Assembly (NCBI GenBank): GCA_002633005.1
Contig: NMRA01000269.1
Coordinates: 186,001-250,000, forward strand
Length of the DNA stretch: 64,000 bases
DNA from: Phoronis australis
Lineage: Eukaryota; Animalia; Phoronida
Direction: 5' to 3'
A model generated the notes under the pieces. The model was not told the origin of the DNA and ran no database searches. It worked only from the letters and a program-made list of their open reading frames with translations. Both the position numbers and the translations under genes were made by a program. Within the stretch, counting starts at the first letter, position 1. Every line of letters begins with the position of its first letter. Shown here piece after piece: positions 1-64,000 of this stretch.

Positions 1-289
1 GAATTTCGGACAGCTCTACAAAGTGTTCCAAAATGCTCTCACAATTCAAATGACAATAATTTTTTATTGGGTTAGGAGCTAGATTACTGGGTTTAAGTTT
101 ACAAACCGTAGATCGAAAAAAGATGTTTAAGTACTTAAATAAATAAAATCTAACTCATGGGTCATCAACTTGGAAAGGTTCTCTTTGAACTTCCTTGATC
201 TTTTTAGTGTCCAGTAGTATTGCGCAATGGATTTTTGTTCTTCAAAACTGAATCGTTTGCTTGCATTTCCGTGCATACTACACACACGG

Positions 290-509
290 CATGCGCGCAC
301 CCAGTTTAATATTTTTGAGGATGTGAACCTTTTACGAAAGAAACAAATACGGAATACGGGGTTCGTTCGGGGCTATGAATTCTGCATATGCCGAATTCCT
401 GCCTTTTTAGTGGATATTTGTCTCGCGTTTCATGGACAGTTTGTTTATTTGAGGCGGACCTTTTTGCCCAAACGGGGGTCTCGTTCGAGCCCCCTTGGGT
501 GCGCGCATG
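290..509. mobile_element. MITE family A, copy 1 (14-bp TIR, 5-bp TSD)
   Basis: TIR CATGCGCGCACCCA (290-303) / TGGGTGCGCGCATG (496-509), flanked by the direct repeat CACGG (285-289, 510-514). A diverged second copy lies at 26017-26242. Confidence 0.8.
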
Positions 510-1403
510 CACGGAGCGCGTCATGATTGGCACACCCACTGTAAAAATAAGGTGAAACCATGCAGTAGGCCTGAGTAGAATCTCAGTTACCCACGGGAGA
601 TGAATTTGAACTCCAGACGTTGAGGAGTGTACATTTTTGGGACACACTCTATATGATTTCGCCCAACAACCAGAGACTAGACTACCGAATGTGTTTCATT
701 TAGGGATTCTTTAGAAAAAATTACTAAAGAAATATAAAGTTTTCCCGAAACTGGATCATAATAAAACAAACATTGATCTTCGACACAGAGCAGAGGAATA
801 TGTAAGAATACACTGTTGGAACCCACCTATAGCTACTTTCGGCAGGTTCCAGCTACTCGTCAGTGCGATGAACCTAAACCCAATCCTACTCTTCGTGAAA
901 CTTTGTTGGTGGATGTGCAGGAGGGGATTTGGTACAGCTATGGTGACACCCAGAGAACGGGGGGNGGGGGGGGGGGGGGTGGCGATAGCAAGGGAGTAGG
1001 TTAACGAGGTCAAATTGGTTTGTGCCCCTTCAATAATTTTTTCCTTCCTACGGGCCTGCTACAGCATATTTGTGGGTGTGTGAGAACACTCCATGTCCTC
1101 TTAAGCTCTTTGAGTCTCATTACTAAGTCAATTTTTGTCTTTGATACAATATCGAAAGTAAATTCTACGTTTAATTCCCAATATTATTGAAAATAACTAC
1201 ATGTAGGGATCTTTTCATGCAACGCCCCTAATTTATGGACTAAGTCACTAATTATTTTAACTGAATTAAGGGCTCAGTTTTCAGTTATATTATTAGAAAA
1301 TGTCATTAACGAAATAACAGCTCACAATCAAGATAAATGATAGAAAAAATACAATGCCTGTGAGTGTAGCGCAAAACAAATGCGTAAAAGATGTAGGGAA
1401 CTT

Positions 1404-2797
1404 TTTTATGGTGGAACATTTATTAAATCATCCAACCAGTACATAGTTGTGCAGCAATATGAAATCTAGTTAAGTGTACATCAAACAAATTACGAGCATT
1501 ATCGGACCCTATAAAAGCTAGTTAGGCTAAAAAGAAGACCACCTTGCCTGGAATCTCTCAAGATCCATTTTATCATTGTAAATAATTTTTTCCAGGTTGT
1601 AGTAATCACATACCTCACATAAAAATGACTGAAAATTGGGCTTAGCCTTTTGTAGTCTTTGTTTATATAAATGAAATTTCGCTAAGCAAAGAATTAAATT
1701 TACAACTTCTAATCTACAGGCTGGGTTTCCAAAAAGGCGGAAGACAAATTTAACTGCAGAGGGAAATTGCACTGATTTATCATCCATGTTTTTAAACATC
1801 CCCAAAACTTCTGAACAAGTGAACATTCCCAATACAAATGTAGAATTGTTACTTCATGTTGCTCACAGAAAGAACATAAGGACGATTCACAAACACCCAT
1901 TTTCTTTAAATAAGTGTTTGTACCAATAAGTCTGTGGTTGATACGGAATTGAAACCATCTGAGTCTGACATCAGAAGTACAATGATAAATTACAGAATGA
2001 ATTTTTTTCCAAGATTGAGTATCATCGCATATTCAAGTTAATTTCTCTCTCCCACTTCAATTCTGCAACAGGTTTTACATACAATTTAGAAATGAATAAT
2101 TCATAGATTTTCCCCGTCCCTTTATTTTTCGAAAAACCGTTATCTTACCAAAGGTAGATAAATTTCTTTTAGACCAATTTCCAATGCCTTTTCTAACCTT
2201 GTTTAATTTTACATCGTAGTTTATTAAGTGAATTATGTCCCATAAGATGACAGAGAAGGTAATTCCAAGAGATGTGAACTGGGAACTTGCCCATTTTACA
2301 TCTTTTTCACAGCAAAGCTTGTCACCACAACATATTTTAGAACCAATCCATATACAAAGAGTTTTATCGATATTGGGTGTCAAAGCAGAATACTTAGCAA
2401 ACTGATCAAGAAGGTTAAGTGACGATTTTAAAGAGGACTCTGAACCATCTAGAAAGATTACCGTGTCGTCTTCATATTGCATTAATTTATACTCTAAAGA
2501 GCCTACTTTTATGCCTTTAACATTCTCGCATTGCCTCAACATAGATGCCATAATTTCGGCACACAAAAAGATAAAGTGAAAGGGGATCCCCTTGTCTGCA
2601 ACCTCGGCAAATGTTAAATTACTTAGACGTCAAGCCATACTGAATGACCGAAAGTTGGACACTTTCATTGAGTATTGTGAACCAACGGATAATATCGTCA
2701 TCAAAATTGAAATAGTGTAGAACCTTCTTAAGAAATCCCCAGGACACAGAATCAAAGGCTTTTTCAAAATCAACTAATACCAGAAGTCCGGGAATAT
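1404..2797 (-). mobile_element. 5'-truncated, internally deleted, frameshifted non-LTR retrotransposon (L1/Tx1-like ORF2 remnant)
   Basis: Minus-strand RT motifs LVDFEKAFDSVSW, RGCRQGDPLS and QYEDDT (YADD degenerated), and a C-terminal CSFC...HLYWEC zinc knuckle. AATAAA and a short A tail lie at the 1404 end. The 15-bp TSD AGATGTAGGGAACTT is at 1389-1403 and 2798-2812. Confidence 0.92.
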
Positions 2798-2948
2798 AGA
2801 TGTAGGGAACTTAGTTGAGTCCCTATTTGAGACAGTTTCATGCAGCCGAGCACTGATTACACTCCATGATAAAACGACTGACCTAAAGGAATAAAACTCA
2901 GCTGTAATCCTCAACAGTCCTCAAATCCTTGGGACAAGATGAAATGTT

Positions 2949-3095
2949 ACTTGCAAAGTTAGCGTGTGGGACGTAGCACTTAGGGGGATTTGCCTGGCAC
3001 GTAGTGTGATGGGCCTGGCAGTTATCGTGACAGACTTGGCAGATGGCGTGAGAGACTAATGTCCGTTAGCGTGATCGACCTGGCAGTTGCTGTAT
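2949..3095. repeat. Degenerate minisatellite, about 7 units of 21-23 bp
   Basis: Units resembling RCCTGGCAGTTAGCGTGATNG recur with a period of about 21 bp. Confidence 0.55.
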
Positions 3096-3819
3096 TTAAA
3101 GTTAGAGTAAAGTTAGCCAGCCAGCTAGCTGTGTGAGGAATATCGTCAAAACACAGCTAGGTACCACTGTCTATTCAGTGCCGACAGACCTCAAAATTGC
3201 ACACAGCCAGTGTAGTTCTGCTCGTCACCTCGCCTTGAAACTTTCATTAGCATGTAGAGCTAAAGACCGGACGGGGTGCATGCAAAATCTGGGAGTCAAC
3301 CGACACTCACCTTTCCTGTTACAACTGTTTAGGTGCAATAAACGTCATTTTCTTGCGTAATTCTCCATCTTTTGTAACAATGAAAAATATGTCGTCGTGT
3401 TCAAAACGGTACACTGGTGACATGCTCACGCGCCAATTCCTATAATTTTGTGACATCTCTCGGCAGATGATGACAGCTTTGCAGCAGCAAAACTTGTTCT
3501 GAAATTCGATTTGCTGGTATCAAAACTCTAAAAACTTAAAATAAAGTAAAACCAGTTGTTGTGGCGTGTATGCAACCACTTGAAAGAACAACTGATTGAA
3601 GAATCGGCGAAAAAAGAAACTGACCAATAGGTGACGCAATATTTCATGGCGCTGAAAACCAAAGCAGCTCGCTCCACAATTTTAGCAGCAGAATAAGGGT
3701 AGAACACCAATTTTTCCAACATCGTTAAATAATTTAGATAATACCACAATACTAGCGTCAATAGGCATTTAAAACCGTGTAATAACCCATAAAGTTATCT
3801 CACTAGTGTGATAACGATT

Positions 3820-3882
3820 TGGCGGGACCCGGGACCTTGGTATTGCTGATTGCAGACTTTAACCACTACACCACGCAGCGAC
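3820..3882 (-). mobile_element. Possible degenerate tRNA-derived SINE head
   Basis: Minus strand reads GCGTGGTGTAGTGGTTAAAG...AAGGTCCCGGGTCCCG: an A-box-like motif plus a damaged B-box region. No full cloverleaf. Confidence 0.35.
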
Positions 3883-4427
3883 TGACGTCATCAACAGTGA
3901 AAATAGAATACTTAAATGAGCACGCGCAATAATCGCACGTTCAACAAACCGCATTGTACTGTACTTATACGCTACGAAAAATAAGACACATAATTTCCAT
4001 AAAAATGATATCTTAATTCAGTGAAATTTTTTCTCTCATGTCCTCTTACTTGTAAATCACCGATCTCCAGTTTGAATGCGGGTATCGTGTCGTCAGGATC
4101 TTTGACTTGAGAATTATATTCAGTTACCAGTGGTAAGCTACTTTAGCAGACGATAATTTCCCGCTCGAAGCTTAGCGTGTAAAAAACGTGTTTTAAGGTA
4201 TAATAGTTGCTTAACCTTAATTTAGAGATTCTCGTCATTTCTATTTTGTTTAAATTTCCAATTGGTTTTGAGTATAAGCATTATTTGACAAAAATAGCTC
4301 GGCTTTTCTTAAAAGGTCACGACCTCCGACCCCGGGCCTCTGACATAGAAAGTAGTTACAAAGCCGAGGCGAGTCGAGAAAGGTAGATCGATTCATTGCA
4401 ATGTTTCTCGTTTAGTATGTGGTATAA

Positions 4428-4591
4428 ATAGATTATTACATGTTCTCAGTCGTTATCCCCCTTATCTAGAGCCCTCGTGGATTTTGTAGAATTATCACCC
4501 TCGGGGCTGACGCCCCTCGAGCGATAATTCTCCAAAATCCACTCGGGCTCTAGATAACGGGGGATAACGACTTCGCCATGTAATAATCTAT
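4428..4591. repeat. 164-bp near-perfect palindrome (foldback MITE-like)
   Basis: ATAGATTATTACATG...AGTCGTTATCCCC...TTATCTAGAGCCC...GTGGATTTTG is mirrored by reverse complements ending in CATGTAATAATCTAT. Confidence 0.85.
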
Positions 4592-5028
4592 ATTTACTCA
4601 TGGAAGAGTGTAGTTTTTGATGATACTTATTTTTTGTCAGATTTTATCCGGTCAGTTTTTACCTGCAAGGCTAGGGTAAAGTCTGACACGCAGTCTAATC
4701 ACAGGCCACACTTTGTGGCAAATTAAGAACTTCTTGGAGCTGAATACTGAAATGATTTTAGCTCACAATTGAAGGTGCTAATATTAAATAACAGGCAAAA
4801 TAAATTCTGTTTGAAATAGCCAAAACAGCTTTTTAGTATCCTTGTAGTTTCAATTTGGACTGGTAATCTCAATAGTTTCAACTCTACTTTTCAATTAGAT
4901 TGTGTACCAATATTTCATTGCTTAATATTTTGTTGCTTCTCAGGATCAATTTGAATGTAGACTTTCTTTTGTTTGTGAGCAGAGCTAATCCTGTATCTAG
5001 GTATCATCGTTTATTTTTCTCCTCACAG

Positions 5029-5214
5029 GTGAGTATCGTATCAGTGTGTTGAAGCGTGGACGTCCCATCAATGGCTCTCCATTTCTGTTTTATTGCCATG
5101 CTGTGAAACCAGCTGTGGATCACACTAAGGTCATTCTGACTGGCAAGGGATTGGTGGAGGCTAAGGTCAATGAAGAGGCAGAGTTCACCATCGACGGGTC
5201 ACAGGCAGGAGAAG
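5029..5214 (+). CDS. Filamin-repeat (Ig-like) protein, internal exon; upstream exons not found in window
   Basis: cag|...|gt, phase 1-1. GEYRISVLKRGRPINGSPFLFYCHAVKPAVDHTKVILTGKGLVEAKVNEEAEFTIDGSQAGEG carries filamin repeat signatures (GSPF, V.G.GL...F.ID...AG.G). Confidence 0.88.
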
Positions 5215-5823
5215 GTGAATAATTTTACATTGGTTTATACAGTTTGTAGACCACTTGCAGGTTTCCAAACTTTGCAGAAAAGTTGGACAAATTTGACATT
5301 TTGCTGCTGTACCTCACGTAAAGTCTACAACCCTGCACATGGAAAACGAGCAATACTCAATATGCCTGCTTTCAACTACCAAGTGAGCACCACGAGTGCA
5401 AGAGAAGTAGGGCATAAATCCAACTTGTTTCATATCTCGCACAAACTGTAATTTGTTTCTGATTGACTGTGTTTGAAGAGCATAACTTTTTCCAGTCGGG
5501 TGTCAGTTATTAACAACCTGAAGAAATCACAATTACTATAAACATATACATAGATTAATTCTGTGAACAGCAACCATCAATGTGTATTTCATTTTTTGTT
5601 ACTTTTTATGTTATTCAAAACAATGACATGTCAATGGGTGTTGTAAATAAATGGATGATGATCCCTAATCCTGATCTCTAGTCCTTGAATTCTTACTATC
5701 TCTAACCAAAATTAACACCTCTCCATCATAAAATAGACCCTTGAAATTTTATCATCCTACATCAATTCTGATGAAAGTTCGTATTTCTTGCAATTACAGT
5801 TGATTTTTTCTGATTGTTTTCAG

Positions 5824-5928
5824 GTACTCCATTTGTTGTGATTAATGGTGTGAAGAAAGGCATTCCAGTGTTCACCGATGTTCTTGGTGGAGACCGATAC
5901 AGGGTGCGATACACACCGGAAATCCCAG
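5824..5928 (+). CDS. Filamin-repeat protein, internal exon
   Basis: ttttcag|...|gtaag, phase 1-1. TPFVVINGVKKGIPVFTDVLGGDRYRVRYTPEIPG matches the Y.V.YTP..PG motif. Confidence 0.88.
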
Positions 5929-7076
5929 GTAAGTTGGCGTCTTTATGTCATCTGCAGGATAAAGTAAGCTGGTCCCACCATGTTCTCACTAGACAGCTTT
6001 CTCTATAGAGATTTTCAGTAACAGGTAACATAAAATGTTACTAACTTCAACAGTCCTTGAATTCTACTACGAGATCCGTTCGTGCAGCTTTACGATGACG
6101 GCTTACTTTAATGACACCGATTATCAACTATGACCTGACGAATGTGAAGTCAGCGGTGTTATTACTGCCTCTTTATTTTGAGACTTAGGCTTAACATTTA
6201 GGTAAAATGAACAGTAGCATTGTTGCTACTCAAGAAATAGATTTGATGAAATTCACGAATTAAGATGATCACCATGCCAAACTCTGAAGATGATGAAGGA
6301 TCATCTTTACTCTCAGACGCTTTCAAGTTCGTGAACTAGCTGCCAGGCATACATCCGGAGTCTGCAGCTGTCTGTTTCTCCTAAACCCCTTGAAGGATCA
6401 TTGTAAAATTTGATAAGTGTACTCCTATGAATGCGACATTCGGTAACGATGAATTTTAAATGGATCTGACCAGAGCTTTGCCTCCTAGTGGCAATTTTCT
6501 TCAACATTTGCATGAGTATTTTTGAATTGTTCCTTGACGGATTCTTAAAGCAATGATTCAACACTAACACATTTTCGTAAGGATCCAACCCATTCTGCAC
6601 CACCTAGTGACCACGTTTTATGCTTTTGGCATCTGCCTCTATCTGTCAAACTGCTCGAAGAATTAATATGAAAAATGACAAAGAAGGGAATTTTTGACGT
6701 TAACTTTTCGACAACTCCAACTACTTTGACACCCCCCAAGTTTTAGTTTTGTTTCTTTGTATCCACCGCAGTATCTCTTAAACCACGTGTAGGATCTTTG
6801 TGTTGAATTTAGCTAGTGTATTCAGATTAACATGGCAAAAGTGACGCCAAGTTGGATTTGTTCAACTACAGTTATGCTCCCTGAAGGCAATTTTTTCGTT
6901 TTTGAGAATGCTGTGATGGATGTTCATGAAATTTCTCAAATAAATTAAGGCACAATTCCCTTGACAGGATTCTGACTTAATCACAGTGTTTTCACTTCTT
7001 ATCTAATTTCCTTTAGTCGGTGACAAACATCTGCCACTACGTTTACTCAGTGTTCATTTATTCCATTCCACATCAG

Positions 7077-7168
7077 GAGCCTACCTTCTACATATCCAGT
7101 GGTCAGACAGAGCAGTCAAGGATTCACCGTTTAAGGTCAATGTCATAGCCACGAGTGACGCTTCTTAA
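7077..7168 (+). CDS. Filamin-repeat protein, last detectable exon (possibly premature stop; may be a pseudogene or truncated paralog)
   Basis: catcag| then GAYLLHIQWSDRAVKDSPFKVNVIATSDAS*, with TAA at 7166-7168. Confidence 0.8.
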
Positions 7169-7870
7169 GTCTTGTAACTGTACATGTAACATGTGCTGGC
7201 AATTTATTTGACAAATTGGCATTGTAGGGTCCTGCTAGACATTCCATTTACTTACATGCTGTGAACATTCCCACTAAATAAGATTGGTCCTAACCCCAGT
7301 GATTAAGGTAAACGGTGGGGCATGGAAAATTGAAGTAGACCGTATTTATTCACCTTGGCTGAGACGCGCTCGGCTCATGCTCAAAGGGATGCCGCCAAGC
7401 TGCTCTAGTCATCGAGTCACGAGCGAGGATAAGTGGCTTCGCTCATGCGGATATGATCAGCTGATTACAATCTAGCTAGCAGACTCTACTTTTTATGGAG
7501 AGAGTTTTACGTAGTTTTTACTGTAATATTTGAAAAGAGGAGCGAAAACAAATATGAGTACAACTTTGAATTTTTCAAATCGGCCCAGGATAAGAGATTT
7601 TGCAACACAGCAACACTCACGATTACTTTCATTCGGAGCGCACTAATACAAAAATATAGGACCCAAGTTATTTAGATTTTGGAACACATGCATTGCAATA
7701 TTCAAAGTACGTTTATTATGAATCTTACAAGCTGTAAAACGACGTTGTTAATTTCATTGTGTTCATTCATTGTCATCCGTCAAATCGGCAATTTCCGAGA
7801 TGTGATCTGCGGCGTGCGCGTATGTGTACAAAACAAGTGATTGTTATGTTCCTGAAGTACGAAAATTAAG

Positions 7871-8458
7871 NNNNNNNNNNNNNNNNNNNNNNNNNNNNNN
7901 NNNNNNNNNNNNNNNNNNNNNNNNNNNNNNNNNNNNNNNNNNNNNNNNNNNNNNNNNNNNNNNNNNNNNNNNNNNNNNNNNNNNNNNNNNNNNNNNNNNN
8001 NNNNNNNNNNNNNNNNNNNNNNNNNNNNNNNNNNNNNNNNNNNNNNNNNNNNNNNNNNNNNNNNNNNNNNNNNNNNNNNNNNNNNNNNNNNNNNNNNNNN
8101 NNNNNNNNNNNNNNNNNNNNNNNNNNNNNNNNNNNNNNNNNNNNNNNNNNNNNNNNNNNNNNNNNNNNNNNNNNNNNNNNNNNNNNNNNNNNNNNNNNNN
8201 NNNNNNNNNNNNNNNNNNNNNNNNNNNNNNNNNNNNNNNNNNNNNNNNNNNNNNNNNNNNNNNNNNNNNNNNNNNNNNNNNNNNNNNNNNNNNNNNNNNN
8301 NNNNNNNNNNNNNNNNNNNNNNNNNNNNNNNNNNNNNNNNNNNNNNNNNNNNNNNNNNNNNNNNNNNNNNNNNNNNNNNNNNNNNNNNNNNNNNNNNNNN
8401 NNNNNNNNNNNNNNNNNNNNNNNNNNNNNNNNNNNNNNNNNNNNNNNNNNNNNNNNNN
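7871..8458. other. Assembly gap (588 N)
   Basis: Run of n. Confidence 1.
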
Positions 8459-10632
8459 CAGCTTTCCACCAAGGCTAGGTGATGCAAGACATTATTACTT
8501 GTTCTTTGTTGCATTATAGTAACTGGTCTTGGCTAATTATCATTTTATGGCCTGGTCATCCATTCAGCCCAAAGTAGTTCCAGAGGTGGCTTATCAGCCA
8601 ATTATTCACGCATGCTGACTCACAATAGAAGCCTGATAAGAGTGAAGGTGGATAAATGCGGTGTTCCTACAGTTTCTTGTTTTAGTGGATGTGTTCACGA
8701 CATGTAGTTGAATTCTGTTTTTATTGAGTTGTTCTATACATGGACGCAAGTGCGAGGGTTTGAATAGCAAATTTTGTGCTCTACTAACTATACCATGCTT
8801 TTCACATTCCATAACTTTAACGTCTGTGTGTACGGGTTCACATAAGATGTCCAGTGACATTTGGTACTGACGTCACCACATTCCTTGTTGAAATCTTAGT
8901 GTAGTTGACAAATTTTTGTAACTTTTATGTCTGTAGGTGTGAGTCAACTCTGTGAACTGTGTGGTTATCTTTCGATGCTGCTGTTACTCTACCCCATGTG
9001 AAAATGTTGGCAGTGATCACTTGTGCTCCAACACATGCCTGTACAACTGTTACAATTAATTAAACATATTAAGGCATTTAAATAGTTATTCGAAACTTGT
9101 TTATCCAGTGAAAACTTATTACTAGCATTTATAAGCAGTGCATTCAAGAAGCTTGCTTGTTCGTGTTGTGCAGTTATTTAGTTATGCATATATTTAGCTT
9201 TAGAACATGGATCATGAACTTTAAACCGGCTTGTAGAAAGGTTAGTTACCAAAATACACATTGATTTTTGCAACTGACAGAGTTTACGTTTATCTTATAC
9301 AGTTTCTGTTCAGTTGATGCTTGAGGAAACATCTTTTTTGTGTTGCGGAAACTGAAGGTCCTTTAGACTACTGCACTTGTACAGGTTCACACCCAGGGTG
9401 TTTAAATTGGGGAACTAAAAATTGTGACTGTCATTAGTCGAGCACGGACTTTCAAAAAAGTTTCAAGAGGGGGTTGGATTTTTACCTGCATGGTCAATTC
9501 CGAGACAGCTGGTTGGGAAGTAGTACGCAATAGTAACGTTAAGTATGGTAGACAACGGGTATTTTACTGGCTCCCTGTCGTAATAACTAAAAGTGTCAGT
9601 AAAACAATATTTTCTTACTTCAAGGTATGCAAATGTAGTACATTTTGGGGTCTAAAATTCATACGAAACTGGCCTCAAGACCAGAGTATTTTTTCAAAGA
9701 AATCAAGATAATATAAATTGGGGGTCCAGCATTGGCATTTTAAAGTAAACATTTGTAATGTTGATCAAGAGGTCAGCTAAACATGGAAGTTAAGCCTGAT
9801 GAATGGTTCTAAAAAATGTATCAATTCAAAGAAATGAAAGAAGGCATAAGGAAATTTGGTCAACAATTTAACAATGTGCAGTGTAAAACCATTCCTCCCC
9901 TTCATTGTTTTGGGGCGAAACTCGTTTTTTAATGTGGCGAGTAAGTGTTTCTAGAGGACTGACAAATATTCAATGATTGCTTGAACAGAAAGATTCACCA
10001 GTTAACTTTATTTTCTCCAGTTTTGTGTTCGTGATTTCTGCTTGACCTAACTATCATTGCGGGGGTCTCCATGTTTACGTTTACACATGTAGGTTGCTTT
10101 GTACTTCAGTTTCAATATAACAAACTATATTGCCATAGAATTTTGTGCATTTGTGCACTTGGATACCACACAAAATTCTGAATCTCCTGCTAAAATATGT
10201 ATCACAAGATTGATGGCTTCATCGTTTATTTACTCAAAAGCTAGAACATATTTCATCGCAGTAAAATTATAACCAATGACCTATGACTTTTTTGACAAGT
10301 CATCAAATAAAAATTCAACCTTATATCAAATAAAACTGCCAACTTCAAACACGGCGTAAGAATAAAGCGGTTCACCTGTGAGCTCCATTCCGACCACAGT
10401 ACATCCTTACAAAACGACAAGTGTTTACTTGCCTTATTTCACGATTTTATTGATTGCAAAATTTAACCAAAGCATTCCAACACTAGTCCTGTGATGTACC
10501 AAGACGAAGACATAACTTTAATAATGCTTGATATAACTCTGTAACTTCATCTTAACATACAACAGATAGACAGTAACCAAAAGCAGCAGGCACTCTCAAC
10601 AAATTTACTTCACAGGACGTCGGATACAGATC

Positions 10633-12745
10633 TTATTTGTTGGATTTCTCCGCAGCACTTTTCTTTTTCAGCATCTGTAAAAATTTTTCCATTTCTGCTA
10701 AACTATCCTTTGGAGTAGACTCTTTCTTTCCCTTCAACGATGACGGTTGTACATCTTGGGAGTCCCACTTGCCAAACATTTTCTTTTCCAGAGGATTCGT
10801 CTTTTCCGGTACTTTCTCTAATGGTGCCGAGTCGAAGCGAGACTTCCGCTTTTTTTTCTTTTCTTCTACACCAGTACCTGTATCTTCCTGTGGCAAAACA
10901 TTTCTACCGAGAGCAGTTACCTGCTGAATCTTTTCTTGTGAAGACTTTTCAGTAAACAGTGTTTTACTACTAGTCTGCAGTGGCTGAACGAGCTTGATTT
11001 TCACAACTTCTGCTGATTTCTCGGGCTGTGACACCTTCTCAGAGGTCTTTGGACCTTTCATTTTCTTTGGCGTTTTAGAACTTTTCTTTTGTGTTGCCTC
11101 TTCTTCTGAACTAGAACGTGAGGAACTTGCCGACGATGACGATGAAGATGATGACGAAGAAGAGCTTGATGACGAACTACGACTTCTACTTGTTGAAGAG
11201 TCACTGTAACTACTGCTCCTTGATTTTCGAACACTTGGCCGGTACTTGCTTTCAGAATGCTTCTTCTCCCTTTTGCTAACATACTTTGACTGACTGTATT
11301 TACTTCTATATCCACTTGAAGATGATCCATACTTCTGGCTGTACTTGTCTGCTCCAGAGTGATATTTATTCATTGCGTAATCCTGTCGTTCCTTTGATCT
11401 AGGCTTCCCTCGGGGCTCTTGCTTATCATATTGTTTCTGTTTTCTTGAATAATCATCTTTGGGATACTTTTCATCTGGTGACTTGTACTTTGACGCCATT
11501 AACGCAGTATTTTTATGTACTGGTTTGCCCTTTGAACTGTCACTTCCTGTTATCTTTCTCTGCTCATGTGTTATGAAATTTTTAATGTATTTCTTCACGT
11601 CAGTCGAGACAACACCATGAATTTTCTTTTGTGCTGACTTTTTAATATGCGATTCAAAGTGTTGTTGCTGTTTCTCCGGCTTGGATTGCTGCGTTTGTGA
11701 TGACAATTGCTTTTCATCAGAGGTGGACTTCAAATGTTCGCCACCTTTCTGATGGTACCCGGAGTCCCTTTCCAGTGGATGCGCATCTTTCTTTACAGAA
11801 CTTGGCTTTGATGTTTTATGTCGCAAAACAGCACGCGGAACCATACCTTCAGACTTTTTTACAGAAGATTTGGTGGTCACAATTTTGTCATCTTTAAAAA
11901 TGTCAAACTCTGTCTTTGATTTCGGTGGTGATTCTTCATCTTCAGACTTGACTGCCTCGTCATACTGTTCATGATACTTCTTCAGTCGTTCTTCCAGACT
12001 TTCTTCCATCAGAGACGTTGAAGGCGATTCACTCATTTCTCTCCTATCAAAATCATCCTCATGTTTGCGCCCGTGCCTCTTGGAATCTACAGAATCTCTA
12101 CGACCGCCCATCTCACTTTGTCCAATTTTGTCCCCTCTGACATCATAGGACCTTGAGCCTTCATGGTGTGAGTTTTTATAATAAGATCGTTTACTAGACG
12201 CTCTGTATTCGTCATCAGATGAATGGCTAGGATGATCTTTGCGATGTCGTCTATCTTGATGTTTTGATGATCCTCTACTATCTAACATACCTGTGGTTCG
12301 CCTTAGATCATCATAGCCAGCATCGCCATGACCCTGGTAGGCATGGCGATCCATCGCAAACTGTTCCAAGCTCCCATGTTCAGAAGACTTTCGCTCCCGA
12401 GTGTGCTTTTCTACAGCTTCTTTAGACTTGTGAACATCAGAACTAGCACTGGTATGGCTAGCGACTTGACCTAAAAGCTGCCCTAGATTAAAAGGCAGAC
12501 CCTGGTTGGACTCTGATCCCATCTTGCCAGCGAACTGCAGCAAAGCCTCAATTTTACTGGAAAGTGACGCATCAGGATCATCATTTTCTTGATGCTTTGG
12601 CGACACCTCTAGACCAGGAATGGAAACTACTGAACTCGATGGTTCATGGCCAACTCCCCGGTGACGTTTTGATGCCGATTCCAAACCTGCTTCAATGTCA
12701 AGTCTTTTATGGTCACTTGATTGCTTTCTTTTCTTGTGTTTTCCT
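10633..12745 (-). CDS. TTC14: TTC14 terminal coding exon (low-complexity S/K/R-rich tail)
   Basis: atttgcag| acceptor is in frame with the 683-aa ORF; stop TAA at 10635-10633. Confidence 0.9.
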
Positions 12746-15700
12746 CTGCAAATATACAGTTGATAGTGTTATTACTGATGTCACAATCACCAGTCAAATT
12801 GAGCAAACTCCAACAGAAACATTCAACTGAGTGCCCTTGGTACTGACATTTGTATAGGCAAGATCACACTTCAGACAAGTTTCAAAATTGGAAGTGCCTG
12901 TGATAGGAATTGACCAAGTCATGATTTGAAGCATTGTCACTTTCTTAAAACCTTTAATCTTATAAGAATTGAATGTAAAAAATGGGAATTCAATTAGAAA
13001 ACAAGTGATGCTTTTACAAGTTTATTAGAGAATGACATGAAAGGTTTGGGGAACCAATAACTGATCATCACAAGATATCAAAAATTAGATGTCTTGATTG
13101 AAAAATTGACAGTTTGCCAAGGTATTTTTGATTGAAAAATGGAGCTGAAAATAAAAATTCAAAAAATGCACTCAGAGGAGCAAAATTTGGCAACAGAAAC
13201 ACAAGAAGTGAGATTGGCAACAAAATCCAGAACATCAACGACCCCGACACCAATATCAAACCAACAAAAGTGCGTTGATGAATCAAGTCAATAAGAGAAC
13301 AGTTACCAATTGAATATCTCCAATAACCTCAGAATGGTAAGTCATAGAGAAAACGATAACATGCAGACGGGTCTTGAGGAAGTCTACACACCAAATTTCA
13401 GAAGATTCCCCAAACAATCGCAAAGCTGAATTTCCAGAAGTGATTATTCCAAATGCTATCACATCGTCACCCTGTGTCCGACATCACTCAAACATAATAG
13501 CAGTCGAGTTTTGTATGAGATGCATGATGTTTGTGAATTTCCTGTCGATCGAACGAACATTGCGACCCGTAGTGCTAATGACAGACTAACAGAAGTGTAA
13601 CAAGGAATTGGTCAATGGAAAAAGTCATGTGTCCAATAAATCTTCAATAATGCATTGAGAAAGGCAAGTCGGAGCGAGAAACAAATAGCATAACTCATAT
13701 AGTGATTGACAAGATCTATCCACATACCAAACTTCAGAAAAATCATCAAAGGATGCCAGGAGATACGGAAAGAAAAAAATAAATCAATAGCAGACAGACT
13801 ACACATTGGCTTGAAAGTGACTTTTGCTGGAGTCTGATTCCGTGGACAGAAAATCATGTTGGAAGTTTGCTACGCTACTTTTTGCTCTGGTGAAACTGCA
13901 CCAGATTTTAACACTTTTAAGTCCCAGAGCTGAAGAAATACTTATTGGCTGGGATGAACAAGTAAGATGCCTAGCTTTCACCAAGTAATGAAAGACGAGA
14001 TGCTTTTAGGCACAGAAAAGACCATAAGATCAGTTAGCACAAGTGGCTTGAGAGACAGAGTTGCTGGCAACGCCCCAGCATGAGAAGCGTTGGGTGAAAA
14101 TGCAGTCGTCATTGAACAGTGACCCTCCATTTCATGACACGGCTACTTAATGACCAACTACAACAAAAAGGGATGATTGCAATGAGAATATTGAACCTTG
14201 ACGTCATAGTTAAAAGTTTGCTGTTTCCAATGAGAAATCATTTTGATTCAATAATCATCTCCACGTATGTTTAAACTGAAATTAATTTCTGAACCTGTAA
14301 AATTTAGCAAGTTGTAATACTTTTTCATCTTTTCTTGCTTCAGCAGCATGCGCAGCGTATCCACAGTTTTGTCCATCAGTGTTTTACTTTCGTCATCTGA
14401 ACTTGAACTCGAGCTACTTTCCAACTCTATGGTGTTCCGTTTTTCTCGATCAAGTCCAAAAGCAGCGTGCTGAAAATAAAAATAATCATGCTAGAAATTC
14501 AGCGATGATATTCACCCCACCATCTGATCAAGTGAAACATTATAAAAATGCACGTAGTAGCGTTCACTCTATGACACACTGATAATAGTCACTTACCATG
14601 ATATTCACCCCGCCATCTGATCATTAGTGTATATCCTCTCTGGCAAGTGAAACATTATAAAAATGCACGTAGTAGCATCCACTCTATGACTCACTGATAA
14701 TAGTCACTTACCATGGTCCTGTATCATGAGAACCAGTTTCCTCCACTGAATAATGGGCATCAAACTGGTTCTCAAAATATGGGACCTGTGTAAGTGACTA
14801 GTGGCAAGAAAAGACTTAACAACACATACTAGACAAGAGGTTAATGACTTTAAAGTGAAACTTGCACGCTAATTCTCTCTCTCTCTGTGATTGCTTGGTC
14901 AAATTAGTTAGAAACACAATAGTGATGATGTGAACATGAAGTACACTGAAAATTGTGAAATGTTTTTAAGAATAAGTTTTGCGTCAAAAATGACCCACTG
15001 TGAATCACTCAACCATGTCCAGTAAGTATTGTGACGTAGTGCTGGGGAATAACACTGCATGATGCTGGCTGTGTGACCCCCCCCCCCCCCCAATGTATAT
15101 CATTAGTGCACGGCTCACTTATTTGTTTTCACATTTACAAGACATCAGTGAATACAACTGCCTTTTATTTAACGTTGATGATGTTCAAATAGCTTTGTCG
15201 TTTAGTTCCTGCTACACATTAGCAAAGTTAGGAGCATGCAAATACATATTTCAGTTGCGTTTATCCTTCAGAAAGAGTGTGGAAATAGTCACTGCAACAG
15301 ACACGTGCTGACTGAGCATCATGACCAGTGGCAAGATATCATTTAATACTCCTCTATTACAACAATACAAAAGAAGCTGACCAAAAGGATTTGGATCCCA
15401 TGGATGTGTGCACAGCACGGATGCATGCTCAGCGTAATATTTTTAAGTGGATCTTGGGAAGATGTCCACTATTATCTGGCAGGTTCATGAAACAATGTTT
15501 TGTGGAAGTTACATCACTGGATTGCCAACAGTACAGTTCAACAAGAGTGCTCTGTTGAAGAAATAAACATATTCTGGGGACCATTCCACTGAAAGTTCTT
15601 TTAGTCTTGAGATTAAACAGGATACTAAATACCATTTTGGTGACAAGTTTTGTCTATAATTCTGTGAAATGCAGTTAAACCTGCTCTAGAATGGAGGATG

Positions 15701-18700
15701 GATCAAAACTAGTATCAGAACGAGATGTTGACTACCAAACACTGGGTAGATACTCCACTACAAGTAAACATAACTTTGACATTCAAATTTAACATTGTAA
15801 AACAATTTGGATAAAAAGATCTATACTTTCATGCCCTCAATGCCAATTTCATTCCTTTTGCTACAATATATGAAAATGTTTTTGATGAAGACAACGCCAC
15901 TAATACACAATGAAAAAACAAGACCAAAATGAGAAATACACAAACAAGCTTCAGTTCTTAGAAATAAATAACATATATTGATAATCACCTGTAACTGCTC
16001 TTGGTGTTTTCTTTGTTGATACTCAATATTGCGAATACAATTCTTAACATCTGAGTCACCCTCATCATACAGCAATGCTCTTTTGAAACATCGAATGGCT
16101 TCGTCAATCTTGTTCTCAGCTTCATACCTGTATTAAGAAATATAAGTAGGCATTTTCAGAGACAAGTGAACAAGAGAGGGTTGCACTTAAGTGGAAAATT
16201 GGTCCACCAGATAACTGACACAACAAAGACGCCATGCCATGGTGATATTGGTATTTCCTATTCCCAGGACTGAAGCTGCACAATAACTAACACCTGATAG
16301 ACCACAGTATGAAAGAGTTATCTAAACTTAAGTGCGAGCTTTGGTAACTATAACACAACGATAAGTATTCCCGAGGCATGAAACTCTCAACTCAAAAAGT
16401 CTTTTCTTCAAGACTAAAAATTCACAATCGTTCAATGCAATGTAACAATTTGCCAGTGGAAAGAGAGGCTGAACGAAATGCCATGAGGAGCCAATACATT
16501 TTAGTATGGCTACAGATGGTAGATTTCCTACATTGATCAACATGAAATTCATATATCCCTTTATATCCAGCATATTTTCTGTAAAAAATTTTTAATGACA
16601 CCACCATGATTGGTAGCAGTGTCTAACCACGTCTGTGTTGAAAGTTGTTGGTAACCGTAACTATCAATGTCTTTTAAATGCATCAAAAAACCCCAAGTTA
16701 TTATCTTGCCTGAATAATCTGATCAAGTTTTTGCTTTTTGCAAGTGGTAAAAAGTTTTTTAATGCTACGAATTCTGATTGGTAATGAAAAATTAACCACA
16801 ACCATTTTAAGTTAAAGAAGTCAATGTATAAGCTCTTACATTTTATTTTGTGAATTAATACAGAGTTTCAACTGTATGGAAACTATTTGCTTAGTCTAGC
16901 TATCAGAGGTGGGAACTTAACATAGCAATAACAATTTTGCTAATTCAAAAGTGCATTTTAGTTGTAAAGAGATTGCCAAAGCTGGCTGAACACATCACAA
17001 TATTCAGCAACATTTTTCACAGATATCACAAATATCCTGGCACGCTTTTGAACCTACTCTTTGCCCTGTGCTGTCAAAGTCTGGCTCAGATACTTTCGTG
17101 CGTTGGCATGCTTCGGCTCCACCTGTAAGGCTTTATCAAACTCTTCAATAGCCAGAGAGAAAGTCAGTTTGTTTGCATATCTGAAATAGATTAAGAATAT
17201 ATTGTTATTATGCTGAAATATTACTCAACAACCGAAAGTAATATCTTAATTATTTGATCACACCTTAAAGTACAAAACTCTTCATGAAAACATGGAAATA
17301 GGCTGCCCAAGTTGTATAGAAATATAGATCACTATAGTGGTAAAATAAAGAGATTTCAAGGCTTTGTCATACCTGGAAGGTGATTCACAACACAATGTTC
17401 ATCTTTTCCCACTTACACTGCGCCCTTTCCAACCATAGCATCTACACAAGTGTTGTCCATCTCCAGTGCCTTGTTGAAGTAGGTCATAGCTTCTGGATAA
17501 TCTTGACGCTTGCATGCTGCAACTCCCAGCGACACACTACACAAAAGATAAAAGAAGTCCATTTAACGTTTTTCATACAGTTCACAAGATATGAAGAATT
17601 CTAGTCAGCTGCAAACAACTTAAAACTGAATTCCCATCAATTAATGTATTCATATTCCAAAAAACACAACCTTTTCAAAGCCCATCTTTTGCTTTGTTCC
17701 TTGCGAAGACTTTCGGCAAACTCTGCCTCAGGAATATCATTTCTGAAAAAGACAAGCATCAACAGGAGTTGATAGCCAGGTTGTACAAAAAATTCATCAG
17801 TTCAAAATGGCACTCATTTAACTGCGAACACGACCTTTGGCACTTTTACAACAACAGCATTTCCTCAATTATTACGTACTTTTATGATGTTAAACACGAA
17901 TGCAAAATTAATCAGTGGTGAGAATTCTGTACTCAACAATCGTAATCAATACCAAATCCACTTGTCAACTGAAGAGGATGTTCTTAAATACGTGAACCAA
18001 ACAAACATCAGGTAACCCCTCAATGCTCACTTGTGCAGACCTCTCATCAACGATGCAGGAGCTTGCTCAGATAGTCCTAAGAGTTTGCTCAAGTACACCA
18101 CATTACTTGGATTGGCAAAACTAGCCTCTGTCTGGAGGATTTCAGTGTAGGATCTCCCACCAATCAAAGTGGTTTTTCTGTAATATAAAAACATCAGCAA
18201 TTGACAGCAATGGATGACGTGAAACTGGAGGATGTCTAGGATGCACATAGGGCCCCGTGCATTGTATAAAAATTGATGCGTCATTTCCTTACACCTGAAA
18301 GATGTAAATTTTGATTTATTCACAAAGCTAACATGAAAACAGCGATTGTGGGATTGTTCTAAAACCCCTTCGACCCCCACACCCCAGGACTCCCTCTATC
18401 AACAACCCCCTAGTCTACACAAGCTCGACTCAATCTGAACCTAGAACAAGAGCTGACTTGCAGGACCAACGAGTCTGACCGTGAGCTCGCCTGGCTTTTC
18501 CCTTTCTTTTGCAATTAAGAGTCGATGCAGCAAGCTTGAAATCCAAAAACAAACAAAAAACGCGACCAAATCAAATCAAAGACCAACCAACGTAACAAAC
18601 AGTCTTGTTCCCGGCAGAGTGTAATCGTCTCATCTCATGAAGGGCAAATCATTAGTAAGTGTAACGTGGTCACATTTCATTTGATAAAAATGTTAAGGAG

Positions 18701-21700
18701 TGGCAATTATATATGAAACTATGAAACCGATTGGCCAGTTCTAAGATAGGATGTTCTGTTGATAGCCAGATGCAGACATTATTCTTGGGTCTTACATAAC
18801 ATCGATATTGTGTGTTGAACTACGTAAGAATTCTTTTTTCCTTTTAAAGTCTAGCACAACGATCATCAGCATCTGTAATCAATTTCAGAGTTGGGTAATA
18901 TTCAAACGTGACCCACTCAACTTCGCAACTATAATTCCAAACATGCAAATGGCTTTAACAAAATTACATTAATATGCAGAGATCGTCACAGACAAAATTC
19001 AACTGAAAATGCACAGGAAGGGGCGTCACCACCTGTCACTTGCTAATAACGGAAAAGCAATGACCACTTCTCTTTATCGCAAGTTCAATCAAAATGCACA
19101 TGGGTAAGCAATTTTTATTAATAAAGAGAAGTTGCTGCAGCAATATGCATGCTTCAAATACTAGTACACGCATGAAAACAAGCAAATGAACAAATTTCCT
19201 TCCTGGTTTTGACAGTGACAGTTAAATATGAAGGGATATAACTTGTATCAAGTTGATGAAAGAAGACTGTGTGTATCCCAGTGATACAATTGGAATGTAA
19301 CCATTACCTGAAAACAGCCATGAATTGAGTTAGGAAAGATGCTTTTTTACTAATAGCTACCTTGTTCAACACTAAAAAATTGATGAGGTGACTTGAATGT
19401 TTATTAAAATTATCTGCACCGCAAATACAAAGGAAACACAGCAGTAACTTTTATTGCAGTTGAAAAAGTACCAATAACTGTGAAACTTTATACACTGAAG
19501 AACTAAAACTTTTGTAAGAAATGCCATCTCTGAAGAGTTTGATTTGATTCAGAAAAAATGAGCAATTTATCATTAAATATCCACAGCTTCACCATAACTT
19601 GCATCTTAAAACACCTTTTCGTTAAGCTTAGATTCTCAGCTAATCACAATTAACACTGTACAGATACTGGTAACCAATTAAAATTGACAGCAAACTAACA
19701 ATTTGCTCTGTTGTGGCCAGGTATAATGTCACACTAGCCATTTCACTTTAGATTTGCAAGCATCAGATTAGAAGAAGTTCTAGTGTTCACATAAACTGTT
19801 GGAAATATTTTTAATGCAAATTAAGAAAGGAAGATTATGTTCTACCGACACTTGCATGAATCACATTAAAATTTCCTTAACCATCAGAACTACCACCACA
19901 ATGTGCATGTGTGCATTTTATAAGAAATAATTCATAAAAAGCTGTTCAGAAAGCAACAACAACCACTGTGAGAATCTATGATCTGACAGCTATTCCAAAC
20001 CACTACACAGGCATGTATGAGGGAGAAGACTGAAGACATGTTGTACGAGTTCCTTGTCCTGTGCAGTGTGCACCAAATATTAGCCAGATTTAACTCAACA
20101 AGAATACAACAGGCACAGCTCAATAATCAGGAATATTTATGACACAGTAAGGAAATAGTGTGTTTGACTTTCCAATAAAACTTACAGTCAATTAACATTA
20201 TATTAACATTAAAGTGACAACATGATCATGGCAAATGGAAATATTTGAGAACAAAATAAAGATGTTAAGCACACCGTCTTCAGTCAAATTCTTCTGTTCT
20301 GTGCTTCTTCATCCATCTGTTGTTGACAACAACAGAATCTAGAAATAGAAAAGAAATGATTGAAATAGATAGCGACTATGAACCTGTGTCTCCATAAAAA
20401 ACAACTTCTGATTTACGCCACTTGCTGTTATAACACAGACATCAACTTGTTTCTTTCTCAGATGAGAAGTGATGTCTGTACTTGCAAAGAATGTTATTAC
20501 ACGAGACCACGCTCGACACATAAAATGTCCCACTGAGACATGCCAACTTGCAGAGCCCAGTCTCCAACAAAAGCCATCAGACCTTTCCAAGACCAGAAAT
20601 CAGATCTAATTTCACCAAGGAACAATTTGAAAGCAATTTCAAAAGCAAAAGAAGACTAAATCAAAAGTTGATTTTGTAACGGAAGCAGGTTTACTGTCGT
20701 TAAATTATTAAAGCTGTGAAAGATTAAATTTCATTGATTTGGATGGTTAACTAGTGGCTAATAATATAAAACAAAATAATGAACCACTCACCTTGAACAG
20801 TACCCAAATATGCTGCAGCCAATTTCAGAAATGGCAATCAGATCTTGGACCTTGTCCACAATTAAAACCACCTCTTTTCACTAGTCAAGTTTTGAAAATC
20901 AAAAATAAAGTTAGTTACATTAACCTGACATAAATTCATAGCAAATCCAATAACTAACACAACATGAGGCAATTATAACCACAAGACGAACAATACAAGC
21001 CAAAGACAAAAGGCACTTGTTACAACAAAGTCCTTTAATAGTCAATAAGTGAATCCTCATGAGATTTACTAACGTGTTTTCAGACTTGCTAACTTCAACA
21101 ATATATAAGATTTCTGTCAAAAGTTATGAAAGGTGAGGAGGACCTGGCATTCATTTTCTGTAATTTTGAAAAATCTTTGGGTCGTGGGCACTTGATTGGT
21201 CACTAACTGCCTAAAAAAATTCTAAAAACTGTGTTGATGATTTCACCACAAAAAGATCCTGAGAATTATAGCATTGTTCAGATAACACTCCTTACCTGTC
21301 ATACAGTACGAGTTGTGTAGTTGGAAAATTAATAAATCTTTTAATACGTTTCTGAACTTGACCCAACATATTCAGGATTGGTGACAGAAAAGATTATTAT
21401 TTTCTAATATCAGAGTTCATACCTGCCTACTGGCCAAAACGATGTTTAGCATTCTTTGAGGTTGACTTAAGGGTGAACTTCTGCTTATTTCAAGCCTCAT
21501 CAAAATACTTGGGAGTGTTTGACAAGAACTAATAAAGAAAAGACAGTTAATGTCATTTACCTGAAGTGAACAGGAAAATCTTCATCAGAGACCAGACCGA
21601 GTTTTACACGTTCCATTTTTGAAGGCAGTATTTTGGTATCCATGGAGACAGTCAACTTTTCTTCAACTCTATCAATGTCCATCAGAGTAACTCGGACTTT

Positions 21701-24700
21701 GTCTTTTATACTGAACGCCTCTATGGGGTTCTCGTGGGCAAAGCAGCGGGGCAGTTCACGCACTGGACAAAAAGCCTTAAACAACAACTAAAAGTAAACT
21801 GAAGAAAACAAAATCAATGCGATGTTAAACCTAAGAAGGTACAGACAACCCAAATTTGGCAGCTATGGTCAACGACATTCACAGATCAGCAAAAGTAGAG
21901 ATTCAAAAGTATTACAAAAAAGATATTGGTTATGAAATGTACTACTTTGAGAGGAATGTCCAGAATTAAATCTAATATTATACCAAGATCAGAACATTAA
22001 AGTACAACTAAAAATAAACTCACGGGCAATGCAAGTACAATCTGATAAGGAAAGGCTCGAGAATATTCAAACAGAAAATCCCAAGGCGAACTTGACAATC
22101 TAAAATTAGCAACACCAAGTAGTGCAGCAGTTGGTAGAAAAAAGATAAGCCTACCAACAACTTCATATGCAGGATGTCCCTGGCCTTGCCACCATCCAGA
22201 CAGAGGATGAGAAGAGTCAATCCAGACTCCTGTACCGCTGCCACCACACCCATCAACAGGTCAAACTTCTCCAGTGACTAACAGGGAAGAAAAGGGAGTA
22301 CAGAAAGAGGTAACCACTACAGTTCTAGAACAGGGTATGTCACCGACGTACCACAGGCTCTGTTTCATGAATAGTGACTTAAGATAGAAATTTTGACTTA
22401 CACTCCACACAACGGTTTCCGAGAAATAATTACATTCGTGCAATAGTACAAAGCCTCTGAGAATATACACATAATTGCTACTAACTGTGGTAATTTCTAT
22501 AAATTATTTCTAGAATGTGACATGCTCAAAATTACTTGGCTAAACCCTTTTACAGAAATTGTGAAGTGGGGGTCAGGTTTTTGGTATGTGCACTTTGTTG
22601 TGTTGCCATTATAATCCCAACTACAGACAGGTTTGTTACTTGTCAGGACAAAGAAAAGCTTATGACCAACAGATGGGGGCACTACTTGAAAATGGTGTCA
22701 TTGCAACTGTCAACCATTTGGTGTGATATTGTTACATGTACGTGGTGAATTTACTAATCAATATTAAGGTTAACGCTAAACACCTTGCTGAGTGTTGCTA
22801 AGTAAGGTACACTACTAAGTAATCAATGTCTGGAATAAAATCTTCAAGACTTGAGATGAAACCTAAGTAGCAAAGTGTGGGCTTTACACCCAGACTATAC
22901 CTGAAATAAATGCTTCCTACATGATCGGTCTGGTACTCCCATGAAGGCTTCCACAGGAGGCATCACGGCATAGTGTTCTACAATTACATTTTATCAAACC
23001 TTAAAAAGTGGCTTCCAGCAAGTAATCAAACATGCCTGCCATTTAATTACAAGGAACTTTTTGACTTTCAAACCCTGAAATACCACAGGGATAATTAAAA
23101 GCTGTATTTCACCCAGCTTCGCTTGGTTAAAACAGAATTCAAATTAAGTCTTTTGCTCTTATAAAATCAGTCTCACAATATTCCTTTCCGTGACAGGAGT
23201 CCATTTCCATTATCAACTCAAGTGACTGGCAATGCGTATGTGTGCCATTTTTGATTTTGCAATTTTAGAGTTGGCCAACCCCAATGACCTTTGACACATT
23301 TCCTGGGTCACTGATGCTTTCAATGCTCTTGTTAGTAACAGAAACGGATTCCTTTCATGCTAAGGAATTATTAAGACCCAACTTTTATGAGCGTAAAGGT
23401 TCAATTCGATTTCCGTGTTTTCACCAGCCACTGAGCGAAATGCAACTTTAAAGTAATAAACAACACACAAAAAGGTTTTCAAAACAAATTAATAATTCAA
23501 TACCGTTGTACCTATAAAGTAAAGGTTCAATCTCAAACACCTTAAACACTAACTACAGTTGAGTAGTACCGTATCTAGTAGCTGTGGCTCACCAGCAGAT
23601 GACACCATGCTGGATTTGTTTACAATGACTGGTCAGCATATTTCTCAACACAACTAATAACATTGCTGTAACATGATAACATTTTCGGACAGATCAGGTG
23701 GTGGTCAGGACAGTGGTGCGGCTCTTGTCCTAACAAAGGCAAACAAATGGCAAACTGTTGTTGTAGATTAAATTCAAACAACTATAAACAACCACGCCTT
23801 GTTTGACATTCTCACCCATGCACCATAGTTTTATCCACATTTTAGGTCATTTTGGATGCCTGAAGACCAATCTTGGTTTACCTTTGAATATCAATTCTTA
23901 ATACTTGTCACTAGACTAGCATGTATTCATGTACAAGTACACATAATTACCATCTCTGTCAGCATCTTCAATAAAATAGTCTTCAATATTTGGAACTGGT
24001 CTAAATAAAATGTCAGACTTTTTGGCAACAAAAGCCTGCACCTTCTGATTAATTTCAGCATCTTGTCTACAAAATAGCATCATACATGAATTTGAAGCCG
24101 TAGTAAATAAACTACTCAAAAGTATCAATTAGCCATGATAGGATATGGATGACTGTTGACGGGGACACAAACCAGATACGGATTACTAGACAAGTATCAT
24201 AGCAACATGGCACTGTTAAGAAGTACACATAAAGACACTTTAGTATATGGAGATATGAATCAAATAGCAAATTAAAAATAACAGATAAAATGATCATAGC
24301 ACAGTAGCGCGACAACCCCCTTCTTTTCAAATGACTCACACGGACATGTATCAAGGTGGCTGGTAATAGGATGCACACCAATGTTGCACATTGAACAACT
24401 GAACAGAAAGACAGGTATCAAAGGTAACCGAGAAATGCTCAAAGGGATTCACCAATCATAACATCACACTTGTCCATGTTTCATTAGAATGTAAGCTTAT
24501 TATAAACAAAAGAACAAAAGAAATGCATTTTTAAACGCATTAAAAATGGTTCAATTCTAAACTTGTCATTGACAGCCCTACGACAAAGCAGGTAGCTCTG
24601 GAGACCTACTGAATACAAAAGGTTTTCTTGAAAACCAATTATTTGTTGAGCTACTACCTAAATCCTGACAAGGGTGACTGCTGGGCACTCATATGTCCAA

Positions 24701-24788
24701 TGTTTGGCGAGGCTTGCTCTTGGTAGAGTCGCTCTAACAAGCCGTTTCCATGGTAACCGACAGCACGTTCCAGAAGTTGATGGTTCAT
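10633..24788 (-). CDS. TTC14: Tetratricopeptide repeat protein 14 (S1-like domain + TPRs + long Ser/Lys/Arg-rich tail), 12 coding exons, about 1174 aa
   Basis: Exons 24788-24658, 24066-23951, 22977-22901, 22277-22155, 21775-21561, 18177-18031, 17742-17671, 17536-17417, 17180-17058, 16127-15989, 14469-14321, 12745-10633. All introns are GT-AG, phases are compatible, and the total is 3525 nt. Peptides HYAVMPPVEAFM, DIDRVEEKLTVS, FANP...PASLMRGL, YFNKALEMD and HANARKYLSQTL match TTC14 as I recall it. Confidence 0.93.
14321..14469 (-). CDS. TTC14: TTC14 coding exon 11
   Basis: HAAFGLDREKRNTIELESSSSSSSDDESKTLMDKTVDTLRMLLKQEKMK, phase 0-2. Confidence 0.85.
14507..14715. repeat. Imperfect tandem duplication (about 92-bp and 112-bp units)
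   Basis: GATATTCACCCC.CCATCTGATCA...AAGTGAAACATTATAAAAATGCACGTAGTAGC...CACTGATAATAGTCACTTACCATG occurs twice. Confidence 0.9.
14701..14800. repeat. 100-bp foldback hairpin
   Basis: TAGTCACTTAC..GGTCC..TGAGAACCAGTTT [about 22-nt loop] AAACTGGTTCTCA..GGACC..GTAAGTGACTA. Confidence 0.8.
15989..16127 (-). CDS. TTC14: TTC14 coding exon 10 (TPR)
   Basis: YEAENKIDEAIRCFKRALLYDEGDSDVKNCIRNIEYQQRKHQEQLQ. Confidence 0.9.
17058..17180 (-). CDS. TTC14: TTC14 coding exon 9 (TPR)
   Basis: YANKLTFSLAIEEFDKALQVEPKHANARKYLSQTLTAQGK. Confidence 0.92.
17417..17536 (-). CDS. TTC14: TTC14 coding exon 8 (TPR)
   Basis: VSLGVAACKRQDYPEAMTYFNKALEMDNTCVDAMVGKGA. Confidence 0.92.
17671..17742 (-). CDS. TTC14: TTC14 coding exon 7
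   Basis: NDIPEAEFAESLRKEQSKRWALK. Confidence 0.9.
18031..18177 (-). CDS. TTC14: TTC14 coding exon 6
   Basis: KTTLIGGRSYTEILQTEASFANPSNVVYLSKLLGLSEQAPASLMRGLH. Confidence 0.92.
21561..21775 (-). CDS. TTC14: TTC14 coding exon 5 (S1-like domain)
   Basis: AFCPVRELPR...DIDRVEEKLTVSMDTKILPSKMERVKLGLVSDEDFPVHF. Confidence 0.92.
22155..22277 (-). CDS. TTC14: TTC14 coding exon 4 (S1-like domain)
   Basis: SLEKFDLLMGVVAAVQESGLTLLILCLDGGKARDILHMKLL. Confidence 0.9.
22901..22977 (-). CDS. TTC14: TTC14 coding exon 3
   Basis: HYAVMPPVEAFMGVPDRSCRKHLFQ. Confidence 0.9.
23951..24066 (-). CDS. TTC14: TTC14 coding exon 2
   Basis: QDAEINQKVQAFVAKKSDILFRPVPNIEDYFIEDADRD. Confidence 0.9.
24658..24788 (-). CDS. 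TTC14: TTC14 coding exon 1
   Basis: MNHQLLERAVGYHGNGLLERLYQEQASPN... A splice acceptor at 24834 implies an upstream non-coding exon. Confidence 0.88.
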
Positions 24789-25869
24789 TGTACAGCGGTC
24801 AGGTACTGATGATGAATCAATCTGTGATCAAATCTAAACAAACAGCAAATTATATTTATAAAAGCATTGTACGTATACAACTTTTAACTTGACAATCAAA
24901 ATGGTCATGTTTATTCTATAAAGAATAGTAAACTTATAATCTCATGAACCAGTCTTCTTTCAGTAGAGTTGATGGCAAAAGTCCATTTTAGCGGTGCCTC
25001 AGTTTGAGAAGCAGGTGTGCATTCCACAGACAAGACACTCAAGAGTATAGAAAGAGTGAGCAGAGATTTTGCTATGCATAATACGATATCTTGCTTTCAG
25101 GAGAGTATTAGGTTTGTAACGGAACACAGCTCAATTTTCATCCACTGAATAAGTTATTGCATGATTCTCAAACTCAGCGATCACTAAAAGTGACTATTGT
25201 TGACTTGTTCACAGAATACCCTTACATCAGGGGAAATTATTGTAACTGAGCACATGGACACACTATGATGCCTTGTTAAAGTGGCACTTCATTGTGAGTC
25301 ATTTCTGTATTCGTAAGCTTATTACAACTTCTGATTAACTGAGATTTTGGAAGGAATTAAATACATCGACGGCCTCCTAAGGTGTCCCTCTATGCGCAAA
25401 AGGTATTTATAACCTGACTTTGATGTGTTAGTCAGCGCGAAGCATAATTCGCCGAAAAGCTTCCGGCGTATGAAGCGCCTGTAGGAGATCCATCGTCCTA
25501 CTGTCTAGATTCTGAGTGGCGTTATAACATAAACTTGGGAAAACAAATATTTGTGAACATGTGAATAGGCAGGGGTGATTTTTCTAATCTAAGTATGTTT
25601 CACAACAACTCCGAGCCTTCACTTCGTGAACAGCTTTTACTTGTTATGTTAAATTGTTAGTGTTGCCGATGCAGGTTAGCCAGCGCGCGGTCGCACTTGC
25701 AAAGATCACTGATCATAGTCATCTTTAGGAACACTTACACGTGTTCCAACACTAGCCAAATAAAGCAGTCCCTTACATTCCAATCGTGCAGCGGAATTCG
25801 GTTCGTCTTTTTGATGTGTTCTGTTTAAGTGCATTAGCATGAAAACAATACATTTATGCTTTAAATAAA

Positions 25870-25915
25870 CCTACCACAAAACACGAATTTACGACGGCCA
25901 TGTTTTTCGTTTTAT
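25870..25915 (-). promoter_or_regulatory. Candidate TTC14 non-coding first exon / TSS region
   Basis: Minus strand AAAAACATGGCCG (YY1-like, often TSS-proximal) is followed by the donor GTG|GTAGGT at 25874. Confidence 0.4.
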
Positions 25916-26016
25916 TATCTCTAAAAGGAAAGAACGGTGACAGGGGAAATGACTCCCATGTTTCGTTGTATTCAAGGCTGGGGAACTTGGATGTAGGCCT
26001 TCAGACTAATGGACAA

Positions 26017-26242
26017 CATGCACGCACTCAGACTAAAAAATGGGGGCTCGAATTTTTGAGGATGTGGAGCTTTTACTAAAAAACGGGGTACGTTCAGAGC
26101 TATGAATTGTCCATTCGCCGAATTTTGGTAGTTCCTGCTTTTGTCTCGTTTTCTATACTTTAGTCAGGACTTTCTGTTTCTCTGAGGCGGACCTTTTTGC
26201 CCACTTCGCCAAAATGGGGGCTTCCCCCTGGGTGCGCGCATA
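26017..26242. mobile_element. MITE family A, copy 2 (diverged)
   Basis: Shares TTTTTGAGGATGTG, GCTATGAATT, TGAGGCGGACCTTTTTGCCCA and TGGGTGCGCGCAT with 290-509. Confidence 0.8.
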
Positions 26243-27566
26243 ACACAGGTAGGCAGCCAGGAAACATAAAGACAGACAGTCAAACAAATAGACAGACAGA
26301 TACGTAGCGGGAAAAGGGCGGTCTCAGATAGATAGACAAAAAATAGGTACTTATATATAGATCGGACGAATGAAAAGATGGATGCCGGAACGACTGGATA
26401 GGCAGACTGACGTACAAACAGACAGACAGACAGTGAATAGTGTTGACGGTTCTCTCGTTGCTTGCTTGATCCTCAGTAGCTCGGTCATTATTACAAAATA
26501 ACAAGCGGTCGGATTTTAAAGTTAAAAATCGCTGAAAAACAAGTAATACAAAGAACAGTTTCTGCGGAATAACTTGAAAACAGGCGAAAATAATTTGAAA
26601 TTCTTTGTAAAGGGGCAGCTCGCTGTTCTCCGGTCTCCATATCCCTTCGTCCCACTGTTCCTCAGTCCTAACGTTCCCCCGTCTCTATGTTCCCGCCATA
26701 CCATTCTCCGAGCAGATTCCCCGGCCAGATATTCCTTCCCCACCCCAAACATAATTCATCCTGTTACCAGGTATTTTTACAGTGTGTTCATAAAGGAGAG
26801 CACGCCTCCTTCGTTGGTATGGCAAGACATGAACGTAGCTCATTTCCCTTATATGGAAAATATGACCTTTGACCTTTGATGTAAACAAAACAATGGCGAC
26901 TTCAAGCAGCAGCCAGTCCGATTAAGAGGCAATTGATGCAAGTTATAACTGTTCAAAATCAGTTATAAAGGTATCGTAGAATTCAAATATATTCTAAAAT
27001 GCACTTGGAAATCTTTTAGCGGAATTGCTGTCGACATCCGATTCGGAGTGCTATCACAAGTCACATGATATCACAAGTCACATGAAAATCTGTTGTGGTA
27101 TCCATCTTGCCAGTCAGCTGTTTGTCGAATGGCTGAGCGCATGCGCACATTGATCATAAGTCGGAGGGAGATTAGAAACTCTATGGTGACTACAGAGTTT
27201 TTAGCGCGTATTTCATAAATCATTAATTTTGTGTTGTTTTTTCTGAAAATTCCCTCACAGGGGAAGGTGAACAACTCTAGACGTTGCGAGGTGATACTTT
27301 CGTCAGGGACTGTTTAAAATATATTTTGACGAGATTTCCCGTTCTATACCTCTTTAAAGGTTGCGTCTGAGGCCCATGAACCCATGCAAGTGCGTCCAAA
27401 CGGTAAACGAAAAAACACTAAACTTTCTGAAAAAGCGCATTATATATGCTGCATGTTTGTGCTTGCGTGTTACAAGTGGGACACTTCAGATTATATTTGG
27501 ATAGTGCTTGTGGAAATTCAAGTAAAGCAATTTCTTCAAGATGACAGTTAAGTGTTAAGACGCTTG

Positions 27567-27719
27567 CAAGGGTGATCCAGGATTTTGAGTTGGGGGGCAG
27601 GGCAGAGTATTAGCCATGTTTTTGCTCGTCAGACATTCGCAACCCCGAAGTGCCAAATGGAATACGGGAGAATTTTAGGGGAGCATGGCCCCCTTGCCCC
27701 CCCCCCNAATCTGCCACTG
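27567..27719 (+). mobile_element. MITE family B, copy 1 (about 155 bp, 5-bp TSD GCTTG)
   Basis: Ends CAAGGGTGATCC / AATCTGCCACTG, with GCTTG at 27562-27566 and 27720-27724. Homologous to 28373-28534 and 35653-35805. Confidence 0.8.
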
Positions 27720-28372
27720 GCTTGAGCAGTTTTGAATTTCAGTTGTATCCAAGCAATACCATTGGTTAATATCAGCATGATTGCGCTTTTCTCTTGTTGA
27801 ATTATTCTTGTTGCGATAACTGTTTCACATAACCTGGGGTTGTAACACGTTGCATGTCACTTTATGGGTATATTATTAAATAAAGGTTTTCAACCGGGAC
27901 GTGGAATATAAGAGATGCGGTCGCGTTAGTAATTTCGTAAATACATTTACATTCAGAGAGTACGAGAAAGGTAGACGGAAAATTATAAATATTAACTGTC
28001 GTCCTGTTGTGTTTCAACGAGACTTGTATTAGAGAGGACATTCTGCCGAATTGTACTGTTAAGTATAATTCAGCTTTAAACGTATTAAAATACCTTTAAA
28101 GCCGATATATTGTTATTTTTCCACTAGCGGAATATTGAAATTTTTACATGTGGGTTTGAAGTGGTATATTATGACCATAGTACTAGAGGAACTGTAGCCT
28201 GTAATTGATGTTGTCCATGTTTATGCATCATTATATCGCATGACAGTTATTAAAAGTCCAACCACAAATAACAGATGTGATGATTAAAGATAATTCGCTT
28301 CTTGGACGGAACGAGCCATTTTATAGACGCTTTTTAAAGCCTTTCTGTACATATGAAAATGGTACCCTCTCT

Positions 28373-28534
28373 CAGCGGCGCCTTAGAGGGGGGCAAGGGG
28401 GCCATGCCCGCATCCTCTAAAATTCTCCCAGACCCCATTTGGCAGTTCGGGGGTGGGAATGTGTGACGGGCAAAATCCTGGCTAAAACTCTCCCCTGCCC
28501 CCCTCCCCAACTCAAAATCCTAGATCCGCCTCTG
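28373..28534 (-). mobile_element. MITE family B, copy 2 (inverted relative to copy 1)
   Basis: Reverse complement matches GGATTTTGAGTTGGGG...GCCAAATGG...GGGAGAATTTTAG...GCATGGCCCCCTTGCCCC. Confidence 0.8.
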
Positions 28535-29451
28535 ACTTTGTATGAATTTTAACAGGAAAAGAAGCCATATCTTGTGGAATTTTATTGTAAAAGGCAGTTT
28601 CGGAGAATTTATATGCTCGTTGAAATACGGGAAATTTATTTTACATGGATTTCGACAGTAAGAAGACAATTGTTGTTTTGCTGAAGTTTACGTAACTCAT
28701 ATCACACCTACACACACACACACGGCACACACAGCATCAGGCCTGACGCGACCGGACAGCAGATAGTTGGAAATTTAACTTCTCACTCTGGTTGCAATAT
28801 GAAACAACTAAAGCTGAAAGGTTTCAAAAGTTTCATTCTTTTTTATATTCGACATTAAACGGAGATCAATATTTTAGAAACGGCCAACTTCCCCGGGCTC
28901 TAACAATAATTCCTGTTACAAACAAGAAGGCCTTTGCATGATTAGTCCTAGCGACCGCAAGTAAATTGGCCAGAGCAAAGAGAACTTGGTTGTCTTAAAA
29001 CCAATTCTGCTTATGATCTTTCTAAATCACTAACTTTTGGTTTAGGCTACTTTCCTGTATAAAACTAGTCTCAAGTTGTTCTTTAGTCGGAATAGATGTA
29101 ATTGCGGTTGTAGGTGGCTCGTTATTACTTGTGACCACGCTCTACAGCTGGGCTTTTGACGCCGGCGATAAATTTAATACCTAGTTGCAGGCATGTTACG
29201 TGTCTTGTTATGCATCGACCATGGCTCCAGATAATAACGGCGTGTCAGTTATATCGAATCCCAGACACCTCTTCTCCAAATTGAGACCAGGGTTGATAGC
29301 ACTTGGTGCTCTAAATCAACAGTTCATTTGATTGACGGAGGGCGAATTTGTAACAGCTTTATGTGTCAGTCTCGTTAGTGCGCCAGTTTCTGTAGTAAAT
29401 TACCTCAGGCGTACATGTTATTGTAATAAATAGAAGAGAAAACTCATCACA

Positions 29452-29600
29452 ATTGTTGTTATTGTTATTATTACCATTGTCATTATCATCGTTAGTATTA
29501 TCACTATCGTTATTGTTGTTATTGTTATTAATATTATTAATAATATTAATATTAATATTATAATCATAATTCTCATTCTTATTAATATTATAAGTAGTAG
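29452..29600. repeat. Compound (ATT/GTT)n microsatellite
   Basis: Imperfect trinucleotide repeat; it explains the Asn-rich spurious ORF. Confidence 0.85.
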
Positions 29601-30023
29601 TCACTGCAGTTTCTAACACTTCTATCGTCATTGTTAACGTTAATTCCAAATGGCATTTGCTAGTCAGGTACCTTCTTTTGAAAGAATGCTTATCATAACC
29701 AGGAAGTCAAACCATTGCTTACAACGCAGGTCTAACACTGGTACAATATCAAAAACTACAAAAGGGAATATGTGAAGTTTAAGTAAATCGTGTCCGCTGT
29801 TGTGTTTGATGTACGGGCAATTGTAATTTACAGTTGCAGCCGTGCTTTCAATTTGCCATAGTTGCTAAGGTTACACAGATCAAGCATCACTATTGGCTTA
29901 TCTGATCGTTGTAATCCTAACTGCACTTGTGTAAACAAGGTCAGATCCGGTCTGGGGAGCCAACTGACAGTTGTAGACATTGGCCCCATAGTGGTGATTC
30001 ATTCTCAGCTCGACTTCTGAAAG

Positions 30024-30411
30024 ATGATGCTGGAGCGATATGGTCTTTGCCTTTGCCTCTGGTTGCTGCATTGTGGCGTTTGTGCGCAACGTCGTGGTCT
30101 CCAATGTTCCGACGCCGACGGAAGGCCGCAGCGATGTTTCCCGCCTTTCGTGAACGCCGGCTTCTTGGTGCAGTCTGTCGAAGCCACGAACACGTGCGGT
30201 GCGCACGGACGACAGGAATACTGCGATATGGACGGTAGCTTCAATAGGGACTGCGGCCGCGTTTGCGATGAAACCGCGGGCGATGTTCAAGTCACGGGTC
30301 ATTCTGCTTCCTTAGCTGTGGACGGTATGCCAGACACCTGGTGGCAATCAGAGTCGCTATATGATGGCAATCTAAGCTATCCCAATACAGTTAACCTGAC
30401 TATTCATCTCG
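30024..30411 (+). CDS. Laminin-gamma-like exon 1 (signal peptide + start of LN domain)
   Basis: [28 protein letters not shown]...[12 protein letters not shown], donor gtgag. Confidence 0.92.
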
Positions 30412-33400
30412 GTGAGTTTGTTGAGCAAGATCTGACTTTTCGGCTAATATCATGTCGATGAATTTTAATTTGTTAAATACTTGCTTATACAAATAATAAA
30501 TGCTAATAGTGGACGCAGTCAAATACCTTTAGGGTCACTGTTCAGCAAAAAATAAATACCTGGGTCCTATTTTACAAGCAAGCCAATAGCCATACAGAAT
30601 ACCTACTAATTTCCGACAGGAAACAACGTTATATAGGGTTCTGTTCCCTGACCAGGTGGCACCAAATTTAATCATGAGCTCACTGCATATTACGTCAGCA
30701 TGCAGACAAGATGGTTGTGGAAATACGCTGACTGAGTGTCTCATTGACTGGCACTAGTTTGCATACAATGAGTCTAGGGGACGATTCAAAAACATTTACT
30801 AGAATAAAATAGAACATTCGGATTTTAGTGGCGTTATTTAATGGCGGATTTCTATCTTTTAGGAGTATGAATATTTGTGATGGTCACGTGAATGAAACAG
30901 AGGGTGTCCAGATCCTTTATAATCACGACCCAAAGGAAAGTAAATACTAAATTTGACTTAGTCAAACATTTGCCCCGCTCCGTGGTTCCAAATTTTAATT
31001 TCTCTCTATCGCTACCACTTCCCCCGCCCCCCGCAACGGCCGTCGTCAATGACCCTGCCCTATTATACAGATGTGCTGGTTTTGCTGTTTGGTATGCAGA
31101 CCTCGATGAAGTAGTCACCAAGAACCTAGGTACCCGTATTTCAATAAAATTTCACGAGAAAGGGTCTCTCTTCGTTACGCCCGGTAGGCGCTTAGGGTAT
31201 TATTTTGACCTTTAGGGTGCCAAAAAGATGTACTTCCCAAATAAGAGACTCCGAGTCCTATCGCGGGCTGCAAAATCTGGCGAAACATAGGGAAAGATAG
31301 CACCACTATTTCGCAGTTGAGAAAAAGGATCATTGTCCCGGAAACTTCCATTTAGATTCATTTTCTAGGATCCAGACTGGGGCATAGCTCACTTTATTAG
31401 GGCCACGCTTTGAAAGTTTACTTTGACAGAATGAAGTCCAAGGGTCCCTAATGTACTGTCTTACGGGCTGTCTTGTTGAAACGGCAAATGATATAGAACT
31501 GACGGAAAATCTTCAACCAACGTCAAAATTTGCCAAAACACCAATTTCTCAGACGGTTATGTCAGATCGGCTACAATCATCCTGTAGAGGTCGGTCGGCT
31601 ACTTGGTTTCACCAGTACGAGGAATACGCTGGATGCATGTTCAGATCTTCAAGGTAATTTTCATGGAATAAATGAAAATATCTGCCACGGATCTGAACTA
31701 AACGTTAAAGACAGACTTCTCTTTGCATTCACAATTCAAGAACACGTACAGGACAGATGTGTTTCGTCAGTCGAAAAATGTGACTAAAATCTAAATATTT
31801 CACATTTATTCGATCATTTTTGTGTTTGCCTTATTTTACTATTAATTTCTAATTATTTTTTAATTTTAAAAATTGTTTCCGCGATAAGCTCACTACATAT
31901 GGCGGCAGTTAATAAGTATCCATAATGAGTCACTAACACGGCCATTTTAGGCTGTGGTGCACCACCAAAAATAAAAATAAAAATTCATATTCAATTCATT
32001 AAATTTTAGTGAAAATATTTGGAATTGCGTTGGATGAGCATTATGTGGGCTTAAGTTTTTGATGAATTAGCTTGCGTTCAAATCCGTGTTATGAAGTTTT
32101 TAATGAGTATGAAAGCCATTGTAAGTCGCCAAAGTCCCTCGATCTCGGATAAAACCGGCTTAGATTATTTTACTTCAAATACATGTATGCCTTCTAGTAA
32201 TTGCACCACACTCTGTTATGTCCGTTCTAAAACAGCAATTAAGAGAGATATTTTGATACTTCCAGGTATTACTAGCTCTGTAATGTTAAACATATTTCAA
32301 ATAAAAAATCAGACTAGAGGTGGAAGCAAACAGTCATGCTTGGCGTTCACGACAGCGGATAAAAGTACATCGTCCGCAGTGTAGTGTGCAACATTTTATA
32401 GTGATAATGACCACCAGGGGTCCGTGCTGCACACCAGCTAGATATACGGAACATTATCAAAAGACGATGATGCTGGCCAGCAAACATTTTTCATGCTGTG
32501 TTGGCTGTAGATAACAAAGGAAACCAATCGAGCAACACGGATGTGTTTACAAATTCAATATTTTAATGTTGATGAACCTCTTGGAAATCAGCAAGAGACT
32601 CGCTTGCCTCATTAAAATGAGTTTACAGAAATGAGCATCAGCTCAGAAGCGCACCCACTAACTCTGCAATGGCATACACATTTTCAAACCTGTCAGTTCT
32701 GAACATGTATATTTCAACACTTTTGCGCTCTATCGACTCGTCTGGCGCGGTAATCTAATTCCGTAACGGGTTAAGATGAATGTTCGCGTCACGATGTAGC
32801 GCGACCAAGATTGGTAGGTCACAGAGTCCAGGAATGGATTGATTAGTTAGCTGGCTCACATTCCTACTTAAAAGGAAAATATTATTCAGAAACTGACCGA
32901 AGCAGTGGAATCCGTTACTGTGGCTATACTTTGCTGACATATAGTCGTGAGGAAGTTAACATAAATTATGCAACGTGGAATGACCACAAAGAACCTTGTG
33001 ACTGAGTGCGACTGACCTGTTAACGATGTGATGAGCGGACAAGTTCAGAAACTGCTTTCAACCTGCTGTTGGCATTTCCTTTTTGAGTGAACAATAAAAG
33101 CTGATATGCCCTGATAAATATCCAACTATAAAAGGTTTGCACTCGACATTAATTGTCATTGCCAGTGTTAAGTGTTAGTTTATTGTCGTTGATTTGACAG
33201 TTTTGGAATGACTCAGTGATTTGGGTCTCTACTGATCATTTCGCCCAGGGGCACTGAACTCACTTCACAAGGATGGACCAATTAAGATGTTGGTGCTTGG
33301 TTTAATAATTAAATGATAGGAATGCAGAAGTTGAAAATAACGGAATACTCAAACGCATTCCATTCAGCTCGCAATCAAACGGGAAGCTAAAACATAAACA

Positions 33401-36400
33401 CTTTCCCTACGCCACGCCCTTGTAACAAAAATGTTACATAGTAGACTTTTCATGCCTTAGCCTCGCCCCCTAACGTTAATGTCGAGAACCAGCTAGCATT
33501 CACACTGGAGAAATAAAACGTAGGATTGACTTTCACTGGTTCACTGTATCTTGAAACCGAGAGTGTGCGCTTTCGGAGGGCCATAAATCTTTCACTTCAA
33601 GCTAAGATAAAACGACTTTTAGATGGTTTTTAACACATCAAAAATAAAATCCAGTGAACTGCAACCAGATCTCGTTAGTACGATACAAGATTTTAGGCAC
33701 GCCGTGTATCACATTTATATTAAAATGATACGTATGTTTTATTTTCCCCTGGTTAGGTCGTAGTGGAAACTTTTTATTTATATGCACGTGCTCTTTTTTA
33801 GGAAAGTCTTATGTCATCACTTACATTGAAATAAACTTCCGCCAATTTGCTCCGGAGAGTTTTGCAATTTACAAACGAACACACTCGGACAGTCAATGGA
33901 TTCCATACCAGTACTACAGCGGCAATTGTGAGACAATTTATGGAGTGGCGGCCAACGGTGTTCCAGCGTCTGAGATGGACGCCACCTGCTCGGACCAGTA
34001 CAGCGACATTTTCGCAGGGCTCAATGCACGGGTTGTATTTAGTACCCTTGAAAACCGACCGGGAAGAAGAAATCACCAAGACAACATGCAGATTCAGGTA
34101 CACCCCATGTTGTTCTGTCTTTAAAATGTACGCAACGCATGGAATACTGCAGATGTAAAATATTTTGGGGTTAGCGAGACATTACGAGTTATTTAAGTAT
34201 TCTTTTAGGAATTGACCAAAGGGTGGGAAGCGAAATTGCATAATTTCAATATCCAACAATTTACATGTGCGCGAACTTATTCGAAGTTGGGCGTGGTGAG
34301 TTTTGTTGTATGTTATCTGCGTGCAAGAAGAAACTCGAGACTAGGCACACTGAATGTCAACCTGATTAAGATCCTCAAATGTGGGTTCCAAGTTCCTGTC
34401 GATCCCCAAGTAAGGCCACCTCTAGTTTCTACTGAAAACGTGCATCCACTTGCATGAATGTGTTGAGTTCTAGAATTTCTGCTGGTCACGTCAACTCATA
34501 TCGTGCGCTACATCGCTTCTGATAGGCAACTCCCATTGCTATGAGTAGCTACTGTAATTTTCTTCGTTGGACGCAACAACTGTTAAATGTAACGTTTTTA
34601 ATAGTTTTAGTCAAACTAGAAGCAAGAACTGGTAAACAAAAATGACGCTAGAGTGCAGCATGAAAACGACGTTTCGATACTAGGCAAACATCATCCTCAG
34701 GTACACTCAAACAGAATGAAACAGAATACCGTAACATAATGCTCACTTAGCATCACAATGCATGATACAAAATCTGTCAACTAAAAATTGTTTTGCTTAA
34801 CTATTGAGGATGATATTTTCCTAATATCGAAAAGTCATTTTCATGTGACACTCGAGCGTCGTTTTCGTAACGGTTTGAATGTTCAAATTTTTGGCCAGTA
34901 GCTGTTACACCAATTTTCGGCCTTTCCCCGAGTCTGTGAATACTTATTTTCAGACCTACTACTTGGCTATTAATAGCTACATGTAGCTTCGTTGAGGAAT
35001 CTAGAATATTCAGGAAAGAGGCAATCACAATTTTCGGAGGAAAAATGTTCGCGCTACTTCAAAATTGACATGCTGGCGGCTTTTTCGTTACATTTTTTGT
35101 TGGGTCGGGTCCGGAGGGATATGGCTGGTCTCTTGCCCTCCTCTTTAAATTTGCTTTTGATGGAGTGATGCCCTGTAAGTACTACAGTCTGGCCTACTTT
35201 CTATTAATACAGGAATGGATCACGGCTACGGACATTCGAATAGTTATGAGCAGGTTGTCGACACTCGGTGACGAGGCGTTTGGTGAAACAGATGTACTGA
35301 GGTCTTACTTTTACGCCATTAGTCACATCGCAATAGGTGGCAGGTAAGTGGAAAACTCTTTTGCGAACTCCCAGGGAAAGTCCCGGGAATAGGCTCCCAC
35401 AGAGGCCATGAAGAGACGTGCTGCTAAGTCAAGTTATATCGGTTCTCCTTTTGGAAATCGTTGTTAGATGGGTAGGTCCACTGTTACTTTGGTAACAAAA
35501 GAGGTGACTACGCGAAAGTGCTATGTTTCGTTTTTCATCAGTGGCATGTCTCGGATACTCATTTTTCCGGCTGTCGTTGACAAGGCATTGTGGTGAGTTT
35601 GCGGTGGCAAATGCCTTCACGTTAGGTGGAAGAAAACTTTATTTGGTGGTGGTAGGGGCGGATCCAGGATTTTGAGTTAGGGGGGAGGGCAGAGTATTAG
35701 CCAAGATTTTGCCGTCAGACATTCGTTCCCCGAACTGCCAAATGGAATCTGGGTGAATTTTAGGGGGGCATGGCCCCCTTGCCCTTTCCCCCAAATCCGC
35801 CATTGCTATTGGTCATTTTCTGTAAAAAGAAAATTCGAAATCTGTGAAAGATCAATTCATCGATATTCACCACAACTAATAACAAAGAAATACTGCTCTA
35901 TCAAACATAAACCACTCCCCACGAAACACTCCCATTTTTTGTATACGGCAGGCTTATGTGAAAAACTGGAGAGTGTAGACACGTTCCGAAGCCACTTTTC
36001 GAACTAGAAAGTAATAAACGAGATCGTAAATCAGAGTGTGTACATTATACAGTGGTCCAAAAGTTATGTACGGTGGCCTAAGCGGGAAATCGTAATGCGT
36101 GGACGGCGACTAAAAGGCGACTTCGGCTGTTCTGATCTAAGTGATTGCGACGGTTGTCGGAAATCCGCGGCAGCTTTATAGTCCACCATCGTACACTGAT
36201 TACAGTAATTTTGCTGACATCTTTAGCTTTCCCACTGATATTTTGTCGTTCAGTTTTGTACTGGCCTACGCTGTAGTCTTCCACGGGTGAGATTCTCACC
36301 AGGAAACATATTTTCGTTAGTAGTAACCTCAGCCCAAAATTATTTAACCAAACTAGGTCGTGGTGGGATTCTTCTCTCAAAAAGTGACAATGTTCCGTGG

Positions 36401-39400
36401 CAGATACTACTGTTCCGTTTCGCATACAGTAAGCCCACCCCCGGGTCAAGCCTGCTCAGAGTCATGCAGGGCAAGCAATGAACTACCAGTTCTTCCAGAA
36501 TCTCTAGCCGAACTGGGTAAATCTAGCCTGTGTAAGGAACGAGTTAAGACCTGGGTAGAATCTCGCTAAAGAAGCTAATATGACCACGTGCTTTAGTTCA
36601 TGTGTAATACGTGGCGATTTGTCACGACGTTTCGTGTGTACTTGCGTTTTCGCGAGACTCTCGCCCCTACGAAACGCACGCCAAGAAAGTGGTCTAATCA
36701 AAAGCTATATTTGACAGAGGGCTGTGAGCACAGGCGCTTGAGTTTATCTGTTCCCCGATCACCACTGACGTCACTCAAGTTTCTTGTATATGGTTATGAG
36801 TCATCGGGAAATTCGAGTGTCTGTGGCTCTGAGCAGCTTCAATGGAATACCACAGACTTTACTCAAATTAATCGATTACATTTCCGATCCTTTGGCAGGT
36901 GTCAGTGCAACGGACACGCTAAAAACTGTTCCAGCAGCGACAAGTCAGGAGAGGGACCAATTTGTCAATGCGAACACAACACAGCGGGAAAGGACTGTGA
37001 TCGATGTATGCCGTTCTTCAATGAAAAGCCCTGGACTCCCGCAACGTCGGCAAACCCTAACGAGTGTCTCCGTAAGTTCGTTTACACACTGACGGAAGGT
37101 GTAGTAGATTAAAGATCCATTTCGTCGTGCTTAGCATTAGGCGTTTACCTCGTCAAATCGGCCTGACTCATAATTTCTTTACCGTAGCATGACTACTTCT
37201 TTTGTCAACGAGAACATCGAAGCTATCAACGAAGTATTCAAGAAAAGGCTTCAAAGTTTATTTGTGTTGGCCTATGCCTTGGATTTGCGAAGTCCACAAA
37301 TTACTCAAGTATTGCTTGTGATTTGAGGTGGTAACGAAAATGGAATCTTTTCACAGGAAGGAATGTGAGACTGATTTTATCAGAGTAAATGACCAAATTC
37401 AGTTTTCGATGTTTTTTCACAAGCTAACTAGGGCGAAATGCAACTTAACGCAACTTGGATTAAAACAGGGCTGCGTTCCGCAAGGGCAATTTCTGGCAAG
37501 TTCAAAGGGATCGCGCAAGTCTTCGCAAGATACCGCCATGCATCAAGCGAAGCAACTGGTCTCGTTAGATATAATTTGTCAGATCTTGCGTTATCGAAAT
37601 TGCCCTCAAGAACAACTGACGATATTGGGTATGCGAGAAGAACATTTCATCGAAATGTTTTGTATGACAATACTAAGCCAGCCAAAAACACCTGATCTAT
37701 CTTACTATTTTGAAGGGATTGAGGAGTAATCTTTCAACTGCGATTCATATCCCTATTTACTACTTGCACGAATTCGCCATTATGCTTGAGAAAGAGGTGT
37801 TTTGTCCAAACTACAAAGGTTCTGCATGTTTGCAACACGCCCGCTTTCACGACGTTACACTGTTTCACAGTGCTACGAAAGGTTTAACATCATTTCTCAT
37901 TGGTTAAAGTAATGAAACCGACGTCATAACATTCAGTCATTCTCATTGGTTGAAACCTGGGAAACCCCTTTCAGTTTCCTGCCAGGTAGTATGGCGACCA
38001 CCTGTGACTTGAACAGTAGCGATTGATTAAAACGGACACAGTGATCGACGTAAACAAAATCATGGAAATCCCGATCTAATGGTACAATGCATGGAAGGCG
38101 TGTGCAAGTGGTGGATGTGATATGCGCATTGATGCCCACACACGGAATTCTTTGTGTCGTTCATCATGTTTCCACAGGGCCACTTTTCACTATAGGTGGC
38201 ACTGTGTCAGAGGGTAGCTTTCACGTTTGCGTTGTAAAAATTGATGCTAAAGCGAGGCACTGTGTCCTAAACAACAATGCACAACAATCATTTTTGTAGC
38301 ACCACCAAAGTGTGCAAGTAGTGAATGTTAATCAAAGTATTTTACAATATAATTTTGTTACAGCCTGTGACTGCAATGGCCTAGCAGACAATTGTTACTT
38401 CGACATGACTCTTTACAATGCCACTGGACATGGCGGTCATTGTGAAAACTGCCGGAACAATACAGACGGCCCTCGGTGTGGGAAGTGCAGAGCAGGATAC
38501 TGCCGAGACAAAGTGTCTGGGAATTGCGTCTTGTGCAAAGGTGAGTGCGAAGCGGTCTTTACTGCGAAGTAGCCTACGGCACACGACGGGTCGTACACGG
38601 TGTCTGTAAGTTCGAATGACAATAGCTGTAGAACTGCGCTCGATTGGTGTAAATGAGTGGAACGGCAACGGGTGGTTTCTGTGTGACGCGATAGTATTTA
38701 GATACGAAAATCTGTCCTCACTGCGCTACCGTTCTGACACATGCCCTTAGATTATGGTCGATAATCCGAGGTGTTTCTCCACAGTGGGCCCAGAGATATA
38801 TTCTCGACTGATGCAATGTGTGCAGTGCCTTAAAACTATTTTATTAGCTGTAGGATTGATACACTAATTTAATATGTACACTGAATACTCCGATGTGGCC
38901 ATGTGTGTCGCTTGTGACTGTCATTCACATATGTTCCTCAAGTTTGCTTGTTCGCGTCAGATTCTATTAAAGAAAAGAAAATGTTTGCGAGCGAGGGTCA
39001 ATTTTGTTTAATGTTGTGACTTAGGTGAATTCCTGAGCATAGGCATCCAGCTGATTGATGCCTGTCATATGTTTTTGTATCTCGACGCAAGCTTTTTCCC
39101 TCGTTTGTTCTCGGTAAATCGTTGAGTGCCCAAACTCATCGAAAATCATCTTTGATCTGCTTCCATTGAATGTTTGTGGGATTAACCATATGGAGGACGA
39201 TATTTGTGTTTAGTTTACATTTTCCCGCGGCCTGATTGGCTGGAATTAATAGCTTGATTGACAAGTCGGAACTATCCATTGATCCAAAAGCTGTTTTCGT
39301 TGAACGACTGTTTCCTGCGATGACTTTTTAAAGCGCAAAACTAAATTGAGGGTACCTTTAGCTCGCTAACAACTAGTCCTAAGCATCACGGTTTGTCTCA

Positions 39401-39561
39401 ATAGTTTCTAATTTCCAGTGTCTTCCGGCAAGTACAACTCGACACTTGAGGTAGAAGAAGTCAAGGAAAATGGAAAGCGGAATGGACAGGTCGCGGCAAG
39501 ACTCCATCTGGGGCTGTTGGTGACAGTGCTGACATCTATTGGGCTGTTATACAAGCGCTAA
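30024..39561 (+). CDS. Laminin-gamma/netrin-family protein: signal peptide + LN + 2 LE + hydrophobic C-terminal anchor, 6 exons, 435 aa
   Basis: Exons 30024-30411, 33802-34097, 35213-35343, 36899-37071, 38364-38540, 39419-39561 (1308 nt, GT-AG, phases 1,0,2,1,1). Motifs [66 protein letters not shown] and TGHGGHC. AATAAA at 39653-39658. The last exon is less certain than the first five. Confidence 0.85.
33802..34097 (+). CDS. Laminin-gamma-like exon 2 (LN)
   Basis: [47 protein letters not shown]...[20 protein letters not shown]. This frame is absent from the ORF track. Confidence 0.93.
34663..34705 (-). ncRNA. Minimal type I hammerhead ribozyme-like motif (Penelope-type)
   Basis: Minus strand TGTAC-CTGAGGA-T-GATG(tttgcctag)TATC-GAAAC-GTC-GT. 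Stem I is weak. An inverted degenerate copy lies at 34804-34864. Confidence 0.5.
35213..35343 (+). CDS. Laminin-gamma-like exon 3 (end of LN)
   Basis: [44 protein letters not shown]. Confidence 0.94.
35653..35805 (+). mobile_element. MITE family B, copy 3
   Basis: TAGGGGCGGATCCAGGATTTTGAG...CAAATCCGCCATTG. Confidence 0.8.
36899..37071 (+). CDS. Laminin-gamma-like exon 4 (LE1)
   Basis: [10 protein letters not shown]...[36 protein letters not shown], 8 Cys. Confidence 0.94.
37934..38120 (+). repeat. Dispersed repeat family C, copy 1
   Basis: CATTGGTTGAAA.CTGGGAAACCC, AGTATGGCGACCACCT.TGACTTGAA, CAGTGATCGA.GTAAACAAAA and GTGCAAGTGGTGG are shared with 41530-41736. Confidence 0.75.
38364..38540 (+). 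CDS. Laminin-gamma-like exon 5 (LE2)
   Basis: [58 protein letters not shown], donor gtgagt. Confidence 0.93.
39419..39561 (+). CDS. Laminin-gamma-like predicted terminal exon 6 (spacer + hydrophobic tail)
   Basis: tttctaatttccag| phase 1: [47 protein letters not shown]. Poly(A) signal about 90 nt downstream. Confidence 0.68.
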
Positions 39562-41529
39562 GGAATTGGGCTCCTGGCAACTGAATGAGGTGTGCCTCCG
39601 TAAACCTCCATTTCTGCTTTAGATACCAATGGTTTCTCAAAACGACTGAGAAAATAAACCTTATGGTAATTAATTAGTATCTAGACAATGACATTGTTCT
39701 CTCTAGCCGTGACTGTAAAAGAGTTCAGCTGTTCTAAATAATATATAAATGGAAACTCGTAAGAGTTCTTATAAGCCACCAGGTTTCCTGTTGGGCAACA
39801 TGAAAACATTGTCGAAAGCGAGGCAGTACTTTTTACCCTGTTACTGTGATTGAATGTTGCACGTGGTCTATTAGGAATTGGGTGTTTTGCTTTGGCAATT
39901 CCAGAAATTTTGAGCCCCGTTTCACAAATCTTAGTTTTAATCTTAAGTCTTAAGCAAGTTCCGTTGATGGTATCATGGGTTATAGACAACAGATTCGCAA
40001 CTCCGACATTTTCTTGCATACTATCCTAGAGGATGCGCCACTCTCCGGTTAGTGCATTGCGACAACGAAAAATATTCGGCATTGAAACGCTGTTCAAAGT
40101 CTTCCAATAGTAAAATTGTTGGTATCGTGAGTACATTTAGCAATGCTATTACCACCCGACCACACAACATCCGACCATGATTAGCAGACGACGTACTTGC
40201 CGTAAATAATACTCGATAAGGTGTCACTAGTGAATAATGACATAACGGCTTGTGCGTAAGAAGACGGAAAGTATACGGAGTCGGCGGTCTATGATAGTAT
40301 GTTAACACCTTTGTTCAACACTTGTAATGTAAGGCGCTATGCCAGTGCCATGAGATGAAAATTGGACAGTGCTGTTCAATATCTGTATTTAGTAATTTGC
40401 TACAATGTTATGTTAGGCTGATGTTGACTGACTACGCCGATTCTGCCTGGTAAATCGGCTGAAAACATCGATCTAATTGGTGTGTTGTAAGCCCGAAGTC
40501 GTTATCGAGACCCAATCAGATCCCTTTCAGTAGCCGATTGACCCGACGCAGTCAATCAACTGTAGCCATGGTGACCATGCAAAGCGCAGAGTATCTTCTC
40601 ACATGCATGGTTTGTAACTATAGATTGTTAAAGTGATGACAAAACAGGTTGATTTTGCATACTTCCATTGCTGTGCACCGCAAGTGCGCTTTTTATCGCA
40701 GTTTATCTGTTGACCACCAGGCGTCACTTGTGCTAAACGGAGTTTTCATTCTTCTGCACATGGAAGTTTTACTCTAGTCCTCAGTGTCTGACCTGTTGCT
40801 AATTTAAGAAAAACAAAGTAGATGCGAAAGCTAAATCGATGTGTGTTATGACTCATTCAGTACGAGTATAATATGCAGAAAATTATGAGTTGTTACTGAA
40901 CTTACCTGAGATATGAAAGGGCAACGTTGATCGCCACGCTGGCCGGGTTCCCTGTGTCGTTGGCTGTTGAGGTGAAAGAGACACGCAGAAATCATTCAGC
41001 AGCACATGTTTTATCACTGATTGATGTAACCTTGGCAGGCATTGGTTAGCTTTACAACAAAGAAAAAAATGGCGGACTGTGAACGATTTTTAACCTTGTC
41101 AACATCCTCACGAACCAAGTTTTCTCTCTGCAGCAAATGTTTCGTTTCTGCAGTAATGTTTAATAACCCCGTGCTTCGTTGAAGCACAATGCACACTGAT
41201 CTGGCCGATTTAACTGGTGAGTTATTCATACTGTGTGAATACAAGACAGCAACGGCAAAAATCATTGACAGTAGAAAAATGCACACCTACACACAGACAC
41301 ACAACTTTCTGAGTCACACATACAGAACACTCCCAATGAACCACCGATTTGTTTGAACAGAGCAAAAACTATACCCACATTTACACTTCTTCAGTCATGC
41401 CAGTTTGTACCTGCTGACAATTCGTTCAGTCAATCAGAAACGTCGGTGTGTGGGGAAAAATTTCGCATTGCAATGATGTCGAATGTTGTTTAACATTGGC
41501 TTAAGTTATGAAGCCAACGTAATAGCTTT

Positions 41530-41736
41530 CAGCCATTCCCATTGGTTGAAATCTGGGAAACCCATTTCAACGGTTGAGTTACCGAGTATGGCGACCACCT
41601 TTGACTTGAATAGTTGTATTTTATTAAAACGGGCAGTGATCGAAGTAAACAAAAGCAAGGGACACCCGCCGATCCGGTGGCATAAGCCTAAACATGCACA
41701 GTACATAAAGGCCGCGTGCAAGTGGTGGCGATGTGA
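41530..41736 (+). repeat. Dispersed repeat family C, copy 2
   Basis: Colinear similarity to 37934-38120. Confidence 0.75.
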
Positions 41737-44522
41737 GTCGGAAGTATACCGATTTTTCAATGAACACTAAAATCTGTCACACTAAGATACTTTAAGGAAC
41801 AGATGAATAATGCTTAGTATTGAAAAGGACTGTTGGGTTAGTCCTGAAAGGGACTGTTTGGTTGAGTCAAGATATTAAACAAAATTCACAAAAATCGCAA
41901 CAGGTCTATCAACGTCGGAGGCTGACGGTAAGTGACATGACTGCCTAAAAGCAGCGCTAGCTGTTAGCGAAGCGGGGTGTTTCATACAGCGCCACCTGGT
42001 TGCGGCAAAGCCTTGAGTGAGTGGGTACCTTTTGCGCTTTCATTCAGGGCCCAGAAATGGAACTTATAGCATTTAAGCAAAGTTTTGTTACAACGAACAG
42101 ATTTCCGATAGGTGTCACTGTCGCAAAGAGGTGGACCGTCCCAAGACCGTAATGAGCTTGATCAGTACCAGTATAGCTACAGTAAAGGGTATCTTTTACG
42201 AATTACGCTTTCTTCGGCTTACGAAAAGACAATCCGCCAAAATCATTCTCTATGAGCTATAAAAGCAACATGAGAAACCCAATTCGGTGTAACACGGGAA
42301 GAAAGCTTCACTTCGACTGGGAATGAAAAGACCGCCGGAAACAACTGGAGGTTATGAGCGCTCAGCATCAGTTGGGGGAGGTGAGGGTGGGCACAAGATA
42401 CATATATAGTGGCACAGCACAGGTTAGAATCATTCGAAAACATGCATGTGTCACTGTTGCCTGGATTGAAACAATTTGACCAAATTTATGAAATTTCACC
42501 GAAGAACTCAAGTTATAGAAACCACAACGGGGCCAGCAGTAGTCAAATCATAAAAATAGACGCCCACCATTATCATTGTCATTTGCAAAAAAATAATGAA
42601 GCACCTTGATGGGGTTCACGAGTTACAACTGCCGAATTTCCGTAATCAAGAACGAGATGGTAAGTTCTTTCCACCCGGGCTAGTTGGAAACGAACAAAAA
42701 GCCCAATGTTTTACGGTTTCCTAGTCATACAGAAAGCTGACAAGAAAATGTTATTTGAAATCACCAGCATCCCACGAATTGGCCCCCAAAGCATCTCATA
42801 AATGACTAAACACAAAAATGGGAAAAATTTACCACATTTTGCTCTCCAGTTTAGGTGGAAAAACTCTTTAAACGTGAAAAGACTGTCTTCTGATAGAGAG
42901 GTTCAATTTTAACAAAAATATTATTAAAAAATTTTCTCTACCTTTCATTTGCACCGTTTAAAACTGCTTTACTTACTTTACCTATGTGAACCAAAAATGT
43001 GCTTTTTGGGCCAAAATGTTGATGATGCTCTTTAGAAATATTGGCCCGAATAATTTCAAATAAAAGTTTTGAAAAAAATTCACCAGGCTCGTTCCAGCTC
43101 TCCGAGCCCCCCCCCCCGGTGCGCGCATATAACTCATAAAGTCCTTTACTATTGTACAAAGAAGTTTATTTTCGAACAATTAGAATTTGCAAATGAAAGA
43201 CAAATTAATAAATAAGTAGATGATAATAAATTAAGAAAATTCAGAGGAAGCGATCAAAATTCGCGCTGGCATTTCCACAAGTACACATTGCGTCTTTTTA
43301 AACTTTGAATAAAGCAAAATCTGCTGCATTTTGTGCTTGCACTATCGACAAGGAAACATAACTTCAGGTAAATGATGTGGAACTCAATTCCATCGTTCGA
43401 CATAGTTTGCCAAAGAGCCGTAAACCGGTCGTTATTTTACGACATTGACCAATTTATAAAACAGTTAGGTATTATTTTTTTTATTTCAAATAGCAGACTG
43501 TTAAGTTAAGAAACTAATGTCCTTGCATTGAACTTTTGTTATTATGGCGCTTAATAATAGCGCGCAACATCAAATTTCGCAGGTACGTCATACTAAACAG
43601 CAGGCCAACACAAGCGTAGACTTCTTTCAAACAGGAAATTTGAATTTAACAAAAAACAAACGTCTGGTCTTAAATAACTCATATCACCTAAACTTATTTC
43701 ACAATCCTAAGAACATGACATAAGCGCCGTCTAGTGGAATGCAGCGGTGCAATTGTGATCTTGAAATTCGCGCGCTTTTGAGATGGTCAAGTTGCGTATT
43801 CTTATATTTGAGCTGAAACAGTTCAAAACTAAATCGGTGATTCTTAATTTTCATTTTTTCTTACGTCTAATTAAACACGAAGGACATCAAAATAAAACAT
43901 TAAAGAAAATAATTTAAGGATATAGCTCTGCGAAATATAAATAAAGCCGTTAAAACATAAATCTGCGCAAAGCCGATTCAAAAATATGTCTTCAATTTAA
44001 TTGGAGGTGGCTTTTCAGTAACCCATGTAAATTTCGTATTTTTCCAAGAAGCACCCCTGTTTAGGCAGCTGTAAAAGAAAATAAATAATTCGGTGGTCCC
44101 ACTTTGTTTTGCAGATTTGTACCTGGCCAGGACCAAAAACAAAAACAAAATACCGACCATAAATCCAAACTGCGTTTAACCTCCTTAAAAAATAGTGACG
44201 TATAATTTAAAACATGAGTAGTATATACATATTTACAATACTCTGTAGTCTTAGTCTTGCCACTGAGGAAACCTTCATTATGTCAATGGCCATGGAAAAG
44301 GCGTGACATGACATTTAAAAACAATGACAGTAGATCGGCATTGTCACAAACGTACTCTTCCACAGTTTCCACGTGAAACCATGGTAAAACTAGGTTGCTA
44401 TCCCGCCATCTATCCGGGAACCAGCCAGCATTGTCCAAGCGCACCAGGTTCTCCGCATCGCTCGTGTTGGAAAAAGTTACTATTTTAGCTTAACTTGGTA
44501 TTCGGTAAGACGATTGTCAGTG

Positions 44523-44683
44523 CTAAAATAGTGCACTTCCTATTGTGGACTTCATCTCAGAACTGTTGAATGCCGACGCTGAATTTGAGAGCACACTCGA
44601 GTAGGGTCCGGGTAAAGAGGGTGCTGAGGACAATGAACCAGTCGACTTGGTTGTACTTTCGTTTGTTGATTGCACCTTATTGC
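44523..44683 (-). CDS. Phox2: Phox2 exon 4 (C-terminus)
   Basis: ttttttcag| phase 1, ...[29 protein letters not shown]. Confidence 0.85.
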
Positions 44684-47600
44684 CTGAAAAAAGCAAACCC
44701 TCATTTGCAGTGTACATATAATTGATTATATTCACACGACGTCTTCTACTATGAAAGGTAAAACACTGATTGGAAAGAGAATCCCTGCGAGTAAGACGCG
44801 ACTGCCAAGTACACAAATTCAACATCTACCAACGACGCCGTACTTGCGGTTTAGTGAAAACGCACATCACTTACCTAGGACTCTTTAAGATTTATAATAT
44901 TAGTAATAGTAAAAGGAACAGTAATAATAATAATTAAAATTATTAATATTTGTCACAATTGTTATTATTATGTTAATAATAGTAACAATAGTAATAATGA
45001 TAATTATAGTTGTTGTTATCATTATCATTGTTATTATTATTATTGTTATTTTGTTATATAATCATATATGGCAGCAATGACAATAGCAATAATCTTAATA
45101 AAAATTAATTATTATTATAGTAATAATGAAAACACTAGTAACAGTAATAATAGTAACAACAGCAGTAATAATAGCAATAATAACAATAACAATAATAATA
45201 ATGATGATAATGATAATAATAATAACAGTAATAATAGTAATAGTAATAATAATAATGACGGCGCGACACGATATCGTGGTAAAATTTCCAAAGGTTAAAA
45301 TATAATTCAAAAACGTGTATTGTCTAGAACTTACTAGTGTTTTCTTTGGCAGGTTTTGATTCCTTCATACTCTCTGTTTTCACCGAGGAGTTACTGTTGT
45401 TACTGCTTTGTGGTGTTTGAGTTTTGGCTCTTTCAACCTTCCTGAACTTTGCACGTCGGTTTTGAAACCACACCTGGAATCAGAACAATAGAATCCTACA
45501 GCTATCATTACGTCAAGCGGCGTGTACTCTCGCAGACAATTCATAACAAAAGTGTAAATCTTGTATACGCTCCATAACAGCGACCTCATTTTAGAGGCAT
45601 TATGGATAGGGTAAGTTTTCTACAATACCGAAAACAGGCTATGCGGAAATAAAAACTTCCGCCAAGATAGTGCAACGAGTAATAATACCTTTCACGGATT
45701 TTAGCCGTTTCTGTTGTAGTCAATATCCATCTTTATAACTTCAATAAATTCCAAAAAGTGTGACTTCATCTAAGATAACTCCATCATGTATTTTTCATCC
45801 TAAAAGTTCTTCCAGGTTAGCCAATGCCTCCCCTTCTTGTTACCAAGGTTACATCTACTACATAGCCTTTGTGTTTATCTTGGCATTACGTTCAAGTATT
45901 CTCCATAAGATTTGCATATATTCTGCGGCGAAGTCGTTCTAATTACGCACACAAAGTCTACAAGAACGTCGCCCATAGCACGTGCAACTACTGTCTCTAC
46001 CAAGTGAGAAAGGAAAGGGGCATTTCTACTCAAGTTTAATGAATGAAAAATATTATGGAGCTGGTAGTTATGAAAATTTCTTAATGCTATTCATAAATAA
46101 CTTGAAGCTGAGATTAAATTAGTGAAACCTCTAGGGGTTTGCTCACTTGGTACCAATGAAAATCGATACAATTTAGCAATGCAAGGAACTTAAACTCTGT
46201 ATTTGGTAATGGGCAATTTTGGAAGATCGTGAACAAATATCTTAGACATCTCTCTTCTCAATCTCAAAACCAGATAAAACTGTTGATTAAAAACGACTAG
46301 TGACTTTAAAGCTAAAAATCATAGCATCGTACTTAATGTTTGTACCAAAGATCCATGTAATTATATTTTTTGAACTTTGAATCACGTAATGACGGGTGCT
46401 CGTGTATGTTAATGAGCTGTCATTATTGTTGATTCTGCTGCAAAGATAATATTTCTAATAATTATTTTGTAATCAGAACTGAACTTCCAAGATATACAGT
46501 CTCCCGTTATCTTGTGAGCACTAAGTTTTATTACATGTTGATTTCGCTGCGCTGATAATTTCTACTCGACGCGCTTCTTAGTTCCGCGGTGAATTCTATT
46601 CTTTTCCCGATTCGTCAACAAGCGCTCTAACAACTAGTTTTCTTCACCGATGTCTAAACTATAAAAATGTGCAGCGCTTCCACAGTTGGTTTACCTCGTA
46701 AATTTAAATGATCCACCCAATAAAACTCCAATAAATGCATGTGCTTGTAACATAATAGACCAAGTGTAATAAATCCAAATTAATGTTTCAATGACCCGCC
46801 CTAAAACAAAATATGGTCTTCCATTCCTTTCTGTGTAAAAAATAACCATAAGTTATGGTTCCTAGGTCCAATGTGCATATCCATAAATACTAATAAAAGA
46901 CAGGACATAAAAGAGAATAAAAAGTTAGCGGGAGCATAAAGCATACAAAGTCGATGCTCTGACAGATGGTACGACCGATATACCTCGTGGTCATTTTTAC
47001 TCCAATTCAGGAGCCCACTCCTTTAATTACTCCGTAATTGTTAAACATAAGCGAGAGTAACTCGTTCGACAAAAGACAGAACCAATTAGAGCTCTATCAA
47101 CAAGACATTTTGCTGTAAAATATGCTCGATTTTGTTATTAATGGCTCGAAAGATTTTTTATTAAGAAAGTTCGTTTTGGACACCTCCCATTTTCTGACAA
47201 ATGTCTTGCTTTACAAATTTTCGGTATGGCTGGTTGAGCTGTTAAGCAATACGCGACTAGCGTGTCACGCGATAACACGTTACTGATTACATGCCAGTGT
47301 TATTTGCATACATATACATGTTAACAGGGGCTCTATTCATGAATTGGAATGTATCATTTTAATAATAAAATCCAATTAGCATTACTGTAATTGAACTATT
47401 GATACTTTTAAGTCCAACTAAAGTGTAAGTTGTTCTTGTAAATGATTCAGCGTTGCAGCGAAGGCCCAATCAGTGTTCTCGCGAGACTACACGGGCATTC
47501 ATTCGTGAAATGTTCTTCGCGCCCTAGTCTTCTGGTATGGTATTCACGAAGGACTAATCTCGCGAAACTGACCAGACAGTATACACGTGACAACTCCGCT

Positions 47601-50600
47601 GCAAGCAATATCACCTACGCAATCATTACTCGTGAAATGGAATTCAAGGTTTTTGCTGTCATCCTTCGTTGCGTGAAAGCTCATTTTCTGTTGCATGTGC
47701 CCTAAGATTATGTTACAAATTATCCTTTTAAATGCTATTCAAATCCCCTCATCACTTCCACGTATCTGCCTAATAACGTCTCGATTTTCTAGTCAAATGA
47801 GTTCCGATTGACATGTAAACATGGCAAAACATTGGAGCGTAGTCTTTCCAAATGCTTACAATTTTTAAATTCCCGAAAAGATTGTGTGTCAGTTGTTTGT
47901 GTTTTTTTTCACAGGATTCAGTCTGAAACGCCCAAGCAATGACAACTAAACCATGTAGAGTTTCAAAACCTAACACCTTGCTTGCAACTGGGTACATAAG
48001 TAGTGGAGACAAAAAGCGATGTTTTATGTGCAGTAGGAATAAACGACATTTTCAGATGCAGTCCGATGCCAGCAAAGTTATACAGCCCACAGTCTCATAC
48101 TCAGCATGTATATATATATACATTATATATAGTACCTACTCGCAGATCTGTCTTCAATTTGTACCTGAAGACGATATTTGAAACATGTCGAAACGTCGTA
48201 TTGTCGTAACGCAGATCCTCAATTTTCCTTTTCTGTATAGCCATACTCTAACCATTTATGGAAGCTAATATTCCAAACGTGTTTGGCAAGGGGTTAAGGG
48301 AATACGTGTATCATTCGTGTTTGTATTCAGTACTTAACCCAGAGAACTATTTCCTTAAAATAACGAAATGGTTTCTCAAATCATTTTCCGAAGCGTCGCT
48401 GTTAGAAAAAAAATTACCTGAACCCTGGCTTCTGTAAGATCTATTTTCATGGCTATTTCTTCTCGCGTGTAAATATCTGGATAATGCGTCTCGGAAAAAG
48501 CTCTCTCGAGTTCTTTGAGTTGCGCACTGGTGAATGTAGTTCTGATGCGCCGTTGCTTTCGCTTCTCGGGGTTAATAGACGGATCATGATGATGGGTGGC
48601 GTGGGGATACATTTTATAGGGTAGTCCTGAAATAACACATTTATATTGTTTAACACAGGAAATCTTTCCATTATCTATCCAGAATGCCCAAGGTGTATAC
48701 TATGATTGGCCTAAATTGACGCAGGCGTTAACAGTTATAATATGCACTGAAAAGGAAATCATAAGTGTATCATTTATGAGAAGTATAAATTGCCTGATGC
48801 TGTTCTATCAAAAGGATTTAAAATCTATTTTTCTATTAATCAATTCGTTTGATCTAATTGGTTAATTAATTGACTAAATGAATAATAACTAAAGAACAAA
48901 AATAACGTATACTTATCATGTGCCTTTATTCACTTAAAAATCCCTGAGGTAAACAGACGCACGTGCAAGTCACGTGGAGACAAAGTGTCGGCACGTGGCT
49001 TTCACCTCAGGTGAGTTTGACATGCGTCGGCAACGTTCCGATACTCTGAGTGATCCGATAATGGCTACCCTTTTGAGGTATTAATTCCATGGATTTTTGG
49101 ATGATAATTGTGATAAATTACAAAGTTCAATAATGAAAACCGACGCAAGAACGGAACCAAGCGATTTTTGCAACAACCAGCCTGTAAGTTTACATTTGAA
49201 TTTGAACTCGGGTTATCAAGATTCGTCCAAGTAAGAGGGCTAGTAGACTCGCCTGTTATGACTGCCACGTTTACATTCAGTTTGCAAGAGTCCGTTGGTA
49301 CTAGTGAGCACGCGTTTGTTGCCGCGAACACGACGACACTTTAATATTCAAGTACGTATCTGCATAAATTTTCATTTGATGGAGTTAAACGTTGCATATC
49401 GATGAGAAAAATCAAAAACTAAAGTTGGTTTGACTTTGTCCCTTACAACGGAAAATGACATCGGGTAGGAGCTGTCTATTTTCTATCTCAAAAATCATAA
49501 TCTAACAAAATGATGCTAAATAACTCCAGACTATTTACAGAAATGTCTGTCGGCTGCATGCAGTTTTTATCCAGCGGATTCAACAGCGATAATGATTTAA
49601 ATGTACAAGTGACGTAGCTAATGTCTGTAAATGATGTTCGTTGCACAAAGTGAAACGATCGAGGTCATAAAACGCCTGCTGAGTCTCACAGATGTCTTAT
49701 AATGACTATGAAAAATTCATTGCTCATTTTGTTTTATGATTTCATGAAAGCAAAACAACTGTTTTAACGAGCGACCATCAATCTCGGTCTATCTGTCGGA
49801 AAGATTGCAGGGAGTGCGGCTAGGCGAAGATGATGGTATCTTATTTAATTAAACTTAAAATTAGCATAATAAAACCTGATAAGTACAAAACATTTATAAC
49901 AATCCGATAAAAGGATAATGATCACTTTTTTAGAAAAATTAATGAGCTACAATGTTTTGGTGTATCAATTTTCACGACGTAGATAATTTATCGTGTCGGT
50001 TCTGTTCAACTGCACCCGGATGCAGCCTTAACAAAGAATCTTTGCAGAAAATTTGCTTCTTCATATTTTTAGCAAAATTTAGTTATTAGTATCTTTTTTC
50101 GCGATGTGCCCCTAAGCCAAGATATCAGTCATGTTTATCGTATCGGGAACTGAAACAAATACGCATCTAGATTGCCGACAACTATTTGTACGCGGGCCCT
50201 AAAGACGCTTAGAATTTCTTTTAATTGTTCAACACTGCCCACTTCATTTAAATATCACTCGAAACCTATTATCAAAAATTCAAAGTGCTCTTAAAATGCA
50301 CAGTATCTCTCCTGATGTCAGAGAGCTGAAATCGGATACAAAAGTGAACATATTGGGTACATAAACTCGGAGCGCCCATTACGATAAATGCAGTCCGCCC
50401 GGGGTAGCCGTGTATTGTTTATCAAACGCATTGACCATATGCGCGCTTAATCGAGACGATTTGAGGGCTTTTATCCTCGTTTCATCCAACACCTTCGTCC
50501 TTCAAATTACGGTTTATCTTCACACTAAACCGCGTGTACCCATATGTGATGAACAGAGTTTAACAATAGCCGCTTTTTATTGTCTTTCTCTGACAGGCTC

Positions 50601-52965
50601 ATAATTTCTGATTTCTTGTCGCGGGCAAAGGCTTAATCGTAGCATTTGGAACTTTGTCGAAGCAGTTTGCTTGTCATTTCATGAAACAATTTGCTGTCGC
50701 AGCAATTTGACCTATTTTACTAACTTACTCTAGTTTGATATCATTATGCACCCATACAACCAATCGCCACAAATAATAGTGTAGTGCATATTTTACATGG
50801 AATTAGCAGCGTGTCTGTACACTTATAAGGAATTTTCTGTTGACACAAGATTTTATGCTTCAAGAAAATTGTAGTTTGATTAAGGCTGAGAAACTTCAAA
50901 ACGATTTCCTTGAAATGTTTGCTTAGATATTTTGTACTTTCTATGTATTAAAAGTGTGTTATGTGGGGCTTCGCCTGTTCCTCGTAATAATTTAAACCTA
51001 TCTCCGTGCTAACTAACAAGTTCTCAAAATGGATAGATTAGAAATCATAAACATTTCAGTATCAACACACGGAATATACCTGTCTTATTAATTAACCTGA
51101 TTTCTATTAAGCCTTAAAATTATTTTGATAAGATCGCCTTCAATATTTACTGTCATTTTATTTACCCTAAATTTGAACATCATCGAATAAAAGAAAAAAC
51201 TAGTCGCATTCTCTTACAGCCAAATTATAGGGATCGCCAACATGAGAACAAATTATGAGAGCAACTTTTTTGTTGAAAAATGCAATGCGAGGCGTTAGGC
51301 TAGTGCTAGAAGACGTGAAGGGATTGACATCGAATTTTGCGACAGGATATAGCGAAACAAACTGGTGTCTCTTTCATTACATCGTCAAGAAGAAAAAGGT
51401 ATAACACGTTCCTGAAACTTAACAATAGAACGATAATTTGACGAGAATAAGTGAATTGTTGCATCGTTCCGTTGAGGGTTGTAGATATAAAAATCAAAAT
51501 TCACACTTCGATGAACATTCTGTCATTGTGTGTACAGAAAATGATGAATAAATACTTGAAAAATAAATCTATAAACTTTTAACTAAATCTCCAGTTCTTA
51601 GGAATTCAAACCGAAAAACTAAACGCAAATGGCTTAACACTAAAACTTGTCACCTGAATATCATGAAATAACCAATTCAGTGCTCTCACAGAACAGTATA
51701 AGCTGTACAGAAGAACTATACTTCTTGAATGTTTATGAAAATCTATGAAAGACAAAAATGATAACGAGTGTGTAAGCTTCATTATTTTCAACCAAGCAAA
51801 GACAAGGAACAAGGAACATATATCATTTAAATTCTTAATTTTACCAGGTCGTTTTAACGCCATCAGAATTAAAACTTAACTTTATTATTGAAACGATGTG
51901 TGTGTGAACCATAGAAAAAAGACACAGTACTTAGAAATGTGTGGTAAAAATTAAGAATGTTGCATTTTTAAATCCATAACAAAAGCCAACTCGAAGGCAT
52001 AACGCAAATTATCCAAGGAAGTCGACGATGTGCAGATGTGTGTCTGTTTTATGTCAATATGCTAAAACCGGAATGACTAATGAATGATCTAACCAGAAAA
52101 TAAATAAAAATCTCCCTTAAAAACAAGTATTCAGTTCTACAAAGCGCACTGTAAACAGTAGTACAAAAGAACTATATGTCACAGCTAGGAATTTTGTAAA
52201 CCCTCGTTTGTATACCGTCTTATTACATCTTGGCAGATCGTGTTATGTAATTCAATTAATTTGTCAATTTCACAAATAAACAAAGATAAAATACATGTAC
52301 GTAAAGTAATAGCAAAAAGATGCTTGGTGCACATTAATGTCAGTAATGAAATGAAACAGGGAACAGACACGCTAGAAAATTAAATTTCCAACGGATAACT
52401 ATCGGATAATTGTGTAGTAAACGATAGGAGGCGAAATGATTTACACGAACGTTGATTCAATTGTTTTAAGTTTTCTCAACTTTATTGAGTTTATCCTCCG
52501 TTATCATATATTTCCAGTCGACTAAGAAATTATCTAAAACGAAGCTGAATCATTTAGTAATCCAATTTTGAATATCTAATGGCTATATGCTCGACAGTAT
52601 TAACTTGGTTACGGACCGGGTTAAAGTGATTTCACCCTAGGAAATTTCATTTACTTGTTAATGAAACAAAACCGCTCACAAAGTCACTTACCGGCAGTGA
52701 AGACGGACGCCTGGTGTCCGTGTGGGTCACGTCGGGGGTGCAGCATGGTCATGTTGCCCGGGGGTGGCAGGGCCGGACCGGCTCCGGTGAAACTACGGAC
52801 TGGATTATATCTGTAAGCCTGTGACATGGAAACTTGTCCGCATGGGCCAAGATCACTGTATCCCGTACACGGAATACTGCAGCTCGCCAAAGAACCCACC
52901 CCGTCCATTCCACCGAGTGCACAACTGTCGAAAGCCGTCGTTTGATTCAGGTAAGAATAATCCAT
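44523..52965 (-). CDS. Phox2: Paired-like homeobox 2 (Q50 PRD-class homeodomain), 4 exons, 260 aa
   Basis: Exons 52965-52692, 48626-48418, 45473-45335, 44683-44523 (783 nt). N-terminus MDYSYLNQ...YRYNPVR and homeodomain [49 protein letters not shown]|[12 protein letters not shown] are diagnostic of Phox2. Confidence 0.96.
44900..45258. repeat. Compound (AAT)n/(ATT)n microsatellite in Phox2 intron 3
   Basis: Imperfect trinucleotide tracts in both orientations. Confidence 0.9.
45335..45473 (-). CDS. Phox2: Phox2 exon 3 (homeodomain helix 3)
   Basis: [46 protein letters not shown], donor gtaagt. Confidence 0.94.
48155..48203 (+). ncRNA. Minimal type I hammerhead ribozyme motif (Penelope-type), antisense within Phox2 intron 2
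   Basis: GTAC-CTGAAGA-C-GATAT(ttgaaac)ATGTC-GAAAC-GTC-GTAT: intact core, 5-bp stem II, 4-bp stem I, palindromic loopless stem III, GUC cleavage triplet. Confidence 0.62.
48418..48626 (-). CDS. Phox2: Phox2 exon 2 (homeodomain helices 1-2)
   Basis: [31 protein letters not shown]...EARVQ; the intron sits at the canonical PRD-class Q|V position. Confidence 0.96.
52692..52965 (-). CDS. Phox2: Phox2 exon 1
   Basis: AAAAATG start context, [21 protein letters not shown]..., donor gtaagt at 52691. Confidence 0.94.
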
Positions 52966-53196
52966 TTTTGTAAAAAAATAAAGTCAAAGAAGCGAAAGCA
53001 AATGTTCACAAAACAACGACAGGAAATTACAAAAGAATTACTGAGACAAAGACGCGAATTTTACGATTTTTTCACAATGTTTCCCAAAACTAAGATTTGA
53101 TTGTAGATAAGCGAACGCATAAATGAGTTTCCTGTATCGCCGGAGATGTTTAAGTTCACGGAATATTTCGGACAGTCCAACTGAAGCTCTCGATAC

Positions 53197-53207
53197 TAAT
53201 TCGATTA
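53197..53207. promoter_or_regulatory. P3 paired-class homeodomain dimer site upstream of the Phox2 ATG
   Basis: TAATTCGATTA = TAAT-N3-ATTA, about 230 bp upstream of the ATG. Confidence 0.4.
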
Positions 53208-53568
53208 CAATCCTTGACAATTATACACTTCAGTTGATTACGGTTTCGTGGCGTTTACTTCGAGTTGATCACAAAGAACGAACGCGAAAGGGGATCGCGA
53301 AATGTCAGAATCTGAGAGATGGGATATGATTGGTCGAATGCTGCTAATTATGATTAGCTTCTTGTTGTTTTCCTGAAATTGATTTTACATTGCAACACTG
53401 ACTATCGAATCAAGTGGAAAGCTTGAAGCGCTCAAGGCTTTCAGAGGCTATTGTTGTTGATCGGCGGGTTGATTGTGGATAGTTAGCAGACGTTTCGTTG
53501 TTTAAGTCCTTAATTTTTTTAAAAGTCGCGGTAATTTTCAGCTCCCACTGTGACAAACAAATTTTGCT

Positions 53569-54477
53569 ACCAAAAATAAGGCAGGTAAACGTAGTCCAGA
53601 AAAAAATATTACTCGTCTGCGCATGTATGCTGCGGGTGTGTGTAAACAGGTTAGTAATAAAGCCACCAAACCACGCTGATATTACGTATTCTAACGCAGT
53701 TGCAACAAACTTAGTTCAAGAAAACTTGAATAAAATTGGGAAAATATTTGATTAAATTGTACTAGTAAGACAGATAATAACGATTTCTTAATGGAATATT
53801 ATAATTGAAAAATGAATACAAATTGATTGGAGTGATGAGATAAGCAAATGATGATTTAGCAGGGTGATATCAAAAATGTGTTATATCAGAACACAGTTAA
53901 AAACAAGTCCACGTTTGAAATATGCCTTTCGTTTCGTTTTAAACCAAAATGTGTTATACATCGACACGTGTTTTGATAAACCACGTGGGATCGATTTGCT
54001 TACAGCTCGTTTAAGTATACATNACCAAAAATAAGGCAGGTAAACGTAGTCCAGTAAAAAATATTAATTGTCTGCGCATGTATGCTGCGGGTGTGTGTAA
54101 ACAGGTTAGTAATAAAGCCACCAAGCCACGCTGATATTACGTATTCTAACGCAGTTGCAACGAGCTTAGTTCAAGAAAACTTGAATAAAATTGGGAAAAT
54201 ATTTGATTAAATTGTACTAGTAAGACAGATAATAACGATTTCTTAATGGAATATTATAATTGAAAAATGAATACAAATTGATTGGAGTGATGAGATAAGC
54301 AAATGATGATTTAGCAGGGTGATATCAAAAATGTGTTATATCAGAACACAGTTAAAAACAAGTCCACGTTTGAAATATGCCTTTCGTTTCGTTTTAAACC
54401 AAAATGTGTTATACATCGACACGTGTTTTGATAAACCACGTGGGATCGATTTGCTTACAGCTCGTTTAAGTATACAT
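53569..54477. repeat. 454-bp tandem duplicate around a single N (probable unmerged allelic contig overlap)
   Basis: 53569-54022 and 54024-54477 differ by about 6 substitutions; n at 54023. Confidence 0.9.
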
Positions 54478-57400
54478 GGTAAATTTACATCGTTATTTTT
54501 CCATATTTCATTTTGAAATATTCAACACGAGGCTCATTTCATGTCAACAGGGCAGACGATTATAGCCACCATTTTTAAAGGGATCTTAACTCAACTGTGT
54601 GGATTTCGGCCAACACTGATTTGGAAAGACTACGCTTTCTGAGTGGCTTCATGAGGAAGGTAAAAACATTTTACCCTCTTACCACAGGACTATACAGTAG
54701 ACATTATCAAAATTGTAACAATAATTCGCTATGTCAAAACACATACAATATTCGTCGATTGAGGAAACTTTTTGCGGGAATATGTCCGCTACATAAAATG
54801 TTGATGGCTTTTGATGATCAATGATTATCGTTTGGTGTCTGGAGGTGCTGTGCACAAAATGTAGTAAATCTTAGCCGGTTGCTTAAGCTTGAGATCAAAA
54901 ATTAAGCCTGTCAAACGAAACCTGAATATTTCTTAACCATGATAACGTTGGTTTTAACTTTCCGTTGGGCTTGAAATATGGCCACCACCGGTCAAATTTT
55001 GCACCCCCCCCTCCTAAGATTTGCAAAGTCATTTTTGTCTAGTAAATTCTCTGGATGTTGCTTGCGGTAATGGAAATGACAACTTAGTATAGTATGAAAA
55101 TTTCCGAGGCCTATTTTTTGGTATAAGTGGTCTTGTTTAGATTTTGTTTCATCCGATAGCTAGCAGAAATATGTAGTTTCAAGAAATAATCATGCCTGAG
55201 GAGGACGATTAATTTGTAAATCATGGTCTACCATTTAAAATGCTGTAGGCCTTAGAGACGAAAATCGTTTTTTAAAAAATGTAAAGAAATTTCAGCAGTT
55301 CACTATTTGTAACCAAAACTGCCTATATCTATTACACCGCTAGGATTAAAAATTAAAATATAGTTAGGGAGACGGGCAACCAGTTCCTTCAATCAGTCCT
55401 GAGTAACCCAACATACTCAGTGGCGGTGATTCAAAATAGCATGTAAAGAAGACAAATGATTGAAACGTTTGTTTATATTTTCCAGCTCGCCCTCTCCATT
55501 TTCCAGTAAAAAACGACATTTTCATAGCCGTGTCTTGCTCCTCGATGCTGGCAACATGCCTCCTCAGCCGATTATCTGAATTCAATGATCGTCTATAACA
55601 CGAGCCGCTCATAAAATACAAGAATGGGGTTTTATTATCTCCCATGGGGTTAACCGGAAGATTAAGCTTACATACTGCCAAGACTGGTCGACGTATTAAT
55701 ACGCCAGATTTTCACGCTGTTGTGCTCCGTCGTTAGTGAAGTTTGTGTCAACGCGACGTGATCGTTTTTTCATTACCCTATTACAAGGCATGCAGATGAA
55801 CAGACAATCGCCTGCATTAACGTGATTAAAAAGGCACTAATTTAATTTTAGTTGATTAATTTTGGTTAACATAATTACAAGTACAAAGTTGGTCCTAATC
55901 AGTTCTGACGAAAGATTAAATCTTTCTAATAACAACAAACTGACTGCCTAACAAAAAGTCTCCAAAAACGACTTCCCTTGCTTTCAAATAATAGCCAGGA
56001 GATTTTGCGTAATCGCCAAAGGATTATTGGTGTTCGGACTAGGGATTTTAAGTTTGGAAACGCTAAGGTGTTTCCGTTTTAGAACGAGTAAAAGAAATTC
56101 GAATGAAATATACAAAACTATAACCAATCATTTATTTAAACTAATTTGTGTCTTTTCTAAACCGAAGTCAATCAAGTATACCAGCGAGTACATCCCAACA
56201 GGTTGTGTTTCATGTTTACTGATGTATTTATACTTGCTAATCAAAATTCCTCAACTCTTAAATTGTATAGTGTCAATCACGATACCTCTACATCTCTGCA
56301 CGTGTTTCGTCAATCACAGTCTTATTAATCTGATTTACCAAACTTCTATATGCCAATTGATAGCTAAAGTACAAACCAAGAAATGGACACCAAATTGCAG
56401 ACACGTGCAAGCAAGTTAATTACTACCGTGTTAGTTCATTTAATGTTTTTCTATTGTAGTATATCGGGTTAGGATAAAGTAATTCTTTACAATTACGTTA
56501 AACTGTCAATCAGGGCAAGATTTGCGCAGAATGAATACACGTGATCCGGGGCAGGTGACGCAGGGAGAGAATTATGGAGAAGGCAAAAGGAACTGTAAAT
56601 TAACAAAAGGTAAAGAGGGGCGTCTAGATGCATATTGGTATAATTCGTTTTGCAAACTGGTATATTGAACACGATATTGCGTAAAGCAAATCTACGAGGA
56701 TTTTGTTGCATCAAAATCATTTACATTATTGATAAACGAACGGTTTTGCAAGTAACGCTGTCGTTTTGTTTTATACGCTAAAGAACCCGAGCAAGTGGGC
56801 ACGTTGGCTCGACTATATGATGAGAAAAACGCTCGGCTGCAGATCAAAACGATTTACTCCGTCTTACCGTTTAGTTTATGTCATTGTGTCATTTTCGGCA
56901 TCAGAAATTGCTTGCAACATAACATTGCCACTGTTGTTGAAAGTTGACAATTTTTGAGCCGAGGATTTCACAAAAAACTGTTAACCCGAGCTTTGATTCG
57001 CCACTATGAGTTTGCTCTGATTTTCAAAAATGAACAGTCAGCAATCCGAGCTAAACTTGTGACACCTTCAAGAGTAAGGAAATAATACACAGTGAAAACT
57101 CTGCTGATGACGTCGTGCCCATGAGGCCAGTGACATCACCAACAGTTTATAGTAGGCAACATACTCTAAACAGTCTGTTTATGTCACTGTTTTTAACTTT
57201 TATTTTGATGGTGCAATTTGTCCTAGAAAATTAAGGTACATTCAGTAGATTGTCACGTGATACAACGTATTATAACTTTCAGTTTTGACTGTGTCCTCAA
57301 ACACTCCTGTAAACAGTTGTATTTATAATTATGTCCATGTGCAGGCTGTGTAAAAGTCGAATTGAATTTGCTTTACGCTAACTGGTGGGAGTCACGGATT

Positions 57401-58244
57401 CTAATCTGATTTGGGGATACCCTCAACTTCACAGTGATCTCGTTAGCCGGTCTAAGAGATGTCACAAATTCATTAATGATTGTACACCGCCTTAGATGAA
57501 CCACTTTGCAAACAGATTACGAACCATGAACGGATAACGTAGTTAAGTTTCTTCAATAATTTTCATTAGAATCCCTTGCTGTTTGACGCCCACTTCTTGC
57601 CGAGTTGAAGACCGAAGTTTTGCACAACATACATTGTTGCGGTAAACATGTTTGTAAATGTTTTGTATTGTTTCTTCGTATTTCTATAGCCACCATGTAG
57701 ATCATTTTTCATTTTCTCGTAGGTTGTCCATGACGACGCAGTGCAGTTAACATCCTTGATCATTCAACATGCTTTCAAATCTTCTAAATGCTCTCCTCCG
57801 ATATCTTCCTTTCGACAGCAAAAGTATATATTTTCTGAAAGTAGAAATTCCGTAGAATTTAATTTTTGACTTTGCACCAATTTGCCATTGATTAGGTCAC
57901 GTGACTGCGATCTTGGTAAAGTTTAGTAAAACAGAGAGCTACATTCACAGCAAAACAACAGGATCGATAGCTTGAGCAAATTTCGTATGATATTAATGTT
58001 CATGATAAAACCTCAAAAATTCGGTTACAGTTTTCCAATTTATCGTTTCATTTTAGTTTCCTACAACTTTAAAGTTTGAAAAACATTGTGTCCTATTTTG
58101 ATAGCCACTCATGGAAAAGTGAAACATTTTAGAAAGAATGTTCCTATAGTATTTCCGAGAACAGTAAATAAAGCACAGCGCATGAAGGTTTCGTATGAAT
58201 CCGATCAGCCATTTCTGAGATATGGCGTTGCGATGTTGACCGAA

Positions 58245-59821
58245 ATTGGACATGTTTCTAAGGTCCTCCATAACGTGCAACACGTGTAGACTGTGTGATT
58301 GTCTTACTGGCTTATCTTCTAAAACAGAGGCCGCAAATTAACGCACTAAAAAGTCCAAAAACTGAAATATTTGCGATTCGTTGTTTTTATTTTAATATTT
58401 TCTCTGTCAAATTTACCATCAAAGAATGTTTTCAAAACAATACTCATTAGAGAACTTCCACTTGACTAAGCTGATCATCACAGTATCAATCGGGACTGCA
58501 ATTTAATTCAATTTAGTTATAAATGAACAATTAGGAGACTGAGTCTAGTCCACCAATCTGTGTGATGAAGACGGGTAATCTGCACTACAGTCGTGGTGTT
58601 GGCCCCTCGGGGAAATGCTCGCCAGATATAATTGAATTAGTAGCAATTTCACCGATGAGTGAAATGCTAAAAAGCGAATTGGTTCCGAAGCCAAGAGATT
58701 AATCAATAACGTATTACAATTTGTAATTTAGCACAGTCAGGTCCATTGCTCCTGAGCGATTTTGAGAAGGAATTCCAGAGAGATGTGCGCAAAAGTCAGA
58801 GTTGGTAGCATGGCTAATGTTCTCGATCCCGGTAATGTCTCAAAAAGTTGCCACACGCAGTTGAAATGTTCATGAAGAGCCAGAGAAAGATAACAATTAC
58901 GGGAAATAAACGCGTGCGAACATTGATAATTTACGGTGTGCTTAACACGTCAGNTCGAACTAAACGGCTTAAAACTCGAAGAAAATAACAGAATAATCTC
59001 TGCTACCGTATTGGGCAAATGGCCAAACGACAAGCTATTGCCCCACTTCCCGTGACATCACAGTTGAGTCTCACATAATCTCGCGTTATTGTTATAAACT
59101 CGCAAAAGGACTATTGGACATGTTTCTAAGGTCCTCCATAACGTGCAACACGTGTAGACTGTGTGATTGTCTTACTGGCTTATCTTCTAAAACAGAGGCC
59201 GCAAATTAACGCACTAAAATGTCTAAAAACTGAAATATTTGCGATTCGTTGTTTTTATTTTGATATTTTCTCTGTCAAATTTACCATCAAAGAATGTTTT
59301 CAAAACAATACTCATTAGAGAACTTCCACTTGACTAAGCTGATCATCACAGTATCAATCGGGACTGCAATTTAATTCAATTTAGTTATAAATGAACAATT
59401 AGGAGCCTGAGTCTAGTCCACCAATCTGTGTGATGAAGACGGGTAATCTGCACTACAGTCGTGGTGTTGGCCCCTCGGGGAAATGCTCGCCAGATATAAT
59501 TGAATTAGTAGCAATTTCACCGATGAGTGAAATGCTAAAAAGCGAATTGGTTCCGAAGCCAAGAGATTAATCAATAACGTATTACAATTTGTAATTTAGC
59601 ACAGTCAGGTCCATTGCTCCTGAGCGATTTTGAGAAGGAATTCCAGAGAGATGTGCGCAAAAGTCAGAGTTGGTAGCATGGCTAATGTTCTCGATCCCGG
59701 TAATGTCTCAAAAAGTTGCCACACGCAGTTGAAATGTTCATGAAGAGCCAGAGAAAGATAACAATTACGGGAAATAAACGCGTGCGAACATTGATAATTT
59801 ACGGTGTGCTTAACACGTCAG
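58245..59821. repeat. 709-bp duplicate around a single N (probable unmerged allelic contig overlap)
   Basis: 58245-58953 and 59113-59821 are nearly identical; n at 58954. Confidence 0.9.
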
Positions 59822-60495
59822 ACTCGTCAAATTTCTCAGAATAAAAAGTAAAATACAATACGTCCGAAAAATGTACTCATATTCCAGTACAACGCCGGAA
59901 GCTCAAATTCATTTCCTGTGGATGAGACCGCACAACTGGGCCTATCATAGAGATATATAGGTTATCCCACATACACGGGAATACTACTGTCATATCCTAT
60001 CAAGAATTCGCTTCATCTGGAAATGTCCCAGATGTTATTCGTATTTCCACACATATGGGATAAAGAGACACACACATATATATATAGAGTCTCCATGTCT
60101 ATGGAGCCTCCTGTGTACTTTGCTGTGAACGTAGGCTCGTAAGCCGTCACGTGCTTTGTATGCACGGAAATGGCAGACAACGAAAATTTATTGCGCACTG
60201 GAAACTCAAAAACGTCAAGGAAGTGCAGACTGAGGCAATTAATCTTCTCCCCAAGTTAATAAACAGTGCATTTATTTTGGTTTGTAGACGCAATTCCTTT
60301 TTCATCACCTCCTTATGAATTTAACCCAGTAATCTTGTTTCTTAGACAATAAACGACGCAGTTAATGTCATTTGTAGTGTGAGTACATTTTGGGAAACCC
60401 TGTATTTTAATTGAGCAATGCAATAATGTAACTTTAAGAACTCTTGGTACGCATTGCACTGTCTCTTTCCCTTAGAGAAAACAATCCATCACAAG

Positions 60496-60603
60496 TATTG
60501 TTTTATTATTACTATTATTATTATTGCTATTGTTGTAGTTGTTGTTATTATTGTTGTTGTTGTTGTGGTGGTTGTTATTGTCATTATTATTATTATTATG
60601 TTA
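60496..60603. repeat. (TAT/TGT)n microsatellite
   Basis: Imperfect trinucleotide repeat. Confidence 0.85.
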
Positions 60604-60774
60604 TAGTCGCATCTTTGGTTCTCTTGTAGTGTCCACACGAAGTGTAAAACAACATATAGCTAGCAATAAAACAACATTTGCTCAGTATCTGTTGAAACTT
60701 TGACTGCTGTTACGCTTGAATAACACCAGACATTGCTAGGTACTTTTAACACAGGAACACAGAGTGAGGGCAGT

Positions 60775-60828
60775 GAGAGTGGGGGGAGAGGGGGAGGGAG
60801 GGGAGAGAGGAGGGGAGAGGGAGAGAGG
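60775..60828. repeat. Polypurine (G/A) tract
   Basis: GGGGGAGAGGGGGAGGGAGGGAGAGAGGAGGGGAGAGGGAGAGAGG. Confidence 0.8.
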
Positions 60829-60984
60829 TAATACGTTTATTAACTAATATAACAATTACTGAAATACAATAAAAACACAGCTGTATATAAAAATATATAT
60901 AATGCTGATATTAATTATTCTTAAAATAACCATGTAGTATGACAACTTGTATTGACAATGATGGTGATAACTGCAACAGCAATC

Positions 60985-61002
60985 ATAATAATAATGATGA
61001 TG

Positions 61003-61042
<40 letters not shown>

Positions 61043-61050
61043 TAATAACG
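60985..61050. repeat. (AAT/GAT)n microsatellite
   Basis: Imperfect trinucleotide repeat. Confidence 0.85.
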
Positions 61051-61869
61051 ATATTAAAACGATAATTATTGTGACAATTTTAAAAACGTTGGTGGTTATC
61101 AAAATCATTATCGACTAATTATTGATTGAAAATACATCCTACAACATTTGCCTCGCTAACAGTTAGTAGATTTCGTTTTGTAGAACTTGAAGGGTTTTTT
61201 AACCTTAATAGGTGGCGGCACTTGCAGAGGTACCTTCACACAGGCAGCACTTACCGCCAACACAGACAGATGGCGGACTTGAATGCTATACCGTCACTGT
61301 TGGCATGCTCCAAACAATGGTTCAAGAACAGCATCGCTTATGCCATAGGAGGACCGAGCTTTTCGGAAACTTTACTCTTGTCCACTTTGATAACCTAGCG
61401 CTAGGACACTGAGATTTCGAGGTTAAAAGTAACATTGCAGGTGATACATACTTTTAAAACGTTTATAAAGTCTCCTTCTGTCACAAAAACACCTTTTGAT
61501 TGATACCACTTACCGTTATGAAATCGTTTTCAAATTGTTCCTTAGTTAAAATAAGCGTGGTTTTTAAAGCTTGGGAAGATCTGGCATTTCGCCCTTGCTT
61601 GAGATAACTATGCTCTGCGATTAGACTTGTCACGGCGTGTCATTATATTTGCCGAGCATTGTCTCGAGCAATAACGAGCTGTCAGTTCTTTACAAGACCA
61701 AAAATGACTTGGCATTTGATTAAGGAACAAGTTGACTCGAGTTTTACAGTAGTAAGTGATCTTAATCAAAAGCCAGTTTTCCTTGTGGAAAGGCAGGCTT
61801 ATATAGCTGTAAAAATTGAAACAGAAAACCCCTACTGATATTTCAAATGCTCAATGGCACTTATACGTC

Positions 61870-62482
61870 TGTTACATTTTACGTCAATGTTACATTTTAC
61901 GTTGCTAGGCCTTTCCTAAAATGTAACAAATTGTTACATTTTATGTAACTGTTACATTTTGCGTCGAATGTATATGCGAAAAATGTAACATTGTTACATT
62001 TTACGAAAGCGACGTCATATTTCATGAGTTTGCATGGTACTTGTCACACGGAAGGAAACGGTTTACGCACTTAACGGCTTTTGCTTGAATGAAACTTTAT
62101 AAAATATGGCAGCTCGAATTTATAGATGTGTTTCTATGTGCTTTCCATTGTTTTTTTTGCATGTATAGTTTCTTAGTTTTGTCAAAAATGTACCCCGCGC
62201 AGTCTCAACTCCAGACGAAAGGAGTTTCCACGATCAGGTAACAAGTTTAAATGGGTAGGTATCCAAATTTTCGTTCGGCACCTCTCGTCCAAGAATACTT
62301 GAGTACTCCCGGCCGTGTCAGGCACCATTTGTTTGTGATTTTTGTCATTTAGTTTGTGATATGACCTTAGTTTTGTAAAATGTAACAATGGTACATTTCT
62401 GGCATGCGCATTCGACGTAAAATGCAACAATTAGGTAAAATGTAACAACTTGTTGCATTTTAGGAGAGGCTTAGCAACGTAA
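61870..62482. mobile_element. Non-autonomous DNA element with about 110-bp modular inverted termini
   Basis: TTACGTTGCTAGGCCTTTCCTAAAATGTAACAA... (from 61897) is mirrored by ...TTGTTGCATTTTAGGAGAGGCTTAGCAACGTAA (to 62482). The TIRs are built from TGTTACATTTT / AAAATGTAACA units. Confidence 0.75.
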
Positions 62483-63255
62483 TTTTTTTGTCTTGATAGT
62501 GCTGAAGATACAAAAAAACAACGGATTTTTGTTTCATAGTTCTGATCAAAGCTAATAACTCCAAGAAGTTTATCTCATTCAACAAAAATCCACTAAAGAT
62601 GCGTTTTTCGGCCATAGAAATGATAATGTACCATTAAAAGAGCACTTGCGTTTGATCACATCTAGCGGCTTGATTTGTAAGGGTTGGACAACTCTGTCAA
62701 AACCAAATCGGACAATTTTTCATATTTGGTCAGTGTTCAGCAGCTCATCAACAACTAACGATAATCGGACATTAAGGGGCACTGGTGTACTTTATTGCCA
62801 CAAACTGTGCCTGATACGCGCGAATACGCGAGATTAGCATTGGCATTCTCGTTCAAAACATTTTTATCAACCATTACGTCAGCTGTCCATTGTCTTTAAG
62901 AAATAAAAACTTAACATTTACATGTATTATAAGTGGCGGTTGCTACCTCGCAAAGAAAGTGTGCATTGAATATCAAAACAGTTATTGTAATTCGTGACAT
63001 TTCATTGTAATAAATCAGTTACGTTTGAACAGTAGCTTCCGATAAATCATCATTGCAGGTTGCATTGTCTGTGAAATTATATTATTTCCATAACTGCTAC
63101 AGCCGAGTATTAAAGTTCCCTCACCAATCCTGATTGGCACCATGATGACAATCCAAGGGCATAGAGACATTTCGTTTTAAACTCAAAAACTGCTCTCTCG
63201 GGTTTATCAACGTTTATGTAAGCAATTTATGGTAAACCGTAAAAAACTCTGATAT

Positions 63256-63921
63256 TAGAGAGGTTTCGCAAAGCAACGTGAACGTGAATTGTCACGCATA
63301 TATAATTCCGCGTTGTACATGCCATAGTTGGCTGTGACGTAATACGGATAGTGTTAGCGTATTTTCTATTCAGGGAGATTTGCGTCGCGTTAAACCTGTG
63401 GCTCCTTGTTAATTCTTATTTGGCAAGACATCGAAACGATTCTATTTTGATAGAGTTCTCATTCTTTCTTCTTTGCTTCAGTATAAAATGAACATGATTC
63501 TTTTCATTGTATCCTTATTCTACCGGGGTTCGCTAGATATCATCGAACTAGAATGGATTTTTAACAGATATTATTGTGTGTTGTCAAACTTTTTACACGC
63601 TTAATTTACTGCTTGCATCTATTTATTTTAAATTGCAAATAAAATAAGAGTTGATTATTTTTCGCAGAGTTCGTCGAAACGGACTTTTTCACATTCAACA
63701 TATATTTCTATCTTGGGTAATATCAAGATGTCTAGTTATCGTAGTTCATATTATGTACTGCTATAACTGGACATCCGGAGCTCAGTTATTCAGTTCACTT
63801 TCACGATTACGTAAAAGTTTAGCTGTTGCGAAACTCACTTTTGTTGCTGTAACGTGAATCGGCACGCGCAAATAAGTATGCGTCATAATTCACGTTCACG
63901 TCGCTTTGCGAAACATCTCTA
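63256..63921. mobile_element. MITE with about 55-bp TIRs
   Basis: TAGAGAGGTTTCGCAAAGCAACGTGAACGTGAATTGTCACGCATA / TATGCGTCATAATTCACGTTCACGTCGCTTTGCGAAACATCTCTA. Confidence 0.8.
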
Positions 63922-64000
63922 TTATCTTCGGTTATGCCCATCCATTATTGGATTTGATTAATCAATTTTGGCGAAATCAAACTCAAGCGCTTGACTTTTG

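Follow-up and report, generated by a model that had tools for sequence, protein, structure and literature searches.

An expressed short laminin gamma derivative with a predicted membrane-anchoring tail in Phoronis australis

The locus described here raises the question of whether the tip of a laminin gamma chain has been turned into a cell-surface protein of netrin-G-like design in an invertebrate. It lies on the plus strand of a 64,000-nucleotide stretch of contig NMRA01000269.1 of Phoronis australis, hereafter the window. The gene comprises six exons separated by five introns, all GT-AG; the reading frame is open throughout and an in-frame stop lies immediately 5' of the exon 1 ATG. The product of 435 aa carries, in order, a likely signal peptide (assigned by eye and hydropathy), an LN domain, LE1, LE2, a polar linker and a hydrophobic end (Table 1). 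The Pfam Laminin_N profile is covered across exons 1-3 (1-88, 90-189 and 191-233 of 233), EGF_laminin matches exons 4 and 5, and Pfam returns no domain match for exon 6. Gene model, Pfam and RNA thus confirm the six in-phase exons encoding signal peptide, LN, LE1 and LE2 that the first-pass annotation had proposed.

Table 1. Features of the short gamma gene (positions in the window; residues in human gamma-1 numbering, except the signal peptide range)
Feature	Position	Strand	Content	Evidence or remark
Exon 1	30024..30411	+	First LN part, preceded by a predicted signal peptide (about aa 1-21)	Pfam Laminin_N 1-88; junction to 33802
Exon 2	33802..34097	+	LN core; R149E and remodelled S213-G218 loop	
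Exon 3	35213..35343	+	LN end; D261, F264 and S278 retained; D279 replaced by H	
Exon 4	36899..37071	+	LE1	Pfam EGF_laminin; junction to 38364
Exon 5	38364..38540	+	Gamma-type LE2 and first Cys of LE3	Pfam EGF_laminin
Exon 6, coding part	39419..39561	+	Polar linker and hydrophobic end	63 junction reads; hydropathy; no Pfam match
3' UTR	39562..41250 (end approximate)	+	Has repeats; AATAAA at 39653 read through	Strand-specific depth, X1 contigs

Transcription was examined in a sample (about 18-19%) of each of three raw RNA-seq runs, X2-X4, and in a contig set (X1) taken as RNA by guess. Reads support four of the five junctions: 28 for junction 1 (exon 1 to 33802), 29 for junction 3 (exon 3 to 36899), 39 for junction 4 (exon 4 to 38364) and 63, across all three runs (10, 9 and 44), for junction 5, which joins exon 5 to the tail exon (38540>39419). 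Each of these four is also present in an X1 contig, and the first mate of all their reads lies on the minus strand, consistent with plus-strand RNA. Junction 2 (34097>35213) does not appear among the 15 junction rows listed of 48 and is inferred, exons 2 and 3 both being covered by reads. The count at junction 5 is close to the flanking depths (82 at 38490, 70 at 39426), suggesting that most exon-5 transcripts use the tail exon, possibly beside a minor isoform. One X1 contig extends to 39889, a second spans 40156-40882, and strand-specific depth persists to about 41.25 kb, with sense reads ~1.6 kb beyond the AATAAA. This signal, from which polyadenylation near 39670 had been expected, is therefore not the main 3' end. 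The gene is real, it is transcribed, and it ends in a new terminal exon spliced from exon 5, as had been proposed.

The ancestry of the LN-LE part was addressed exon by exon. Gamma-1 scores highest on exon 1 (68 in a PDB search, netrins at most 32), exon 2 (87 bits; netrin-1 53, netrin-G 16), exon 3 (55, netrin 40) and exon 5 (59, netrin 31), and on all four it is also well above beta-1. Exon 1 found no netrin-G match at E<=10 in the PDB search and exon 3 no netrin-G1/G2 match at E<=0.1. On LE1 (exon 4) netrin-1 (65 and 60 bits) stands slightly above gamma-1 (58), while netrin-G1/G2 reach 28-33 bits. The product is of gamma type in 15 of 21 diagnostic columns and of netrin type in 3; HMM scores are 460 bits for gamma versus 301 for netrin, and identity to vertebrate gamma-1 is 51% across LN-LE2. 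Introns 1-4 occupy the same positions as in a gamma locus (L035). Loop lengths are gamma-type, a position that is Cys in 12 of 12 netrins holds Trp, and the basic LE2 motif, whose role in netrins has been described (PMC10871540), is present in all 12 netrins and absent from the 435-aa product.

Trees were built from 62 rows less 3 that were too short (a quick tree) and from 25 and 31 hand-picked rows, a sampling without beta/gamma-like laminins and amphioxus netrin-G. In the 31-row tree the netrins make up a 100/100 clade that does not include the product, and the best trees all place it outside this clade, on a long branch (1.2-1.3). AU tests do not reject its grouping with netrins (p 0.256 and p 0.352). 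Taken together, these comparisons support an LN-LE part that appears laminin-gamma-like rather than netrin-G-like, and the product is almost certainly a genuine short gamma derivative. The earlier reading of its residues as gamma-like rather than netrin-1-like agrees with exon scores, diagnostic columns and introns, and a position within netrin-G, which would have made it an ancient orthologue, is made very improbable by netrin-G1/G2 scores far below gamma-1 on exons 1-3.

The remainder of a long chain is not found in the window. A tblastn search of the 64 kb with 10 proteins, including two full-length gamma chains and three netrins, revealed no further laminin or NTR exons (best match outside exons 1-5, E 0.37), and the 25 kb downstream within the window hold no long-form laminin exons (LE3, L4, coiled coil), in agreement with the first-pass annotation. 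The convergent Phox2 neighbour reported there is also upheld: the adjacent minus-strand gene is Phox2-like (PHOX2B best at 87.6 bits, aristaless 82.1), and its inferred stop lies ~5 kb from the short gamma gene. A separate full-length gamma gene in the species is deduced from the need for one. The end of exon 5 is itself altered. It falls 12 nt short of the donor used in other gamma genes (L010 and L034/L035), the last Cys of the product is Cys387, and in place of an otherwise conserved aromatic LE2 has a new Cys376, which brings the number of Cys to 10.

Exon 6 contributes 47 codons, which specify a Cys-free polar linker of 24 aa with a Gly-Lys-Arg site, a hydrophobic stretch of 17-21 residues and a terminal Lys-Arg; hydropathy passes from -1.39 in the linker to +1.83. 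The dibasic Lys408-Arg409 directly precedes the hydrophobic stretch, and the Gly-Lys-Arg is what we take to be a candidate convertase site. The window has 583 acceptor-like sites, 91 of them with at least 35 aa; a rule combining polar linker and hydrophobic end, devised after the tail had been viewed, selects this site alone. An Atlas search with the tail gave no match at 0.9 or above. By hydropathy, the tail and the predicted N-terminal signal match the layout of GPI proteins, in which a polar linker is followed by 15-20 hydrophobic residues (PMC10491789). The textbook pattern comprises a small omega, a non-Pro omega+1, a small omega+2 and a spacer of 8-12 residues. At every omega candidate between 395 and 419 the omega+2 residue is other than Gly, Ala or Ser: the spacer fits for N406, where omega+2 is Lys, and for N410 omega+2 is Gln. 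The candidates first put forward, N410 and G411, both lack a small omega+2, and GPI attachment stands as a prediction. Since the pattern is loose, this lowers the case for GPI without excluding it. The hydrophobic stretch contains His, Thr, Ser and Gly and is marginal as a TM helix. The tail is thus predicted to be a GPI signal or a marginal TM helix; judged from sequence, the product is quite probably membrane-attached, with about an even chance of a GPI anchor and a distinctly smaller one of a single-pass helix.

Residues that matter in gamma-1 were then compared (human numbering). Calcium ligands D108, T116 and S278 are retained, with a loop 3 residues shorter and D279 replaced by H, as are the LN glycan site and Y147, D211, D261 and F264. 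On the alpha face R149 has become E, a residue found in 0 of 44 gamma-like rows. On the beta face S213 has become F, the following Pro-Leu-Thr-Gly-Gly loop is lost, with A in place of P214 (invariant in 44/44 gamma-like and 12/12 netrin rows), and the 79-88 loop is changed. S213R is known to end netrin-4 binding and to break up the laminin trimer, and R149E has been engineered and located at the alpha face (PMC12328585, PMC9852560); our literature search returned no text on R149E itself stopping polymerisation, one paper placing it at the alpha face. The changes show no enrichment at interface sites (Fisher p 0.29-0.45 across four thresholds), and with the threshold at 90% none of the 10 interface sites differs. 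The idea that the product tethers or caps laminin polymers is nevertheless weakened, as on either polymer face it differs at positions known from mutants to be important in gamma-1. Together with the missing basic LE2 patch, these changes make a ligand of a new partner likelier than a laminin capper, and on sequence grounds a partner other than laminin seems somewhat favoured.

Among the matches listed, the searches recovered nothing nearer than ordinary gamma chains, though a diverged orthologue could lie below the top-120 cut-offs. No orthologue was found with exon 2 against longer proteins (3 matches from 18 candidates) or in metagenome contigs (49 loci), nor among the matches listed for a Diadema gamma region against short proteins (best 120 of 2363), for exon 1 against 1.84 billion representatives (best 150 of 237, top 51-54%) and for a scaffolded profile (best 120 of 2116). 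Short gamma proteins without a tail do occur in oysters (P0049, P0062, P0041), nemerteans (P0026, P0028) and the ascidian Styela (P0276). They are filed as 'laminin gamma-1-like' in databases. Oysters have proteins of 375-387 aa that stop directly after LE2, and two of the three named here end in this way; in the oyster proteins S213 is replaced by F, F and Y and R149 by N, T and D, and one belongs to a 71-member cluster including RefSeq and Logan records. In the 31-row tree the 435-aa product groups with short gamma proteins (88/80) among long branches; this grouping is weak and a common origin is not shown. A single clade of all short forms costs 3 changes and appears in 0% of bootstrap trees, and of 85 derived sites the product has at most 12 in common with any row. 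Several candidates were discarded: a short mite protein with a hydrophobic end (P0030), whose alternative model P0373 continues differently; an LN-LE-kringle-TM entry of Styela (P0372), likely a gene-model fusion (newer models, 438-457 aa); and short Rhopilema and Patella entries, fragments from clusters with 1616-1624 aa members.

The reading we favour, though tentatively, is that of an expressed gamma tip (LN-LE1-LE2) with an anchoring tail, acting as an adhesion or guidance ligand with a likely non-laminin partner. The 5' part of a gamma gene would have been duplicated; the copy would have lost the 12 nt before the ancestral phase-1 donor, and with them the second LE3 Cys, and would have acquired the tail exon. 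Cys387, left without its partner, likely forms a bond with Cys376, and the calcium site likely still steadies the LN fold, while the loops binding laminin beta and alpha would have drifted. The hydrophobic end likely fixes the protein to the outside of the cell, a GPI anchor being the likely means, and there it may serve in adhesion or guidance as netrin-G does.

A rather improbable alternative makes it a surface-anchored laminin modulator: its gamma-type LN would still bind one laminin chain, so that at the cell surface the polymer is capped, softened or tethered, the counterpart of what netrin-4 achieves from the beta side. Retention of Y147, D211, D261, F264 and the calcium ligands speaks for it, as does the lack of excess change at interface sites, and netrin-4 itself works by retaining one polymer face and losing the other (PMC9788559); here, however, both faces are altered. 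It is unlikely, to a slightly greater degree, that the protein acts in soluble form, the tail failing as an anchor or the ectodomain being cut at Lys408-Arg409 to release LN-LE1-LE2. The imperfect GPI pattern, the marginal helix, the Gly-Lys-Arg site and the tail-less oyster proteins all fit secretion, but a dedicated polar-then-hydrophobic exon is unusual (the single site in 583), and shedding presupposes membrane attachment.

Two other origins would alter the interpretation. Descent from netrin-1/UNC-6, with loss of LE3 and NTR and gain of an anchor, agrees with the unrejected AU grouping and the top LE1 score, yet gamma-1 is clearly ahead on four of five exons and the columns, loop lengths, Trp and absent LE2 motif all oppose it, leaving it very improbable. 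Scarcely credible is an ancient netrin-G orthologue or a beta/gamma-like derivative, in which case the design would not be convergent: the overall plan is alike and the relevant laminins and amphioxus netrin-G stood outside the trees, but the exon 1-3 results, the low netrin-G1/G2 scores on LE1 and the identity to gamma-1 run against it, and netrin-G sits within beta/gamma-like laminins (PMC3516229).

The favoured gamma-tip reading can be set beside known systems. Netrin-G1/G2 and the product both combine a signal peptide, LN and few LE without NTR and with C-terminal membrane attachment, GPI shown in the former and predicted in the latter. Netrin-G functions in nerve adhesion and binds NGL/LRRC4. 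Reported only in chordates and of beta/gamma-like laminin origin, it has three LE and a unique Cys-rich domain (PMC3516229, PMC10084454), whereas the product is gamma-like (within a comparison without beta/gamma-like laminins and amphioxus netrin-G) and has two LE and its Cys-free linker. If the tail anchors at the cell surface, the product is likely an independent copy of the netrin-G design. Laminin gamma-1 is nearest in sequence, its introns lie at the same positions and its LN glycan site and calcium ligands are retained, but it measures about 1600 aa; the product is without LE3 onward, L4 and coiled coil and has added polymer-face changes and a hydrophobic tail. Netrin-1/UNC-6 is also of gamma short-arm origin but is secreted, and its LE3, its NTR and its basic LE2 patch, which engages heparin, UNC5 and DCC, are all missing from the product. 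Netrin-4 (beta-derived) and LaNt alpha31 (alpha-derived) are likewise short LN-LE proteins, able to compete in laminin nodes, but are secreted. LaNt alpha31 arises by splicing of a laminin gene and has the same LN as its parent, while the present gene appears separate and diverged, the window holding no downstream long-form exons and most reads using the tail exon. The oyster, nemertean and Styela proteins are gamma-derived LN-LE forms like the product, but without its hydrophobic tail.

Published phylogenies derive netrin-type proteins from laminins three times independently (PMC3516229, PMC10084454). It is conceivable, as a speculative extension, that the gamma tip has been freed repeatedly, in oysters, nemerteans, an ascidian and Phoronis, to form a so far unnoticed group of short LN-LE proteins which have lost polymer-binding residues, and that a GPI anchor was added here, giving a fourth, independent laminin-to-netrin-type route and a gamma-derived protein functionally equivalent to netrin-G, with its own receptor. 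The weight of the case is that of one species, a predicted anchor and a hypothetical partner. The tail-less oyster proteins suggest that the tip-release step is common and has been overlooked. If membrane-tailed, the Phoronis protein would represent a further origin of netrin-type proteins and a convergent netrin-G design, and it would offer a natural experiment for finding the LN loops that change a polymerising laminin domain into a receptor-binding one.

The six exons proposed by the first-pass annotation exist: they are separated by GT-AG introns and carry one open frame of 435 codons. Pfam assigns a complete LN domain to exons 1-3 and one LE domain to each of exons 4 and 5, while exon 6 has no Pfam match. 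As predicted, LE2 is followed by no LE3, L4, coiled coil or NTR module, and a tblastn search of the 64-kb window, with full-length gamma and netrin proteins as queries, identified no additional laminin or NTR exon. Three raw RNA-seq runs (X2-X4) and one contig set, all under the same species label, were mapped to window positions 29700-44800. Four junctions of the gene are supported by 28, 29, 39 and 63 reads, all consistent with plus-strand RNA, and each is also present in a contig; the 15 of 48 junction rows listed do not include the one between exons 2 and 3. The highest count belongs to the 38540-39419 junction, for which an RNA-seq check had been suggested. Since its 63 reads compare with depths of 82 within exon 5 and 70 just within exon 6, the transcript joining exon 5 to the tail exon is the main product. 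With comparable amounts of reads sampled, X4 shows about 4-5 times greater depth over the gene than X2 or X3 does. The expected polyadenylation near the AATAAA at 39653 was not borne out: sense reads run on to about 41.25 kb, so this signal is read through. Reads also carry coding variants at 38490, 39426 and 39430 (Arg372Lys, a silent change and Lys393Glu, the last in the tail linker).

The residues had been described as resembling laminin gamma rather than netrin-1, and comparison with solved structures agrees. Gamma-1 leads for exon 1 (68 bits, against 32 or less for netrins and no netrin-G match at E<=10), exon 2 (87 bits; netrin-1 53, beta-1 29, netrin-G 16), exon 3 (55 vs 40 bits) and exon 5 (59 bits; netrin-4 42, netrin-1 31), the order being slightly reversed for exon 4 (netrin-1 65 and 60, alpha-5 59, gamma-1 58). 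Twenty-one alignment columns distinguish the 44 gamma-like sequences from the 12 netrins; the protein agrees with gamma at 15 of these, with netrin at 3 and with neither group at 3. Profile scores are 460 bits for gamma and 301 for netrin, with profiles of unequal depth. The basic LE2 motif, the heparin, UNC5 and DCC site of netrins (PMC10871540), is present in 12/12 netrins and absent here. An LN-domain phylogeny had been proposed as a check: in three trees the netrins group together with full support and leave out the protein, which lies on a long branch amid gamma sequences, with no beta/gamma-like laminin or invertebrate netrin-G as outgroup. However, a grouping with the netrins is not rejected by AU tests (p 0.256 and 0.352).

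The intron 1 position is common in gamma genes. In 114 of the 131 relatives of exon 1 that carry the flanking motif (a few mis-anchored), the match ends directly past it, and an acceptor occurs there in 36/48 scorable loci, many from near-duplicate hosts. Introns 1-4 are shared with the laminin gamma locus L035. In the gamma loci L010 and L034/L035, the phase-1 donor past LE2 is 12 nt farther downstream, beyond the codon for the second LE3 Cys, a residue that the 435-aa protein lacks. Cys376 is new, standing where 39/44 gamma-like rows have an aromatic residue, and the Cys count stays even; we infer that Cys376 pairs with Cys387. In the host of L034/L035, the gamma intron past LE2 apparently has a GC donor (near L035:13345).

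Numbered as in human gamma-1, with Y147 as the anchor, the LN domain keeps the calcium ligands D108, T116 and S278, together with Y147, D211, D261 and F264. R149 is replaced by Glu (0/44 gamma-like rows), S213 by Phe, and P214 by Ala, where all 44 gamma-like and all 12 netrin rows have Pro. Remodelling extends to the remainder of the S213-P214 loop and also affects the loop at 79-88. In gamma-1, S213 is part of the beta-binding face, the S213R substitution abolishes binding of netrin-4 as well as disrupting the trimer, and R149E is an engineered change at the alpha face (PMC9852560; PMC12328585; PMC11260871). Netrin-G binds NGL via the top of its LN domain (PMC3409155). Against the reading that the polymer faces have drifted, interface sites show no enrichment of changes (p 0.29-0.45), the site list comprising main-text examples from the papers.

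The tail has a polar stretch at residues 389-412 (mean hydropathy -1.39) followed by a hydrophobic one at 413-432 (+1.83), and Lys-Arg ends the chain; some GPI proteins have basic residues at this end. Galian et al. 2012, by its title, reports GPI signals to be marginally hydrophobic. Among 583 acceptor-like sites in the window, the tail exon alone gives a polar-then-hydrophobic product, by a rule set after the tail was seen. For the GPI signal proposed earlier, the described pattern comprises a small omega, a non-Pro omega+1, a small omega+2, a spacer of 8-12 residues and 15-20 hydrophobic residues (PMC10491789); the polar linker and hydrophobic end fit, whereas none of the candidate omega sites has a small omega+2. 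A review cautions that GPI and transmembrane predictions are readily confused (PMC10084454). The protein is probably membrane-attached, with roughly even chances of a GPI anchor; anchoring by a single helix is less likely. A Gly-Lys-Arg site ahead of the hydrophobic stretch is a candidate at which the protein could be shed.

No orthologue occurs among the matches listed. Short tail-less 'laminin gamma-1-like' proteins are found in oysters (P0049, P0062, P0041; lengths among them 375, 387 and 414 aa; one belongs to a cluster of 71 members that includes RefSeq and Logan records), nemerteans (P0026, P0028; 430 and 447 aa), Styela (P0276; models of 438-457 aa) and Owenia (P0038; one model). Some stop directly past LE2 with polymer residues altered. 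S213 and R149 are each changed in 5 of seven short rows and in 7/37 others; the seven are not independent because three are oysters, and faulty models may be among them. In the tree they form no single clade with the 435-aa protein. The tail-less proteins are possibly an overlooked secreted class that evolved repeatedly.

The convergent neighbour, noted earlier as Phox2, is a Phox2-like gene; its 3' UTR may account for low opposite-strand X4 reads at 43.3-44.8 kb.

Features of the window (positions in nt unless kb is given)
Feature	Position	Strand	Remarks
LINE-type reverse transcriptase fragments	1527-2629	minus	RVT_1, zf-RVT
Gene with weak TPR match	10633-16132, likely beyond	minus	711-codon Ser/Arg/Lys-rich last exon; presumably TTC14-like
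Gene of the 435-aa protein	30024-39561	plus	six exons
Short interspersed repeats	35650-35780, 36730-36780, 37790-38330, 39980-40160, 41030-41700		abundant in introns and 3' UTR
Common repeat element	~37.9-38.1 kb and 41.5-41.7 kb		present at both
Phox2-like homeobox gene	44523-52983	minus	about four exons: near 52.7-52.9, 48.4-48.6, 45.3-45.5, 44.5-44.7 kb

Netrin-1, netrin-4 and netrin-G are described as having arisen three times independently, from gamma, beta and beta/gamma-like laminins, and netrin-G as reported in chordates only (PMC3516229; PMC10084454; PMC9788559; Fahey and Degnan 2012 as cited therein). In the literature searched, no membrane-anchored short protein derived from laminin gamma is described, although subscription journals and supplements (e.g. 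the PMC3516229 sequence lists) may contain one, and sections of an echinoderm matrix review mention none (PMC10381214). The 435-aa protein is a real, expressed, laminin-gamma-derived short protein of one species, likely carrying the predicted membrane anchor. It likely works like a netrin-G, from which it differs in descent and domain count.
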